Shown here: positions 1 to 20,641 of the stretch, piece after piece
Position numbering within the stretch: position 1 is the first letter of the stretch
How the letters are laid out: each line of letters opens with the position of its first letter
IMG/VR virus record: IMGVR_UViG_2537562190_000023
Source of the DNA: a virus
Taxonomy: Duplodnaviria; Heunggongvirae; Uroviricota; Caudoviricetes
Length of the DNA: 20,641 nt
Reading direction: 5' to 3' (one strand)
Notes under the pieces: model-generated
What the model was told of the DNA's origin: nothing
Databases searched by the model: none
What the model saw: the letters and a program-made list of their open reading frames with translations, nothing else
Program-made: the position numbers and the translations under genes

Positions 1-306
1 TCCCGGTAGCTTTCCTTTGTAGGTTATCAACACATCCTGCGCCTCTAAAATTACGGGGCGATTTTCCGGCAACGGACCATCCCCTTCACATAACCCGGCA
101 GCAACATCCATGAAAAACTGCTTCGCCTGCTTTTTCGCCTCAGCTTCGTAAAACTCCAGCGTGGCACCTTCAGTACGGTCAAGACTAATCGCCACATCTG
201 GCAACAACAGTGACGGATACCCACCAATTTCCAGTGCCACAGTAACAGTAATCTTATCCGGGTAATTATTTATCCCTTTAACAACCAGTTCGTATTTTTT
301 CTTCAT
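1..306 (-). CDS. Hypothetical protein, N-terminal 102 codons only (gene runs off the window start); lies immediately downstream of the holin
   Basis: ATG at 306-304, 5 bp after the holin stop, with a GGGGAGAG-like SD upstream. Translation MKKKYELVVKGINNYPDKITVTVALEIGGYPSLLLPD is protein-like and open to coordinate 1. Not lysozyme-like; possibly a YdfR/DUF1327-type protein, which is a guess from position. Confidence 0.45.
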   Translation of the reverse strand, partial: MKKKYELVVKGINNYPDKITVTVALEIGGYPSLLLPDVAISLDRTEGATLEFYEAEAKKQAKQFFMDVAAGLCEGDGPLPENRPVILEAQDVLITYKGKLPG

Positions 307-310
307 CGCT

Positions 311-526
311 TTACTCTCCCCGCGCCGCCTTACGACGGTCCTCTCTGATTTTGAAATACAGGTTAGTCAGATATGTCAGCAGCCCAAACAGCAGACTCCC
401 CAGCACGCCTATTGCCGCCCACTGAGACGGAGAGACTTTGTCCAGCAGCTGCAGGAACCAGTAGCCCGTTCCCACCGCTGACGTGGTGTATGACACACCT
501 GTTGTGATTTTTTCCATCTGGTACAT
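311..526 (-). CDS. Phage holin, lambdoid S / EssQ-like, 71 aa
   Basis: 71 aa with two hydrophobic segments ([30 protein letters not shown]) and a charged C-terminal tail [13 protein letters not shown], the usual holin layout. Sequence matches my recollection of Stx-phage/Qin-type holins. Sits at the head of the lysis cassette, downstream of Q and nanS-p. Confidence 0.75.
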
Positions 527-601
527 ACCCCGTCTCTCGCAATCCGGAAGCTCACAACAACAGGAGGGGCATCAGCTCACACCGACAGCCCCTGCGCATG
601 G

Positions 602-871
602 TTACATCATCATTTCGCCGTCAGGCTGAGGCTCACTGCTACCGTCAGGCTGAGACACGACGCCATCTGAAACAGCACTGTCACCCGCGCCGTCTTCAGG
701 CTCAGGAGCAGCCGGTCCCCCCAGCAGCTCATCCAGAATGGCATCCACTTCAGCATCAAGACGCGCCTCAAGATTCTGGCGGAGTTGCTGTTTCAGTGCG
801 CTTCTGACTTCTTCAGAGCGCAGGACGTCCTTCACTGCTTCAGCAGTGACCAGAGATTTTATTTCTGACAT
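602..871 (-). CDS. Small acidic protein (about 89 aa) with a Pro/Asp/Gly/Ser-rich C-terminal tail; function unknown
   Basis: ATG at 871 gives MSEIKSLVTAEAVKDVLRSEEVRSALKQQLRQNLEARLDAEVDAILDELL followed by a low-complexity acidic tail. In-frame alternative starts exist at 982 (ATG) and 1027 (GTG), both of which would overlap the upstream gene. SD is weak. Confidence 0.4.
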   Translation of the reverse strand: MSEIKSLVTAEAVKDVLRSEEVRSALKQQLRQNLEARLDAEVDAILDELLGGPAAPEPEDGAGDSAVSDGVVSQPDGSSEPQPDGEMMM

Positions 872-908
872 GGGATTTTCTCGTTGAAAGGTGTTGTTAA
901 GAAAGTTG

Positions 909-1091
909 CTACGAAATGAGAGGCTCTTCGGGTTTTGTTCCGGCTGACTGGCTGGCGCTGATTTTTTCCGCCGCCGCGGCATCAATCTTTTTGCGTATAT
1001 AGTTCCGGATAACCTTATACCCGCCACTTACCAGATATAACGTGCACACCACCGTGCAGAAATACAATAAAATAAGCTGTACAAATCTCAT
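909..1091 (-). CDS. Small membrane protein (59 aa), function unknown
   Basis: ATG at 1091 preceded by a strong SD (GGGAGGG, 4 nt spacer). N-terminal hydrophobic segment FVQLILLYFCTVVCTLYLV followed by a basic, hydrophilic tail. Confidence 0.5.
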   Translation of the reverse strand: MRFVQLILLYFCTVVCTLYLVSGGYKVIRNYIRKKIDAAAAEKISASQSAGTKPEEPLIS

Positions 1092-1238
1092 TATCCCTCC
1101 CGGTTATTGATATGGTGTTGACATCGTTAATACCTGTTGGTTAAAAAAGTGTCCTGCATGTTTTGCTTTGGATATAACGACATTTGCCGCCGGTTCTGGC
1201 TCCTTGTTTTCCCTGCCCCGGCGGCCTTTTTTTCCTGC

Positions 1239-3176
1239 TTACGGGTTATTCACTTCCACTGTTATACTTTCAATCAGCACCGGATATGTCGCACCGCTAG
1301 TGATATCGGTCACGCGCAATTTGTCTGCCGTAAACGTGCCGACCGGTGACTGTGACAGCATGAACGGCGTCCCGTCCTTACCATCAATGACCGGCGTCAC
1401 CTCAATACTGTTGTTACCGGCAAAACGGAAGCCCAGCGTATGCCATTCGTTATCAAATGCGCCGAATGACCCCAGCTTCGTGTTCTGACCAGCATTTCCC
1501 TTGTGGTACATCACATTAAGGTCTGTGGCATCGCTCTGTACGTAAAACGACGCCAGCAGGTTATGACCGGCATTACCTTCCAGTGTGACGCCCTGAGGCA
1601 GTGAAGAAACCGGCCAGTACAGCGCCAGTGCGTACTGATTAGCTGTCAGTGTGCCATCAACTTTAAAACGACAACTGATAAGCCCGCCCTTCTCCAGCAG
1701 GTCTGCGCCATTACCGGCATCATGCTGCATAAACCACGAGGAACTTCCTGTCTGTTTGGTCCACCTCAGCGCCTTACCTCCTGCAGCACCTGCATCATCA
1801 ACTACCAATGCACGCCCTCCTTCAGCTCCCCATCCCTGCGGATTCAGTAAACCACCTGACTCTGTTGCACGGTAATAAAGCAGCGTTGTCACTGATTTCC
1901 CGTCCGTTGACGGTGTTGATGGTGTGTCCGGTGACGGCTTCTCATCCGGCGGCATCACAACCTGTTCCCCACCCTCCAGTTCAGCCGTCCGTCCTGCATG
2001 GAGAAGAATCGCTGAGGCAAGACGGTCAGAAATAATCCCCCTGCGTGCCCATGAGCTGAAATGGCTCGCACGGTCTGCTGACGTCCAGTTTGCCGACGTC
2101 CGGGAGGCCGCACCGTAATATCCTGATGCCGGAATATCCGGGTCTTCTTCCGGTTTGTTCGTCGGGACATTTGCTCCGTTCTCATCGGTCATGAACGGCA
2201 CAAAGTGAATATTCTTTTCCGTTTTGTTTTTGTAACTGCCGTACACCGTCTGGTAAGTGGATTCGCTCTTCTGCTTCCAGAAATAAGTTGTGTCTCCACA
2301 TATCCAGGGAACACCGTCAGCAGAACCACCAGCGCACTGTCCCACCATATCTGCAAGGTCCGTACGATATTGTTCCACTACTTCTGTAAAACGGGCTGTG
2401 TGATTTGCTGGCGTTCCGTCAAAGTCAAATTCCCCCTGCATCCACACCACGGCAAGCAGCACATTTTTCGGGTTCTTTGCCAGCGCGGCTTTTGTACGAC
2501 CGATGAGATCCTTATACAGCGGCCTGCCCACACCCCAGCGGGTAGAACTCTCTGAGGCACCGGTCACGTCACTGTATGTTCCATCTGCCCCGGTGGTGAA
2601 AGCTGAACCACCACGGCAGCACGGAACCAGAAGAATACCCGCATTCGCCGGTATAAACGGCAGCAGCTTTTTGGCAATATGCAGCCCCTGCCCCACGGTT
2701 CCGTACTGACCTTTCGACAGGTCAGCTTTCGGATGGTTAAGACGGCTCATGTCCTGTACATCATGCAGACAGTGGTCTGCCGGAATAATGTCGTTATATT
2801 TACAGGGAGCGCCATCCGGCGTCACTGTGCTGCGACGAGCCAGTTGCTTTATACGCGGGTCAGGACGGTCATATGTCTGCGGCAGAGGAAGCCCCTCACC
2901 GTAAGCCATGCCGTTCGACTGCCCGGCCAGTGGAATAACGTAGTAATAATCTGGCTCCGTGGTGACCACTCCCGGATAGCCACCATCCCCCGTGCCGGGC
3001 ACAACCACTGGCGTGGTCACATCCCCCTCCGCGGCAATCGCCTGCATCAGGGTATAAGGGGTTATGGCCACCGGACTACCAAACGGCTGCCAGCCCTCTT
3101 TCAGTTTGTGTGTCAGCTTTTCCGCAAGATCTGACGGCGACGCCGCCCTGACAACATCATAATGTTTAATCGACAT
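1239..3176 (-). CDS. nanS: Prophage sialate O-acetylesterase of the NanS-p type (DUF1737 N-terminus, SGNH/SASA esterase core, C-terminal lectin-like domain), 645 aa
   Basis: Long ORF with ATG at 3176 and SD GGGAGAAA. N-terminus MSIKHYDVVRAASPSDLAEKLTHKLKEGWQPFG is DUF1737-like. The esterase motif PLAGQSNGMAYGEG (GQSN block) is present. Size and position (downstream of Q, upstream of holin) match the NanS-p esterases of Stx and related lambdoid phages. Confidence 0.8.
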   Translation of the reverse strand: MSIKHYDVVRAASPSDLAEKLTHKLKEGWQPFGSPVAITPYTLMQAIAAEGDVTTPVVVPGTGDGGYPGVVTTEPDYYYVIPLAGQSNGMAYGEGLPLPQTYDRPDPRIKQLARRSTVTPDGAPCKYNDIIPADHCLHDVQDMSRLNHPKADLSKGQYGTVGQGLHIAKKLLPFIPANAGILLVPCCRGGSAFTTGADGTYSDVTGASESSTRWGVGRPLYKDLIGRTKAALAKNPKNVLLAVVWMQGEFDFDGTPANHTARFTEVVEQYRTDLADMVGQCAGGSADGVPWICGDTTYFWKQKSESTYQTVYGSYKNKTEKNIHFVPFMTDENGANVPTNKPEEDPDIPASGYYGAASRTSANWTSADRASHFSSWARRGIISDRLASAILLHAGRTAELEGGEQVVMPPDEKPSPDTPSTPSTDGKSVTTLLYYRATESGGLLNPQGWGAEGGRALVVDDAGAAGGKALRWTKQTGSSSWFMQHDAGNGADLLEKGGLISCRFKVDGTLTANQYALALYWPVSSLPQGVTLEGNAGHNLLASFYVQSDATDLNVMYHKGNAGQNTKLGSFGAFDNEWHTLGFRFAGNNSIEVTPVIDGKDGTPFMLSQSPVGTFTADKLRVTDITSGATYPVLIESITVEVNNP

Positions 3177-3262
3177 CGAATTTCTCCCGTGTACAGGAAC
3201 AGAGTTAAAAAGCCGGAACCGGAATCAAATCACAGGATGACCATCTGCCAGTGGCTGGTCGT

Positions 3263-3291
3263 AAAAAAAAGGCCGCGCCATGCGCAGCCGG
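3263..3291 (-). terminator. Rho-independent terminator (minus strand) about 90 bp upstream of nanS-p
   Basis: GC-rich hairpin GGCTGCGC/GCGCGGCC (8 bp with one G-U pair) at 3271-3291, followed on the minus strand by a U8 run (plus-strand A8 at 3263-3270). Confidence 0.45.
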
Positions 3292-3653
3292 AAATAAAGG
3301 GATAACGATGATAGTTTGAGAAAAACAGAAATAACACTTTTGTGGCAAAGCATGGTGCCGGGTGCCTCCCGGTGAATTCAGTACCAGCACCTGAATCCGC
3401 GATTATCCCATATACCTGGTTGCTGATTGCCCCTCCGCACAGGGGGATTCACCATGCAGTAGTATTTTTAATAAACAGTAAACAAAAAAATCAAGCATTA
3501 TGCAGGCTGTTTCTTTTTATCACCGGCCACAGCAATACCACAATGCCGCAGACCAGCCCCCATCCGCCAGCACCGACATGATTCTGCTGGTGAAATCCAC
3601 CATCACCACCAGAAACAGCAGGAGTGCAGCCACAGCCAGGCGCAGTTTTACCG

Positions 3654-4046
3654 TCACAGGTGATTCTCCAGACGAAGCCCCAGAACACCGGCAATCTCTT
3701 CCAGCACCTTGCGCTCTTCCGGCTCAATTTCGCCGTCTGCCTCCGCAATGGCCACCGCCACATCCAGCACATCTTCCGCTTCACGCGTATCGCGTTTCAC
3801 ATCCTCGATCTCACGTAACGCCGCACGACGACCAATTTTAAAGTTCGTATCCAGCTGACCGATAATGGTTGCGCTAATCGCATTAATTTCTGACGTAAAC
3901 GCGGACAGCGCTGGCTGATTACGCAGTACCTGTTCGATCTTCGCTTTCTAGGAAGCCTCACATTCACCATTTGCACAGGCCACCAGGTATGCGGCGTTAA
4001 TCACCGCCTGTGCCAGATCGCGTTTCTCAAACTTTCCTTTTTCCGG
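3654..4046 (-). pseudogene. TerB-like domain ORF with no start codon and an in-frame amber stop; probable pseudogene
   Basis: Minus-strand frame reads ...KRDLAQAVINAAYLVACANGECEAS*KAKIEQVLRNQPALSAFTSEINAISATIIGQLDTNFKIGRRAALREIEDVKRDTREAEDVLDVAVAIAEADGEIEPEERKVLEEIAGVLGLRLENHL. The TAG is at 3948-3950. No ATG/GTG/TTG lies between the upstream stop (4047-4049) and the TAG. The C-terminal DGEI...EE...L..IA..LGL pattern resembles TerB/DjlA-N-type domains (from memory). Confidence 0.4.
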
Positions 4047-4147
4047 TTAACGTGACACACCAATAACTCTTGTCGAAAAAGCCAGCAAGCTGAAAGACCG
4101 GTATTCACAACCACCAGCGCGTTTACTGTACTGGCGTGATTTCAGTC

Positions 4148-4173
4148 ATAAAAAAACCCGCCTGGCGACGGGT
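4148..4173 (-). terminator. tR'-like rho-independent terminator about 80 bp downstream of the Q-like gene
   Basis: Minus-strand RNA forms CCCGUC-GCCA-GGCGGG (6-bp stem, tetraloop) followed by U7 (plus-strand A-run 4149-4155). Confidence 0.5.
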
Positions 4174-4220
4174 GTAAAAAATCTTCTAACGTCAGGCATA
4201 AAACGCCCATCGTTAGGGCA

Positions 4221-4248
4221 AATTTACCACAGATTCGGGAAAAATCAA
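4221..4248 (-). promoter_or_regulatory. Candidate late promoter (pR'-like) immediately downstream of the Q-like gene
   Basis: Minus-strand TTGATT (-35, plus 4243-4248), 16-bp spacer, TAAATT (-10, plus 4221-4226). Together with the terminator at 4148-4173 it would give a transcript of about 65 nt, analogous to the lambda pR'/6S RNA/tR' unit. Confidence 0.35.
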
Positions 4249-4253
4249 CAAAG

Positions 4254-5075
4254 CTATCTGGTCACCTTTTTCAGTTGTTGTTCTGCCCATGCTTCTTCAA
4301 TATCAAACTGCACCACCAGCGTATCGTAAAAACGTTTAACTGTTTTTTTCCATGTATCAAGAGATATGGCATCGGTTACATTACATATGGCATTAAATGC
4401 CTCCGTTGAAGGTAATCTTTCATAGCCACGACCACCACAACGCTGGCAGTCTCTGATAACAGGCATACCACGTTTTACCGACTCTTCACGATGAATGGCA
4501 ACACCGCGCCCACGACAATCTTTACAGGCGGTGGAAACCTCCCCCTTCCCTCCACACTCCGGACAGGCAACTTTTACCACCTCCCTGACTTTTTTCCATT
4601 CCTCCCAGTAAGACGGATACACGCCTTTTGTGCACTTTGCCCACACTGGCGGCTTACCATCCGGATACTGGATCTTGTTTGTAAAAACCTCGCTTTCAAT
4701 AAATTTTTTTCCGTGACAACAGGGGCACTGTTTTTTGCTCGCCGCGCTACGGGCATAATCTTCAAACGCATACGAAGCCATAATACGCATCACTGCCGGT
4801 TTTATTTCTGCCGGGAGTTTTCTTAACGCCGCCACGCGATCACACCGACTGAGTGCATATTCTGTCAGCAATTCTGTTGCCCGCTCTCTGTCATTCATAC
4901 TAATGCCCATTTTCCCAAGGAACGCAGAAAACCCCATCTCAGCCCAATTCTGTGTCATGCCCTGCGCGGCCATCACATCAGTGATACTCAGCGTATCTTT
5001 CGACGTTGAGGCCGATGCATCAGTCAGGCCGGGGGATTTTGGGGAGTAGTATTTCGGTAAATCTTCCAGTTTCAT
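4254..5075 (-). CDS. Late-gene antitermination protein Q-like (large, zinc-finger-containing type), 273 aa
   Basis: ATG at 5075 overlaps the rusA stop (ATGA). Contains CxxC clusters (CPCCHGKK, CPECGGKG, CKDCRGRG, CQRCGGRG). Position directly after rusA and directly before a promoter/terminator pair and the lysis region matches Q of lambdoid phages (QuuQ / phage-82-like size class). The Q call rests mainly on position. Confidence 0.55.
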   Translation of the reverse strand: MKLEDLPKYYSPKSPGLTDASASTSKDTLSITDVMAAQGMTQNWAEMGFSAFLGKMGISMNDRERATELLTEYALSRCDRVAALRKLPAEIKPAVMRIMASYAFEDYARSAASKKQCPCCHGKKFIESEVFTNKIQYPDGKPPVWAKCTKGVYPSYWEEWKKVREVVKVACPECGGKGEVSTACKDCRGRGVAIHREESVKRGMPVIRDCQRCGGRGYERLPSTEAFNAICNVTDAISLDTWKKTVKRFYDTLVVQFDIEEAWAEQQLKKVTR

Positions 5076-5446
5076 TTTTTGACCTGCCCTTCAAGCATTA
5101 TGGGGTAAATCTTCACCCCCAGACGTCCACCAGATACTGGCTGAGCACGAACGATATTGATTTCATCAAACTGCTCATCGTCCATTAGCAACCCCGCATG
5201 CGTCAGCGCATCCAGCGGCGCTTTCAGAATATTGTCCAGGTCACGGCGGCGCTTATCCGGTGGCTCGGCAATAATCTTTATCGCCAGCCTTCCGGACAGG
5301 CTTAATTTCAGCCGCTGCTGGCGAACAATAAGCGCCACAGCCCGGCGATAACGCTCACCGGCTTTTGATACAAAATATGTGCTGCCACGACGTCGCCAGT
5401 AGGTGTTCACCGTCGGCAGGTAAAGCAAAACAAACTCTATACGCAT
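5072..5446 (-). CDS. rusA: Holliday-junction resolvase RusA
   Basis: 124 aa. Motifs RRRDLDN, LDALT.AG and GGRL, and overall similarity to E. coli RusA (YbcP) as recalled. Start ATG overlaps the upstream stop (TGATG). Confidence 0.8.
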   Translation of the reverse strand: MRIEFVLLYLPTVNTYWRRRGSTYFVSKAGERYRRAVALIVRQQRLKLSLSGRLAIKIIAEPPDKRRRDLDNILKAPLDALTHAGLLMDDEQFDEINIVRAQPVSGGRLGVKIYPIMLEGQVKK

Positions 5447-6507
5447 CAGTAACCTCTTTTACCCGAGCACGCCGGTTGCAAAGGCGTGATCAAGAAAACG
5501 AAAATTAAATCAACCTGGGAACCATGCTTTTCTTCGAACGCCAGCGGATCCGCATGAAGCTCGTTGTGATGCTCCCGACACAGCGGTAGCGTGAAAATAT
5601 CGTGGGATTTTGTTCCCATTCCGCCCTGACCATGACCAATCAGATGATGAGGATCGTCCGCTGGCTTACCACAACACGCACACGGCTGTGTCTTTACCCA
5701 GCGTGTGTATTTCTCATTTACCCAGCGGCGACGTTTAGGTCGTTTCATGAAGGATTCCGGAGACTCCGGATCAACGGCAATGCTGACCACCGTCTTTTCC
5801 TGTGGTGGGTTCTGTTGCTGGTGGGTGTGAGGCGGTAGCGCAATATTTTTTGTGCGCTGCTTCAGTATGCTGGTGGCGGTCTGCTCTCCCGGTACGATGT
5901 CGCTTTCGCGGTACAAGGAGCGGATTTTTTCCACACGTAACCCCAGAGAACGACGTAATACGGCCTCCGGTAGCGCGTCCGCCACCTGATTGCAGACCGC
6001 CCACCAGGATAATTCAGCCAGAGATAATTCACGCTCCTGCGTACCGCTTATTGCGTGACCGATGACGTCAATCATCCATGCTGACAGGTTTTGATGAGCA
6101 AGTTGCTCGAGTGATTCGGATGTCTGGTCCCGTAGCTGGTTGTCGCAGTGCCAGCACAACACCATTGCGCCGGTACCATAACGGTGAATGACAGTTTCGC
6201 TGTGGTGATAATCGCCGTGTGGCCACTGGCAGGATTTAATATGGCGCAACAGCCAGTCAGACAATGCACCAGCACCACCAGCAGCACGAATCACTCGTTC
6301 GTCGCTGAAAAATGGCAGCAATGTTTTGTCTTCCACCAGCGGCTGGCGAACGGCAGGAACGACCCCGGACGGCAGATTACGCATGCTTTTCGGTTCCGGC
6401 TCCACCAGTACCCGGGTATTGTGAAATACCTGCATGGATTCACGACCTGGCTTAAGGACCACCAGCCCGAGTTCCGGTACCAGAACAGGTCGAAGTAATA
6501 CCCGCAC
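5446..6507 (-). CDS. DUF968-type prophage protein (YdfU-like) with a C-terminal HNH-like Cys/His motif
   Basis: 353 aa. C-terminal region KRPKRRRWVNEKYTRWVKTQPCACCGKPADDPHHLIGHGQGGMGTKSHDIFTLPLCREHHNELH matches the DUF968/HNH-like pattern. Start lies 1 bp after the upstream stop. Confidence 0.6.
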   Translation of the reverse strand: MRVLLRPVLVPELGLVVLKPGRESMQVFHNTRVLVEPEPKSMRNLPSGVVPAVRQPLVEDKTLLPFFSDERVIRAAGGAGALSDWLLRHIKSCQWPHGDYHHSETVIHRYGTGAMVLCWHCDNQLRDQTSESLEQLAHQNLSAWMIDVIGHAISGTQERELSLAELSWWAVCNQVADALPEAVLRRSLGLRVEKIRSLYRESDIVPGEQTATSILKQRTKNIALPPHTHQQQNPPQEKTVVSIAVDPESPESFMKRPKRRRWVNEKYTRWVKTQPCACCGKPADDPHHLIGHGQGGMGTKSHDIFTLPLCREHHNELHADPLAFEEKHGSQVDLIFVFLITPLQPACSGKRGY

Positions 6508-6508
6508 G

Positions 6509-6787
6509 TTACCTCCAGATCCGTTGCTGGAATGTGCGGGACGGACGCGGTGGGCGTTCGGAGTAAGGAAGCCTGACGGAGATTATCCAGTGACGATAAT
6601 CGAGGCTGAGGGCTTTCCTAAACTCATACCCACGTCTGCGGTAGTTCTGAATCAGCCATTCGGCCTGTTCTTCAGTGCATGGGTCGTGCCGGAACCAGTC
6701 AGATTTGAATGCATGAGAACGCCGCCCGTGCCTGCTGGCAAAGACGGCTGAATTATCAGAATTGTGTAGTCTGGAATTTTGCGCCAT
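6509..6787 (-). CDS. Hypothetical protein, 92 aa
   Basis: ATG at 6787 with SD GGAGAAAG. It is the first gene of a tightly coupled run (this ORF, DUF968, rusA, Q). Confidence 0.45.
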   Translation of the reverse strand: MAQNSRLHNSDNSAVFASRHGRRSHAFKSDWFRHDPCTEEQAEWLIQNYRRRGYEFRKALSLDYRHWIISVRLPYSERPPRPSRTFQQRIWR

Positions 6788-6853
6788 CGGCTTTCTCCGG
6801 TGGCACAGTGTTACTCAACAGGGGTTCAGCCCTGCGCTGAATTGTAGATGAAT

Positions 6854-7114
6854 TCACTCATCTTCAAAAGCAGAAAAACCAGCCTTAATCCCAGCGTCTT
6901 TCAGAGACGGCAACGATGTGACAAATTCATTTGCACGCAAAATAAAACCATCCGTCACAAGCCCATCCACAAAATGAATTAACGCAGCTCCACTCTTCCT
7001 TTGTTGAGACTGTAAACATTTAATACGGCAGTGGCTGACAATAGCGCCATTCTCAACGCGCACAGTATAGAGGCCATCTTCACTAAAAATTTCACGTAAT
7101 TCTTCGATTTTCAT
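6854..7114 (-). CDS. Hypothetical protein, 86 aa (position matches rem of Qin-type prophages)
   Basis: ATG at 7114 (MKIEELREIF...) with SD GGAAGGA. Lies between the hok locus and the DUF968 gene, as in the hokD-rem-ydfU order of Qin as I recall it. Confidence 0.5.
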   Translation of the reverse strand: MKIEELREIFSEDGLYTVRVENGAIVSHCRIKCLQSQQRKSGAALIHFVDGLVTDGFILRANEFVTSLPSLKDAGIKAGFSAFEDE

Positions 7115-7230
7115 CAACAGAATCCTTCCAGATAAATAGCACTCCCCTGTTCGGGGTCCATCCCTCTTCTCCCTGCGCGCTACTTAAGTATTTTTGATTC
7201 TATTCCGGCGCCGTCCGGAACTTCAAACGC

Positions 7231-7266
7231 GTTGAAAATAAAAACAAAAACCCGCCGAAGCGGGTT
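7231..7266 (-). terminator. Rho-independent terminator at the 3' end of the hok mRNA
   Basis: Minus-strand hairpin AACCCGC-UUCG-GCGGGUU (7-bp stem, plus 7249-7266) followed by UUUUUGUUUUUAUUUU (plus-strand A-run 7231-7248). Confidence 0.55.
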
Positions 7267-7334
7267 AAGTGCGGGTGCGTTGAGGATGCCTGACACATCA
7301 GAGGTGGCGAGGGATTTCTCCCCCGCCTGGTCTC

Positions 7335-7490
7335 TTACTCCTCAGGTTCGTAAGCTGTGAAGACAGCGACCTCCGTCTGGCCGGTTCGGATTCGTACCTC
7401 GCAGAGGTCTTTCCTCGTTACCAGTGCCGTCACTATGACGGTTAAACAGATGACGATCAGGGCGATTAACATCGCCTTTTGCTGCTTCAT
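7335..7490 (-). CDS. hok: Hok/Gef-family type I toxin, 51 aa; an in-frame upstream extension to 7547 forms a mok-like leader ORF
   Basis: MKQQKAMLIALIVICLTVIVTALVTRKDLCEVRIRTGQTEVAVFTAYEPEE is a canonical Hok/RelF-type sequence (single TM helix, conserved Cys, acidic C-terminus). The 70-codon ORF 7335-7547 starts at ATG 7547. Confidence 0.85.
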   Translation of the reverse strand: MKQQKAMLIALIVICLTVIVTALVTRKDLCEVRIRTGQTEVAVFTAYEPEE

Positions 7491-7534
7491 AGCCTGCTTC
7501 TCCTTGACCTTTCGGTCCGTAAGAGGCAATCTAT

Positions 7535-7590
7535 ATGTGACGAGCATATAGGGGCCTCACTTCGATTTATAGTCGGGTGGGGCTTTTATC
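7535..7590 (+). ncRNA. Predicted Sok-like antisense RNA overlapping the mok translation-initiation region
   Basis: Plus-strand TTGACC at 7504-7509 could serve as a -35. A possible terminator hairpin (CCUCAC/GUGGGG with one G-U pair, 7556-7582) is followed by CUUUUAUC. The region is antisense to the mok start at 7547. Boundaries are approximate. Confidence 0.3.
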
Positions 7591-7792
7591 TATCTGCCGT
7601 TGGTGTTCATGCCCGAGGCAGATAGCCTCAAGCACCCGCAGCAATTCTACTTAACTCTGCCGTTACAGCAAGCCGTTTTCGTCCGATATGGGAATTCCCA
7701 TATCGGAATGAATTCAGTTCACCTGGCGAGGCTTAGCGTACAATTTTTTCCGTTTTGTGAGCTGCCCCTACATGCCGCTGGCGCGGCATCCG

Positions 7793-7822
7793 GAAAAAGA
7801 ATCCACGTCCTGAAGGACGTGG
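7793..7822 (-). terminator. Rho-independent terminator directly after the binding-protein gene
   Basis: Perfect hairpin CCACGTCC-TGAA-GGACGTGG (7803-7822), 6 nt after the stop codon, followed on the minus strand by AUUCUUUUUCC. Confidence 0.5.
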
Positions 7823-7828
7823 AGGATG

Positions 7829-8587
7829 TCAAGTGCCTTTCCTGGTCCAGCCATATTTTTTGAATGCAGGCGCCGCTTCATCGGTTTGTAGCCATTCTGC
7901 AAATCGACGGGTTTCATCATTTGCATCCTGACGTACTGTAATGTTCATATCACGCCATATCACGTAGTCTGGCGCTATTTCCACGACATCACCAATTTCT
8001 GGATTACTGGCTGCCCAGTCAGCCCAGGTTATCCAGACATCTGCTTCAGGCTGATTCTCAAGAGCCTTACGTGCAGTTCCGCTATTGGGCGCATATAAAA
8101 TAATATTTTTTCGGATTGCGGCGACAGTTTCTATATTCCCTTTACGTCCGGCAATATCTTCCCAGACGCCAGTGCCTGATGTATTACTGGTACCACCACC
8201 ATCATTAACAATTACGCCAATCCCGGGTCTGGTCAGGTCGTCAATACTCCGGATATTTTTAGGATTACCTTTCTTTACCAGTAAAATACTTTTTCGCAGA
8301 TAAAGAGGCTGAATATCTTTTTCACTGAAGCTGTCTTTATGGTCCCGAATGATAGCCAGAGCAGATTGTTCTGATGCGCCAAACAAGATATCTGCATTTT
8401 TTTTGGCATCTTCATTCCATTTGTTCTGTGGGCCGTAATGAACGTTCACTATAATACCTGTTTTTTCGGCATAAAGTTTGGCTGCATCAAGCAAGGCTGT
8501 ATGCGGGCCACCAGGACCATACAGATTGATATCAGCATAAGCAGCAGAAGACAGGAATATTAAAAAACCTGCCATTATGTTCCTCAT
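7829..8587 (-). CDS. Periplasmic substrate-binding protein of the ModA/AcfC-like family, with signal peptide; orphan (no permease or ATPase partner in the window)
   Basis: 252 aa. N-terminal signal peptide MRNIMAGFLIFLSSAAYA. Sequence pattern fits ModA/TupA/AcfC-type binding proteins as recalled. Strong SD AAAAGGAG. The flanks are visibly AT-rich. Confidence 0.7.
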   Translation of the reverse strand: MRNIMAGFLIFLSSAAYADINLYGPGGPHTALLDAAKLYAEKTGIIVNVHYGPQNKWNEDAKKNADILFGASEQSALAIIRDHKDSFSEKDIQPLYLRKSILLVKKGNPKNIRSIDDLTRPGIGVIVNDGGGTSNTSGTGVWEDIAGRKGNIETVAAIRKNIILYAPNSGTARKALENQPEADVWITWADWAASNPEIGDVVEIAPDYVIWRDMNITVRQDANDETRRFAEWLQTDEAAPAFKKYGWTRKGT

Positions 8588-8719
8588 AAAAAACTCCTTT
8601 TATTGGTTATCATGAAATAAAGTTATAAACACTACAAATAATATATATTACATCCAGATAAACTTATCCGACTTTACCTCGTGCATAGCTTGTTATTTAA
8701 AGTTAACAAAATAAGGAAA

Positions 8720-8779
8720 ATTATACGCATATTGAAGAGTATAAACCTTACATGTTGATTACATTTTTGTAATCAACAT
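8720..8779 (-). promoter_or_regulatory. Promoter of the binding-protein gene: perfect -10 plus an upstream palindromic operator
   Basis: Minus-strand TATAAT (plus 8720-8725) about 130 nt upstream of the ATG. Inverted repeat ATGTTGATTACA-TTTT-TGTAATCAACAT (12-bp arms, 8752-8779) overlaps the -35 position. Confidence 0.4.
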
Positions 8780-9446
8780 CCTGTTTGGAATAGCCAGCCT
8801 TTAATGGATAACTATTTCTGACAATGCAATGAGTATAATCAAGTCCATCTTCCACTGAGAATTAGAGGCGGCATGCTTTTTCCGACTCTTGCCGGATATC
8901 CGTAATTGTCCATAATCTGCAGATTTATACCTTCAGCATGACCTGCCAGCGAAAATTTGTCCGGTGTTTCTACGGAAATAACATCAAAAGTTACACGCAC
9001 TCGCGTTACCGTGTAGACCTACTTTCCTGCACTTGCAAGATCACAGTGGTGTAACCGTAACAGGAATTTATTCTCTGGACCGGCAGTAAATCCCTGAGTG
9101 GCGTGGTTCCCATATCAATTTCCAGCCAGGCAGCCTCCATTGCCAGCGTACTGGCTGGAGCCATGACCTGCCCTTTAAATCTGGCCCGACCATCCCACCG
9201 GACGTGTTCTTCTCCCCTGAACTTAGGTACAGTCATCTCCAGTGGCACAAAAGTGTCAGCGCCATGATTTTTGACCGTTATCGCGCTACGGATATTTTGT
9301 TGACTGGTGAAAATTACCCCGCAGAATCAGGCTTATTCCCTTAACCCGGGCTTTCATCCTGACCGCCGCCTCACTACGACCAATCAGACTGCCGATGCAT
9401 TTTACCTTCATTGTTAGTATCATAATTTCAGGCCTGCACCATCCGC

Positions 9447-10193
9447 TCATTGCCCGGACTTCCGACAAATCCCGGCAACCATATCTCGGTGCTTGTTCAG
9501 CTCCCGCAGCGCGGCGCAGACTCGCTCCCACTTCTGGACATGACTTTTCGCCCGACGCAATTCGCGGTTTGCCATATGCAGCGATGGTAAAACCAGGTCA
9601 TCCGCTCGCGTTTCAGTAAACGATGGCAACGATTGCACAATATCAGCCACAGTTTCTGTTTTAATATCTTCCTGTGTTGCAGCTTCCTGTACTGGTAACG
9701 CAACACCTGCTGACTGAGGAAAGGCTTTACCATCATTTTCCGTTACCGGCACGGATTTCGGCTCTGCTGGTAACTTATCGCCCGGCATGCAGTAACGAAA
9801 TTTACCGTTCTGGTTTACACGAATCAGACGACCTTTGCTGATTGCCATTGCCAGCGTTGAAGCCACTTTGCGTGATGTTGTACCGAACAACGTAGCCAGC
9901 TCATCAGCCGTTTGTGGTCCGCGTTGTTCAACCGTCGCAGTTAAATCGCACTCCGAAATTTTAGCGACTGTTGCCGTGGTGGTTTCTTCCGACAGTTCTG
10001 CCGGCGCTGGCTGTTCCTGCTGAACGTTGTTATAAGCCACACGCCAGGTGTATACGCTTTTATCAACGAAGCCAGCCTTTCTCAGTTCCCACAGCTCGTT
10101 CAGCACTTCTTCACGACTGATATCAAGTCGCGCAGCCAGCTCTACCGACGTGGCTTTTCCCATCGCTTTCAGTGCGTCAAAAACAGTCTCCAT
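9447..10193 (-). CDS. Hypothetical prophage protein with two winged-helix-like segments, 248 aa
   Basis: ATG at 10193 with strong SD GGGAGGAAA. Two HTH-like stretches ([30 protein letters not shown] and [33 protein letters not shown]). Lies directly after the replication genes. Confidence 0.6.
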
Positions 10194-10225
10194 AAATTTC
10201 CTCCCGGTAAAAATTACTTCTCAAA

Positions 10226-10891
10226 TCAGACAAACCCAGCCGCTTTCCGGCGTTCATATTCCTGTTTCAGCAACTCAATTGGCGTTGGTCCCGCAGGACG
10301 TTTGGGTGCTGCCAGTTGTCGCCGGACAGGCGGAACACTCAGGCCGTTGCTAACATGCTTTGCCCATTTCGTCAGCTGCCGTTCTGCAAGCCGTTTTAAC
10401 TCCCCTTCGGTCATCTGGCGTTCAATCCCCTTTGAACGCATCTCGAGGCAAATGTGATACAGCACAGGCTGAGACCACGGGTACTTATCACTTCCGTCGT
10501 ATCGCCAGGACTCATTGCGCCAGCGGCGGTACTCCTCCATCACAGCATCCACCGTCAGACCAAATGGATTGGCCCCGCTTTCCGAAATCAGCGCCACAAA
10601 CTCAGCCAGGTCCGGAGGCCATGTTTCACCCGCCCGGCAGCAGTCCATGCACTGGCGGCAGACCTGCCGGATTTGCTGCTCAGTCATCGCGCCAATCTGT
10701 GCAATCCAGAGCTTCGAAGGTGCGGCCCCGTTCTTCTGGGTCCAGCGGTTCGAATAAACCTCCCCCATGAGCTCCCACAGCTTCCAGGCCGTTTCCGTCG
10801 CTGATAAATCCGTTTTCACGTTCCCACTGCTCACGTGCTGCCCGAATTTCCTGAACTGCCCGTGATGCGGTTCCACCTGGTGCTGCTGCAT
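10226..10891 (-). CDS. Replication protein P-like (DnaB helicase loader)
   Basis: Similarity to lambda P as recalled (YPW motif, ELKRLAERQL, VPPVRRQL blocks). ATG at 10891 has SD AGGGGG, but this start overlaps the 3' end of the initiator gene by about 210 nt. An alternative coupled start at 10687 (ATGACTGA) would give 153 aa. Confidence 0.6.
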   Translation of the reverse strand: MQQHQVEPHHGQFRKFGQHVSSGNVKTDLSATETAWKLWELMGEVYSNRWTQKNGAAPSKLWIAQIGAMTEQQIRQVCRQCMDCCRAGETWPPDLAEFVALISESGANPFGLTVDAVMEEYRRWRNESWRYDGSDKYPWSQPVLYHICLEMRSKGIERQMTEGELKRLAERQLTKWAKHVSNGLSVPPVRRQLAAPKRPAGPTPIELLKQEYERRKAAGFV

Positions 10892-11720
10892 GGTTTACCC
10901 CCTTGCTGACTGGTTTAACCTGCGCCCTGACGTGATTTACGTGACGGGCGAATTTCTGCTCCCACTGAACCTGCGTAAACACTTTCCCCTCCGCTGCCCA
11001 GTAGTCCCGGAATGCGGCAAGTTCAGCAGGTGTGAATTCTGTCTCCGGCAAAGCCATCCCCCACAACGCAGCCCGTCGTCGAAAATCCCGTGACGGATAC
11101 CAGTTATCGGTCATCGGAAATTTTCCGATGGGTTCGCTCAGGCCATCCAGGAATACAGGGGGGACTGCCTGTAACGACAAAACTTCCTGCTCACTGGTCG
11201 GAGCACTCTCGCGTGCGTTATGTGTGGGGTTTAAATCTTTGGGTTCCTTTGGGTTCCGTGATCCGTTTTTGGGTGTCTTTGATGGAAAATTTGGGTGTCT
11301 TTGGTTATTTTCCATGCAGCAAAGAGTTCCGTTTTTGGGGCTGTTTTGTGCTGAAACATAACCGTTTTCGGTTCTGTTTTTATTAACAGTACCAATTTTA
11401 CCTACCTTTAAAGACTCCCGTTTTTGGGTGTATTCATCCTCGGTAACACTTTCTTCAACACCGATAAGTCGGTACACCACAATTTGTTTTGTCCGGCCTT
11501 TTCTCTCACCGGTATCAACAATTAACCCAATCTCCATCAGGTGTCGTAAGCTGTCCTGCACAGTCTTTTTGTTCAGTTCCGTTACTTCTGCCAGTGCAGA
11601 TACAGACGGGTATGCACACAAATCGGCACCGCACATATCAGCAAGCCAGGTCAATACTGACTTACTGGATGAACTGCCGGTTTTCACCTTTTTAGCCCAT
11701 CGTAGCGCATCGATACTCAT
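10680..11720 (-). CDS. Replication initiation protein (lambda O-like): N-terminal HTH, low-complexity linker encoded over the iterons
   Basis: ATG at 11720 (MSIDALRWAKK...). N-terminal HTH typical of phage initiators. The linker NKNRTENGYVSAQNSPKNG... is encoded by the iteron DNA, as in lambda O. The six-frame track's earlier start at 11795 is TTG. Confidence 0.6.
   Translation of the reverse strand: MSIDALRWAKKVKTGSSSSKSVLTWLADMCGADLCAYPSVSALAEVTELNKKTVQDSLRHLMEIGLIVDTGERKGRTKQIVVYRLIGVEESVTEDEYTQKRESLKVGKIGTVNKNRTENGYVSAQNSPKNGTLCCMENNQRHPNFPSKTPKNGSRNPKEPKDLNPTHNARESAPTSEQEVLSLQAVPPVFLDGLSEPIGKFPMTDNWYPSRDFRRRAALWGMALPETEFTPAELAAFRDYWAAEGKVFTQVQWEQKFARHVNHVRAQVKPVSKGVNHAAAPGGTASRAVQEIRAAREQWERENGFISDGNGLEAVGAHGGGLFEPLDPEERGRTFEALDCTDWRDD
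11237..11435. repeat. Iteron array (candidate origin of replication) inside the initiator gene
   Basis: Six or more copies of a TTTGGG core (consensus about CCGTTTTTGGGTGTCTTTG) at 11238, 11248, 11268, 11290, 11334 and 11423, spaced at roughly 10, 20, 22, 44 and 89 bp (near helical-turn multiples). Confidence 0.55.
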
Positions 11721-12243
11721 ACGAACCCCAGACAGATATTTGTTTATCTGCAAAGTAATGTTGGTATTGCTGACGATACGCACGCTTGAAAGCAATAGCT
11801 TTTTCTATAAGTTCGTCAGTCTCACGTTCCACAACAGCTGGATCCGCAAAAAGTAGCCCTGACTCCACCACATCGCCATATTCTTTGTTTAACCCGGCGA
11901 TCATGTACGTAATGCTTTTTCCGTCAGTAATTTCACGATACAACCTGAAATCACTGATCCGGATAGCCGCCATAATTGCCGGAATCAGCGCCGTGAATTT
12001 TTCCCGCTTATCCCTGGTGTCGATAGATTTCCAGCGTTCGAATATCTTCACCCGGTTAACGCCCAGCGCCCGTTGATCAACCGCGCCATCATCAAACGTG
12101 ACGCGTTGAACATCGATGTTCGGGCGTTCTTTCAGAGCCCAGAATGCTTCCGTGATTAATATCGTCGCCTGCTCCTGTGTCATTCCTGGTCGGCATACCC
12201 AGGCATCCAGAGCCTCACAAACCTGTTCAGGGGTGATTTTCAT
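11692..12243 (-). CDS. YdaT-like protein at the cII position, 183 aa (assignment tentative)
   Basis: ATG at 12243 overlaps the 3' end of the Cro-like gene. Position downstream of the Cro/YdaS-like gene matches the cI-YdaS-YdaT modules of Rac and CP-933P. Sequence identity to YdaT was not verified. Confidence 0.45.
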   Translation of the reverse strand: MKITPEQVCEALDAWVCRPGMTQEQATILITEAFWALKERPNIDVQRVTFDDGAVDQRALGVNRVKIFERWKSIDTRDKREKFTALIPAIMAAIRISDFRLYREITDGKSITYMIAGLNKEYGDVVESGLLFADPAVVERETDELIEKAIAFKRAYRQQYQHYFADKQISVWGSYEYRCATMG

Positions 12244-12454
12244 TGTTCAACCGCCCCGCCCGCTTTGCCTTACGATATTCGTCATAAACTTTGGGGTCGT
12301 ACTGAAGTTCCCCGCCGGATGCCTCTTGCAGGCGCATCGCGCGACCTTCAGGAACCAGTTCCCCCCATGCAGCAATGCTTGCCAACCTAACTCCTGCGGC
12401 ATTGGCAAGCTTTGTTTTGCTGCCAAAAAACGCTATAGCATCAATTTTCAACAT
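12227..12454 (-). CDS. Cro-like small HTH regulator (YdaS family-like), 75 aa
   Basis: Divergent from the repressor. SD AGGAG 6 nt upstream of the ATG. HTH pattern KTKLANAAGVRLASIAAW. Confidence 0.6.
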   Translation of the reverse strand: MLKIDAIAFFGSKTKLANAAGVRLASIAAWGELVPEGRAMRLQEASGGELQYDPKVYDEYRKAKRAGRLNNENHP

Positions 12455-12530
12455 ATCGAGCTCCTTAGATTTTCCTAAGGAAACTAGATCGTAGAGAAAC
12501 CTAAGTCAAGAAAAATTAGAATTCCCTAAT
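12455..12530. promoter_or_regulatory. OR-like divergent promoter/operator region between the Cro-like gene and the repressor
   Basis: Inverted repeat CCTTAG-N6-CTAAGG at 12463-12480. The 15-bp element GTAGAGAAACCTAAG at 12491-12505 overlaps a minus-strand -35 TTGACT. Plus-strand -10 TAGAAT at 12517-12522 places the start site at the repressor ATG (leaderless, no SD). Confidence 0.5.
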
Positions 12531-12938
12531 ATGAAAAACGAAACCTTCGGTGCTCGCCTCTTACATAGGCGTAAAAAATTAAAACTGTCTCAGGCCGCAT
12601 TAGGTAAGCTGGTCAAAGTGGCTCACGTAACAATTTCTCAATGGGAAAGAGATGAAACACAGCCGGCGGGGAAAAGATTATTCGCACTGAGCCAAGCGCT
12701 TCAGTGCTCACCGACTTGGCTTCTTTTTGGGGATGAAGATAAACAACCAGGCGAACCGATCCCGAATAATCAGCCAGCCATTCTGACAGAAGATCAAAAA
12801 GAGTTACTTCAACTGTTCGACGCACTGCCTGACTCAGAGCAAAAGGCCCTGTTGTCAGAGATGCGTGCTCGAGTTGAAAATTTCAACAAACTTTTTGAAG
12901 AACTACTTAAAGCTCGCAAAAGAAGCGCAAACAAATAA
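12531..12938 (+). CDS. Prophage repressor, XRE-family HTH, 135 aa, no S24 peptidase domain (cI functional analogue)
   Basis: N-terminal HTH (LKLSQAALGKLVKVAHVTISQWERDETQP). Divergent from the Cro-like gene. Flanked on both sides by the same operator motif. Too short to carry a LexA-like autocleavage domain. Confidence 0.75.
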   Translation: MKNETFGARLLHRRKKLKLSQAALGKLVKVAHVTISQWERDETQPAGKRLFALSQALQCSPTWLLFGDEDKQPGEPIPNNQPAILTEDQKELLQLFDALPDSEQKALLSEMRARVENFNKLFEELLKARKRSANK

Positions 12939-12989
12939 CCCCTTTTTTCTCCACACCCTGTAATAAAAAGCACAAACTTTCAAACACTT

Positions 12990-13062
12990 GTGTTTTTTAC
13001 ACCAAAAAACTTAGGTTTTTCTACATAAGAATCTTGACCATATGCCTTAGGTTATTCTAAAT
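12990..13062 (+). promoter_or_regulatory. OL/pL-like operator-promoter downstream of the repressor gene
   Basis: CTTAGGTTTTTCTAC at 13010-13024 is a near-identical copy of the OR element (reverse complement of 12491-12505). A second CCTTAGG at 13045-13051. -35 TTGACC at 13034-13039 with a weak -10 17 bp downstream. Confidence 0.4.
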
Positions 13063-13139
13063 TTCACTCATCAAGACACCGCACGGTGTTCTCAGCAAAC
13101 AGTTCCGCTACTCCGGCGTTAAGGGGAAATGAGGTCAGC

Positions 13140-13295
13140 ATGGATACTATCGATCTTGGCAGCAACGAATCTCTGGTGTACGGCGTGTTCCCAAACCAGG
13201 ACGGCACGTTCACCGCGATGACGTATACCAAAAGCAAAACGTTTAAAACCGAAAATGGTGCCCGTCGCTGGCTGGAAAGAAACTCAGGTGAGTGA
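13140..13295 (+). CDS. Hypothetical early protein, 51 aa
   Basis: ATG at 13140 with GAGG 5 nt upstream. First ORF after the pL-like promoter. The six-frame ORF begins earlier at a GTG. Confidence 0.4.
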   Translation: MDTIDLGSNESLVYGVFPNQDGTFTAMTYTKSKTFKTENGARRWLERNSGE

Positions 13296-13299
13296 TATG

Positions 13300-13407
13300 G
13301 ATTTCGACACAATCATGGAAAAGGCTTACGAAGAATACTTCGAAGACCTTGCCGAAGGCGAAGAGGCTCTCAGCTTCAGTGAGTTTAAACAGGCGCTTTC
13401 CAGTTAG
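13300..13407 (+). CDS. Hypothetical small acidic protein, 35 aa
   Basis: ATG 5 nt after the previous stop. MDFDTIMEKAYEEYFEDLAEGEEALSFSEFKQALSS. Below the ORF-track length cutoff. Confidence 0.3.
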   Translation, partial: DFDTIMEKAYEEYFEDLAEGEEALSFSEFKQALSS

Positions 13408-13454
13408 GCAAAATCTAACGGCTGATAAGCGAAACAGCACCGCGAGGAATCAGT

Positions 13455-13694
13455 ATGCATAAACGAGAACCCGTCATCATCGCGCCAGACTATACCGATG
13501 ATGAACTTTATGAGTGGATGCGCCAGAAAATTAATGCAGCGCAGGATCTGAAATGGGCCAATGAAGCCAGGGCTAAGCAGGCTGAAAAATCTGTCCGCTC
13601 TGGAGCAGGATATCACCAATTTGGAAAAAGCAGCGGCATTAAGCATTGCCAGAATGATTACATACCCGCGTTAATAGCTAACCAACGAGGATAA
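13455..13694 (+). CDS. Hypothetical early protein, 79 aa as read; possible frameshift near 13585
   Basis: Strong SD GAGGAA 5 nt upstream of the ATG. The N-terminal 45 residues look protein-like. After an A5 run the +1 frame encodes a more helical-looking tail (LSALEQDITNLEKAAALSIARMITYPR). Confidence 0.5.
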   Translation: MHKREPVIIAPDYTDDELYEWMRQKINAAQDLKWANEARAKQAEKSVRSGAGYHQFGKSSGIKHCQNDYIPALIANQRG

Positions 13695-13724
13695 GGTTGG
13701 TAATTAAGGAGTTCTCTACGGGTC

Positions 13725-13762
13725 AGGTGGAGTGCGTGCGCCGGACACGGGTGAGCATCCGG
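13725..13762 (+). terminator. Candidate plus-strand intrinsic terminator closing the first early-gene block
   Basis: Bulged hairpin CGTGCGCCGGA / TCCGGCACG (13725-13756) followed by TTCTTT. Confidence 0.4.
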
Positions 13763-13809
13763 CACGTTCTTTAAAAATCTGGATAGTCCCAACTTATTTA
13801 AACGGTTAA

Positions 13810-14154
13810 TTATCTTGAGTTCATCCAGAACTTATTATTGCAAGCGGGGCAAAAAGTACGAAAATGAGCATCAAAGCGCATTATTTCCATTGGTTGCAGT
13901 ACAGATATTACCTTTTTTCCAAAACATTGTGGGCAAAGATGCACTGTTATCTCGGTATCGCCTATAAATTGCTTCTTGGAATACACAAGAGTTCCAGAAT
14001 CAAGCTTGTTAAGTTTGTAACCTTCCGCCTGTTGCTGAAAGTCTTCTATCTCTGCAATTTTTGCTTTGAGAGATGCGGCTTCTTCCTGATAAGAGCGCAC
14101 CATCTCAATGAGCGATACGCATTCAAACTGAACAGACGTAAGTTTTGAAAGCAT
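13810..14154 (-). CDS. Antisense-oriented zinc-ribbon protein, 114 aa (coiled-coil N-terminus, CPQC-x22-CPAC)
   Basis: Protein-like composition with a predicted coiled coil (EEAASLKAKIAEIEDFQQQAEGY) and a C4 zinc ribbon. Lies on the strand opposite to the surrounding early operon, in an AT-rich stretch. No obvious SD before the ATG at 14154. Confidence 0.55.
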   Translation of the reverse strand: MLSKLTSVQFECVSLIEMVRSYQEEAASLKAKIAEIEDFQQQAEGYKLNKLDSGTLVYSKKQFIGDTEITVHLCPQCFGKKVISVLQPMEIMRFDAHFRTFCPACNNKFWMNSR

Positions 14155-14280
14155 ATCGCTGACAGCGGAATTTATCTCAGTTTGAGTTTTGCATTCAGAA
14201 TACCCTTTGCCATTACCGCAGTTTCTTTGATTGCCGACATTGCTGCTGAGAACTCAACTATCACGTTACATACTCTTCTC

Positions 14281-14324
14281 GTTGTTGGGGATATCCAGAT
14301 TATACAAATTTCTTGTTGTTGGGG
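14281..14324 (-). promoter_or_regulatory. Candidate promoter for the zinc-ribbon gene, flanked by a 10-bp direct repeat
   Basis: Minus-strand perfect -10 TATAAT (plus 14299-14304). Exact direct repeats GTTGTTGGGG at 14281-14290 and 14315-14324, one on each side of the -10. Confidence 0.35.
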
Positions 14325-14806
14325 AATAACAGGAACCACCTCGCCTGACGTGGTTAAAAGCAGGCACACAACGCGAAAGCGTACGGCGAGGTAGCTGGTT
14401 CATAGATAGCCTGTCGTTAAATTTTCGTCGACCGTGCGCTTCCGGTTGTGGCAGTCCGCGAAATGGCGCGGCGGTAAGTATGGCTGGGGTTTCCTCCATT
14501 GCTCCAGAAAATGCACCGGGTTGTCAGGTTGACCATACGCTTAAGTGACAACCCCGCTACAACGCCCTCTGTTATCAATTTTCTGGTGACATTTGGCGGT
14601 ATCAGTTTTACTCCGTGACTGCTCTGCCGCCCTTTTTAAAGTGAATTTTGTGATGCGGTGAATGCGGCTAAGCGCACGCGGAACAGTTAAAACCAAAAAC
14701 AGTGTTATGGGTGGATTCTCTGTATCCGGCGTTAATTGTTAACTGGTTAACGTCACCTGGAGGCACCAGGCACTGCATCACAAAATTCATTGTTGAGGAC
14801 GCGATA

Positions 14807-14995
14807 ATGGAAACGTTATTACCAAACGTTAATACGTCTGAAGGTTGTTTTGATATTGGAGTTCTGCTCAGTAACCGGGAGTTTACTGAAGATGCCATTA
14901 AGATGAGAAAATATGAACCTTATCTTCTTAATGATAATTCCATACTTTCCAGAATTGCCCTTCTTGAACTTGGTATTATCGGAGAACAGCAGTGA
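14807..14995 (+). CDS. Hypothetical protein, 62 aa
   Basis: ATG at 14807 with SD GAGGA 7 nt upstream. The six-frame ORF starts at an upstream GTG. Confidence 0.4.
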   Translation: METLLPNVNTSEGCFDIGVLLSNREFTEDAIKMRKYEPYLLNDNSILSRIALLELGIIGEQQ

Positions 14996-15180
14996 CTTCA
15001 GCGTTTGCACTGATAATGACCGTTTTTCTTATAACGGGTGAGCCGCAGAATGTGATTACCGGAATTTATTACAGTAAGTCATCCTGCATTCAGGTAAGGG
15101 ACGAACAAAAAATCCCCGGTGAATGCCTCCCGTTAAAAAAAGTATCGCTGTACCTGAATAACGAAACACCGGCTGGATAA
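14992..15180 (+). CDS. Hypothetical small protein with hydrophobic N-terminus, 62 aa
   Basis: GTG start overlapping the previous stop (GTGA), GGAG 7 nt upstream. N-terminal hydrophobic segment ALIMTVFLITG. Confidence 0.35.
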   Translation: MTSAFALIMTVFLITGEPQNVITGIYYSKSSCIQVRDEQKIPGECLPLKKVSLYLNNETPAG

Positions 15181-15272
15181 CCCGCCAGCCATATTAACGC
15201 CATACCAACGGATTAAAAATGCCAGCAATGGCAGGAATTTGTTCATCCTTAAAATGGTTATGAGGTTTATCA

Positions 15273-16874
15273 ATGAACGCTGATAAAGAAGAAATTGCAC
15301 TATATTACGAAGCCAAAAATGACAAAGTCAGAAAACGCCTTGGGATTAAAGGTGGTTTTTACTGGCGCACAGCAAAAAAATTATCGGTTGCAATATCACG
15401 TGGTGTTGCTGCAATGGACGATGCCGGATTTGACGAAGAGGATTTTAAAAAACCCATCCGCGTCCATTTACCCGTTGTGAATGACCTTCCACCGGAAGGT
15501 GTGTTTGATACTGAATTCTGCAACCGATACGAAAAAGGCGGAGAAGATGGTATCACAATGATACTTATCGCGCCCTCTGTTCCGGACAAACCAGCCAGTA
15601 CTGACAATACCAACGTCAACGGCGAAGACATGGCTAAGATTGAGGAGAATATGCTTCTTCCGGTTTCAGGTCAGATTCTGCCTGTTCGCTGGCTGGCGCA
15701 ACACAACAGCGAAAAACCGCTCACGCACGTTTCACTGGACAAACTGCGCGCATTACATAACGCACAGGATGAAAAACTTCCCGCCGTTACCGCGCTGGCC
15801 ATCTCAAATAAAGCAGTGCAACTCGAACCGCTGGAGCTTCGGGATTTGTACAAACTGGTGCGAGACACTGACAAAGTTTTCCCCGCCCCCGTAAATTCGG
15901 ACCTGGGACTGATGACCTCTTTTATCGAAGCATACCTGGGCGCTGACTACACCGATCGCGGTCTGCTTACAAAAGAGTGGATGAAAGGAAATCGTGTTTC
16001 ACGCATCAGCCGCACGCCATCCGGCGCTAACGCTGGCGGCGGCATTCTTACCGATCGCGGCGAAGGTTTTGTCCACGATGATGCGTCAGTGGCGCGTGAC
16101 GTAGCCACTGGCGTACTGGCCCGTTCAATGGACGTGGATATTTATAACCTTCATCCCGCGCACGCTAAACGCATTGAGGAAATTATCGCTGAAAATAAAC
16201 CGCCATTTTCTGTGTTTTTCAGCAAATTCATCACCATGCCGGGCCACAAGGATTACTCCCGCGCCATCGTGGTTGCGTCCGTGAAAGAAGCACCAATTGG
16301 TATAGAGGCTACTCCCCACCGTGTCACCGAATACCTGAATAAGGTGCTGACTGAAACCGATCATGCCACCCCTGATCCGGAAATCGTGGATATTGCCTGT
16401 GGTCGCTCCTCTGCCCCGATGCCGCAGCGTGTAACAAAAGAAGGAAAACAGGATGATGAAGAAAAACCGCAGCCATCTGGCGCAATGGCAGATGAACAGG
16501 CAACGACTGAAGCAGTGGAACCGGATACAACTGAACATAATCAGGACACGCAGTCGATGGATGCTCAGCCACAGATAAATTCTGTTGATGCGAAATATCA
16601 GAAACTGCGTGCAGAACTCCATGAAGCCAAGAAAAACATTCCACCCAAAAATCCTGTCGATGCAGATAAATTACTGGCTGCTTCTCGAGGAGAATTTGTT
16701 GAAGGGATTAGCGACCCGAATGATCCAAAATGGGTGAAGGGGATCCAGAGTCGCGATGATGATGACCAGAATCAGGATAAAGCGGAACAAAACAGCCCAA
16801 ATGCGTTACAAAACGAGCCAAAAACAAAACAACCTGAACCGCCCCGGGTTTCCTGGAGAGTGTTTTATCTGTGA
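15273..16874 (+). pseudogene. RecE-like protein, N-terminal fragment truncated by IS629 insertion (last 13 codons and stop are IS-derived)
   Basis: ATG at 15273 with SD GAGG. Long stretches resemble the N-terminal region of Rac RecE as recalled (for example [80 protein letters not shown]). The frame enters the IS at 16835 and stops at 16872-16874. Confidence 0.8.
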
Positions 16875-16876
16875 AC

Positions 16877-17764
16877 TCAGGCTGCCAGATCATCGTTTCC
16901 GATGGAAGCATAATAAGCTTTTTCTGCTTCTGCCGGGGGAGTATGGCCCAGCCTTTCCAGCAATCGTCGATTGTTATACCAGTCCACCCACGTGAGTGTG
17001 GCCAGTTCCACTTCTGCACGGTTTTTCCAGCTCTTACGGTGTATTACCTCCGCTTTGTAAAGACCATTGATGCTCTCCGCCATCGCGTTGTCATACGAGT
17101 CGCCAGTACTCCCTGTTGATGCCAGTAATCCGGCTTCCTTAAGCCGCTGCGTGTAGGCCAGCGATACATACTGAGAACCTTTATCACTGTGATGGATTGT
17201 GCCGGACGGCCGACGGGCCCACAACGCCTGCTCCAGTGCATCCAGCACGAATGTTGTTTCCATGGATGATGAGACCTGCCATCCCACGATGTATCCGGCG
17301 AACACATCAATGATGAACGCCACATAAACGAAGCCCTGCCATGTGCTTACCCAGGTAAAATCAGCCACCCACAACTGGTCTGGACGTTCTGCCACGAACT
17401 GACGGTTTACGCGGTCGCATGCGGCAACGGCTTTCCGGCTGACGGTAGTGCGGACCTTTTTACCCCGGAGAACACCGGCAAGTCCCATAACCGCCATGAG
17501 ACGTGCCACAGTGCATCTGGCCACTCTGATACCTTCCCGTAACAACTGACGCCAGACTTTACGCACACCGTATACCTTGTGATTTTCATCGTATACGCGC
17601 TGTATCTCTTTCTTCAGCCAGTCATCGCGCTGCGCACGGGCACTGCGTTTATCCGGATAATGTCGCTGTTGCTGACAGTGGTAATACGTTGACGGGGCAA
17701 TATGCAGTTCGCTGCATACCGGTCCGACCCCGTACTGCTCACGCAGCTTATCCAGCAGTGGCAT
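16877..17764 (-). CDS. IS629 transposase OrfB (DDE catalytic domain)
   Basis: 295 aa beginning [29 protein letters not shown] and ending ASIGNDDLAA, matching IS629 OrfB as recalled. ATG overlaps the orfA stop (TAATG). Confidence 0.9.
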   Translation of the reverse strand: MPLLDKLREQYGVGPVCSELHIAPSTYYHCQQQRHYPDKRSARAQRDDWLKKEIQRVYDENHKVYGVRKVWRQLLREGIRVARCTVARLMAVMGLAGVLRGKKVRTTVSRKAVAACDRVNRQFVAERPDQLWVADFTWVSTWQGFVYVAFIIDVFAGYIVGWQVSSSMETTFVLDALEQALWARRPSGTIHHSDKGSQYVSLAYTQRLKEAGLLASTGSTGDSYDNAMAESINGLYKAEVIHRKSWKNRAEVELATLTWVDWYNNRRLLERLGHTPPAEAEKAYYASIGNDDLAA

Positions 17765-18090
17765 TATTTTTTCCAGAGGCGGTCGAACTCCGCCTTCGCA
17801 AAATAAGCGGAAGCCTGGCGAAGGATATCGTTACTGCGGCGCAGTTCACGATTTTCACGTTCCAGCTCTTTCAGACGCTGACGTTCAGCGGTGGTGAGTC
17901 CACCATCACCACTCCCGGTATCCCGCTCATGCTGGCGAACCCAGACACGCAGAGTCTCCGGCGTACAGCCAATCTTTGGGGCAATGGAACAAATTGCCGC
18001 CCACTGTGAGTCATATTCATCCTGACTTTCCAGAACCATACGAATCGCCCGCTGACGGACTTCGGGGGAAAAACGAGTATTTTTAGTCAT
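17764..18090 (-). CDS. IS629 transposase OrfA (HTH / leucine-zipper part)
   Basis: 108 aa [59 protein letters not shown]..., matching IS629 OrfA as recalled. An A6 run sits at the orfA/orfB junction, where IS3-family -1 frameshifting occurs. Confidence 0.9.
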
Positions 18091-18157
18091 CCTGTTTACC
18101 TCTTTCTCAGGGAGTTTAGTCTCCAGGATTTCCGGGGCGGTTCAACCTGAACCAGTA

Positions 18158-19003
18158 GTGCAACAAGAACCAGAAAAAGTTTGCACCACATGTGGTCAGA
18201 CCGATGGCGGCAACTGCCCTGATTGTGGAGCGGTAATGGGTGACGCAACCTACCAAGAGACATTCAACGAAGAAAGCCAGGATGAAGCCCGGAAAAAAAA
18301 TCCGGAGGAAATGGAAAATGCCGTGCTCCCGAATAAGCAATGCACCGAAGGCGATCAACATGCCAATGGCAATAATGAAACAGGCGAGACAGCAAATCCC
18401 TTAATTACGGTGAACGGTCATCACGTTATCACATCCACCAGCAGGACGTGTGACCATCTAATGATCGACCTTAAAACCATGGGAAAAAATCCTGATGCCC
18501 CGATTATCTCAATAGGTGCAATATTTTTCGATCCGCAAACCGGAGATATGGGACCGGAATTTAGTAAGACTATCGATCTGGAAACTGCTGGCGGAGTCAT
18601 TGATCGGGACACCATTAAACGGTGGCTTAAGCAATCACGCGAAGCGCAATCTGCCATTATGACCGATGAAATCCCGTTAGATGATGCACTGTTACAATTG
18701 CGGGAATTTATCGACGAAAACTCCGGTGAATTTTTTGTTCAGGTCTGGGGAAATGGAGCCAACTTCGACAACACGATTTTGCGCCGTTCATACGAACGGC
18801 AGGGGATCCCCTGCCCGTGGCGTTACTACAACGATCGCGATGTACGCACAATCGTTGAGCTGGGGAAAGCCATAGACTTCGATGTCAGAACTGCTATCCC
18901 ATTCGAAGGTGAGCGCCATAATGCACTTGATGACGCCCGTTATCAGGCAAAATACGTTTCAGCTATCTGGAAAAAACTGATCCCGAGTCAGGCTGATTTT
19001 TAA
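18158..19003 (+). CDS. C-terminal fragment of the IS-split RecE-like gene: DnaQ-like 3'-5' exonuclease domain
   Basis: In frame with 15273-16834 once the IS and one ACC copy are removed (…[17 protein letters not shown]…). Exonuclease motifs [13 protein letters not shown] and [13 protein letters not shown] are present. First motif reads MIDLKTMG. The ORF begins with GTG at 18158; an internal ATG at 18461 precedes the domain. Confidence 0.7.
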
Positions 19004-19074
19004 TGTTCAACCGTCGTCGGTTGCAATTGGTATTCTGCAACCGGCGTTCATCTGATGTAAGAGATAAAGAATCG

Positions 19075-19326
19075 ATGAGCGAAGTAATCATGATCGTCTC
19101 TCCTGGCAAATGGGTATCCGAAGAGCAGTTAATTGCACTTAAAGGAATCAAAAAGGGAACGCTAAAAAAAGCCAGGGAAAAATCGTTTATGGAAGGAAGG
19201 GAATATAAGCATGTCGCTCATGACGGTATGCCATGGGATAACAGTCCATGCTTTTACAACCTGGAAGAAATTGATCGCTGGATTGAGCGCCAGGCATCTG
19301 CAAGACCAAGACGTCATCTTGCTTGA
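19075..19326 (+). CDS. xis: Excisionase-like protein (DUF1233 / putative excisionase family)
   Basis: ATG at 19075 (MSEVIMIVSPGKWVSEEQLIALKGIKKGTLKKAREKSFMEGREYKHVAHDGMPWDNSPCFYNLEEIDRWIERQ). Lies immediately upstream of int. An in-frame ATG at 19003 overlapping the exonuclease stop is an alternative start. Confidence 0.55.
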   Translation: MSEVIMIVSPGKWVSEEQLIALKGIKKGTLKKAREKSFMEGREYKHVAHDGMPWDNSPCFYNLEEIDRWIERQASARPRRHLA

Positions 19327-19345
19327 CTAAAAGCAACACGAACCA

Positions 19346-20641
19346 ATGAGAGAAGCTGAAATGAAATATCCGACAGGCGTGGAAAACCATGGAGGGAAAT
19401 TACGTATCTGGTTTGTTTATAAAGGTGTAAGAGTCCGGGAAAATCTTGGGGTTCCTGACACAGCAAAAAACAGGCGCATTGCAGGTGAGCTACGCGCCTC
19501 TGTTTGTTACGCAATAAAAACTGGCGCTTTCGACTATGCAAAACAGTTTCCCGCCTCACACAATCTGGAAAAATTTGGTGAGGCCCGACAAGATTTAACC
19601 ATAAAAGAACTGGCTGAAAAATTTCTGGCACTGAAAGAAACTGAAGTCGCAAAAACGTCACTCAACACGTACCGTGCCGTCATCAAAAATATTCTGAGCA
19701 TAATCGGTGAAAAAAATCTTGCATCATCGATTAATAAAGAAAAATTGCTGGCGGTACGTAAAGAGTTACTGACTGGATACCAGATCCCCAAAAGTAACTA
19801 TATTGTTACACAACCAGGGAGATCGGCTGTTACCGTAAATAATTACATGACAAATCTTTACGCCGTGTTCCAGTTTGGTGTTGATAACGGTTATCTGGCA
19901 AACAATCCATTTAAGGGGATCTCACCATTAAAGGAGTCGAGAACCATCCCGGATCCACTTTCGCGGGAGGAGTTTATCCGCCTTATTGACGCGTGCAGAA
20001 ATCAGCAAGCCAAAAATTTATGGTGTGTTTCCGTTTATACTGGGATTCGCCCTGGTGAACTGTGTGCGCTTGGATGGGAAGATATAGATCTGAAAAATGG
20101 AACAATGATAATCAGAAGAAATCTGGCAAAAGACCGTTTTACAGTACCAAAAACACAGGCGGGAACCAATCGTGTGATTCACCTTATTAATCCCGCAATC
20201 GACGCTCTCCGGAGTCAGATGGCACTAACGAGACTGAGCAAAGAGCATATCATCGATGTTCACCTCAGAGAATTCGGCAGAACAGAGAAACAAAAATGTA
20301 CCTTTGTTTTTCAACCTGAAGTGTCAGCGAAAGTAAAAAATTATGGTGACCATTTTACCGTTGACTCAATAAGGCAGATGTGGGACGCAGCGGTAAAGCG
20401 TGCCGGAATCCGCCATCGCAAATCGTATCAGTCGAGACACACTTATGCCTGCTGGTCGTTAACAGCAGGAGCTAACCCGGCATTCATTGCAAACCAGATG
20501 GGCCATGCAGATGCGCAAATGGTGTTTCAGGTGTACGGGAAATGGATGTCAGAAAATAATAATGCGCAGGTAACGCTGTTAAATACACAGTTAAGCGAGT
20601 TTGCCCCAACCATGCCCCATAACGAAGCGATGAAAAGTTAA
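19346..20641 (+). CDS. int: Phage integrase, tyrosine recombinase family
   Basis: 431-aa ORF (or 426 aa from the ATG at 19361). C-terminal catalytic region with R...H..R...Y signature (RNLAKDRF, SRHTYACWSL, MVFQVYGKWM). The stop codon is the last triplet of the window. Confidence 0.85.
   Translation: MREAEMKYPTGVENHGGKLRIWFVYKGVRVRENLGVPDTAKNRRIAGELRASVCYAIKTGAFDYAKQFPASHNLEKFGEARQDLTIKELAEKFLALKETEVAKTSLNTYRAVIKNILSIIGEKNLASSINKEKLLAVRKELLTGYQIPKSNYIVTQPGRSAVTVNNYMTNLYAVFQFGVDNGYLANNPFKGISPLKESRTIPDPLSREEFIRLIDACRNQQAKNLWCVSVYTGIRPGELCALGWEDIDLKNGTMIIRRNLAKDRFTVPKTQAGTNRVIHLINPAIDALRSQMALTRLSKEHIIDVHLREFGRTEKQKCTFVFQPEVSAKVKNYGDHFTVDSIRQMWDAAVKRAGIRHRKSYQSRHTYACWSLTAGANPAFIANQMGHADAQMVFQVYGKWMSENNNAQVTLLNTQLSEFAPTMPHNEAMKS

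Follow-up and report, generated by a model that had tools for sequence, protein, structure and literature searches.

A probable replication origin of a lambdoid prophage embedded in the gene of its own initiator

A cluster of short repeats inside a phage replication gene raises the question of whether the gene, besides encoding an initiator, also carries the DNA site at which that initiator acts. We addressed this question in a tailed-phage sequence of 20,641 nucleotides (IMG/VR record IMGVR_UViG_2537562190_000023, here called the window), in which TTTGGG cores recur within the linker-coding part of a predicted initiator gene. A previous sequence-only reading had interpreted them as a helically phased iteron origin, arranged as the lambda origin is within gene O. 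Our analysis suggests, by analogy with lambda, that this lambdoid prophage probably starts its replication at these repeats, within the gene of its own initiator. This is an expected arrangement of a well-known kind and involves no new mechanism.

Repeated dyad sites in the initiator gene

The hexamer TTTGGG starts on the plus strand at 11238, 11248, 11268, 11290, 11334 and 11423, and the offsets of 10, 20, 22, 44 and 89 nt are those that had been claimed. These six cores lie on one strand only and span 11238-11428, so that 6 of the 11 same-strand copies present in the 20.6 kb sit inside 191 nt. Equally tight clustering was seen in 0 of 2,000,000 random placements and, when strand was ignored, in 2.5e-6 of placements; the placement simulation was used in place of a hexamer test on Markov-simulated sequence, which was confounded by homopolymer runs. 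Counted on both strands over the whole window, TTTGGG is found 16 times vs a shuffle mean of 16.8, and the signal therefore resides in the clustering and not in the number of copies.

A longer unit, CCGTTTTTGGG, is present in three exact copies (11263, 11329 and 11418) and in one copy with 2 mismatches (11362), and is absent at 0 or 1 mismatch from the remainder of the window. On the coding (minus) strand this unit reads CCCAAAAACGG(G), a dyad of the form CCC-(A/T)5-GGG. The linker DNA holds five recognisable dyad sites, CCC-(A/T)5-(C)GG(G), the best form being AAAGACACCCAAAAACGGG, together with one decayed site; as one iteron is decayed and two are variants, exact iterons are only three. The right arm of iteron 1, GGGAGTCTTT, is an inverted copy of the left arm, AAAGACACCC, of iterons 5 and 6. 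The six cores had been described as one repeat, but they comprise two elements, namely the four to five CCC-W5-GG iterons and two tandem units of GGAACCCAAA (Table 1).

Table 1. Features of the replication module and its surroundings in the window
Feature	Position	Strand	Description
cI/DicA-like repressor gene, divergent	12531..12938	+	Pfam HTH_3 and Phage_CI_repr
Cro-like gene	12227..12454	-	Pfam P22_Cro 3e-13; dicC in PPompW annotation; first gene of the operon
YdaT-like gene	11692..12243	-	Pfam PF06254; between cro and initiator, same operon
Initiator gene, 346 aa	10680..11720	-	Winged helix, repeat-carrying linker and DnaT-like C-terminal domain
N-terminal winged-helix domain (aa 1-88)	11457..11720	-	Presumed iteron reader
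Iteron 1	11410..11433	-	ATACACCCAAAAACGGGAGTCTTT; core 11418-11428, codon frame 2
AT-rich tract	11371..11415		29% GC; most AT-rich of the replication module
Decayed iteron 2	11392..11402	-	GGTAAAATTGG; gene nt 319, intact CCCAAAAACGG in phage EPP-1
Iteron 3, degenerate	11362..11372	-	ACCGAAAACGG; 2 mismatches, frame 1
Iteron 4	11320..11343	-	CAGCCCCAAAAACGGAACTCTTTG; core 11329-11339, frame 1
Iteron 5, A/T-tract variant or half-site	11285..11303	-	CAAAGACACCCAAATTTTC; frame 3
Iteron 6 (last)	11259..11281	-	CAAAGACACCCAAAAACGGATCA; core 11263-11273, frame 1
Two tandem 10-bp units GGAACCCAAA	11238..11257	-	Counterpart of the relatives' GAAYC repeats
DnaT-like ssDNA-binding domain (aa 197-267)	10920..11132	-	Pfam PF17948, 2.5e-17
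Lambda-P-like helicase loader	10226..10891	-	Pfam PF06992 1.6e-16; PHROG 109 'P-like helicase loader' 1.8e-62, aa 19-220

The proposed coincidence of the repeats with the linker of the protein was confirmed: they are encoded within aa 98-160, between the winged-helix and DnaT-like domains. The linker is rich in Pro, Lys and Asn, and CCCAAA occurs there in codon frames 2, 1, 3, 1, 3 and 1, encoding the peptides TQKR, PKNG, HPNF and NPK. When the protein was held fixed and synonymous codons were resampled, a mean of 1.1 CCCAAA was obtained, and six or more arose with a probability of 0.0004. The occurrence of the core in all three codon frames points to selection on the DNA, not on a peptide repeat.

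The initiator matches PHROG 1032 'replication initiation protein' (4e-92), and the PPompW phages (97% identical) annotate the same 1041-nt gene as 'phage replication protein'. In the AlphaFold model, the N-terminal domain consists of four helices and a two-strand wing (mean pLDDT 71.5). Its best fold matches in the PDB are the dimeric winged-helix regulators CodY, ArsR/SmtB and MarR, with TM scores of 0.5-0.6; the fold search yielded only generic regulators of this type, and a sequence search for solved structures of the domain returned none. At the other end of the protein, aa 194-270 align with residues 82-157 of DnaT (PDB chains 6aep, 4ou6 and 9zbt, E ~1e-18).

As anticipated, a P-like gene (PF06992, PHROG 109) adjoins the initiator downstream, and its long ORF overlaps the initiator 3' end by 212 nt in a different frame. 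The order cro, ydaT, initiator and P on one strand, together with the divergent repressor, fits an early operon transcribed across the repeats. A simple promoter scan of 10100-12700 gave no sigma-70 match, and a terminator scan gave two terminator-like antisense hairpins, made of iterons followed by T runs, a number at chance level. DnaA boxes numbered 5 vs 5.0 expected, none of them near the array. Elsewhere, the Exo VIII-like gene of the prophage carries an IS3-family insertion, and this prophage copy therefore need not be active.

Conservation of the array and of the GAAYC element

Of 27 distant relatives, 26 carry the core, allowing up to 2 mismatches, on the coding strand within gene nt 240-620; in the remainder of the ~3.3 kb around the gene it hardly occurs. 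These relatives are phages EPP-1, phiV10, Vibrio H20, Acinetobacter AP22 and Burkholderia Bcep176 plus 22 species genomes, the latter obtained in a genome scan whose query was a three-sequence alignment; a scan of viral contigs returned only E. coli copies, 97-100% identical. From Vibrio to Burkholderia, genes of 36-60% GC retain the core sequence, the Acinetobacter form being GTCCCAACAAYGG vs CCCAAAAACGG. Across the family, the three codon frames are used by 48, 14 and 15 sites. A further 66 opposite-strand matches share the array regions with 77 coding-strand sites, which is consistent with dyad symmetry.

Iteron positions in the window gene (nt 293/319/349/382/426/448) are collinear with those of the Edwardsiella phage EPP-1 (nt 293/319/352/385/418/440). 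Iteron 2 is intact in EPP-1, and the window copy is decayed relative to both EPP-1 and a Klebsiella relative. The repeated dyad sites start beyond the winged-helix part of the ORF, which ends at ~nt 264; in the lambda control they lie at nt 349-416. Among the relatives, C-terminal domains and partner genes vary (lambda-P-like, DnaB-like helicase and others). In Rac-SA53 YdaU, the C-terminal half has 91% nucleotide identity, the N-terminus is a different one and the array is absent. As judged from these comparisons, the array travels with the winged-helix domain and not with the C-terminal domain.

The two GGAACCCAAA units correspond to a second element, the GAAYC repeats that in relatives come after the last iteron. 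Counted from the first C of the last iteron, their GAACC motifs begin at +17 and +27. Among 20 loci compared, 16 have their first GAAYC at exactly +17, whichever of the three frames the last iteron occupies. Natural alleles with a third 10-bp copy have a shifted reading frame, as in the truncated 170-aa allele P0002. The pair of units is a candidate unwinding or single-strand-contact element, the second such candidate besides the AT-rich tract described below.

Within E. coli, the module is present in 908 of 5426 complete genomes (17%), with up to 4 copies per genome. Identical copies are found in several EHEC genomes, and one in E. coli O103:H2 strain 12009; the carriers include EHEC prophages that adjoin or nest with Stx phages. 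Among 54 close E. coli haplotypes, per-site polymorphism is lowest in the winged-helix part (0.11), intermediate in the array (0.20) and highest downstream (0.26-0.41), which gives little support for constraint; within the array, 4/36 core positions vary vs 43/194 others. Circumstantial support for an origin comes from an 8,461-bp entry, deposited as a circular plasmid but possibly an assembly artefact, in which the only genes besides cargo are cI, cro, YdaT, initiator and P, with no other rep gene. Our literature search found nothing on binding or replication by this family, exact-motif matches being unrelated primers only, and no description of the module came up in searches on iterons in lambdoid phage genes or in the Eru replication-region paper.

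Helical phasing, AT-rich DNA and likeness to known origins

The repeats had been proposed to lie on one face of the helix, close to multiples of 10-11 bp. Taken by themselves, the 6-7 core positions fit a period of 10.9 bp best (R 0.82-0.84), although only marginally (P 0.04-0.11), and 10.5 bp is not significant. The AA/TT periodogram of 11230-11440 peaks sharply at 11.0 bp with a power of 2.85, a value that none of 801 other segments of equal length reaches (maximum 1.93); at 10.5 bp the power drops to 0.25. Periodicity is therefore retained, but with a period of 11.0 bp, and strict 10.5-bp phasing is not supported. The arrays of 12 of 14 relatives peak at 10.9-11.9 bp, and the lambda array does likewise.

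The AT-rich stretch noted by the sequence-only reading is also real: within 11371-11415, 40-mers fall as low as 27.5% GC, and only 1.8% of the 40-mers of the window are so AT-rich. It had been placed immediately upstream of the repeats, but it is located within the array, where it separates iteron 1 from the others and partly covers decayed iteron 2. This tract is one candidate unwinding region. In lambda, transcription crosses the last iteron before it reaches the AT-rich tract, whereas the window array has no such tract past its last iteron, where GC is 0.45 at +14 to +54 and 0.52 in the next 60 nt, compared with 0.49 for the gene. Most relatives do have a post-array AT-rich tract (GC 0.20-0.42).

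When lambda was put through the same analysis as a control, its annotated iterons were located from O-gene nt 349, directly after the winged helix, in frames 1, 3, 3 and 2. The lambda iteron, TCCCTC-AAAAC-GAGGGA, has the same grammar as the CCC, A/T tract and GGG of the window, and lambda iteron 3, TCCCTCAAATTGGGGGA, is comparable to variant iteron 5, CAAAGACACCCAAATTTTC. Lambda, as well as the Stx phages 933W and P27, resembles the window in carrying dyad sites within the initiator gene, directly past the winged helix, in a hydrophilic linker. These phages and the window also have in common the P-type loader that follows, an AA/TT periodicity of 11-12 bp and, as far as gene order suggests, transcription from the cro promoter. 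Conversely, the window dyad is shorter, CCC-A5-CGG(G) over ~12-16 bp. Unlike in lambda, spacing is irregular (22 to 56 bp), one site is decayed, the two GGAACCCAAA units replace the AT-rich tract after the last site, and the initiator C-terminus is DnaT-like. The likeness to the lambda origin thus holds for in-gene dyads in all frames, for their conservation in 26 of 27 relatives and for the P-like gene, but does not extend to the position of the AT-rich tract or to the Pfam O family.

At the protein level, PHROGs 678, 345 and 270 are common to the N-termini of the initiator and lambda O. Direct homology is rejected, as BLASTP gave no alignment and hhalign a probability of 4%, leaving the shared PHROGs as the only link; Pfam Phage_rep_O at E <= 0.01 had no match in the initiator. 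On these searches, the initiator is only a remote relative of lambda O, outside the Pfam lambda-O family.

Theta plasmids (RK2 TrfA, F RepE, R6K pi) likewise combine a winged-helix initiator with repeats beside an unwinding element, as proposed here. Their iterons are located outside the rep gene, mostly take the form of ~17-22-bp direct repeats to which monomers bind, and are accompanied by DnaA boxes, whereas the window array lies inside the gene. Origins of the Rep_3/RepA type also include AT-rich 13-mers, and their Rep protein has two winged-helix domains. An iteron-plasmid (Rep_3/RepA) origin is rejected for the window on account of the in-gene repeats, the DnaA boxes at chance, the single winged helix and the lack of a Pfam Rep_3-type match. 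Theta-plasmid initiators are also reported to contact one strand of repeated unwinding-element motifs (PMC4081077), and such contact is by analogy a possible model for the GAAYC repeats.

The initiator and E. coli DnaT (primosomal protein I), a member of the PriA restart primosome, have C-terminal ssDNA-binding domains whose homology is clear. DnaT itself is without a sequence-specific DNA-binding domain or cognate repeats and works at stalled forks with PriA, PriB and DnaC, whereas the DnaT-like domain of the initiator is joined to a winged helix and has a lambda-P-like loader as its partner. A full DnaT architecture, in which an N-terminal oligomerisation domain precedes the ssDNA-binding one, is rejected, given that only the C-terminal domain matches and the N-terminus is a winged helix. 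Initiator-binding repeats within the initiator's own gene also occur in SPP1, with oriL in gene 38, and in rep genes of lactococcal and streptococcal phages; in those cases initiator families, repeats and hosts are unrelated to the present ones.

Proposed model, alternatives and implications

These analogies allow us to propose a model in which dimers of the N-terminal domain would bind the dyad sites, A-tracts every 11 bp would curve the DNA and the bound array would wrap into a compact complex. The resulting strain would open a nearby weak stretch, either the GAACC repeats downstream (11238-11262) or the in-array AT-rich tract (11371-11415). The DnaT-like C-terminal domain may then hold ssDNA and/or recruit the lambda-P-like loader carrying the host DnaB helicase, and transcription from the cro promoter would cross the site, as at the lambda origin.

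Among other explanations, we consider it unlikely that the family origin is real and the window copy a degenerate, inactive relic of a decaying prophage. The decayed iteron 2, the post-array region that is not AT-rich, the IS3-family insertion and the truncated initiator alleles of other E. coli would all fit such a relic. Nevertheless, the initiator ORF is intact at 346 aa and agrees with the PPompW annotation, identical copies of the module occur in several EHEC genomes, the module is widespread in E. coli, and two iterons adjoining the unwinding tract suffice in vitro for lambda (PMC7466680). Quite improbable, in turn, is a purely regulatory array, with initiator-bound sites serving autoregulation, copy control or a transcription roadblock and the origin elsewhere in the prophage. 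Sequence alone cannot separate binding from initiation, and iteron plasmids use their iterons for copy control as well. Against this, copies with 0-1 mismatch are absent elsewhere in the window and most relatives lack a further site in ~3.3 kb around the gene, leaving no second candidate array; moreover, position and grammar match the proven lambda origin, and DnaA boxes are at chance level.

The nature of the linker could suggest that the repeats are a by-product of low-complexity, slippage-prone coding sequence with no DNA role: the encoded stretch is Pro/Lys/Asn-rich, in-frame 24-bp tandem units in phiV10 and Vibrio H20 give perfect peptide repeats, and natural alleles differ in how many 10-bp units they contain. 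We regard this as highly improbable in view of the use of all three frames here and family-wide, the dyad symmetry, the persistence of the core from Vibrio to Burkholderia across genes of very different GC content, the fixed +17 of GAAYC whatever the frame, and the absence of the array where the N-terminal domain differs. Hardly conceivable as the main reading is an mRNA element with hairpins affecting translation or stability. Dyad units can form short hairpins, and the 221-nt RNA folds somewhat better than shuffles (z = -2.09, with 3/200 shuffles as good), but this z-score is modest, many half-sites lack a partner arm and the predicted fold pairs distant AAAGAC/GTCTTT arms instead of single units; an RNA-level element was rejected on the z-score and the long-range pairing.

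The origin reading, which we favour, can be carried one step further, to a doubtful but more far-reaching proposal. The family may share an undescribed two-part origin, in which a near-universal CCCAAAAACGG core, from Vibrio and Proteus to E. coli phages, would be combined with GAAYC at +17 read as ssDNA, a reading that we liken to Rep on plasmid unwinding elements and DnaA on DnaA-trios. Since the core is common to the family, an initiator made by one prophage could fire the origin of another in the same cell. If true, such cross-firing would couple the induction of separate prophages in multi-prophage EHEC strains.

Our findings locate a probable origin for a module carried by about one sixth of complete E. 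coli genomes, with homologous modules in phages of Vibrio, Acinetobacter, Burkholderia, Proteus and Edwardsiella. They provide concrete fragments for lambda-dv-like vectors or tests of prophage cross-talk, and an annotation signature for such origins, a CCC-W5-GG array followed by GAAYC at +17. The lambda rule, by which the origin lies in the linker of the initiator, would thereby extend to an initiator family whose C-terminal domain is DnaT-like.

The repeat array in the initiator gene

The six TTTGGG copies starting at 11238, 11248, 11268, 11290, 11334 and 11423 follow exactly the offsets (10, 20, 22, 44, 89) on which the sequence-only reading based a helically phased iteron origin within the initiator gene. 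Counted over the whole window, the hexamer is no more frequent than in shuffled sequence (16 copies vs 16.8); its clustering is abnormal, with 6 of the 11 same-strand copies lying within 191 nt, an outcome seen in 0 of 2,000,000 random placements. On the coding strand, where the hexamer reads CCCAAA, it belongs to a longer repeated unit, CCCAAAAACGG, of which there are three exact copies and a fourth with two mismatches, all within the region; the rest of the 20.6 kb lacks any copy with fewer than two mismatches. Together with its flanks (AAAGACA on the left, GAGTCTTT or AACTCTTT on the right), this unit makes up a larger dyad, roughly AAAGACACCC-AAAAAC-GGGTGTCTTT.

The CCCAAA copies lie in codon frames 2, 1, 3, 1, 3 and 1 and contribute to the peptides TQKR, PKNG, HPNF, PKNG, NPK and EPK. 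When codons are resampled with the protein held fixed, a mean of 1.1 copies is obtained and six or more arise with P = 0.0004. Therefore, selection acts on the nucleotide sequence, and these codon-frame data, as well as the conservation of the DNA across phyla, exclude a repeat that matters to the peptide only. A fold z of -2.09 lends weak support to the repeats being an RNA element. On the plus strand, antisense to the gene, iterons 4 and 3 of the six dyad repeats each form a terminator-like hairpin with a T run after it (11325-11373); hairpins of this kind are no more numerous than expected by chance, but these two could stop antisense transcripts from entering the array.

The proposed phasing stands in part. 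Periodicity is present, since the AA/TT periodogram of 11230-11440 shows a sharp peak at 11.0 bp, higher than in any of the 801 other windows of that size, but the core positions give nothing at 10.5 bp and by themselves show only marginal periodicity (best fit at 10.9 bp, P 0.04-0.11). A peak at 10.9-11.9 bp appears in the arrays of 12 of 14 relatives and likewise in that of lambda, and site-to-site spacing differs among relatives (17, 22, 24, 33 bp). With a period a little longer than the helical repeat, the DNA would follow a curved, left-handed path, which would suit wrapping round a protein core. The AT-rich tract placed upstream of the repeats is real (11371-11415, 29% GC, the most AT-rich of the replication module) but falls within the array. 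Its left part consists of a decayed iteron (GGTAAAATTGG, gene nt 319), which is intact at the corresponding place in Edwardsiella phage EPP-1; in a Klebsiella relative, too, the second site is nearly intact. Beyond the last iteron, GC in the window is 0.45-0.52, not an AT-rich value, whereas most relatives are AT-rich there (0.20-0.42).

Conservation among relatives and a second element

Distant homologues were sought by tblastn with the N-terminal half of the initiator, which retrieved EPP-1, E. coli phiV10, Vibrio H20, Acinetobacter AP22, Burkholderia Bcep176 and other phages at 33-58% identity; a second sample, in which each species was represented by a single genome, contributed 22 more loci (Acinetobacter, Proteus, Providencia, Pseudoalteromonas, Oxalobacter, a Beijerinckiaceae MAG and others). 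The iteron core, with up to two mismatches, lies in 26 of 27 loci on the coding strand at nt 240-620 of the homologous gene, and it is almost absent from the remainder of the ~3.3 kb covered per locus. In one MAG there are 12 matches, representing 11 distinct sites in all three frames; the family-wide frame counts are 48, 14 and 15. The 77 coding-strand sites are accompanied by 66 opposite-strand matches in the same array regions, counts that fit a dyad CCC-W5-(C)GGG. The best palindrome is usually the last copy, for instance GTCCCAAAAACGGGAC or ACCCAAATTTGGGT, and the core varies slightly by clade (GTCCCAACAAYGG in Acinetobacter prophages, AGTCCCAAAWWW in Burkholderia and an alphaproteobacterial locus).

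Among the relatives, C-terminal domains and partner genes vary (lambda-P-like, DnaB-like helicase, others), and winged helix and array stay together. Rac-SA53 YdaU is the reverse case: its C-terminal half shares 91% nucleotide identity, and it has another N-terminus, without the array. Thus, the array is tied to the DNA-binding domain.

The repeats are of two types, not of the single one that had been supposed: a tandem pair of GGAACCCAAA units, of the second kind, accounts for the cores at 11238 and 11248. In 16 of 20 relatives GAAYC begins exactly +17 nt from the first C of the last iteron, independently of the frame of that iteron (1, 2 or 3), and it recurs 2-4 times at a spacing of 9-13 bp, in units of ~12-13 bp (loci L002-L006 and L089-L109); in the window, GAACC stands at +17 and +27. 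GAAYC is a second conserved DNA element. In lambda, the unwinding tract sits where the window and its relatives have this element, and the GAAYC units downstream of the last iteron may be an unwinding element. The form found in Acinetobacter, GAATCTCTCATTAG, is similar to 13-mer R of E. coli oriC, GATCTCTTATTAG; we regard this likeness, which concerns those loci and not the window's own units, as a lead only.

The initiator protein and its prophage

The initiator (346 aa) consists of an N-terminal domain, a hydrophilic linker and a DnaT-type domain. Residues 1-88 are predicted to form a winged helix-turn-helix (mean pLDDT 71.5), with dimeric winged-helix regulators as best structural matches, and residues 194-270 correspond by homology to the C-terminal, ssDNA-binding domain of E. 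coli DnaT (E ~1e-18, solved DnaT chains). Between the N-terminal domains of the initiator and lambda O, BLASTP found no similarity and profile comparison a weak match; both match PHROGs 678, 345 and 270 ('replication initiation O-like'), and they are remote relatives at best.

Judging from protein sequences, a truncated natural allele (P0002; 170 aa, 37 member sequences), ending ...NPKEPKGTQRFKPHT, fits the presence of a third GGAACCCAAA unit, whose 10 bp would carry the frame into a stop, and another (P0004; 167 aa) is apparently frameshifted just downstream of 11238-11257. The gene seems to be prone to mutation at this tandem repeat, whose unit is not a multiple of three. At the start of the DnaT-like domain, a palindrome with two perfect 9-nt arms, CATCGGAAA-A-TTTCCGATG (11112-11130, codons IGKFPM), is kept in part in Rac-SA53 ydaU and may be a coincidence at the codon level.

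The window belongs to a lambdoid prophage of E. coli, with 97% identity to the 'PPompW' phages of EHEC and a replication module identical in prophages of O103:H2 strain 12009 and others. The P-like ORF starting at ATG 10891 matches PHROG 109 ('P-like helicase loader') from aa 19 and Pfam P from aa 56; because the loader-profile match already starts at aa 19, the long ORF looks real. It overlaps the initiator 3' end by 212 nt (10680-10891) in a different frame; RefSeq relatives carry a short P annotation (153 aa, 8-nt overlap). PHROG 15931 (482 positions) matches both proteins. Outside this module, an IS element adjoins the end of the Exo VIII-like recombination gene and has apparently interrupted it.

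Genes and prophage features in the window
Feature	Position	Strand	Context
cI/DicA-like repressor gene	12531-12938		divergent from early operon
Cro-like gene	12227-12454	minus	early operon
YdaT-like gene	11692-12243	minus	early operon
Initiator gene	10680-11720	minus	early operon
Lambda-P-like loader gene	10226-10891	minus	early operon
DUF1627 gene	9447-10193	minus	early operon
Exo VIII-like ORF	15273-16874		
IS3-family transposase	16877-17764 + 17764-18090	minus	
Exoribonuclease-like ORF	18158-19003		beyond IS
Integrase	19346-20641		beyond IS
NanS-p-like sialate O-acetylesterase (DUF1737 + SASA + DUF6645); Paa/AdfO-like solute-binding-fold protein	1239-3176 and 7829-8587		EHEC-prophage-type cargo

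Comparison with lambda and the proposed mechanism

Run through the same analysis as a positive control, lambda gave its four annotated iterons from gene O nt 349, directly 3' of the winged-helix part, in frames 1, 3, 3 and 2, with TCCCTC-AAAAC-GAGGGA and an AAATT variant; the window, too, has a variant, CCCAAATTTTC. In the published model, the lambdoid origin lies midway along gene O and comprises iterons and an AT-rich tract, the two iterons adjoining the tract suffice for unwinding, and lambda O additionally contacts AT-rich single strands (PMC7466680). The window's arrangement is this textbook one, already known; in the searchable literature, no account of an origin for this family of initiators was found.

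What we observe is the anatomy and conservation of the repeats. Taking lambda as the model, we would expect the winged-helix domain to occupy the dyad sites as dimers, the array to bend the DNA, a weak stretch adjoining it to open, and the DnaT-like domain and the P-like protein to recruit the host DnaB helicase, with transcription from the cro promoter crossing the site. Circumstantial support for this mechanism comes from a record deposited as a complete circular plasmid of 8,461 bp (NZ_CP148379.1). Of this module it has only the genes for the cI repressor, cro, YdaT, the initiator and P, along with hokD, rem and some cargo, in the layout of lambda-dv plasmids and with no other rep gene; the circle could be genuine and autonomous, or it could be an artefact of assembly. 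That the sites are instead a purely regulatory binding array is unlikely, given that no second array was found nearby in the window or in the relatives' loci. The window's own copy of the putative origin may be partly decayed, as suggested by the loss of one iteron, the IS element within the prophage and the truncated initiator alleles known elsewhere.

Most interesting are the family-wide two-part signature, a conserved core with GAAYC at +17, and the prevalence of the winged-helix-plus-array module, carried by 908 of 5426 complete E. coli genomes (query 11200-11730, at least 95% identity) in up to four copies per genome. With this prevalence, cross-firing between co-resident prophages is possible, as identical iterons could allow cross-talk among them.

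What the first reader, a model, noticed from the sequence alone, without database searches (positions are those of the whole stretch)
13455..13694. Possible frameshift or slippery site in an early gene
After the A5 run at about 13585 the annotated frame continues as SVRSGAGYHQFGKSSGIKHCQNDYIPALIANQRG, while the +1 frame gives a more helical-looking LKNLSALEQDITNLEKAAALSIARMITYPR and ends at 13670. This could be a frameshift mutation, a sequencing error in the homopolymer, or programmed slippage.
Basis: seen in the sequence. Interest (0 to 1): 0.3.

Follow-up and report, generated by a model that had tools for sequence, protein, structure and literature searches.

The report
Frameshifted ydfC prophage pseudogene
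One extra A in a short run of A's has broken the small prophage gene ydfC in the E. coli O103:H2/O45:H2 lineage; this is an ordinary inherited frameshift that RefSeq already flags, not programmed slippage or a sequencing error.

Summary
The ORF at 13455-13694 is ydfC, a small gene of unknown function in the ydfA-ydfB-ydfC-dicF-dicB operon of a Qin-like lambdoid prophage.

- **The mutation.** The run at 13585-13589 is A5. About 3,000 other complete E. coli genomes carrying ydfC do not have this A5 allele, and every sequence aligned has A4. Removing one A restores the canonical 72-aa YdfC ending ...ARMITYPR.
- **Which frame is real.** The +1 frame is the one conserved. The phage family profile phrog_1744 matches positions 1-68 of the repaired protein but only 1-44 of the 79-aa product. 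Homologues down to 26% identity keep the +1-frame C-terminus. The "annotated" frame contains stop codons in divergent homologues.
- **Not a sequencing error.** The A5 allele is in exactly 15 of 5,426 complete genomes, all carrying this same prophage. The exact 79-aa product occurs on at least 1,000 contigs.
- **Derived state.** Two sister prophages have A4.
- **Not programmed slippage.** There is no recognised slippery motif, no downstream RNA structure (z = +1.2), and the A5 arrangement is absent from related ydfC genes outside this prophage lineage.

RefSeq already annotates this gene as "frameshifted". An independent A5-to-A6 frameshift at the second A-run occurs in 85 other genomes. Interest is low.

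The parts
13455..13586 (+). ydfC codons 1-44 (MHKREPVIIAPDYTDDELYEWMRQKINAAQDLKWANEARAKQAE), in the original reading frame
   Evidence: Matches phrog_1744 positions 1-44. It is identical to intact YdfC of the sister prophage. RefSeq annotates ydfC here.
13585..13589 (+). A5 homopolymer: the frameshift site, with one A inserted relative to the A4 of the other ydfC alleles
   Evidence: Shown by the alignment. Of 3,023 genomes with ydfC, only 15 match the A5 allele at 99% or better. A 45-nt probe that can seed only on A5 hits 15 of 5,426 genomes.
13588..13674 (+). ydfC codons 45-72 plus stop (NLSALEQDITNLEKAAALSIARMITYPR*), now in the +1 frame and no longer translated from the ydfC start
   Evidence: The repaired translation equals the canonical 72-aa YdfC, a sequence found on 343 contigs. 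It matches phrog_1744 positions 45-68. The segment is conserved in homologues down to 26% identity and is predicted to be part of one continuous helix, residues 15-69.
13587..13694 (+). Out-of-frame tail of the 79-aa product (KSVRSGAGYHQFGKSSGIKHCQNDYIPALIANQRG*); its stop lies 20 nt beyond the normal one
   Evidence: Translation. There is no family match beyond residue 44. This frame carries stops in divergent homologues. The AlphaFold2 model gives pLDDT about 47-50 and no secondary structure after residue 47.
13140..13295 (+). ydfA (DUF1391), first gene of the operon
   Evidence: Pfam PF07151 at 1.3e-26 and RefSeq annotation.
13297..13425 (+). ydfB, with a premature TAG at 13405-13407 (codon 37 of 42)
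   Evidence: The nonsense codon is shared with the sister prophage in strain 377323_2f.
14581..14632 (+). dicF small RNA, downstream in the same operon
   Evidence: Rfam RF00039, 77 bits, E = 9e-16.
14807..14995 (+). dicB cell-division inhibitor gene
   Evidence: RefSeq annotation of the near-identical record.

Best explanation
The 240-nt ORF is ydfC, the third small gene of the ydfA-ydfB-ydfC-dicF-dicB early-left operon of a Qin-like lambdoid prophage. It carries a fixed +1-nucleotide insertion. Slipped-strand mispairing during replication lengthened an A4 run to A5 at 13585-13589; that cause is inferred. Ribosomes starting at the ydfC ATG therefore read 44 correct residues, then a Lys and 34 out-of-frame residues, and stop 20 nt later than normal.

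The conserved C-terminal half of the single long YdfC helix is lost, so the gene is most probably inactivated. Loss of function is inferred, because the function of YdfC is unknown. The mutation arose once in the ancestor of this prophage in the O103:H2/O45:H2 Shiga-toxin E. coli lineage and has been inherited stably. It is part of the general decay of a resident prophage, not a regulatory device.
For: **Identity of the gene**
- The region is 100% identical to ydfC of O103:H2 str. 12009 and 14 other genomes.
- The operon context is ydfA (DUF1391), ydfB, dicF (Rfam, 77 bits) and dicB.

**Insertion**
- The alignment shows A5 against A4 with no other indel.
- The repaired translation is the 72-aa YdfC.

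**Which frame is real**
- phrog_1744 matches positions 1-68 of 68 at 135 bits for the repaired protein, and only 1-44 at 89 bits for the 79-aa product.
- Six homologues at 54-100% identity all keep the +1 frame open. The other frame has stops in the four most divergent of them.
- Homologues at 26-55% identity keep the L46/I53/L56/AAL60-62 pattern.
- AlphaFold2 predicts one helix over residues 15-69 at pLDDT above 90. In the 79-aa product the helix ends at residue 47 and the tail has low confidence.

**Real and inherited**
- Exactly 15 of 5,426 complete genomes carry A5, and all 15 carry this same prophage.
- The exact 79-aa product is on at least 1,000 contigs.

**Derived state**
- The two nearest sister prophages, about 98.3% identical over 86% of the window, have A4 and an otherwise identical ydfC.

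**Decay context**
- ydfB carries a nonsense codon.
- RefSeq marks other pseudogenes in the prophage.
- An IS element interrupts the exonuclease gene.
- A separate A5-to-A6 frameshift of ydfC occurs in 85 other genomes, also annotated 'frameshifted'.
- Further indel variants are present in the protein collection.

**Existing annotation**
- RefSeq/PGAP already annotates the gene as 'ydfC, frameshifted'.
Against: - Loss of function is not demonstrated. YdfC has no known function, and the most conserved part of the family, residues 1-33, is retained, so a partial activity cannot be excluded.
- The frameshifted ORF stays open for 35 codons and ends close to the normal stop, so the product could be stable.
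- I did not determine whether the second ydfC-like copy seen in 11 of the 15 genomes is intact.
Confidence: 0.93

Rival explanations
1. Programmed recoding. Ribosomes would shift +1 at GAA AAA U, or RNA polymerase would slip on the A5 run, so that the lineage still makes full-length YdfC, perhaps in a regulated ratio with the 79-aa form.
For: Both frames are open across the site and a homopolymer lies exactly at the junction. The allele has been stably kept on at least 1,000 contigs.
Against: **No suitable motif**
- Restoring YdfC needs a +1 shift.
- The site has no rare or stop codon in the A site and no strong Shine-Dalgarno sequence placed as in prfB. This comparison rests on established knowledge of prfB-type sites.
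- A -1 slip on A AAA A would lead into the third frame, which stops after 18 codons.

**No stimulatory structure**
- The 106 nt around and after the site fold less stably than shuffled sequences: z = +1.21, with 182 of 200 shuffles folding at least as well.

**Run too short**
- Five A's is well below the run length of about 8 or more known to give efficient transcriptional slippage (established knowledge).

**Not conserved**
- A5 is confined to 15 of about 3,023 ydfC-bearing complete genomes, while the other ydfC sequences examined, including the closest relatives, encode the protein in one frame.
- Other lineages carry frameshifts at different positions and of both signs, as expected for random indels.
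Confidence: 0.02
2. Sequencing or assembly error in a homopolymer. The real genome would have A4 and an intact ydfC.
For: Homopolymer-length errors are common in some sequencing chemistries. The difference is a single base in an A-run.
Against: The identical A5 allele is found in 15 separately sequenced complete genomes from different laboratories, sources and years. The exact 79-aa translation is recorded on at least 1,000 contigs. A run of five is short for systematic homopolymer error. The allele tracks one prophage lineage and is absent from its A4 sister prophages, which is a phylogenetic pattern and not a random one.
Confidence: 0.01
3. The mutation is real, but the 79-aa variant is a functional or even selected allele. 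Either it keeps activity through the conserved N-terminal 44 residues with a new tail, or loss of the YdfC C-terminus is advantageous, which would explain recurrent frameshifts.
For: The N-terminal segment is the most conserved part of the family. Independent +1 insertions at two different A-runs give the same 79-aa length and tail, and are found in 15 and 85 complete genomes. The allele is abundant in surveillance assemblies.
Against: - All +1-nt insertions necessarily fall into the same frame and share its stop, so the common 79-aa length is not evidence of selection.
- That frame has no start codon of its own and contains stops in divergent homologues.
- The tail is predicted to be unstructured.
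- -1-type variants with early stops also occur (P0095 and P0100).
- Abundance reflects clonal expansion and heavy sampling of Shiga-toxin strains.
- The neighbouring genes are also decaying.
Confidence: 0.05

Closest known systems
ydfC of the E. coli K-12 Qin cryptic prophage (ydfABC-dicF-dicB-ydfD, the 'dicBF operon')
   Same: It has the same gene order and neighbours (DicC/Cro-like and DicA-like regulators, ydfA, ydfB, ydfC, dicF, dicB). DNA identity is about 97%. The repaired product is a 72-aa YdfC. The function is unknown, as stated in PMC5069750.
   Different: This copy has A5 instead of A4 at codons 44-45 and so encodes a 79-aa frameshift product. About 900 nt, including a 114-aa gene on the opposite strand, lie between ydfC and dicF, whereas PMC9438474 describes DicF in K-12 as derived from the ydfC 3' UTR. 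ydfB is also truncated.
RefSeq pseudogene ECO103_RS08985 ('protein YdfC, frameshifted') in E. coli O103:H2 str. 12009 (NC_013353.1)
   Same: The ydfC region is identical in sequence. This is the same allele, already annotated as a frameshifted pseudogene.
   Different: The window comes from another isolate of the lineage. It differs from 12009 by 6 substitutions, one 1-nt indel and a 1.3-kb IS insertion elsewhere.
Programmed frameshift sites (prfB-type +1; dnaX/IS3-type -1 on A AAA AAG with a downstream pseudoknot)
   Same: A homopolymeric A tract sits at the junction of two open frames.
   Different: The site has no conserved slippery heptamer for the required direction and no stimulatory Shine-Dalgarno sequence or structure. 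Homologues outside this prophage lineage use a single frame. A genuine IS3-type site, by contrast, is present elsewhere in the window (ALIL pseudoknot, 120 bits).

Membership tests
YdfC family (phrog_1744; RefSeq 'protein YdfC') | Sequence match to the family profile over its whole length | tested here: met
   The match is met only when the two frames are joined. The repaired protein matches positions 1-68 of 68 at E = 1.1e-39. The 79-aa product as encoded matches positions 1-44 only.
YdfC family (phrog_1744; RefSeq 'protein YdfC') | Position downstream of ydfA/ydfB and upstream of dicF/dicB, next to a DicA/DicC-type switch | tested here: met
   The same arrangement is seen in homologous loci L005-L010.
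Frameshifted pseudogene | An indel relative to intact orthologues, with the downstream part of the protein conserved in another frame | tested here: met
   A5 against A4. The +1 frame equals the conserved C-terminus. PGAP flags the gene as 'frameshifted'.
Programmed ribosomal frameshifting | The two-frame arrangement and slippery motif are conserved among homologues | tested here: not met
   Only 15 of about 3,023 ydfC-bearing complete genomes have the A5 allele. Close and distant homologues that were aligned are single-frame.
Programmed ribosomal frameshifting | A stimulatory element (downstream structure or upstream Shine-Dalgarno sequence) at the proper spacing | tested here: not met
   The fold of 13575-13680 gives z = +1.21 against shuffles. 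By inspection, only an AGG that forms part of the conserved codons K-Q-A lies upstream.
Programmed ribosomal frameshifting | A measurable shifted product in vivo | not testable with these tools
   This needs a reporter assay or proteomics.
Phase-variable homopolymer / transcriptional slippage tract | A long tract (typically 7-9 nt or more) with length polymorphism among close relatives | tested here: not met
   The tract is 5 nt. All 15 complete genomes carrying this lineage's prophage have A5, and the exact product is on at least 1,000 contigs.

The most novel reading that the evidence does not exclude
Recurrent homopolymer frameshifts that remove the C-terminal half of YdfC might be selected rather than neutral. 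The evidence is A4-to-A5 in the O103:H2/O45:H2 lineage, A5-to-A6 in 85 other complete genomes including ABU 83972, and several rarer indels. Either the C-terminal helix would be costly to the host when the dicBF operon leaks, or the 79-aa form would have acquired an activity of its own.
Probability: 0.05. Interest if true: 0.25.

Novelty: already known. Interest (0 to 1): 0.05.

Why it matters
It matters little beyond annotation. The 79-aa "hypothetical protein" or "prophage protein" entries in public databases are frameshift products of ydfC and should not be treated as a separate protein family. The result also illustrates how small, normally repressed genes of resident prophages decay through indels in short homopolymers. 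The allele could serve as a marker for this prophage in the O103:H2/O45:H2 lineage.

Tried and rejected
- **Library searches with no result.** Pfam and NCBIfam hold no model for YdfC, so they gave nothing useful for either frame. Only a sub-threshold NCBIfam hit appeared. The PDB sequence search found nothing.
- **Fold search skipped.** The AlphaFold2 model is a single helix, and matches to a lone helix would be meaningless.
- **Codon-position test uninformative.** Substitution counts for the C-terminal part were 147/96/131 at codon positions 1/2/3. The homologues used are too divergent at the protein level. The argument rests instead on frame openness and on residue and profile conservation.
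- **Independent overlapping gene rejected.** The alternative frame has a TGA immediately upstream in the A4 allele, no ATG, GTG or TTG start inside it, and stops in divergent homologues.
- **Antisense ORF rejected.** The 80-aa ORF at 13404-13646 has no supporting evidence and was not pursued.
- **Second ydfC copy not located.** The search tool lists only one place per record, so I could not find the second ydfC-like copy present in 11 of the 15 A5 genomes. One search shows only that it does not carry the A5 allele.

Full report
**1. What is in the sequence**

The ORF at 13455-13694 starts with ATG and encodes 79 aa. A run of five A's lies at 13585-13589.

- Frame 0 after the run reads KSVRSGAGYHQFGKSSGIKHCQNDYIPALIANQRG and stops at TAA 13692-13694.
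- The +1 frame reads NLSALEQDITNLEKAAALSIARMITYPR and stops at TAA 13672-13674.

**2. What the gene is**

A megablast of 13300-13800 against 5,426 complete E. coli genomes hits 3,741 genomes. The feature under the match is everywhere 'ydfC: protein YdfC'. The context in the window matches the dicBF operon of the Qin-type defective lambdoid prophage described in PMC5069750 and PMC9438474:

| Feature | Coordinates | Evidence |
|---|---|---|
| P22-Cro/DicC-like gene | 12227-12454 (-) | |
| DicA-like helix-turn-helix gene | 12531-12938 (+) | |
| ydfA (DUF1391) | 13140-13295 | |
| ydfB | 13297-13425 | |
| ydfC | 13455-13694 | |
| dicF | 14581-14632 | Rfam, 77 bits, |
| dicB | 14807-14995 | |
| exonuclease, xis, int | downstream | |

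In those papers ydfA, ydfB and ydfC are small genes of unknown function. No later paper in the library gives YdfC a native function.

The window is nearly identical to E. coli O103:H2 str. 12009. It differs by 6 substitutions, one 1-nt indel and a 1.3-kb IS insertion, none of them in ydfC.

**3. The frameshift is a 1-nt insertion relative to the other ydfC alleles**

- Aligning the window with O103:H2 12009, strain 377323_2f and GB089 shows one indel only, A5 against A4.
- With an 81-nt query centred on the run, 3,023 genomes match. Only 15 reach 99% identity or more. The non-A5 hits listed are one base shorter in the record.
- A 45-nt probe that can seed a megablast word only if the run is A5 hits exactly 15 of 5,426 genomes, once each.
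- Deleting one A yields MHKREPVIIAPDYTDDELYEWMRQKINAAQDLKWANEARAKQAENLSALEQDITNLEKAAALSIARMITYPR. This 72-aa sequence exists in public data as 'protein YdfC' on 343 contigs.

**4. Which frame is conserved**

- The PHROG profile phrog_1744 (68 positions) matches the repaired protein over 1-68 (135 bits, E = 1e-39). It matches the encoded 79-aa product only over 1-44 (89 bits).
- I fetched DNA for homologues of 54-75% protein identity and made a codon alignment. The canonical frame is open in all six sequences. The window's 'annotated' continuation frame has stop codons in P0037, P0063, P0082 and P0091.
- A profile search of 1.84 billion representative proteins found 96 relatives. Most align across profile positions 1-64/66, that is, through and well beyond the frameshift point.
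- In an alignment with relatives of 26-55% identity, the C-terminal pattern L46, I53, L56 and A60-A61-L62 is kept by the family and lost in the window's product from column 45 on.
- AlphaFold2 with the family alignment predicts one continuous helix over residues 15-69, with pLDDT above 90 for 50 residues.
- For the 79-aa product, the helix ends at residue 47 and the tail has pLDDT about 47-50. That was a single-sequence run, so it is only indicative.

**5. Mutation, error or programmed event?**

*Sequencing error* is excluded for practical purposes. The same allele is in 15 separately assembled complete genomes: O103:H2, O45:H2, and one isolate labelled O121. They come from humans, cattle, veal and pork. 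The exact 79-aa translation is recorded on at least 1,000 contigs, where sources call it 'hypothetical protein' or 'prophage protein'.

*The state is derived.* The whole 20.6-kb window is found at 80% coverage or more in 17 genomes. These are the 15 A5 genomes plus 377323_2f and EC12, whose prophage is about 98.3% identical. Strain 377323_2f was aligned and has A4 with an otherwise identical ydfC. EC12 matches the ydfC region at 99.8% over a 500-base span, consistent with the same single-base difference.

*Programmed recoding* is not supported.

- Restoring YdfC needs a +1 shift at GAA AAA U.
- The site has no stop or rare codon and no positioned Shine-Dalgarno sequence as in prfB (comparison from established knowledge).
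- A -1 slip, which the A-run could allow, leads to the third frame, which ends after 18 codons.
- The downstream RNA is less structured than shuffled controls, z = +1.21.
- Five A's is too short for efficient transcriptional slippage (established knowledge).
- The arrangement is absent from the other ydfC alleles and more distant homologues examined.

RefSeq/PGAP annotates the locus as 'ydfC, pseudogene, frameshifted' in strain 12009.

**6. Wider pattern**

ydfC is hit repeatedly by indels.

- The protein collection holds 79-aa variants that shift at other points, for example LEK|SSGIK at the second A-run (P0032, P0033) and LEQ|RYHQ (P0057, P0064).
- It also holds the same first-run shift in other backgrounds (P0076, P0081), -1-type variants with early stops (P0095, P0100), and a double-shift variant (P0065).
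- A probe specific for A6 at the second run (window 13625-13629 is A5) hits 85 complete genomes in at least two sequence backgrounds, including ABU 83972. The two I opened are also annotated 'frameshifted'.

All +1-nt insertions fall into the same frame and use the same stop, which explains the recurrent length of 79 aa without invoking selection.

The surrounding prophage is also decaying.

- ydfB has a nonsense codon.
- RefSeq marks a TerB-family gene and a fimbrial gene as pseudogenes.
- In this isolate an IS3-family element interrupts the exonuclease gene.

**7. Mechanism and consequence**

| Claim | Status |
|---|---|
| One-A insertion at the run | shown |
| Altered reading frame from codon 45 | shown |
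| Stop moved 20 nt downstream | shown |
| Loss of the conserved C-terminal half of the helix | shown |
| Insertion arose by replication slippage at the run | inferred |
| Insertion arose once in the ancestor of this prophage lineage | inferred |
| The product is non-functional | inferred |

Polarity on dicF and dicB should be negligible, because translation ends only 20 nt later than normal (inference). Eleven of the 15 genomes hold a second ydfC-like sequence that lacks the A5 allele. I did not determine its state.

**8. Verdict**

The alternatives of sequencing error and programmed slippage are not supported. This is an already-annotated frameshifted pseudogene of a small prophage gene of unknown function. 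It is already known and of low interest.

Noticed in passing
window 13297-13425 (stop at 13405-13407): ydfB has TCG changed to TAG at codon 37, shortening YdfB from 42 to 36 aa. The same nonsense codon is in the sister prophage of strain 377323_2f, which has an intact ydfC, so it predates the ydfC frameshift. RefSeq does not annotate ydfB in these genomes.
   Followed up: yes
window 16841-18142, minus strand (orfA 17764-18090, orfB 16877-17764, ALIL pseudoknot 17693-17809): An IS3-family insertion sequence of about 1.3 kb is absent from O103:H2 str. 12009. It has terminal inverted repeats TGAACCGCCCCGG... and interrupts the RecE-like exonuclease gene, so that ORF ends at 16874 instead of running on to the normal end. 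It carries a genuine programmed -1 frameshift element (Rfam ALIL, 120 bits) at the orfA/orfB overlap.
   Followed up: partly
equivalent of window 13625-13629 in other genomes (e.g. L012 and L013, 401-446): An independent ydfC frameshift, A5 to A6 at the second A-run, is present in 85 of 5,426 complete E. coli genomes, including ABU 83972 and O25:H4 strains. The two I opened are annotated 'frameshifted'.
   Followed up: yes
window 13810-14154, minus strand: A 114-aa gene of unknown function (phrog_1244, E = 3.5e-38) with two Cys pairs (CPQC and CPAC) sits on the opposite strand between ydfC and dicF. By contrast, PMC9438474 describes DicF in K-12 as derived from the ydfC 3' UTR. It looks like an inserted extra gene; different prophages carry different genes at this spot.
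   Followed up: partly
window about 5496-5504 (L004 5499-5503): This is another homopolymer-length difference within the lineage: the window has A4 where strain 12009 has A5, near the 3' end of the DUF968 gene on the minus strand. The ORF is 353 aa here (5446-6507) against 349 aa in 12009 (5458-6507).
   Followed up: partly
window 7335-7637 (minus strand) and 3317-3483 (minus strand): A hokD/sok type I toxin-antitoxin locus is present (Rfam sok, 104 bits), along with an STnc100 small-RNA match (102 bits), in the late and Q-antiterminator region of the prophage.
   Followed up: no
window 7829-8587, minus strand: The prophage carries paa (AcfC-family adhesin Paa), a virulence-associated cargo gene. 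Next to it is a fimbrial-protein pseudogene (RefSeq annotation of the near-identical record).
   Followed up: no

Follow-up and report, generated by a model that had tools for sequence, protein, structure and literature searches.

Rip1 is a prophage-encoded single protein which, in the account of a review (PMC13434031) of Patel et al. (Nature 651:1060, 2026), is harmless by itself and is triggered, late in infection, by oligomeric rings of the phage small terminase or portal. According to the same review, 12 copies of Rip1 arrange themselves around an 11-mer terminase ring via their C-terminal halves, while the N-terminal amphipathic helices make a pore, leading to membrane disruption and abortive infection; the Pseudomonas Rip1 is placed there between the small and large terminase genes (PMC13434031). 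The second described system that is relevant here is the sieB-esc-sas module of phages P22 and lambda. Namely, as reviews relate of the work of Ranade and Poteete (1993), the P22 antisense RNA sas, whose sequence is published (PMC13397905), switches translation from SieB to the truncated inhibitor Esc.

The locus analysed here resembles the first system in its protein and the second in its regulatory region. It lies in a 20,641-nucleotide stretch of DNA (the window), which is a Qin/DicB-type lambdoid prophage of E. coli; the prophage of the O103:H2 strain 12009 is 99.96-100% identical to it, a 1.3-kb IS insertion excepted. Very probably, the locus is an accessory ('moron') cassette with a Rip1-family gene, present in this prophage as an inactivated, decaying allele. 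The gene sits between ydfC and the DicF sRNA, on the strand opposite to its neighbours, which are the following:

12531-12938, plus strand: DicA-like repressor gene
Near the Rip1-like gene, plus strand: ydfA, then the frameshifted ydfC
14581-14632, plus strand: DicF sRNA (Rfam RF00039, 77 bits, E 9e-16), part of the context and outside the cassette
14807-14995, plus strand: dicB
Same region, plus strand: ydfD

Near the Rip1-like gene, DicF is the only match found in Rfam. The region is AT-rich, as the first-pass annotation of this DNA had it (GC 0.41, compared with 0.49 for the window). The same annotation had plus-strand genes restarting at 14807, and dicB does start at that position, but plus-strand features resume earlier, with DicF. 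As a side observation, other parts of the prophage are also in decay, ydfC being frameshifted and the exonuclease gene interrupted by an IS.

The starting point of the analysis was an open reading frame of 114 amino acids, previously described as an uncharacterised protein with a coiled coil and a zinc ribbon that might act in exclusion, anti-defence or modulation of transcription. The gene and its remains are arranged as follows:

13810-14154, minus strand: residual 114-aa ORF, equivalent to residues 38-151 of the intact protein
14172-14264, minus strand: detached N-terminal fragment with a GTG start at 14264 and 25 native codons (MIVEFSAAMSAIKETAVMAKGILNA)
14190-14192, minus strand: frameshift site, GCC to GC with one C lost, placed by alignment with strains Ecol_545 and RM13745

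The ORF is where it had been reported to be, and it is not a chance frame, because it is conserved across many Enterobacterales. In PGAP annotation it is an ordinary CDS with no pseudogene flag, labelled hypothetical protein WP_001399959.1. Its family, however, is a characterised one. In particular, the profile of phrog_1244 matches the ORF with an E-value of 3.5e-38 over profile positions 39-147 of 157, and it matches the protein obtained by repairing a one-base deletion (see below) with 2.3e-48, values that can be set beside 2.2e-53 for HK446 Rip1, 7.9e-51 for HK620 HkaP and 2.7e-61 for JBD30 gp30; these last three and the repaired protein cover the profile almost wholly. Against the PDB, the ORF matches chain 9oox_L, which is Rip1, at E 4.9e-6 (query residues 2-109 with residues 49-155), and a profile built from 41 homologues covers positions 6-148 of 157 in its match to the same chain, named 'ring interacting pore 1' (E 2.4e-17). 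By its title, entry 9oox, a cryo-EM structure, contains phage HK446 Rip1 together with the T6 small terminase. At the level of single sequences, the repaired protein and Rip1 share 23% identity (BLASTP, E 7e-11), and in tblastn the genes of JBD30, DMS3 and MP42 are matched at E 3e-9. The closest match among the lambdoid HK phages is HkaP of HK620, also found in HK629 and HK630, with 30% identity to the repaired protein and E 6e-13; it belongs to the same family and lies antisense in the PL operon under the label 'putative superinfection exclusion protein'.

Structure prediction, as well as the profile searches, points to Rip1. For the model we used the intact allele P0002, which is 99% identical to the repaired window sequence; the 40 residues at its start, which stem from a gene call extended too far, are modelled as disordered. 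The AlphaFold2 model has a pLDDT of approximately 90 in the C-terminal domain and, in the numbering of the 151-aa protein, consists of a helix (1-23), a hinge (24-27), a long helix (28-80) and a beta-rich domain with four cysteines. When this model is compared with the PDB using Foldseek, significance is reached by 9oox_L and 9oox_M alone (probability 1.0, E 2e-6, TM up to 0.65). What is more, the four cysteines are invariant in HK446, HK620, JBD30 and the window subfamily, and so are Q46, L66, Y83, Y95, L123 and Q124. In a simple hydrophobic-moment scan, which is weakly informative, the N-terminal segment is no more than mildly amphipathic. Pfam and NCBIfam return nothing beyond sub-threshold zinc-ribbon noise, and PADLOC-DB 2.0 of 2023, a database older than Rip1, gives zero model matches.

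These results bear directly on the proposal that the protein has the architecture of the DksA/TraR-type RNA-polymerase-binding proteins, with their coiled coil and zinc finger. What the two have in common is a general look, in that a four-Cys motif comes after a long helix, whereas sequence, spacing and fold all differ. Pfam shows no hit to the DksA/TraR zinc-finger family even to E 10. The two cysteine pairs are separated by 24 residues, as against the 17 quoted for DksA in the first-pass annotation, and in the model the cysteine domain is beta-rich, comprises approximately 67 residues and follows a single long helix on its C-terminal side. Finally, no DksA/TraR protein is found among the 50 fold matches listed, of which Rip1 is the only significant one. 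A DksA/TraR identity is thus contradicted by Pfam, cysteine spacing and Foldseek alike, and we consider it hardly credible. The description of the protein as a coiled coil with a zinc ribbon was right in so far as a long predicted helix precedes a four-Cys beta-rich domain, but the motif is CPQC-x24-CPAC and not x22. Likewise, the guess of an exclusion function fits membership in the Rip1 family. The family itself was described in 2026, and the protein is a decayed member of it and not a new kind of factor.

The window gene and the characterised Rip1 proteins (HK446 gp37, PDB 9oox, and those of the JBD30 gp30 type) thus share phrog_1244, a similar length, the plan of helix and four-Cys domain, and the invariant Cys and Gln/Tyr/Leu positions. 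They are also alike in being prophage-encoded on the strand opposite to their neighbours, and the HK446 gene has the same promoter module. On the other hand, the identity between Rip1 and the window subfamily is 23-25%, and in the window copy a frameshift has broken the gene in two, so that the N-terminal helix is missing. Owing to this low identity, trigger specificity and pore formation in the window subfamily are extrapolated from Rip1.

The frameshift is evident from the homologues, which are 151-175 aa long and occur in Kluyvera, Citrobacter, Enterobacter, Salmonella, Klebsiella, Edwardsiella and others. Their conserved N-terminus, MIAE(L/F)SAAMxAIKETA..., has no counterpart in the 114-aa ORF, which retains most of the long helix and the four-Cys beta-rich sensor domain. 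The N-terminal 37 codons of the homologues are, however, found upstream in the window in a different reading frame (14264-14192), and they are out of frame because a deletion of 1 bp splits the gene. Namely, the intact alleles of Ecol_545 and RM13745 read AAT GCC AAA ACT (AATGCCAAAACT) where the window has AATGCAAAACT. Translation from the GTG therefore runs through 25 native codons and 5 out-of-frame codons to a TAA at 14174-14172, that is, it stops after 30 codons, and if the lost C is restored, a protein of 151 aa results. The GTG itself is the start in most of 26 aligned start regions, and the N-termini of the intact homologues P0002 and P0010 are identical to the window fragment. By eye, the sequence at the deletion holds just a run of four A and no canonical slippery heptamer that would suggest recoding. 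The deletion falls after codon 25, in the hinge that links predicted helices 1 and 2. Among 29 complete genomes with the window's N-terminal allele, the deletion is present in 17 and absent in 12, and since it recurs in 17 separate complete assemblies, we take it for a real allele and not a sequencing error. In other words, the antisense ORF is the C-terminal three quarters of a Rip1-family gene broken by a one-base deletion. A conserved antisense gene does exist, as proposed, but the ORF is its truncated remnant: the N-terminal frame ends at 30 codons and the ORF starts at residue 38, so that the N-terminal helical segment and the sensor domain, joined in one polypeptide in intact alleles, are disrupted in the window copy.

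What would an intact protein do? Intact relatives are expected to produce a protein of 151-175 aa that is helical in its N-terminal part and has the four-Cys domain at its C-terminus. If its homologues, Rip1 of HK446 and of Pseudomonas, are taken as a guide, it would be made in the lysogen from the sieB-type promoter described below and would be harmless until an infecting phage assembles small terminase or portal rings. At that point, the C-terminal domains would encircle and bind the ring, a membrane pore would assemble from the N-terminal helices, and the cell would die before progeny are completed, which amounts to abortive infection. If this mechanism is transferable, the frameshift has cost the window gene its effector part, and what is left is the sensor. 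With one base lost after codon 25 and a GTG-initiated product ending at 30 codons, the window allele would at best yield a sensor-only fragment by reinitiation at the ATG at 14154, 17 nt past the stop and with no good ribosome-binding site. It is this early end of translation, together with the missing N-terminal helix of the 114-aa ORF, that leads us to read the allele as probably inactivated.

That said, one could argue that the 114-aa fragment is functional in its own right, as a sensor-only Rip1 that starts at an internal ATG, binds to rings of terminase or portal and forms no pore. Variants of this idea would make it an antidote or dominant-negative partner, similar to the P22 Esc, which is an N-terminally truncated SieB, or else a packaging inhibitor. 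Several observations are compatible with it: the C-terminal domain of the fragment is intact and identical to that of the intact alleles, the frameshift allele has been kept in 17 complete genomes, which would allow for some residual function, the sieB-type module in P22 gives both full-length SieB and its truncated inhibitor Esc, and the stop only 17 nt before the ATG makes reinitiation conceivable. Yet the ATG at 14154 has no Shine-Dalgarno sequence, and the corresponding Met38 is unconserved, being L, V or Q in other members, so an internal start is no feature of the family. The persistence of the allele could, moreover, be due to shared descent, as O103, O45 or O121 strains make up most of the carriers with an assigned serotype, and the damage to ydfC and to the exonuclease gene shows that this prophage decays elsewhere too. 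On balance, we find a functional fragment unlikely and prefer the reading of a broken Rip1 gene.

The regulatory region of this gene comprises the following elements, all upstream of or around the GTG start:

14262-14382, plus strand: region homologous to the P22 sas antisense RNA, with ends inferred from P22
14273-14280, minus strand: putative Shine-Dalgarno sequence GAGAAGAG, ending 8 nt before the GTG
14276-14291: direct repeat copy 1, TTCTCGTTGTTGGGGA as read on the plus strand, promoter-proximal and overlapping the predicted +1
About 14292-14291, minus strand: predicted transcription start, from alignment to the P22 RNA start site
14299-14304, minus strand: -10 hexamer TATAAT of the sieB-type promoter, aligning to the annotated P22 sieB promoter
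14310-14325: direct repeat copy 2, TTCTTGTTGTTGGGGA as read on the plus strand, overlapping the -35 region

Both the minus-strand TATAAT (14304-14299) and the exact 10-bp repeats, GTTGTTGGGG at 14281-14290 and 14315-14324, are present as originally noticed, although the repeats are in fact longer, with 16 nt of the form TTCT(C/T)GTTGTTGGGGA at 14276-14291 and 14310-14325. A sigma-70 scan leaves the minus-strand promoter uncalled, because its -35 is poor. Nevertheless, the view that the gene has its own promoter is supported by the homology of this region to the mapped sieB promoter of P22. Namely, across the window, at least 20 enterobacterial loci, HK446 and HK620, conservation is higher in the approximately 110 nt that precede the start codon than in the proteins themselves; the upstream module of HK446 is 87-89% identical to the regions 5' of sieB in lambda, P22 and relatives; and in the P22 record the module is annotated as sieB promoter and RNA start site, with the window TATAAT aligned to the P22 -10. 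Counted from the true start, the GTG at 14264, the promoter thus lies approximately 35 nt upstream, in place of the approximately 145 nt counted from the ATG at 14154, with a predicted 5' UTR of approximately 28 nt between the start near 14292 and the GTG. The repeat pair, with a spacing of 33-34 nt, also occurs in P22 sieB, HK446, HK620 and the enterobacterial loci, and the mapped transcription start of P22 coincides with the beginning of the downstream copy. The direct repeats are thus an old feature of the sieB promoter module.

Given such a promoter, one could ask whether the protein behind it is a superinfection-exclusion protein of the SieB type. The promoter and sas module are homologous to those of P22 sieB, the HK446 copy also to that of lambda, and HK620 hkaP was given its exclusion label on account of its position. 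The protein itself speaks otherwise: the best BLASTP match of the repaired protein to P22 SieB has an E-value of 1.2, and the family that it matches is Rip1. A SieB identity is contradicted at the protein level, leaving the regulatory module as the only thing common to both, and we regard it as extremely improbable. In this respect, the earlier statement that the protein is not SieB-like and has no membrane segments was correct about the lack of SieB similarity, but it overlooked the pore-forming N-terminal helices of Rip1. Compared with the P22/lambda sieB-esc-sas module, then, the Rip1-family locus has a homologous promoter, 5' leader and antisense sas region, the same repeat pair around the -10 and the same orientation antisense to the early-left operon, whereas the protein that follows is unrelated.

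The sas-like region deserves separate consideration. The P22 sas sequence, as published, corresponds to the promoter module read as its reverse complement, and when compared with the window it gives a sole significant match, on the plus strand at 14308-14368 (82% identity over 62 nt, E 5e-11). The sas-like region runs opposite to the Rip1-like gene and spans its promoter, 5' UTR and start codon. RNAalifold applied to 23 sas-like sequences finds no convincing conserved structure (-5.15 kcal/mol with one compensatory pair), and we therefore make no claim of structure for this region; Rfam has no family for sas. Simple scans for an antisense promoter of sas return none, either in this region of the window or in P22. 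The sas RNA may be processed from the early-left transcript.

With this in mind, we put forward a tentative idea, one that comparison of the modules suggests and that we hold with less than even confidence: the Rip1 genes of lambdoid phages may be wired to the sieB promoter and a putative sas switch as a portable controller of self-immunity. Upon early-left transcription, a sas-like RNA would cover the Rip1 start codon and leader and turn Rip1 translation off, and the phage would be spared killing by its own terminase and portal rings. One and the same module could in this way carry unrelated abortive-infection effectors, be it SieB or Rip1. In the enterobacterial subfamily, the conserved inverted repeat with arms 5' and 3' of the gene (see below) might be a part of the RNA switch, and the truncated window allele could mimic Esc. 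Regardless of how this idea fares, a sieB/sas module that is apparently common to unrelated abortive-infection effectors is, together with the bracketing inverted repeat, arguably the more interesting residue of the analysis, given that the gene in the window is a divergent, decayed member of a family characterised in 2026.

Turning to the boundaries of the insertion, we aligned the window with phage Tritos, which has ydfC and dicF but no cassette between them, and with three cassette-bearing E. coli genomes. The features relevant here are:

13728-13773, plus strand: hairpin 3' of ydfC, with a core stem formed by 13740-13745 and 13758-13763
13766-14369: accessory cassette of approximately 600 bp, with a fuzzy right edge at about 14353-14369
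13776-13793: inverted-repeat arm in the 3' flank of the gene, with its partner at 14284-14301 (16/18 complementary)

The cassette contains the Rip1-like gene, its promoter and the sas-like module, in place of which an empty ydfC-dicF site has approximately 26-43 nt; in line with this, some phage matches cover the cassette flanks alone. The hairpin had been taken for a plus-strand terminator at 13725-13762, an assignment that does not hold up well. Its folding energy of -18.4 kcal/mol (core 13740-13763) is unremarkable in comparison with shuffled sequences (z = -1.07), a terminator scan does not call it, and in Tritos it is present with no cassette and with no T-run behind it. The hairpin thus predates the cassette, and the GTTCTTTAAAAA tail comes from the latter. 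As for the inverted repeat, it is kept in approximately 15 of 21 enterobacterial loci and was searched for, and not found, in HK446, HK620 and P22; in other words, it brackets the gene in the window subfamily but not in HK446 or HK620.

What do these results mean in a wider context? First, they suggest a likely function and a name for the hypothetical protein WP_001399959.1 and for its intact relatives such as WP_000559912.1 of strain GB089. In E. coli, about 131 complete genomes carry this Rip1-like gene, as do many further Enterobacterales, and as the broken copy occurs in genomes labelled O103, O45, O121 and others, a layer of phage defence may be lost there. Second, the ydfC-dicF gap of DicB-type prophages emerges as a further landing site for defence cargo. 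Finally, the regulatory module is better conserved than the protein and is common to the unrelated sieB, which makes the question of how a Rip1-carrying phage avoids killing itself testable.

The positions of the homologues are in agreement with the reading as an exclusion gene with its own promoter, which was broadly right in that the feature is real and conserved. In HK446 and HK620, rip1 and hkaP lie antisense between N and cIII, and this is the position held by sieB in P22, next to the gene for the N/gene 24 antiterminator. The original positional argument, which placed the gene in a neighbourhood of exclusion genes, was sound for this reason, and the sieB-type promoter module agrees with it. 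The slots themselves differ, the window gene being found between ydfC and dicF of a DicA/DicB-type prophage, the HK446 gene between N and cIII, and the JBD30 gene beside the large terminase gene. More precisely, JBD30 gp30 is antisense, with a gene for a 'DNA binding protein' on one side and that for the large terminase on the other, which fits, without proving, the placement of the Pseudomonas Rip1 given in the review. In Enterobacter and Edwardsiella, the homologues are antisense and adjoin a cI-like repressor gene. Among related prophages of E. coli, conservation is direct: the cassette is present in about 131 of 5426 complete genomes, strains GB089 and Ecol_545 carry the gene in the identical ydfC-dicF slot and in the identical antisense orientation, and in RM13745 it lies beside dicB, with the ydfC side disrupted by an IS.

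The sas module is shared by effectors that are unrelated. Namely, the region of the window homologous to the antisense RNA sas of phage P22 overlaps the promoter, the leader and the start codon of the Rip1-like gene, and one and the same module is found upstream of SieB in P22 and lambda, as well as upstream of Rip1 in phages HK446 and HK620 and in the window. This and the other elements discussed here are as follows.

Sequence elements of the window
14262-14382, plus strand: region homologous to sas, an antisense RNA of P22 (BLAST-supported part 14308-14368)
13776-13793 and 14284-14301: arms of an inverted repeat, also present in comparison loci L007, L009, L010, L017, L018, L020, L023, L025-L027 and L030
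14581-14632, plus strand: DicF sRNA (Rfam, 77 bits)
17693-17809, minus strand: ALIL pseudoknot (120 bits)

The protein itself is also modular. Comparing the window gene with homologues P0003, P0004, P0010 and P0013, we find that the N-terminal and C-terminal halves recombine independently of each other: some alleles have the window's first 75 residues in common and carry a different C-terminal domain, while others share its last 86 residues and differ in the N-terminal half. Such independent recombination fits a two-module, effector-plus-sensor design.

The inverted repeat brackets the gene, with one arm in the promoter core (AATCTGGATATCCCC) and the other 0-46 nt past the stop codon; after the 3' arm comes a conserved (G/T)TTAAAGAGC. 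The repeat is kept across genera within the Rip1-like subfamily of the window gene, and was not found in HK446, HK620 or P22. The 'empty' ydfC-dicF site of phage Tritos (L005, about 1525-1570) differs from the window by more than a clean loss of the cassette: it holds 26-43 nt without counterpart in the window, including GGATATTTCC, which is similar to the repeat core GGATATCC.

While the first-pass annotation had plus-strand features resuming only at 14807, DicF precedes that point, lying between the Rip1-like gene and dicB and starting approximately 210 nt downstream of the cassette. The cassette is positioned within the transcript that in K-12 is processed to DicF.

The neighboring ydfC (13455-13674, plus strand) is frameshifted according to the annotation of the identical prophage in O103:H2 strain 12009, which is a further sign of prophage decay. 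Relative to strain 12009, an insertion of approximately 1.3 kb (16841-18142) lies inside the RecE-like exonuclease gene, whose interrupted reading frame stops at 16874; the insertion contains the ALIL pseudoknot, a known frameshift element of the IS3 family. Elsewhere, the prophage carries hokD/sok, a type I toxin-antitoxin locus (sok, 104 bits), and a match to the sRNA STnc100 (102 bits), at 7335-7637 and 3317-3483, respectively, both on the minus strand, and the paa adhesin gene is found at about 7829-8587.

Follow-up and report, generated by a model that had tools for sequence, protein, structure and literature searches.

Does the short palindrome upstream of dicB in this prophage act as DNA, as an operator or a promoter element would, or as RNA, and if as RNA, within which molecule? 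The window, that is, the whole stretch of 20,641 nucleotides that we analysed, holds at 14518-14526 (GGGTTGTCA) and 14546-14554 (TGACAACCC) two segments that are perfect complements over 9 bp, with a 19-nt spacer. The letters thus bear out the initial annotation, which had described such a repeat as enclosing a TTGACC hexamer (we find it at 14529-14534, within the spacer) and as lying in a GC-richer stretch (GC content 0.52 over 14300-14600, against 0.38-0.46 in the flanks), and which had proposed either a regulator-binding site or an RNA structure. As bare sequence, the repeat is barely beyond what chance provides and makes weak evidence alone. When perfect 9-bp inverted repeats with spacers of 3-40 nt were counted in dinucleotide-shuffled versions of the window, each shuffled window held 3.2 +/- 2.0 of them, and the probability that at least one falls within 14370-14700 was 0.046. 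It is covariation in relatives, rather than the sequence itself, that leads us to regard the repeat as real.

The surroundings identify the locus. Positions 14200-14900 are 100% identical to a prophage of Escherichia coli O103:H2 12009 and its relatives, in which a DicA-like repressor gene, ydfA, a frameshifted ydfC, a minus-strand hypothetical gene, dicB, a DUF1482 gene and genes for an exonuclease, an excisionase and an integrase follow one another. Judged by this identity, the window bears the dicBF operon of a Qin-like prophage, and the stretch previously called ORF-free is the ydfC-dicF-dicB intercistronic part of that operon. That description remains apt in that no conserved ORF crosses the stretch, but it overlooked the gene of the small RNA (sRNA) DicF, which lies inside. 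The immediate neighbours downstream of the inverted repeat are the following:

14580-14632, plus strand: DicF sRNA, 53 nt with its terminator hairpin (K-12 annotation by alignment; Rfam RF00039).
14807-14995, plus strand: dicB, encoding a cell division inhibition protein of 62 aa (RefSeq annotation of the 100%-identical 12009 region).

DicF, among the oldest known bacterial sRNAs, blocks cell division. Its 52-nt covariance model in Rfam, RF00039, scores 77 bits at 14581-14632 (gathering threshold 48), and a U run at 14633-14637 follows the terminator hairpin. The inverted repeat ends 26 nt upstream of DicF, outside the RF00039 match, and is thus not part of mature DicF. The Qin sequence of K-12 is identical over the repeat.

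Elsewhere the window departs from its relatives. A minus-strand gene of 114 aa (13810-14154, phrog_1244, unknown function) lies between ydfC and the RNA domain described below. K-12 Qin lacks both the gene and its flanking sequence, with homology to K-12 restarting at ~14356; positions 13700-14355 resemble a moron-like insertion in the ydfC-domain interval that runs against the direction of the dicBF transcript. A pair of 16-nt direct repeats, TTCT(C/T)GTTGTTGGGGA, is found at 14276-91 and 14310-25, near the presumed promoter side of the 114-aa gene. Downstream of dicB, an ALIL frameshifting pseudoknot (17693-17809, minus strand, 120 bits), two minus-strand ORFs (16877-17764 and 17764-18090) and a displacement of xis and int by 1313 bp relative to strain 12009 together point to an IS3-family element of IS629-like size at ~16875-18157. 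This insertion splits a recE-like exonuclease gene into 15273-16874 and 18158-19003.

As for the molecule that contains the repeat, DicF of K-12 comes from a polycistronic transcript, and an internal promoter was undetected (PMC10448788). Both terminated and read-through dicBF transcripts are present in K-12; a 190-nt species has an RNase III-dependent 5' end, cut at 813/814, and the 53-nt form is RNase E-dependent (PMC10448788; processing is also treated in PMC9438474, which describes a 72-nt DicF species with an RNase III-made end). The experimental data on the 190-nt species are those of K-12 Qin. When 190 nt are counted upstream from 14632, to which the 3' end of DicF maps, and the alignments are followed, the K-12 cut at 813/814 corresponds to 2745/2746 of L002 and to 14438/14439 of the window. 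The inverted repeat is inside this span from the RNase III end to the terminator and, on these alignments, is placed within the known 190-nt DicF precursor. Cleavage by RNase E sets the 5' end of the 53-nt form at 14579/14580, within CAAU|UUUC, a site that matches the R-N|W-U-U preference of this enzyme. The precursor itself has reportedly been seen on gels since 1990, in the work of Faubladier et al.

The minimum free energy (MFE) fold of 14444-14633 contains a three-arm domain that includes the inverted repeat (z = -3.09), and in the same structure the DicF terminator folds independently of the domain. The repeat is thereby predicted to be the lower stem of the third hairpin in a compact RNA domain of ~120 nt, 14445-14563, which makes up the 5' two-thirds of the 190-nt precursor. 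Its elements are as follows:

14445-14452, plus strand: 5' strand of the closing helix, GUUGUGGC, pairing with 14556-14563 (MFE fold, covariation).
14454-14472, plus strand: hairpin A, CCGCG/CGCGG with loop AAAUGG, nearly invariant (fold, alignment, RNAalifold).
14473-14517, plus strand: hairpin B, with a conserved 3-bp base, a hypervariable stem at ~14484-14507 and a pyrimidine-rich loop.
14478-14483, plus strand: candidate pseudoknot strand GUAUGG, whose partner is CCAUAC at 14533-14538 in the loop of hairpin C.
14518-14554, plus strand: hairpin C, the reported inverted repeat (fold, covariation, RNAalifold).
14556-14563, plus strand: 3' strand of the closing helix, GCUACAAC (MFE fold, covariation).

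Hairpin C comprises a lower stem of 9 bp (14518-26/14546-54), an upper stem of 3 bp, GGU/GCY (14527-29/14539-41), a 4-nt bulge on the 3' side (14542-45) and a nearly invariant apical loop of 9 nt, UGACCAUAC (14530-38). The GGU/GCY extension was added by RNAalifold, and its C/U variation still pairs with G. Two other likenesses were considered and dropped. A riboswitch-like switch between the domain and the DicF terminator was rejected, as both coexist in the MFE fold and, by eye, no conserved alternative pairing was seen; a resemblance of the loop region to helix III/loop C of 5S rRNA, also noticed by eye, was abandoned since Rfam gave no 5S match.

Whether these helices are maintained could not be judged from the first 115 DicF loci collected from IMG/VR, which are too alike to test pairing: the block 14412-14690 is at least 97% conserved among them, except for the hypervariable 14485-14514, and hairpin C is invariant. 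Divergent relatives came from a distant blastn search and from a loop-motif scan, the latter adding 120 viral loci, and an alignment (A3) was made of 42 diverged representatives from lambdoid phages, P1 and P7. The named structure is paired in 89.1% of the cells of A3, as against 32-56% with slid partners. Both sides have changed in 18 pairs, compared with 8.0 +/- 1.8 in shuffled alignments, and 0/500 shuffles reach 18. Pairing holds in 97.9% of the cells of hairpin C, where compensatory double changes have occurred in six of the nine pairs, with variant arms such as GAGCUACCA/UGGUAGCUC, GGAUCACCA/UGGUGAUCC and GGGUUACCA/UGGUAACCC; P1 supplies a change from U-A to C-G, and RNAalifold recovers the helix unprompted. 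The upper six pairs of hairpin C are kept in all unique sequences but one, the exception being an uncompensated loop-proximal mismatch. A scan for rarer stem variants yielded only 6 loci. The 8-bp closing helix varies in the same manner among relatives (U-A/U-G/C-G, G-U/G-C/U-A and C-G/U-G/U-A), and in the base of hairpin B, GGU/ACC (14473-75 with 14515-17), U-A becomes C-G or U-G.

Arms that covary around an almost invariant loop are the mark of an RNA helix rather than of a protein-binding DNA palindrome, and on this comparative evidence the inverted repeat acts as RNA, not as DNA. Of the two options initially put forward, the RNA structure is the one that the comparison with the 42 diverged relatives upholds. 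The regulator-binding site loses ground, since pairing is conserved and half-site sequences are not. A perfect palindrome around a near-consensus -35 hexamer, in a non-coding stretch, would suit an operator that controls a promoter for the downstream genes. Arms that change and stay complementary are the opposite of what a conserved half-site would show, and no promoter-like site emerged from a scan of 13600-15300. The hint of a promoter in TTGACC finds no sigma-70-like site to go with it, nor a -10 element 16-18 nt beyond, and in K-12 the RNA 5' end upstream of the hairpin depends on RNase III, without a detected internal promoter (PMC10448788). We regard this explanation as very improbable. 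The repeat was also tried as an intrinsic terminator and set aside: its loop is 19 nt long, its stem is followed by CGCUACAACG, and no terminator coincided with it in our scan.

A further reading would attribute the conservation to a protein-coding gene on the minus strand and make the repeat incidental. 'Phage proteins' are indeed annotated over the domain (2H10 gp36, F1055_0036 and ApPE4 gp07), and the one of 2H10 matches phrog_3651. However, the reading frame shifts from one close relative to the next through 1-4 nt indels in hairpin B, the GC-richness of the stretch is enough to leave several frames open, and the substitutions are compensatory for RNA pairing. In the window, the 53-aa minus-strand ORF at 14417-14578 changes frame between relatives. 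We find this reading even harder to credit than the operator. In the phage records, the minus-strand CDSs annotated as 'phage protein' or hypothetical lie directly over the domain, at L185 2545-2739, L186 2284-2856 and L187 2498-2704; as their frame is not conserved among relatives, they are probably over-annotations of GC-rich structured RNA.

In addition to these helices, the loop of hairpin C and the segment 14478-14483 are complementary. The CCAUAC/GUAUGG pairing is intact in 100% of the cells of A3, with U-A replaced by C-G in the P1 lineage and by U-G elsewhere, and a few uncompensated changes occur in the larger set; we consider it a candidate pseudoknot only. Hairpin B behaves differently from the rest of the domain. 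Its upper part is replaced wholesale among otherwise near-identical prophages, and 14485-14514 is hypervariable even where prophages are ~99% identical, with the stem kept. Among unique DicF loci, only ~7% share the version of hairpin B present in the window. The loops, rich in pyrimidines (UUCCUCC, UUAUUCCUU), resemble anti-Shine-Dalgarno seeds. In the K-12 type, the 3' side of hairpin B, GUUGAGGAC, is the same 9-mer as the dicB ribosome-binding region at 14791-14799.

Two long-range pairings flank the domain and the DicF-dicB spacer:

14433-14441, plus strand: 5' arm of a long-range stalk, CGUGCGCUU, perfect complement of 14670-14678; the RNase III cut maps here.
14642-14660, plus strand: 5' arm of a 19-bp long-range stem, 95% complementary to 14771-14789.
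14670-14678, plus strand: 3' arm of the long-range stalk, AAGCGCACG, forming in the fold of 14400-14720.
14771-14789, plus strand: 3' arm of the 19-bp stem, abutting the upstream side of the dicB ribosome-binding site.

The stalk recalls the RNase III stalks of rRNA operons and of the lambda N leader, since here, too, long-range arms enclose a structured RNA and one of them holds the mapped cut. It differs from them in being short (9 bp plus possible extensions), in its weak or mixed covariation and in being crossed by the 19-bp stem, which makes the two helices alternatives, or else a pseudoknot. The 19-bp stem encloses a structured DicF-dicB spacer, with a sub-threshold STnc100-like match at 14644-14784 (34.5 bits, E = 7e-6), and is a likely RNase III substrate. 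By arithmetic from the length given in PMC9438474, the 72-nt DicF species would end at ~14651, inside the 5' arm of this stem. Phages of the 2H10 type have an analogous stem of ~20 bp after their terminator.

Other structured RNAs were noted along the way. The window itself carries a full-score STnc100 sRNA match (3317-3483, minus strand, 101.6 bits), in the orientation of the prophage's other early operon, and a sok antitoxin RNA match (7488-7637, minus strand, 103.9 bits), which indicates a toxin-antitoxin locus of the hok/sok type in the prophage. The P1 ban leader has a weak STnc100-like match (L184 3842-3961). C4 antisense RNA and isrK matches lie 1-2.5 kb from the domain in 2H10-type loci and one Qin-type locus (L185 38-226, minus strand; L214 1171-1359, plus strand), which suggests that several structured regulatory RNAs cluster in such early regions.

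We propose that the domain serves primarily as a scaffold for folding and processing, forming a structured 5' body for the DicF precursor, and give this reading a probability of about 0.6. RNase III would cut the dicBF transcript at 14438/14439, within the flanking stalk, so that the domain becomes the 5' body of the precursor, and RNase E would then cut 16 nt past the closing helix (14579/14580), freeing the 53-nt DicF. Hairpin C would be an architectural helix that holds the domain folded, and the folded domain would determine which single-stranded windows the two RNases can cut. The evidence itself establishes that the domain is base-paired, conserved, modular and located within the precursor; we infer from this arrangement an effect on processing and stability, and the domain would probably set the long-to-short ratio of DicF as well. 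There are precedents in sRNAs whose processing is guided by stem-loops (e.g. MicL, cited in PMC9438474): as in those, an upstream structure and the terminator hairpin bracket a U-rich RNase E site. Compared with boundary hairpins of the MicL type, however, the domain is large, its loops are invariant and it is kept across different sRNA modules, which is more than such a role needs.

The distant blastn search detected the domain alone (~14445-14571), at ~80% identity, in Stx2c phages, 2H10, Salmonella phage F1055 and P1/P7. A covariance model of the domain, R1, was built and used for copy counts. It locates a single copy in the window and a single one in each of 99 phage loci. Of 5426 complete E. 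coli genomes, 4417 (81%) carry the domain, the median number of copies being 2 and the highest 8. No annotated feature lies beneath it among the RefSeq matches listed. In Rfam 15, no family matched 14439-14566 at E <= 10, and none matched the homologous domains of P1, 2H10, F1055 and L257 at E <= 1. A linker and then a terminator hairpin with a U run, both variable, come 3' of the domain. One of these modules is DicF; at least a dozen others occupy the same position, and none of the non-DicF modules tested reaches the gathering score of DicF in Rfam. The domain is better conserved across phages than DicF itself. A 17-mer from DicF, tried as a probe of genome contigs, was discarded, as nearly all of its 61 matches were due to chance and came from unrelated phyla. 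In Actinobacillus phage vB_Apl-pPE4 (L187), the module downstream of the domain (linker, terminator and flank) occurs as a tandem duplication at ~2620-2860; the early region of this phage resembles that of an E. coli lambdoid of the Rac/Qin type (DicA, YdaT, Kil, exonuclease VIII), which is unexpected for its stated host.

In some relatives the domain is followed by almost no sRNA seed. In P1, a 7-nt linker leads from the domain straight to a strong terminator, and in two rare lineages (L236 and L257) the domain stands on an extended stalk without an sRNA module. The domain can thus exist without an sRNA to process. Furthermore, a near-invariant 19-nt loop and an invariant hairpin A and junctions are not obviously needed in a scaffold whose seed and terminator are replaced; that they persist despite the swapped modules hints that the domain has a function of its own, through a specific partner or a tertiary fold. 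The domain might, for instance, be a functional RNA in itself, either a protein-binding or decoy RNA or a regulator with the loop of hairpin B as its seed, which RNase III excises and to which DicF-like modules are merely attached. Its covarying stems and invariant loops and junctions would suit such a role, as would the CU-rich, anti-Shine-Dalgarno-like loops of the hypervariable hairpin B, the seedless L236 and L257 loci and a frequency of up to eight copies per E. coli genome. On the other hand, no partner or target was identified, and a stable domain-only species is unreported in the DicF papers surveyed. This explanation is compatible with the scaffold, and we consider it rather unlikely as the main role.

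The genomic position of the domain, as a rule where an early operon begins, brings transcription into play. In 2H10, the Stx2c phages and ApPE4, the domain comes directly after a repressor gene of the cI or DicA type and leads the early-left operon. In P1, its closing helix begins ~26 nt after the start site of the C1-controlled P1ban promoter, and the element precedes tRNA genes and ban. A strong intrinsic terminator occurs within 10-50 nt of the domain in nearly all lineages, with operon genes beyond it, and no N-like protein is encoded beside the domain in 2H10, the one genome checked. These features would fit a cis-acting element, whose nascent RNA modifies RNA polymerase to read through DicF-type and later terminators and lets dicB/kil, the recombination genes, xis and int be expressed, as a functional analogue of put or nut. 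A boxA-like sequence might contribute: the 5' flank of the domain reads CGCUCUUUU in L257, UGCUCUC in 2H10 and UGCGCUU here, which presumably resembles the boxA consensus. The motif lies 3-5 nt upstream of the closing helix, as part of a lambda nut site might; unlike nut, the domain contains no small boxB hairpin. The boxA-like segment also doubles as an arm of the RNase III stalk, and in Qin-type prophages the domain sits ~800 nt from the promoter, neither of which favours a cis element. The coexistence of terminated and read-through dicBF transcripts in K-12 (PMC10448788) agrees with it.

The closest functional parallel for such an element is provided by putL and putR of HK022, nascent RNAs that fold near the start of early operons and act with no N protein, with terminators downstream (PMC9378689). 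However, the whole HK022 genome gave no match to R1 at E <= 10, and put elements occur as two copies, downstream of PL and PR, without homology of sequence or structure to the domain, which is found in a single copy per phage region without a PR-side partner. The put RNAs consist of two stem-loops in ~70 nt (PMC9378689), as opposed to three hairpins in ~120 nt. As the primary role, cis-acting read-through is in our view slightly less probable still than an independent RNA function.

Both roles are compatible with the processing scaffold that we favour, and the domain may do more than serve as one. It is tempting to speculate on a broader scheme, which we put forward tentatively and hold to be distinctly less than an even bet: the domain would define a new family of phage structured RNAs, excised by RNase III as a ~120-nt unit that has its own molecular partner, be it RNA polymerase, Nus factors or some other protein or RNA, and that stands first in early operons in lambdoid and P1-like phages. 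There it would govern read-through of terminators or act in trans, and it would provide the chassis for swapped sRNA seed-and-terminator modules, including that of DicF.

Parts of this picture were available before. The transcript is known: the 190-nt DicF precursor of the K-12 Qin dicBF operon is the same RNA, with the hairpin between its RNase III end and its RNase E site. The papers surveyed on that species (including PMC10448788, Ragunathan et al. 2023) treat its 137-nt 5' part only as precursor sequence, with no structure, covariation or distribution stated for it; the hairpin may have been drawn earlier, by Faubladier et al. in 1990 or by Faubladier & Bouche in 1994. Similarity to P1 had also been annotated, as a 'dicF-like region' (NC_005856, 68791-68892) downstream of the C1-controlled P1ban promoter. 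This region overlaps the same domain and its terminator; it covers only the 3' half of the domain, with no structure stated, and P1 lacks the DicF seed. To judge from the sources surveyed, the folded domain is apparently undescribed, as are its distribution, the covariation of its helices and its independence from DicF.

The 5' two-thirds of a long-known precursor, treated so far as filler, are thus a compact domain whose helices covary. A domain that only guides processing would explain how DicF levels are set; one with its own partner would represent a new phage regulatory RNA in the best-studied bacterium. Loci that join the same 5' domain to different seeds would also be natural chimeras in which the evolution of phage sRNAs may be followed.

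Follow-up and report, generated by a model that had tools for sequence, protein, structure and literature searches.

In Qin-like prophages of Escherichia coli, dicB and ydfD close the coding part of the early-left dicBF operon (ydfA-ydfB-ydfC-DicF-dicB-ydfD), which DicA represses, and the pair sits just before the phage exonuclease, excisionase and integrase genes. In K-12 the operon is transcribed from dicBp, located 5’ of ydfA; DicA represses this promoter, the antirepressor Rem derepresses it, and the 1,608-nt K-12 transcript ends after ydfD (PMC10448788). Derepression also occurs by spontaneous switching (about 1% of cells) and with urea or heat. The complex that DicB forms with MinC goes to ZipA and takes apart the FtsZ ring, and DicB also inhibits ManYZ in a MinC-dependent manner, with plating of lambda-vir down to 4%, a 25-fold drop; deletion of ydfD has a minimal effect on this lambda resistance (PMC6832061). 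YdfD expressed alone is reported to cause rapid lysis that needs ongoing division and does not occur when DicB or SulA is co-expressed (PMC8835842, PMC11430063). Binding of YdfD to IspG was seen by pull-down, ITC and FRET, and cells were rescued from YdfD by overexpression of ispG or addition of HMBPP (PMC8835842). In the same study, truncation of a single residue at either end of K-12 YdfD abolished killing, and Cys mutants of YdfD still bound IspG (PMC8835842).

The window analyzed here is a stretch of 20,641 nucleotides of viral DNA. Two small ORFs lie on its plus strand: ORF1 extends from an ATG at 14807 to a TGA at 14993-14995, and ORF2 from a GTG at 14992 to a TAA at 15178-15180. Each encodes 62 amino acids, and the ORF1 stop and the ORF2 start share the tetranucleotide GTGA (14992-14995). 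When checked against the sequence and the ORF list, the two 62-aa ORFs and the GTGA overlap were exactly as described in an earlier sequence-only reading of this DNA. That reading had also assigned a hydrophobic N-terminus and two cysteines to ORF2, and both are present, with the hydrophobic stretch at residues 4-14 (Kyte-Doolittle 11-residue mean of 2.84) and the cysteines at residues 32 and 45. A Shine-Dalgarno sequence (GAGGA, 14795-14799) precedes the ORF1 ATG by 7 nt. For ORF2, a GGAG motif within ORF1 lies 8 nt before the GTG, and this layout of overlapping stop and start codons with an internal Shine-Dalgarno is the arrangement usually associated with translational coupling. A longer, 97-aa ORF1 beginning at GTG 14702 appears in the program’s ORF list, and such a longer reading is used in the mEp460 annotation. 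It was rejected in favor of ATG 14807, because GAGGA stands at 7 nt from this ATG and the Pfam DicB model covers residues 1-62. The extension falls in a structured, almost invariant leader.

ORF1 (14807..14995, plus strand) matched the Pfam DicB family (PF05358) with 129.5 bits against a cutoff of 27 (E = 3.7e-38), residues 1-62 aligning with model positions 1-62, and the NCBIfam DicB model (NF049927) with 111 bits against a cutoff of 100. Pairwise alignment gave 61% identity to K-12 DicB, a cell-division inhibitor. ORF2 (14992..15180, plus strand) matched the DUF1482 family (PF07358) with 51.1 bits against a cutoff of 25 (E = 1.3e-13), residues 4-61 aligning with model positions 1-57, and phrog_1092 with 109.9 bits; none of the NCBIfam models matched it. 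It is 45% identical to K-12 YdfD (E = 4e-21). A RefSeq megablast with positions 14600-15300 returned DNA of 100% identity from E. coli O103:H2 strain 12009 and from 16 other genomes among the matches listed, and RefSeq names the two proteins on identical DNA “DicB” (WP_000449172.1) and “DUF1482 family protein” (WP_001369006.1). The matches indicate that ORF1 and ORF2 are almost certainly dicB and ydfD of a Qin-like lambdoid prophage of E. coli, and both genes are thus already named, annotated and known. NCBI sometimes calls the YdfD/DUF1482 family the “YebW family”. The suggestion, made from the sequence alone, that these ORFs might be small host-targeting effectors is supported by the homology to DicB and YdfD, since the K-12 orthologues act on the host, DicB through division arrest via MinC/ZipA together with ManYZ inhibition and YdfD through lysis (PMC6832061, PMC8835842). 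For the K-12 alleles, filamentation and toxicity upon expression have already been assayed.

Short frames are plentiful in this DNA. The six frames of the window contain 132 ORFs of at least 50 aa, and therefore the length of ORF1 and ORF2 alone is not beyond chance. Several neighbors are also decayed, with a premature stop in ydfB, a frameshift in ydfC and an exonuclease gene split by an insertion sequence. The two ORFs could accordingly be read as chance frames, or as decaying pseudogenes of a defective prophage from which no protein is made. What is beyond chance for the pair is the family matches, which are strong for both ORFs, and the excess of synonymous changes between alleles. The alleles compared were six of the window class (the window and loci L003-L007), the K-12 allele and a more distant locus, L008; two phage loci, mEp460 and PPompW, were read in addition. 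Both frames were intact, and the 4-nt ATGA/GTGA overlap was kept, in all ten loci read directly, the two phage loci included. By the Nei-Gojobori method, dicB had dN/dS values of 0.10-0.19 and the ydfD-like gene values of 0.15-0.41. The synonymous excess was significant in four of the five pairs tested: both pairs for dicB (Fisher p = 3e-5 and 5e-6), and two of three pairs for the ydfD-like gene (p = 4e-4 and 8e-4, with 0.056 in the third). Minus-strand ORFs overlap the region, and the substitution pattern matches the plus-strand frames. Judged by these substitutions, both frames evolve under purifying selection. With a Shine-Dalgarno sequence ahead of both starts as well, it is scarcely credible that the ORFs are chance frames or pseudogenes.

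The pair is widely distributed. At least the 5’ part of dicB was matched in 4267 of 5426 complete E. coli genomes, and at least 80% of the window’s allele pair was found in 1020 of the 5426. A YdfD-like match accompanied DicB in each of the 20 phage records with a DicB match, and the two genes lie next to each other wherever both positions are given (PPompW prophage records, mEp460, Tritos, HannyBb and others). A DUF1482 scan of 1.84 billion cluster representatives returned only 30 matches, of which a few long ones are probably spurious; DUF1482 is therefore a small family. One representative, P0129, looks like a DUF1482-YdaE fusion. In an alignment of 23 DUF1482 members, G16 and C32 are invariant and F5, L7, T10, V11, A36, E38, Q39 and C45 are nearly so. 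The window protein keeps F5, L7, T10, V11, G16, C32, E38, Q39 and C45, and it deviates from the consensus at position 36 (R for A) and at position 46 (L for Y/F). The two conserved cysteines of the family have been remarked upon previously (PMC8835842).

By alignment, the surrounding region of the window is collinear with the K-12 Qin operon, from dicA/dicC through ydfABC, dicF, dicB and ydfD to the exonuclease. A dicC-like gene for a Cro-type regulator (12227..12454, minus strand; 84% to K-12 DicC) is divergent from a dicA-like gene for a 135-aa helix-turn-helix repressor (12531..12938, plus strand; 61% to K-12 DicA over 131 residues), and the latter is annotated as a helix-turn-helix protein in locus L001. 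The first gene of the dicBF operon, ydfA (DUF1391; 13140..13295, plus strand), was recognized from alignment with K-12 and from the annotation of L001, and the alignment shows the ydfA-ydfC region to be collinear with, and almost identical to, that of K-12. At about 13297-13694, ydfB carries a premature TAG and ydfC a one-base insertion relative to K-12 (RefSeq labels it frameshifted). Despite the decay of ydfB and ydfC, ydfA, DicF, dicB and the ydfD-like gene are intact. Between ydfC and the DicF precursor, at about 13766-14354, there is an insertion of roughly 590 bp relative to K-12 Qin. It holds a 114-aa ORF with two CxxC pairs (13810..14154, minus strand), antisense to the dicBF transcript; the product belongs to phrog_1244 (unknown function), gives weak zinc-ribbon Pfam matches, is a hypothetical protein in RefSeq and had no match among the PADLOC defence models. 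The decay of ydfB/ydfC and the insertion might affect read-through into dicB-ydfD.

The small RNA DicF (14581..14632, plus strand; Rfam RF00039) was detected with 77 bits against a gathering score of 48, over model positions 1-52 of 52. It lies 5’ of dicB on the same operon transcript and differs from K-12 DicF at one nucleotide in its 5’ region (A for G at window position 14592, approximately position 12 of the sRNA). The DicF-dicB spacer and dicB leader (14633..14806, plus strand) show two mismatches to K-12 Qin, and the leader folds far better than shuffled sequences (z = -4.75). A 19-bp inverted repeat (14642-14660 and 14771-14789, 95% complementary) brackets the spacer and ends before the dicB Shine-Dalgarno; it may serve as an RNase III site or control the translation of dicB. 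Promoter and terminator scans gave counts near the shuffle expectation, with just a weak hairpin after ORF2. This is a GC hairpin with a T-rich tail in the gap between the ydfD-like gene and the exonuclease (15220..15233, plus strand), conserved with K-12, and it may be where the ydfABC-dicF-dicB-ydfD transcript ends. The prophage of strain 12009 adjoins rspB, as Qin does in K-12.

The RecE-like gene that the sequence-only reading had placed downstream is fairly described as such in its N-terminal part. The gene beginning at 15273 matches PF06630 (Exonuc_VIII) and the NCBIfam exodeoxyribonuclease VIII model (NF007259) over its first ~525 residues, and this 5’ part (15273..16817, plus strand) is cut by an IS3-family insertion. 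The whole gene (15273..19003) is a hybrid in which a RecE N-terminal-like part is joined to a C-terminal Rv2179c-like 3’-5’ exonuclease (PF16473, within 18158..19003); it is intact in strain 12009, where it encodes 805 aa. The IS3-family element that splits it in the window (approximately 16818-18145, the boundary being set by where the IS3 transposase match begins) has its transposase ORFs on the minus strand and contains an ALIL frameshift pseudoknot at 17693-17809. The insertion junction was found in none of the complete E. coli genomes in the collection. Other cargo, all on the minus strand, includes a hok/sok-type toxin-antitoxin (7335-7637; Rfam sok 103.9 bits, RefSeq hokD), an STnc100 sRNA (3317-3483; 101.6 bits) and a gene for a Paa (AcfC-family) adhesin, a virulence-associated moron (7829-8587).

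The two ORFs had also been placed, from the sequence alone, in a position of the kil/racC/ydaE type. The gene order supports this part of the claim. In Rac the order is racR / ydaG, ydaF (DUF1391), KilS, kilR, ydaE, racC, recE, and in the window it is dicA-like / ydfA (DUF1391), ydfB, ydfC, DicF, dicB, ydfD-like, exonuclease. Like Rac kilR-ydaE-racC, and like lambda kil, the pair consists of small genes of the early-left operon between the immunity region and a recE-type exonuclease; both Rac and the window have a small RNA (KilS and DicF, respectively) and a DUF1391 gene upstream, and each set includes an inhibitor of the FtsZ ring. The ORFs themselves, however, are not homologous to KilR, YdaE or RacC: the best BLASTP match (word size 2, E limit 10) had E = 0.09 over 12 residues. 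KilR also differs in being annotated as an FtsZ inhibitor, whereas DicB works through MinC and ZipA.

Six Klebsiella phages carry a DUF1482 gene without DicB, which shows that members of the YdfD family also occur independently of DicB. In these phages (e.g., ST16-OXA48phi5.1) the DUF1482 protein is 40-42% identical, its gene occupies the same place before exodeoxyribonuclease VIII, and it closes a series of tiny genes joined by 4-nt overlaps. The genes around DUF1482 differ from those in the window, with unrelated ORFs of 46 and 37 aa on its upstream side and a gene for a YdaE-like zinc protein after it (positions 2254-2856 of locus L009). With DUF1482 followed by a YdaE-like gene, the Klebsiella locus bridges the Rac and dicB layouts.

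Comparison with K-12 reveals a mosaic. As in K-12 Qin (b1575), the window dicB encodes 62 aa, lies ~175 nt 3’ of DicF and is overlapped by the next gene, and its first ~60 nt and the leader are almost identical to K-12. Beyond ~60 nt identity declines, and between about codon 38 and the end of the ydfD-like gene it is roughly 55-60%. At the protein level, identity to K-12 is 77% over DicB residues 1-35 but only 41% over residues 36-62; the latter clearly come from another allele lineage by recombination. Over dicB codons 38-62 the synonymous sites have reached saturation. The YdfD proteins have similar lengths (62 aa in the window, 63 aa in K-12 YdfD, b1576, “lysis protein”), and in both cases the gene has a 4-nt overlap with dicB. 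Common to both proteins are the N-terminal segment F5/L7/T10/V11/G16, Cys32/Cys45, E38-Q39 and a C-terminal PAG, but the window gene starts with GTG rather than ATG and its product has a net charge of 0 compared to -4 in K-12.

The modules also occur in other combinations. Locus L008 encodes a window-type DicB together with a YdfD whose C-terminal half is of the K-12 type (87%), and this mixed pair shows that dicB and ydfD modules reassort. The reassortment speaks against DicB and YdfD having to be matched to each other, and it fits the published indirect suppression of YdfD lysis by DicB, which operates through the division stop. At positions 518-601 of L008, just 5’ of the intact dicB, there are a truncated second dicB fragment and a frameshifted Rha regulator, and phrog_24763 matches DicB residues 1-35 only. 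The L008 fragment and phrog_24763 suggest that the N-terminal 35 residues of DicB are a separable, recombining module.

With the C-terminal half of DicB and most of YdfD replaced by recombination, the host partners of the window proteins may differ from those in K-12; targeting of ZipA or binding of IspG, for example, would be lost. The sharp mosaic junction within dicB, the synonymous saturation of codons 38-62 and the independent reassortment of the halves seen in L008 are all compatible with such a change of specificity. On the other hand, the window protein still aligns over its full length with the Pfam and NCBIfam DicB models, scoring above both cutoffs, and the allele class is itself under purifying selection. 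The free reassortment of DicB and YdfD likewise implies that no matched partners are needed, in agreement with the indirect suppression in K-12. Overall, altered host partners are considered unlikely, and the preferred reading is that the pair retains its K-12 roles.

If the mechanisms of K-12 are carried over to the window, lifting of DicA repression would yield an operon transcript from which DicF and DicB are produced. DicF would block ftsZ translation. MinC, bound by DicB, would be directed to ZipA in the septal ring and would there dismantle the FtsZ ring, so that filaments form; the same DicB-MinC interaction would inhibit the ManYZ inner-membrane channel and block DNA entry by lambda-like phages. 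ORF2 would be translated by coupling to dicB. YdfD would lyse dividing cells by binding IspG and starving them of the isoprenoid (undecaprenyl) carrier, and in the native operon the upstream DicB would hold YdfD in check, with no lysis when division is blocked. By analogy, the DicB mechanism probably applies to the window allele. The extension of the IspG mechanism to the window’s YdfD-like allele is more tentative and perhaps somewhat doubtful, because it derives from one laboratory’s study and leaves the strict conservation of the cysteines unexplained. YdfD function may also be sensitive to sequence, given the truncation data, and the window protein is 45% identical to that of K-12. Taken as a whole, a Qin-like dicB-ydfD pair with the K-12 mechanisms carried over is very probably the best explanation of the locus. 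A search for solved structures of DicB or the YdfD-like protein found none at E <= 1, and an AlphaFold2 model of ORF2, built on a shallow 19-sequence alignment of close E. coli alleles, had a mean pLDDT of 54.6 and a pTM of 0.28, values too low for a fold comparison or for judging whether the two cysteines lie near each other. Literature searches on DUF1482, on the DicB structure or interface and on EHEC DicB alleles returned nothing specific.

The fact that Cys mutants still bind IspG, so that the IspG model does not account for the conserved cysteines, is one of several observations consistent with an action of the YdfD-like protein at the envelope instead of on cytoplasmic IspG. The N-terminus would then serve for export or anchoring, and a Cys32/Cys45 domain placed at or within the membrane, or in the periplasm, would disturb septal wall synthesis. 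The hydrophobic run of ~11-13 residues ends at the invariant Gly16 and is followed by acidic and polar residues, both cysteines are (nearly) invariant across about 20 cluster representatives, as a disulfide would be, and lysis depends on septation. However, the positive N-region typical of Sec signals is absent in all family members. Sequence conservation in the N-terminal segment (F5, L7, T10, V11) is moreover not what ordinary signal peptides or anchors show, and it fits a specific binding role. The pull-down, ITC and FRET data on IspG, and the rescue by ispG or HMBPP (PMC8835842), also speak against an envelope site, which we regard as quite improbable.

A further question is what role of the pair is selected in the lysogen. 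The main role could be superinfection exclusion, in which DicB would shut the ManYZ route of lambda-like phages and the YdfD-like protein would act as a fail-safe, lysing only those cells that keep dividing where arrest by DicB/DicF has failed. The DicB-dependent inhibition of ManYZ and 25-fold drop in lambda-vir plating (PMC6832061) are in line with this, as are the reported dependence of YdfD lysis on division and its block by DicB (PMC8835842, PMC11430063). The locus is also kept in most E. coli genomes, often in several copies, despite its toxicity (PMC5069750). Nevertheless, ydfD deletion barely affects lambda resistance (PMC6832061), and neither DicB nor the YdfD-like protein (ORF1 and ORF2) had a match among the PADLOC defence models. 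Complete phages (mEp460, Tritos and HannyBb) carry the pair, which makes an early role in the lytic cycle as likely, and the fail-safe component is speculation. A primary role in exclusion thus appears rather unlikely, though less so than altered host partners. The joint proposal, namely that this allele class has host partners differing from those in K-12 and that YdfD acts at the envelope as a fail-safe against escape from arrest, is a little less probable still than an envelope site by itself.

These results provide a clean assignment of the window to a Qin-like prophage with a DicF/DicB/YdfD host-control module. Annotations of the pair exist in thousands of E. coli genomes, and experiments have already characterized the K-12 versions, so the assignment carries little weight as a discovery. 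However, the allele class found here is common in Shiga-toxin-producing E. coli and differs strongly from the K-12 proteins used in all experiments. Because of this strong divergence, the conclusions drawn for K-12 on MinC/ZipA/ManYZ and on IspG should not simply be carried over to it.

Follow-up and report, generated by a model that had tools for sequence, protein, structure and literature searches.

We find that the window, the whole stretch of 20,641 nucleotides of viral DNA that was analysed, holds an ordinary decaying copy of a common, annotated prophage gene, probably inactivated twice. In our preferred reading, to which we give a probability of about 0.8, a prophage gene joining a RecE-type scaffold to a DEDDh exonuclease domain acquired a dead-site Glu630Lys allele and was then split by an insertion element (IS), and its glutamate-bearing form (E form, as against the lysine-bearing K form) would be a DNA 3'-5' exonuclease. 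Among the early-left (pL-side) genes of a Qin-like lambdoid prophage in an E. coli strain of O103:H2 type, it would stand last. Its intact 805-aa product would be modular, with a RecE-type scaffold, a junction placed as in Rac RecE and a DexA-like DEDDh domain, which would occupy the place of the PD-(D/E)XK 5'-3' nuclease in RecE. The first lesion would be a G-to-A transition that turned the metal-binding Glu630 into lysine, predicted to abolish or cripple catalysis. The second would be an IS1203/IS629-like insertion after codon 520, which would leave at most a 533-aa, scaffold-only product.

Results

The exonuclease gene is split by an IS3-family element. Excision of the element (16835-18144) and of one copy of its ACC duplication joins 15273..16834 to 18148..19003, giving 2418 nt, or 805 codons and a stop. 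At 2418/2418 nt the rebuilt gene is identical to the gene for WP_000990639.1, an intact "exonuclease" from E. coli O103:H2 12009; the 805-codon gene reconstructed in an earlier note on this DNA thus equals an intact gene base for base. The locus is made up of the following parts.

15273..16834, + strand: 5' piece of the exonuclease gene, with codons 1-520 and 2 further nt; identical to locus L001 from 10274
16832..16834, unstranded: 3-bp target-site duplication ACC, left-hand copy
16835..18144, - strand: IS3-family element, IS1203/IS629-like, 1310 bp, interrupting the acidic linker behind codon 520
18145..18147, unstranded: 3-bp target-site duplication ACC, right-hand copy
18148..19003, + strand: 3' piece of the exonuclease gene, from the final base of codon 521 to the stop; 100% identical to intact copies

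The element is a member of the IS3 family, with terminal repeats, 3-bp duplication, orfA/orfB and a -1 frameshift signal all present. Its terminal inverted repeats are 13 bp long and perfect (TGAACCGCCCCGG), orfA (17764-18090, 108 aa) overlaps orfB (16877-17764, 295 aa), and an ALIL frameshift pseudoknot lies at 17693-17809 (Rfam, 120 bits). It is 95.9% identical to an element in locus L011 annotated as IS1203 family. In its present state the 5' fragment runs into the IS and stops at 16874, leaving a 533-aa ORF. Because of this insertion, the gene in the window is a pseudogene whatever K630 does; the truncated scaffold might conceivably retain some activity. We rejected the idea of an IS hot spot within the gene, since in L010 and L011, the other two matches where an IS accompanies the exonuclease, the IS lies elsewhere.

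No annealase accompanies the exonuclease gene. Its neighbours are listed below.

14581..14632: DicF sRNA, upstream
14807..14995, + strand: dicB, upstream of the exonuclease gene
14992..15180, + strand: DUF1482/ydfD-like gene, upstream of the exonuclease gene
19075..19326, + strand: excisionase gene (xis), directly downstream of the exonuclease gene
19346..20641, + strand: integrase gene (int), following xis

RecT, Bet and Erf are absent both from a Pfam scan of the larger ORFs of the window and from the genes that PGAP annotates in the identical region, in agreement with the earlier statement that xis and int follow directly with no recT. The order dicB/kil, DUF1482, exonuclease, xis, int, again with no annealase, is found in all the relatives inspected, five E. 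coli prophages and the phages vB_EcoS-689R5 and Evi. With the RecE-scaffold/DEDDh architecture, a missing recT is the norm. The lack of an annealase partner argues that the exonuclease is not half of a RecET/Red-type recombination pair.

The N-terminal part of the protein is a RecE-type scaffold. Residues 58-607 align with residues 50-591 of K-12 Rac RecE at 72% identity (BLASTP), and residues 1-608 match positions 1-603 of the 877 in the NCBIfam RecE model NF007259, at 1021.9 bits against a cut-off of 1269. The homology ends at about the start of the PD-(D/E)XK domain of RecE (DUF3799, Pfam 615-850 in K-12 RecE); a Pfam scan detects DUF3799 in K-12 RecE and not in the 805-aa protein. The protein is therefore outside the NF007259 equivalog: it has the scaffold, and lacks the PD-(D/E)XK domain, a score at the cut-off and an adjoining recT. 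The RecE-like N-terminus described earlier is real, although its length was put at about 520 aa instead of about 607, residue 520 being the site of the IS. Two features fall within the scaffold.

15438..15833, + strand: Pfam PF06630 (Exonuc_VIII) match, aa 56-187, inside the RecE-homologous aa 58-607
18182..18226, + strand: Cys4 cluster C533-x2-C536-x7-C544-x2-C547, inside the stretch homologous to RecE (up to aa 607, at 18406)

The scaffold of some 600 aa comprises three predicted folded segments, an acidic region likely to be a disordered linker, and the Cys4 cluster, a putative zinc ribbon judging from its CxxC spacing. An AF2 model of aa 1-400 reached a pLDDT of 77.6 and a pTM of 0.37; a Foldseek search of the PDB with this model returned nothing below E 0.36, and a sequence search of the PDB with aa 1-606 gave no match. 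The N-terminal alignment was shallow, because the homologue search returned almost only near-identical partial E. coli proteins. According to the literature, the function of the N-terminal domain of RecE is unknown.

The C-terminal domain is a DexA-like DEDDh domain. As the earlier note had proposed, it is not the RecE nuclease: the Pfam match, the Foldseek match to DexA and motifs II and III all place it in the DEDDh group. The domain and its motifs are located as follows.

18455..18970, + strand: DexA-like/Rv2179c-like DEDDh 3'-5' exonuclease domain, aa 624-795 (Pfam, AF2, Foldseek, PDB profile search)
18467..18475, + strand: motif I, D628 (GAC), L629 and K630 (AAA at 18473-18475), in the context MID628-L-K630-TMG
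18767..18769, + strand: motif II catalytic Asp D728 (GNGANFD), intact
18917..18934, + strand: motif III H778-x4-D783 (HNALDD), intact; sets the DEDDh subtype

PF16473 covers aa 624-795 with model positions 2-177 of 177 (E 7.7e-63, 211.8 bits against a cut-off of 27). The AF2 model of the domain (pLDDT 82.7, pTM 0.80), which informs on the fold and not on individual side chains around the metals, points to a DnaQ/RNase H-like fold; its best Foldseek match is T4 DexA (8KEL, E 2.5e-11), followed by RNase T, DnaQ and Orn/REXO2, each with a probability of 1.00. T4 DexA was also the sole return of a profile search of the PDB (E 5.8e-16) and matches the domain by phmmer at E 2e-5. Thus, DexA (PDB 8KEL/8KEN) is the nearest solved relative by both sequence and fold, at about 20% identity and a TM of about 0.7, although it is a stand-alone protein of 227 aa with extra loops, whereas the domain in the window is joined to a scaffold of 600 aa. 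The namesake of PF16473, M. tuberculosis Rv2179c, is an RNA exonuclease, and searching the PDB by sequence and by profile brought up no structure of Rv2179c at E <= 0.01.

The motif-I glutamate is replaced by lysine. D728, H778 and D783 align with conserved family columns, and K630 falls where the family has its catalytic Glu and T4 DexA has E9. DexA reads FIIDFETMG and the family MIDLETMG, against LMIDLKTMG here; the other DEDDh residues are the same as in DexA. The D-x-E of superfamily motif I is therefore absent, as the earlier reading of D-L-K had it, and since K630 sits in the motif-I Glu column, no alternative D-x-E exists elsewhere in the domain. A single G-to-A transition separates the family codon GAA from the AAA seen here.

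Lysine at motif I characterises neither the family nor the protein type; it is a rare allele. The signature DEDHD is present in 309 of about 340 domains, 124 of 129 sequences clustered at 50% have the motif-I glutamate, and 97-99% of family members retain it. Of 5426 complete E. coli genomes, 30 carry the K allele, which amounts to 0.4% of the copies in E. coli; lysine is thus not routine among family members, a possibility that the earlier note had raised for active ones. Sequencing error was rejected as its origin, the allele being present in those 30 complete genomes and in 11 IMG/VR contigs. By comparison, DNA of the C-terminal domain is found at 8108 places in 4065 of the 5426 genomes. 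The architecture of RecE scaffold and DexA-like domain is not new; it is very common in prophages and already annotated.

The substitution recurs in several unrelated lineages. E-to-K lineages were found in E. coli, K. oxytoca (P0300) and Buttiauxella gaviniae (L168/L020) and as P0128, P0133, P0248 and P0242; each is nearer to an E-bearing relative than to the other K lineages. Among the roughly 340 domains, lysine is the sole substitution of the motif-I Glu, while the other catalytic positions show single sporadic variants each. In P0128, P0133 and P0248 additional catalytic residues are gone, yet the domains remain full-length (Pfam E 1e-53 to 1e-65). A single representative sequence stands for each of several diverged K lineages; P0128 amounts to about one sequence, because the best full-length match in a domain homologue search was 73% identical, besides one 139-aa fragment at 90%. 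A scan of GTDB species genomes for M-[IV]-D-x-K-T-M-G gave 50 matches, of which 49 were chance and one, Buttiauxella gaviniae, was real.

Most K-allele genes are intact. K alleles span two types of prophage and three or more haplotypes of E. coli; about 26 of the 30 complete-genome copies and five ORFs in IMG/VR are full-length, and a single K-allele strain holds up to six copies of the domain. The pN/pS between K alleles is 0.2-0.3, a value that is uninterpretable because the alleles are mosaics whose differences may predate the K mutation. A simple decaying gene does not predict this value or the full-length genes; mosaic recombination could be an alternative cause.

Discussion

The E form is likely to act on DNA 3' ends. 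With a full D-E-D-H-D set, the E-form domain would remove nucleotides there by two-metal catalysis like T4 DexA, which makes DNA 3'-5' exonuclease activity its expected function. By analogy with DexA the substrate would be DNA rather than RNA, although it was an exoribonuclease that gave the Pfam family its name. For the K form, loss of catalysis is to be expected, and the K630 allele is most likely dead. Alanine in place of the motif-I carboxylates lowers exonuclease activity by orders of magnitude in both the DNA polymerase III epsilon subunit (D12A/E14A) and the Klenow fragment (D355A/E357A).

Decay may not be the whole explanation for K630. The residue could instead mark a selected dead-nuclease state, a reading that we hold to be unlikely: lysine would fill the emptied acidic metal pocket, and the stable protein would block 3' ends by binding them or, by co-assembly, be dominant-negative on active paralogues from co-resident prophages, as the DEDDh metal-ligand mutant TREX1 D18N is a DNA-binding dominant-negative. 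The recurrence of E-to-K in separate lineages, its exclusiveness at that position, the full-length domains of P0128, P0133 and P0248 despite their further losses, the mostly intact ORFs on several haplotypes and the multiple domain copies per strain are all consistent with selection. However, GAA-to-AAA is the likeliest single mutation of the Glu codon, and part of the E-to-K excess is therefore mutational bias; the allele is rare, with one real match among GTDB species genomes, several K lineages are single representatives, and the window copy was later destroyed by the IS. It is less probable still that the K630 enzyme is altered but active, for instance through one-metal catalysis with lysine stabilising the transition state. 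In its favour, the other four catalytic residues of the window allele and the majority of K-allele ORFs are intact, yet older K lineages go on losing motif II and III residues, which is expected if catalysis is already gone. Nearly the whole family keeps its glutamate, and no DEDD exonuclease is known to us to be active with lysine at the motif-I Glu position.

The E form might alternatively serve in defence, as a prophage-borne nuclease of the HREX/EcD type directed against the 5hmC DNA of superinfecting T-even phages, though we doubt it. EcD ("HREX"), an E. coli DexA homologue, reportedly degrades T4 DNA, spares unmodified DNA and protects cells from T4 (PMC12153337), and like the window domain it is a DexA-family DEDDh exonuclease from E. 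coli. However, EcD is a short, stand-alone protein that starts MIDTET (from the cloning primer) and has all catalytic residues, whereas the window domain is fused to the RecE scaffold and carries K630. The authors of the EcD study tied 5hmC-only activity to the absence of an equivalent of the DexA tetramer residue D90 (PMC12153337). In our sequence alignment, whose span does not reach D169, the window domain keeps that Asp, and the equivalent of W152, the 5hmC-recognition Trp of DexA, is Tyr and varies across the family. Furthermore, the gene sits beside xis/int in a repressor-controlled early-left operon, not at a typical site of lysogen-expressed morons, and no PADLOC defence model matches. 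A doubly inactivated copy of a prophage DNA exonuclease gene remains our preferred reading.

The window gene is a nuclease-swapped counterpart of Rac recE. Both proteins have a PF06630 region, an acidic linker and a Cys4 cluster, and both genes lie distally in the early-left operon, ahead of xis/int. However, Rac RecE ends in a PD-(D/E)XK (DUF3799) 5'-3' dsDNA exonuclease and has recT next to it, whereas the window protein ends in a DEDDh 3'-5' domain and its gene has no annealase. The 72% identity up to RecE residue 591, followed by a DexA-like DEDDh domain in place of DUF3799, bears out the nuclease-domain swap suggested earlier. A third type, nuclease-less proteins of 657-671 aa from E. albertii and E. 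coli, is 82% identical over aa 1-603, diverges at the same ...SDETGE.A junction and carries a hydrophobic tail of about 60 aa instead of a nuclease domain. In L145, gam, recT and a yqaJ-type exonuclease gene come after the gene for such a protein, each as a gene of its own.

The RecE scaffold is thus joined at one junction to three C-termini, PD-(D/E)XK, DEDDh and a nuclease-less tail, which argues for a scaffold function of its own. A broader proposal, that E-to-K is a recurrent selected switch to stable, dead exonucleases that bind DNA ends or poison oligomers, and that the scaffold is an autonomous module fitted with PD-(D/E)XK, DEDDh or no nuclease, seems to us rather improbable as a whole. 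The natural variants of the scaffold with three C-termini are ready constructs for probing the function of the RecE N-terminus, and the sole, recurrent lysine at a DexA-like motif I bears on the upkeep of natural "dead" nucleases in prophage-rich, multi-paralogue genomes.

The gene is an IS-disrupted pseudogene

The window copy of the exonuclease gene is a pseudogene split by an insertion sequence (IS). No single ORF covers 15273-19003; an ORF scan returned four, two per strand.

15273-16874, plus strand: 533-aa ORF
16835-18144, minus-strand ORF pair: IS3-family element of 1310 bp, bounded by perfect inverted repeats of 13 bp and flanked by a 3-bp target duplication (ACC)
16877-17764, minus strand: 295-aa ORF, part of the IS
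17764-18090, minus strand: 108-aa ORF, part of the IS
18158-19003, plus strand: 281-aa ORF

The element carries an ALIL frameshift pseudoknot (Rfam) and is 95.9% identical to an O157:H7 element annotated as IS1203 family. Once it and one ACC copy are excised, 15273-16834 runs directly into 18148-19003, and the joined gene has 2418 nt (805 codons plus stop). An intact gene of E. coli O103:H2 strain 12009, ECO103_RS09000 (WP_000990639.1, “exonuclease”), has exactly this sequence. Thus, the 805-codon reconstruction proposed in the earlier note is right.

The same IS (99.6% identical) occurs in the O103:H2 strain PV16-126 (L002, 3836-5145), at exactly the same site and with the ACC duplication, in the orientation opposite to that in the window. 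Independent insertion at a preferred site, in situ inversion, or an assembly orientation error are possible explanations.

A DEDDh domain replaces the RecE nuclease

In the encoded protein, the nuclease domain has been cleanly swapped at the boundary between RecE scaffold and nuclease. Residues 58-607 share 72% identity with residues 50-591 of K-12 Rac RecE (BLASTP), and direct BLASTP found no similarity to that protein past residue 607. In K-12 RecE, a PD-(D/E)XK domain comes next (615-850, placed as DUF3799 by Pfam), whereas here a DEDDh domain follows. The suggestion of a domain swap therefore holds, as does the RecE likeness of the N-terminal part, although its length had been put at about 520 aa and its true span is ~607 residues.

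PF06630 (Exonuc_VIII) matches aa 56-187 (Pfam), and the NCBIfam RecE model aligns aa 1-608 with model positions 1-603 of 877, scoring 1022 bits, below its 1269-bit cut-off. Within the RecE-like part lie an acidic linker rich in Q, E, D, and P and a Cys4 cluster (C533, C536, C544, and C547). An AlphaFold2 model of aa 1-400 (15273-16472) shows three separately folding segments (~aa 1-100, alpha/beta; 112-245 and 260-385, both helical) with confident local structure but undefined mutual arrangement (pTM 0.37). This model has no significant fold match in the PDB, so some folds in the RecE scaffold may not be represented among solved structures.

The C-terminal domain has a DEDDh exonuclease fold unlike the RecE nuclease, as originally proposed. 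Residues 624-795 match PF16473 (Rv2179c-like 3'-5' exoribonuclease domain) end to end (Pfam, E 7.7e-63). When aa 604-805 are modeled with AlphaFold2 (pLDDT 82.7, pTM 0.80), the best structural match is T4 DexA, exonuclease A (8KEL, E 2.5e-11); RNase T, a DnaQ domain, and Orn/REXO2 come next. Sequence searches of solved structures reach DexA only (phmmer, E 2e-5; family profile, E 5.8e-16).

Lysine replaces the motif I glutamate

Five positions make up the catalytic signature of the domain.

18467-18469, plus strand: motif I Asp, D628
18473-18475, plus strand: motif I Glu column, K630 (AAA)
18767-18769, plus strand: motif II Asp, D728
18917-18919, plus strand: motif III His, H778
18932-18934, plus strand: motif III Asp, D783

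In alignments with close and distant homologs, K630 falls in the Glu column of the family, and DexA E9 (FIIDFETMG) aligns with it. Nearly all E. coli relatives read MIDLETMG. Of 129 sequences, made up of the query and 128 representatives from 50% clustering, 124 have Glu in this column, and 309 of the ~340 domains spanning all five catalytic positions carry the D-E-D-H-D signature. We considered whether the true D-x-E might lie elsewhere, or whether Lys might be routine in the family. Neither holds: the domain has no alternative D-x-E and Glu is the family norm, so the reported D-L-K, with Lys in place of the catalytic Glu, stands.

Lys is the only substitution seen at the motif I Glu position among the ~340 domains; the remaining four catalytic positions vary only in isolated single cases.

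Homologs with Lys at the motif I Glu position
P0300: Klebsiella oxytoca, stand-alone, 185 aa; 92% identical to the Glu-bearing P0307
L168 (= L020): Buttiauxella gaviniae, stand-alone protein
P0128: RecE-scaffold fusion, 752 aa; signature DKAHD
P0133: RecE-scaffold fusion, 641 aa; signature DKNHG
P0248: distant member; signature DKNGD
P0242: distant member

Every Lys sequence from outside E. coli is nearer to a Glu-bearing sequence than to another Lys-bearing one. The E-to-K change thus arose independently several times. Among point mutations of a Glu codon, GAA-to-AAA is the most likely, and mutational bias thus accounts for part of the pattern; selection may account for the rest. In P0128, P0133, and P0248, motif II or III residues are also gone from a domain that is still full-length, as would be expected after catalysis had been lost. 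The pN/pS between K alleles (0.2-0.3) is uninformative because these alleles are mosaics.

The gene is common and the Lys allele is rare

Megablast matches the C-terminal 856 nt to 8108 places in 4065 of 5426 complete E. coli genomes (up to 7 per genome). The architecture is already known to databases, as shown by phrog_2082 and phrog_20376 in PHROGs and by the RefSeq names “exonuclease”, “3'-5' exonuclease”, and “RecE family exodeoxyribonuclease”. We found no experimental paper on the RecE-scaffold plus DEDDh architecture.

A 40-nt query, positioned so that each 28-nt seed includes the A of the AAA codon, detected the Lys allele in 30 of the 5426 genomes, one copy each. These copies lie in two prophage types: one is rspB-adjacent and Qin-like, as in the window (L001, the identical region of strain 12009, and L003); the other is potC-adjacent, has another integrase, and carries genes of 823-830 aa (L004-L006). 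Most are annotated as intact; that of L003 is frameshifted and that of PV16-126 bears the IS. In IMG/VR, M-I-D-L-K-T-M-G occurs in 11 contigs, 10 of them E. coli-type, with at least three domain haplotypes; the Glu counterpart pattern has at least 120 matches.

Absence of recT is the rule for this architecture

The window corresponds to the early region of a lambdoid prophage.

Minus strand: Q, RusA, DUF968, hokD/sok, paa, DUF1627, P, DnaT-like O, and YdaT
Minus strand, annotated in the identical L001 region: cro-like gene
Plus strand: cI-like repressor, ydfA, ydfC, DicF, dicB, DUF1482 gene, exonuclease, xis, and int

Rfam places the DicF antisense sRNA at 14581-14632 (plus strand, 77 bits), immediately 5' of dicB, the arrangement known from the Qin prophage. 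Sok, the antitoxin RNA of the hokD/sok type I toxin-antitoxin locus (7488-7637, minus strand), and sRNA STnc100 (3317-3483, minus strand) score above the Rfam gathering threshold. Cargo genes encode the AcfC-family adhesin Paa (7829-8587, minus strand) and a NanS-like 645-aa protein with DUF1737, a SASA sialate-esterase domain, and DUF6645 (1239-3176, minus strand). In L001, PGAP annotates frameshifts in ydfC and in a fimbrial pseudogene, signs of a decaying prophage.

The earlier note had xis and int directly following the exonuclease with no recT/bet-like annealase, and we confirm this: no early-left operon ORF matches RecT, Bet, or Erf or is long enough. The order dicB or kil, DUF1482, exonuclease, xis, int recurs in all five E. 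coli prophages inspected and in phages vB_EcoS-689R5 and Evi. Stand-alone forms of the domain fill this slot, just ahead of the integrase region, in mEp460 and Yersinia phage YeP1, where a small ORF comes before int. Lack of recT is thus the rule for this architecture, and no peculiarity of the window copy.

Proposed function

From family knowledge, the Glu form would be a two-metal 3'-5' exonuclease acting on DNA, like T4 DexA, expressed from the left operon early in lytic growth, and would not be half of an exonuclease-annealase pair. Losing the equivalent carboxylates, as in epsilon D12A/E14A and Klenow fragment D355A/E357A, abolishes or greatly cuts exonuclease activity. K630 would take away one of the carboxylate ligands of the catalytic metals and place a positive charge in the site, so activity should vanish or drop greatly.

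Defence is a minority possibility. EcD (“HREX”), an E. coli DexA homolog of the same broad family, was recently reported to degrade 5hmC DNA selectively and to confer protection against T4 (PMC12153337). Several observations speak against equating the two, however: at residues stressed for EcD, the window domain has Tyr at the W152 equivalent while keeping the D90 equivalent; it is fused to a scaffold, whereas EcD stands alone; the gene lies in a repressed operon; and no PADLOC model matched it. We regard the exonuclease gene as a widespread, already annotated prophage gene whose window copy was inactivated, probably first by a rare catalytic-site mutation and then by the IS. Both earlier readings, domain swap and altered motif I, are correct; the object itself is ordinary.

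The RecE scaffold is modular

A set of E. albertii and E. coli proteins (P0416, P0418, P0419, and P0420; 657-671 aa) is 82% identical to aa 1-603. Their match ends at the same ...SDETGE.A junction, beyond which they carry a hydrophobic tail of ~60 aa and no nuclease domain. Downstream of the scaffold gene in E. albertii CP117575.1 (L145, 5001-8710) lie separate gam, recT, and yqaJ-type exonuclease genes, and after them lar, xis, and int. With RecE, the DEDDh fusion, and this nuclease-less form, the scaffold is thus a portable module whose C-terminal partner may be a PD-(D/E)XK nuclease, a DEDDh nuclease, or no nuclease at all. The putative 533-aa product of the IS-split copy resembles the nuclease-less form, but without the Cys4 cluster. 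The points of modest interest are that E-to-K recurs and that the RecE scaffold is modular in three ways.

Follow-up and report, generated by a model that had tools for sequence, protein, structure and literature searches.

IS629, of which IS1203 and IS3411 are isoforms, belongs to the IS3 family and has been catalogued in EHEC O157:H7, O26 and O103 and in Stx phages. Polymorphic IS629 insertions have been documented extensively in EHEC prophages and already serve as markers. The element generates target-site duplications of 3–4 bp, 62% of its copies reside in prophages, and no strict target sequence is apparent (PMC3271280). Sub-types of IS629 diverge by 4–5% (Rump et al. 2011, PMC3271280). 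Moreover, IEE, a factor present in O103:H2, is able to excise IS629 (PMC9943667). In the IS911 paradigm of the IS3 family, an outward −35 element is located in the right inverted repeat (IRR) and an inward −10 element in the left inverted repeat (IRL), while some IS3-family elements possess an outward −35 element or a complete outward promoter (PMC9330008).

Here we analysed a window, i.e. the whole stretch of 20,641 nucleotides under study, which was matched to contig AEZT02000031.1 of the draft genome of E. coli 93.0624 and contains an IS629 copy within a prophage accessory gene. This copy most likely represents a recent null or truncating insertion that arose independently of an opposite-orientation insertion at the same, reused site.

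An IS629 copy in a Qin-like prophage

The host of the insertion is a Qin-like lambdoid prophage of a Shiga-toxin-type E. coli, integrated adjoining rspB. Its early-left operon comprises, in this order, a dicA-like repressor gene, ydfA, ydfC, DicF, dicB, a DUF1482 gene, the exonuclease gene, xis and int (Table 1). The prophage also carries paa.

Table 1. Features of the interrupted gene, the inserted element and neighboring prophage genes in the window
Feature	Position	Strand	Remarks
DicF	14581..14632		early-left operon
N-terminal fragment ORF	15273..16874	+	533 aa = 523 native + 10 IS-encoded residues; TGA 16872-16874; RecE N-terminal-like
Left target-site duplication ACC	16832..16834	.	single ACC in the empty site of UTAK-6 and 14 other genomes
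IS629 (IS3 family), complete	16835..18144	−	transposase on minus strand, anti-oriented to host gene
IRR (right inverted repeat)	16835..16859	−	downstream of orfB, towards N-terminal gene fragment; from inverted-repeat alignment
orfB	16877..17764	−	DDE (rve) catalytic part of transposase, 295 aa, intact; rve and HTH_21 domains (PF00665/PF13276)
ALIL pseudoknot	17693..17809	−	Rfam RF01497, 120.3 bits; −1 frameshift signal at orfA/orfB overlap (GGAAAAAATAATG)
orfA	17764..18090	−	HTH DNA-binding part of transposase, 108 aa, intact; HTH_Tnp_1 (PF01527)
IRL (left inverted repeat)	18120..18144	−	upstream of orfA, towards exonuclease fragment
Right target-site duplication ACC	18145..18147	.	read directly
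C-terminal fragment	18148..19003	+	residues 522-805; longest canonical-start ORF GTG 18158..19003, 281 aa
Host TGAACC	18148..18153	+	same as first 6 nt of IS inverted repeats; 3 bp from IS end
Codon AAA = K630	18473..18475	+	replaces conserved Glu of DEDDh motif I (IDLKT, not IDLET)
Excisionase (xis), DUF1233 family	19075..19326	+	intact, downstream of interrupted gene; annotated in identical loci
Tyrosine integrase (int), 431 aa	19346..20641	+	intact; prophage end adjoins rspB in source genome

The boundaries of the element, read directly in the window, delimit exactly 1310 bp. Its termini are TGAACC...GGTTCA, i.e. of the 5′-TG...CA-3′ type, and its terminal inverted repeats, TGAACCGCCCCGG(GTT/AAA)TCCTGGAGA, are identical in the first 13 nt and match at 22 of the first 25. 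The transposase is encoded by the overlapping consecutive ORFs orfA and orfB, with an A-rich slippery run and the ALIL pseudoknot at the site of the programmed −1 frameshift. A score of 311 bits against the NCBIfam model NF033516 (transpos_IS3, cutoff 160) assigned it to the IS3 family transposases. Identity over 1310 bp was 98.5% to the copy with IS629-annotated OrfA/OrfB in phage BP-4795 (AJ556162.1), and it is on this annotated copy, not on the ISfinder type sequence, that the name IS629 rests. Other copies in O103:H2 differed at 0–8 nt. The identity of 95.8% to O157-type copies annotated as IS1203 lies inside the sub-type divergence of 4–5% (PMC3271280). Near-full IS629 copies are present in 168 phage records. 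With both ORFs, the frameshift signal and both inverted repeats intact, transposition activity of the window copy is plausible.

Removal of the IS together with one ACC yields an ORF of 2418 nt (805 aa) that has no internal stop codon. The reconstructed empty site (800 bp) was present with 100% identity in 15 complete E. coli genomes of O103:H2, O45:H2 and O121, and the single ACC in these genomes proves the target-site duplication of 3 bp; in the BLAST search for the empty site, half-matches are masked because the genomes also contain paralogous prophage alleles. One CDS is annotated at this position in the 15 genomes, WP_000990639.1 ('exonuclease'), and the uninterrupted 805-aa protein occurs on at least 1000 contigs. 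The original prediction of a 1310-bp IS3-family element, IS629, with 3-bp ACC duplications inside the gene thus agrees with the boundaries, the domains and the empty site, its interval 16832-18147 consisting of the IS and both ACC copies, and the uninterrupted alleles with which it asked to be compared have a continuous frame. The insertion had also been called in-frame. This applies to the restoration of the frame, not to the insertion itself: IS and duplication together measure 1313 nt (2 mod 3), and there is no read-through.

The N-terminal fragment ends 13 codons into the IS, as predicted: the last three of the 523 native codons overlap the IS end with their residues unchanged and are followed by the 10 IS-encoded codons and the TGA. 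On the other side of the IS, an open frame that still encodes the exonuclease domain precedes xis and int, also in line with the prediction. The DEDDh domain extends over approximately 18455-18970, an ATG at 18236 (M551) has a GGAG 5 nt upstream, and the frame extends upstream into the IS without a stop for 105 nt, as far as a TGA at 18041-18043. Both halves of the gene already have protein records under E. coli 93.0624, the 533-aa product as EIH66796.1 (exact match) and the 281-aa C-terminal product as EIH66767.1.

Domain content of the interrupted gene

The predicted product consists of a RecE N-terminal-like region, a Cys4 motif and an Rv2179c/DexA-like DEDDh 3′-5′ exonuclease domain. Residues 1–608 aligned to positions 1–603 of the 877 positions of the RecE equivalog NF007259 with 1021.9 bits, i.e. 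below the cutoff of 1269, and the N-terminal part matched PF06630 (E = 2e-24). Positions 604–877 of NF007259, which represent the C-terminal RecE 5′-3′ nuclease, had no match in this protein. Residues 624–795 instead matched positions 2–177 of the 177 positions of the PF16473 (Rv2179c-like) profile (E = 7.7e-63), and the C-terminal 281 aa, searched against the PDB, retrieved DEDDh 'Exodeoxyribonuclease' chains only and no RecE chain at E ≤ 0.01. Hence, the term 'RecE-like' used in the original prediction is appropriate for residues 1–608, at a score below the NF007259 cutoff, and inappropriate for the C-terminus, and, with a nuclease domain of the DEDDh type, the family label 'RecE / exodeoxyribonuclease VIII' is misleading. 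In loci that, outside the IS, deviate from the window at only 2–7 positions, the annotation contains no RecT, Bet or Erf. An effect of the insertion on RecET-type recombination, which had been considered, is unfounded, since the protein lacks the RecE nuclease domain and identical loci lack an annotated RecT-like gene.

The FD and H-x4-D motifs of the DEDDh domain are present, and motif I reads IDLKT in the window as well as in 70 of the 120 top homologues. Among the other 50, 44 possess IDLET or IDIET, while the motif search gave no match in 6; in the PDB relative 8KEL, motif I is IDFET. Motif I aside, three of the E-type homologues show just 1, 2 and 10 differences from the window allele. 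The domain with K630 was probably inactive already before the insertion, for which E630K alone is no proof, and the functional cost of the insertion was probably small because K630 already stood in place of the catalytic Glu.

Insertions in both orientations at the same site

The window orientation of the insertion was found in one draft assembly only, and no junction identical to the left junction of the window was detected among 5,426 complete E. coli genomes. In E. coli O103:H2 PV16-126 (NZ_AP038987.1, 1935965-1937274), a hybrid assembly from ONT and Illumina data (PMC12831630), an IS629 copy is located in the same gene, at the same point and with the same ACC, but inverted. The two IS copies also differ at 5 positions; as the window stems from a draft assembly, its internal IS sequence and hence these differences may result from several copies having been collapsed into one consensus. 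An inverted insertion of the PV16-126 type is present on at least 12 further contigs, and its 536-aa product occurs on 12 contigs. In PV16-126, the two halves are called pseudogenes by PGAP ('RecE family exodeoxyribonuclease' and '3′-5′ exonuclease'). In addition, a 284-aa partial product from contigs starting at window position 18147 is indexed in 108 blocks, indicating that ~108 draft contigs break there; the start was confirmed in the two contigs read. Homologous genes harbor at least three further independent IS629-type insertions.

An assembly artefact, in which the orientation or placement of the IS in AEZT02000031.1 is wrong and the strain really is of the PV16-126 type, is very improbable. 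Such an error would fit the single draft assembly, the habit of draft assemblers to insert a consensus repeat copy and the resemblance of the IS sequence to a mosaic of two PV16-126 variants. However, both junctions are consistent, with IRR-specific sequence from 14 nt at the left and IRL-specific sequence from 14 nt at the right, so that any junction read longer than ~30 nt fixes the orientation, and the contig spans the IS and continues into unique sequence at either end.

Unlikely, though less so, is one ancestral insertion in the PV16-126 orientation, which many O103:H2 genomes show, followed by a later flip in situ in 93.0624, either by recombination between the 13-bp identical terminal repeats or by excision of the element and its prompt return to the same position. 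In favor of a flip, both orientations share the phosphodiester and the ACC duplication, the prophage backbones hardly differ, the opposite orientation is the commoner one (12 contigs versus 1) and could be ancestral, and excision of IS629 promoted by IEE has been described for this lineage (PMC9943667, PMC9330008). Against a flip stand the 5 positions at which the IS copies differ, and we found no report of an in-situ inversion of an IS3-family element via 13-bp repeats. The prophage backbones of four strains contain 10 variable positions, a single one of which is informative; it groups the window with an empty-site strain, and no SNP is exclusive to the window and PV16-126. Because the backbones differ by few SNPs, this distribution is suggestive only with regard to independence or inversion. 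Independent reuse of the site is the simpler account, considering the further independent IS629 insertions in homologous genes.

The site itself has a conspicuous context. The TGAACC of the host creates a 9-bp direct repeat, ACCTGAACC, and, together with the CA preceding the duplication, the pattern CA-ACC-TG. We therefore compared IS629-type insertion sites extracted from 80 IMG/VR loci, which yielded 62 distinct sites, 39 of them with a duplication. None of these 39 had five or more of six matches to TGAACC beside the duplication (mean 1.85/6, compared to 1.5 expected), and the idea that IS629 generally targets its own inverted-repeat tip was rejected on these grounds. A weak CA-N3-TG preference was detected: 19 of 35 sites had G at +2 (p = 2.4e-4), and 16 of 35 had C at −2 (p = 0.0095). 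The window site CA-ACC-TGAACC fits this preference. It is doubtful that CA-ACC-TGAACC constitutes a true IS629 hotspot that mimics an abutted-end (circle) junction, i.e. IS end, 3 bp and TGAACC, or else a case of in-place inversion. Junction mimicry would account for insertions at one phosphodiester on at least two occasions and in both orientations. If true, this would be a natural, sequence-defined case of inverted-repeat-mimic targeting or in-situ inversion for the IS3 family in pathogenic E. coli.

The preferred reading, independent insertion, can be summarized as follows. An intact IS629 would have transposed by the copy-out/paste-in mechanism of the IS3 family into codon 521-522 of the 805-aa accessory gene, duplicating the 3-bp target ACC. 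The N-terminal 523 residues would still be made, with the 10-residue IS-encoded tail, and the exonuclease domain would be deprived of its start and of translational coupling, presumably resulting in a simple null or truncating mutation. The event appears to be recent and, in the window orientation, specific to E. coli 93.0624. It most likely is independent of the PV16-126-type insertion, which would make CA-ACC-TGAACC a reused IS629 target. The original prediction had also called the insertion datable; this is a weak claim, with the orientation seen in one draft assembly and IS629 excisable by IEE (PMC9943667).

Downstream expression and relation to known systems

The IS reads opposite to the host gene, and its IRL end abuts the exonuclease fragment. 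Rightward sigma-70-like sites (≥8/12) were not detected by a relaxed scan of 17800-18260, and a promoter scan found no promoter on the + strand from 15897 to 20641, including the region between IS and int; weak or non-canonical promoters may escape such simple scans. By eye, no convincing IS911-type junction promoter was recognized in the IS629 ends, and the argument from orientation therefore derives from the IS911 paradigm and not from data on IS629. The suggestion in the original prediction that outward-reading IS promoters could in principle drive the exonuclease fragment, xis and int is unsupported, because IRL lies on that side and no promoter-like site was found on the + strand. We consider it highly improbable that an outward promoter in the IS changes prophage excision in this way. 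Some IS3-family elements do have an outward −35 or full promoter (PMC9330008), and the frame that is open into the IS and the ATG at 18236 with its GGAG also speak for this idea, but IRR, the seat of the outward −35 according to the IS911 paradigm (PMC9330008), faces away from the fragment, and the exonuclease domain contains K630. A polar block is the likeliest effect: less transcription initiated at the upstream operon promoter would reach the exonuclease fragment, xis and int. Located between the early-left promoter and xis/int, the IS could reduce excision of the paa-carrying prophage.

Overall, the locus is an ordinary, already catalogued type of gene disruption, a routine case of a prophage accessory gene decaying through IS629 at a reused site. 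Its import beyond strain typing is small, the gene hit being an uncharacterised accessory exonuclease that already looks catalytically compromised. The reuse of the site in both orientations could aid a dedicated study of IS629 target choice.

Compared with IS629 as catalogued in EHEC and Stx phages, the window element agrees in its length of 1310 bp, the TG...CA repeats, the orfA/orfB frameshift, ALIL, the 3-bp duplication and the location in a prophage; the 95.8% identity to O157-type copies annotated as IS1203 is the only difference. The interrupted gene resembles recE (exodeoxyribonuclease VIII) of the Rac prophage in its N-terminal ~600 residues and in its early-left lambdoid place upstream of xis and int. 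RecE of Rac has a 5′-3′ nuclease at its C-terminus, whereas the window gene has a predicted DEDDh 3′-5′ exonuclease there and no adjacent recT. That domain is shared at full length, including FD and H-x4-D, with the PF16473 DEDDh exonucleases (PDB 8KEL/8KEN, deposited as 'Exodeoxyribonuclease'); motif I is D-x-E in these enzymes and D-L-K in the window allele, which is in addition fused to a 600-residue RecE-like N-terminus. The cryptic prophage Qin of K-12 occupies the same site next to rspB and has the order dicA-ydfA-ydfC-dicF-dicB-ydfD-X-int. The K-12 gene in the corresponding Qin position, the IS2-truncated ydfE, was rejected as an orthologue of the window gene (BLASTP E = 1.1). In both prophages the gene between ydfD and int is disrupted by an IS; in K-12, this element is IS2 in ydfE, not IS629, and intQ is also destroyed there.

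The inserted element and the reconstructed empty site

The region 16832–18147 comprises an IS629-type element of 1310 bp and both copies of its ACC duplication, as had been read directly from the sequence in the original prediction; the parts of the element are listed in the table together with the other features. It is bounded by imperfect inverted repeats, TGAACCGCCCCGG(GTT/AAA)TCCTGGAGA, which are identical over the initial 13 nt and agree at 22 of their first 25 nt. The product of orfB scored 311 bits with the NCBIfam model transpos_IS3 (cutoff 160), and the overlap between orfA and orfB is located at an A-rich slippery run. Aligned over its full length, the element shares 98.5% identity with the BP-4795 phage copy that bears the IS629 annotation; a near-full copy is present in 168 phage records. 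The identity to O157-type copies labelled IS1203 by PGAP is 95.8%, which falls within the 4–5% divergence reported between IS629 sub-types (PMC3271280). The original observation of an IS629 insertion thus proved correct, at a level well above chance.

Removal of the IS plus one ACC yielded a stop-free ORF of 2418 nt encoding 805 aa. The reconstructed 800-bp empty site had matches of 100% identity in 15 complete E. coli genomes, among them O103:H2 12009 and O45:H2, O121 and O103 isolates. In these 15 genomes one CDS is annotated, named 'exonuclease' or '3'-5' exonuclease' (WP_000990639.1), and at least 1000 contigs have a record of the identical 805-aa protein. The continuous frame in uninterrupted alleles, named at the outset as the decisive test, was thus confirmed. 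The term 'in-frame' applies to the restored gene only and not to the insertion, as IS and duplication together add 1313 nt (2 mod 3) and bring in a stop at 16872–16874. Translation of the N-terminal fragment ends there, after 523 native and 10 IS-encoded residues. This exact 533-aa product was found on one contig only, AEZT02000031.1 of GCA_000215225.2, which is identical to window positions 9273–20641; the NCBI entries for the two gene halves are EIH66796.1 and EIH66767.1, from Escherichia coli 93.0624. The window junction was absent from all 5,426 complete genomes searched.

Features of the element, of the prophage and of homologous prophage loci
Feature	Location	Strand	Details
IS629-type element	16835–18144	transposase on minus	1310 bp
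ACC duplication copies	16832–16834 and 18145–18147		both flanks of the element
orfA	18090..17764	minus	108 aa, HTH_Tnp_1
orfB	17764..16877	minus	295 aa, HTH_21 and rve domains
ALIL frameshift pseudoknot	17693–17809	minus	Rfam, 120 bits
DicF sRNA	14581–14632	plus	Rfam
sok antitoxin RNA	7488–7637	minus	Rfam; next to hokD
STnc100 sRNA	3317–3483	minus	Rfam
IS629-type insertion, O157-type strains such as M7638	L005 3430–4739		duplication CCA; ~95 nt downstream
IS629-type insertion, FSIS11705876	L006 3824–5132		duplication ACG; inside the nuclease domain
IS629-type insertion, IMG/VR contig	L021 ~1520–2930		duplication CCG; close to residue 380 in a homologue of 64% identity

Domain content and expression of the interrupted gene

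Residues 1–608 of the restored protein align with positions 1–603 of the RecE equivalog model of 877 positions (1021.9 bits; the cutoff of 1269 was not reached) and also match PF06630, while residues 624–795 make up a complete DEDDh 3'-5' exonuclease domain of the Rv2179c-like type (PF16473, E = 7.7e-63). The PDB matches of the C-terminal 281 aa were restricted to 8KEL and 8KEN, deposited as 'Exodeoxyribonuclease', with no RecE chain among them. In the near-identical loci, with 2–7 differences from the window outside the IS, the annotation shows no RecT-like gene in the vicinity. Because the C-terminus is of the DEDDh type, the RecE model is unmatched beyond position 603 and no RecT is annotated, the designation 'RecE-like' holds for the non-catalytic N-terminal part and fails for the nuclease domain; the suggested effect on RecE-type recombination finds no support in this domain content. 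The insertion point lies inside an acidic, low-complexity linker, just upstream of a CxxC...CxxC motif (C533–C547) and of the nuclease domain.

In DEDD nucleases the motif-I Glu coordinates metal ions. Motif I reads IDFET in the PDB relative 8KEL and IDLKT in the window, where the codon AAA at 18473–18475 places K630 at the position of this Glu. IDLKT is shared by 70 of the 120 top homologues. IDLET or IDIET occurs in 44 of the other 50, three of which otherwise differ from the window allele at just 1, 2 and 10 positions, and in the remaining six motif I was not found by motif search. The K630 substitution suggests that the exonuclease was probably impaired already before the IS arrived. The O103-type allele is widespread (at least 1000 contigs); its exonuclease may be catalytically dead, yet it is kept full-length.

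With the transposase reading leftwards, the N-terminal fragment borders on IRR and the exonuclease fragment on IRL. In IS911, the paradigm of the IS3 family, IRR contains an outward -35 element and IRL supplies an inward -10 element (PMC9330008). By this analogy, any outward hexamer of the element would point away from exo-xis-int. A promoter scan gave no promoter-like site on the plus strand in 16500–18600 and none in 15897–20641, and a relaxed scan (at least 8/12) gave no rightward one in 17800–18260. The frame of the exonuclease fragment is open for 105 nt back into the IS, bounded by the TGA at 18041–18043, and this stretch contains no ATG, GTG or TTG. A canonical start first occurs with the GTG at 18158, which lacks a Shine-Dalgarno sequence; the ATG at 18236 (M551) has GGAG 5 nt upstream. 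Due to the IRL-facing orientation, the empty promoter scans and the lack of a start codon in the IS stretch, IS-driven expression is unsupported, and the proposal that an outward IS promoter drives exo-xis-int finds no support in the orientation or the scans. Polarity appears more likely, as the operon promoter and xis/int would be separated by 1.27 kb of antisense IS RNA that is not translated.

Target-site preference and site reuse

The host sequence TGAACC to the right of the duplication is the same as the initial 6 nt of the element, so that each junction reads GGTTCA-ACC-TGAACC and resembles the junction of abutted ends in an IS circle. A survey of IMG/VR loci (L012–L091) gave 62 distinct sites of IS629-type insertion, 39 of them with a duplication. 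At least 5/6 matches to TGAACC beside the duplication were found at none of these 39 other sites; therefore, such mimicry of the IS tip is no general rule. There was a weak palindromic preference for CA-N3-TG: of 35 sites, 19 had G at +2 (p = 2.4e-4) and 16 had C at -2 (p = 0.0095). The window site CA-ACC-TG (16830–16834, 18148–18149) conforms to this preference. This result agrees with the published absence of a strict IS629 target sequence (PMC3271280).

In the O103:H2 strain PV16-126 (NZ_AP038987.1; locus L003, 21331–22640), the assembly of which is a hybrid of ONT and Illumina data (PMC12831630), IS629 is located at the identical position with the identical ACC duplication in the opposite orientation. 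The resulting 536-aa truncated product occurs on 12 contigs. A 284-aa partial product, from contigs starting at window position 18147 (CTGAACCAGTAG...), is indexed in 108 collection blocks; both such contigs that were inspected start at this position, as would be expected if draft assemblies break at an IS inserted here, in one orientation or the other.

The IS copies of the window and PV16-126 differ at 5 positions, near IRR. The prophage backbone varies at 10 positions, none of them common to these two alone; one unites the window with an empty-site strain. Sequence comparison on these three points favours two independent insertions at the shared site. Given the draft state of the window assembly and the low number of SNPs, inversion in situ is a minority possibility, as is excision with subsequent re-insertion. 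IEE, which promotes IS629 excision, occurs in O103:H2 (PMC9943667, PMC9330008). Besides the favoured pair of independent insertions, three further independent IS629-type insertions exist in homologous RecE-N/DEDDh genes of other prophages (loci L005, L006 and L021 in the table); this gene family has been struck repeatedly. The insertion in the window is an ordinary, already deposited IS629 polymorphism in an accessory gene of an EHEC-type prophage, with site reuse in both orientations and the K630 substitution as small curiosities.

Prophage context

The gene order is dicA-like repressor, ydfA, ydfC, DicF, dicB, DUF1482, interrupted gene, xis (DUF1233), int and rspB. The prophage is identified as Qin-like by DicF, sok and STnc100, along with dicB, ydfA, ydfC and an integrase on the rspB side. 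Its further contents, as annotated in near-identical loci, include the adhesin gene paa and several pseudogenes (TerB-like, fimbrial, ydfC). An A run at ~5496–5500 has four residues in the window and five in UTAK-14, UTAK-6 and PV16-126, shifting the last codons of a DUF968 gene (ORF 5446..6507); the shorter run may reflect a homopolymer error of the draft assembly. In the sister strain UTAK-14 the sole IS629 copy of the region (L001 16901–18210, duplication CAG) resides within a hypothetical gene located between ydfC and dicB, and the exonuclease gene is intact; its region and the window are equal in total length by coincidence.

The cryptic prophage Qin of K-12 (locus L007, 5079–7709) has the same layout and the same chromosomal site. 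Its ydfE occupies the same slot between ydfD and int, which is IS-disrupted in K-12 too, by IS2, but ydfE has no homology to the interrupted gene (BLASTP E = 1.1) and was ruled out as its homologue. Since K-12 ydfE is unrelated in sequence, Qin-like prophages hold differing genes in the ydfD-int slot.
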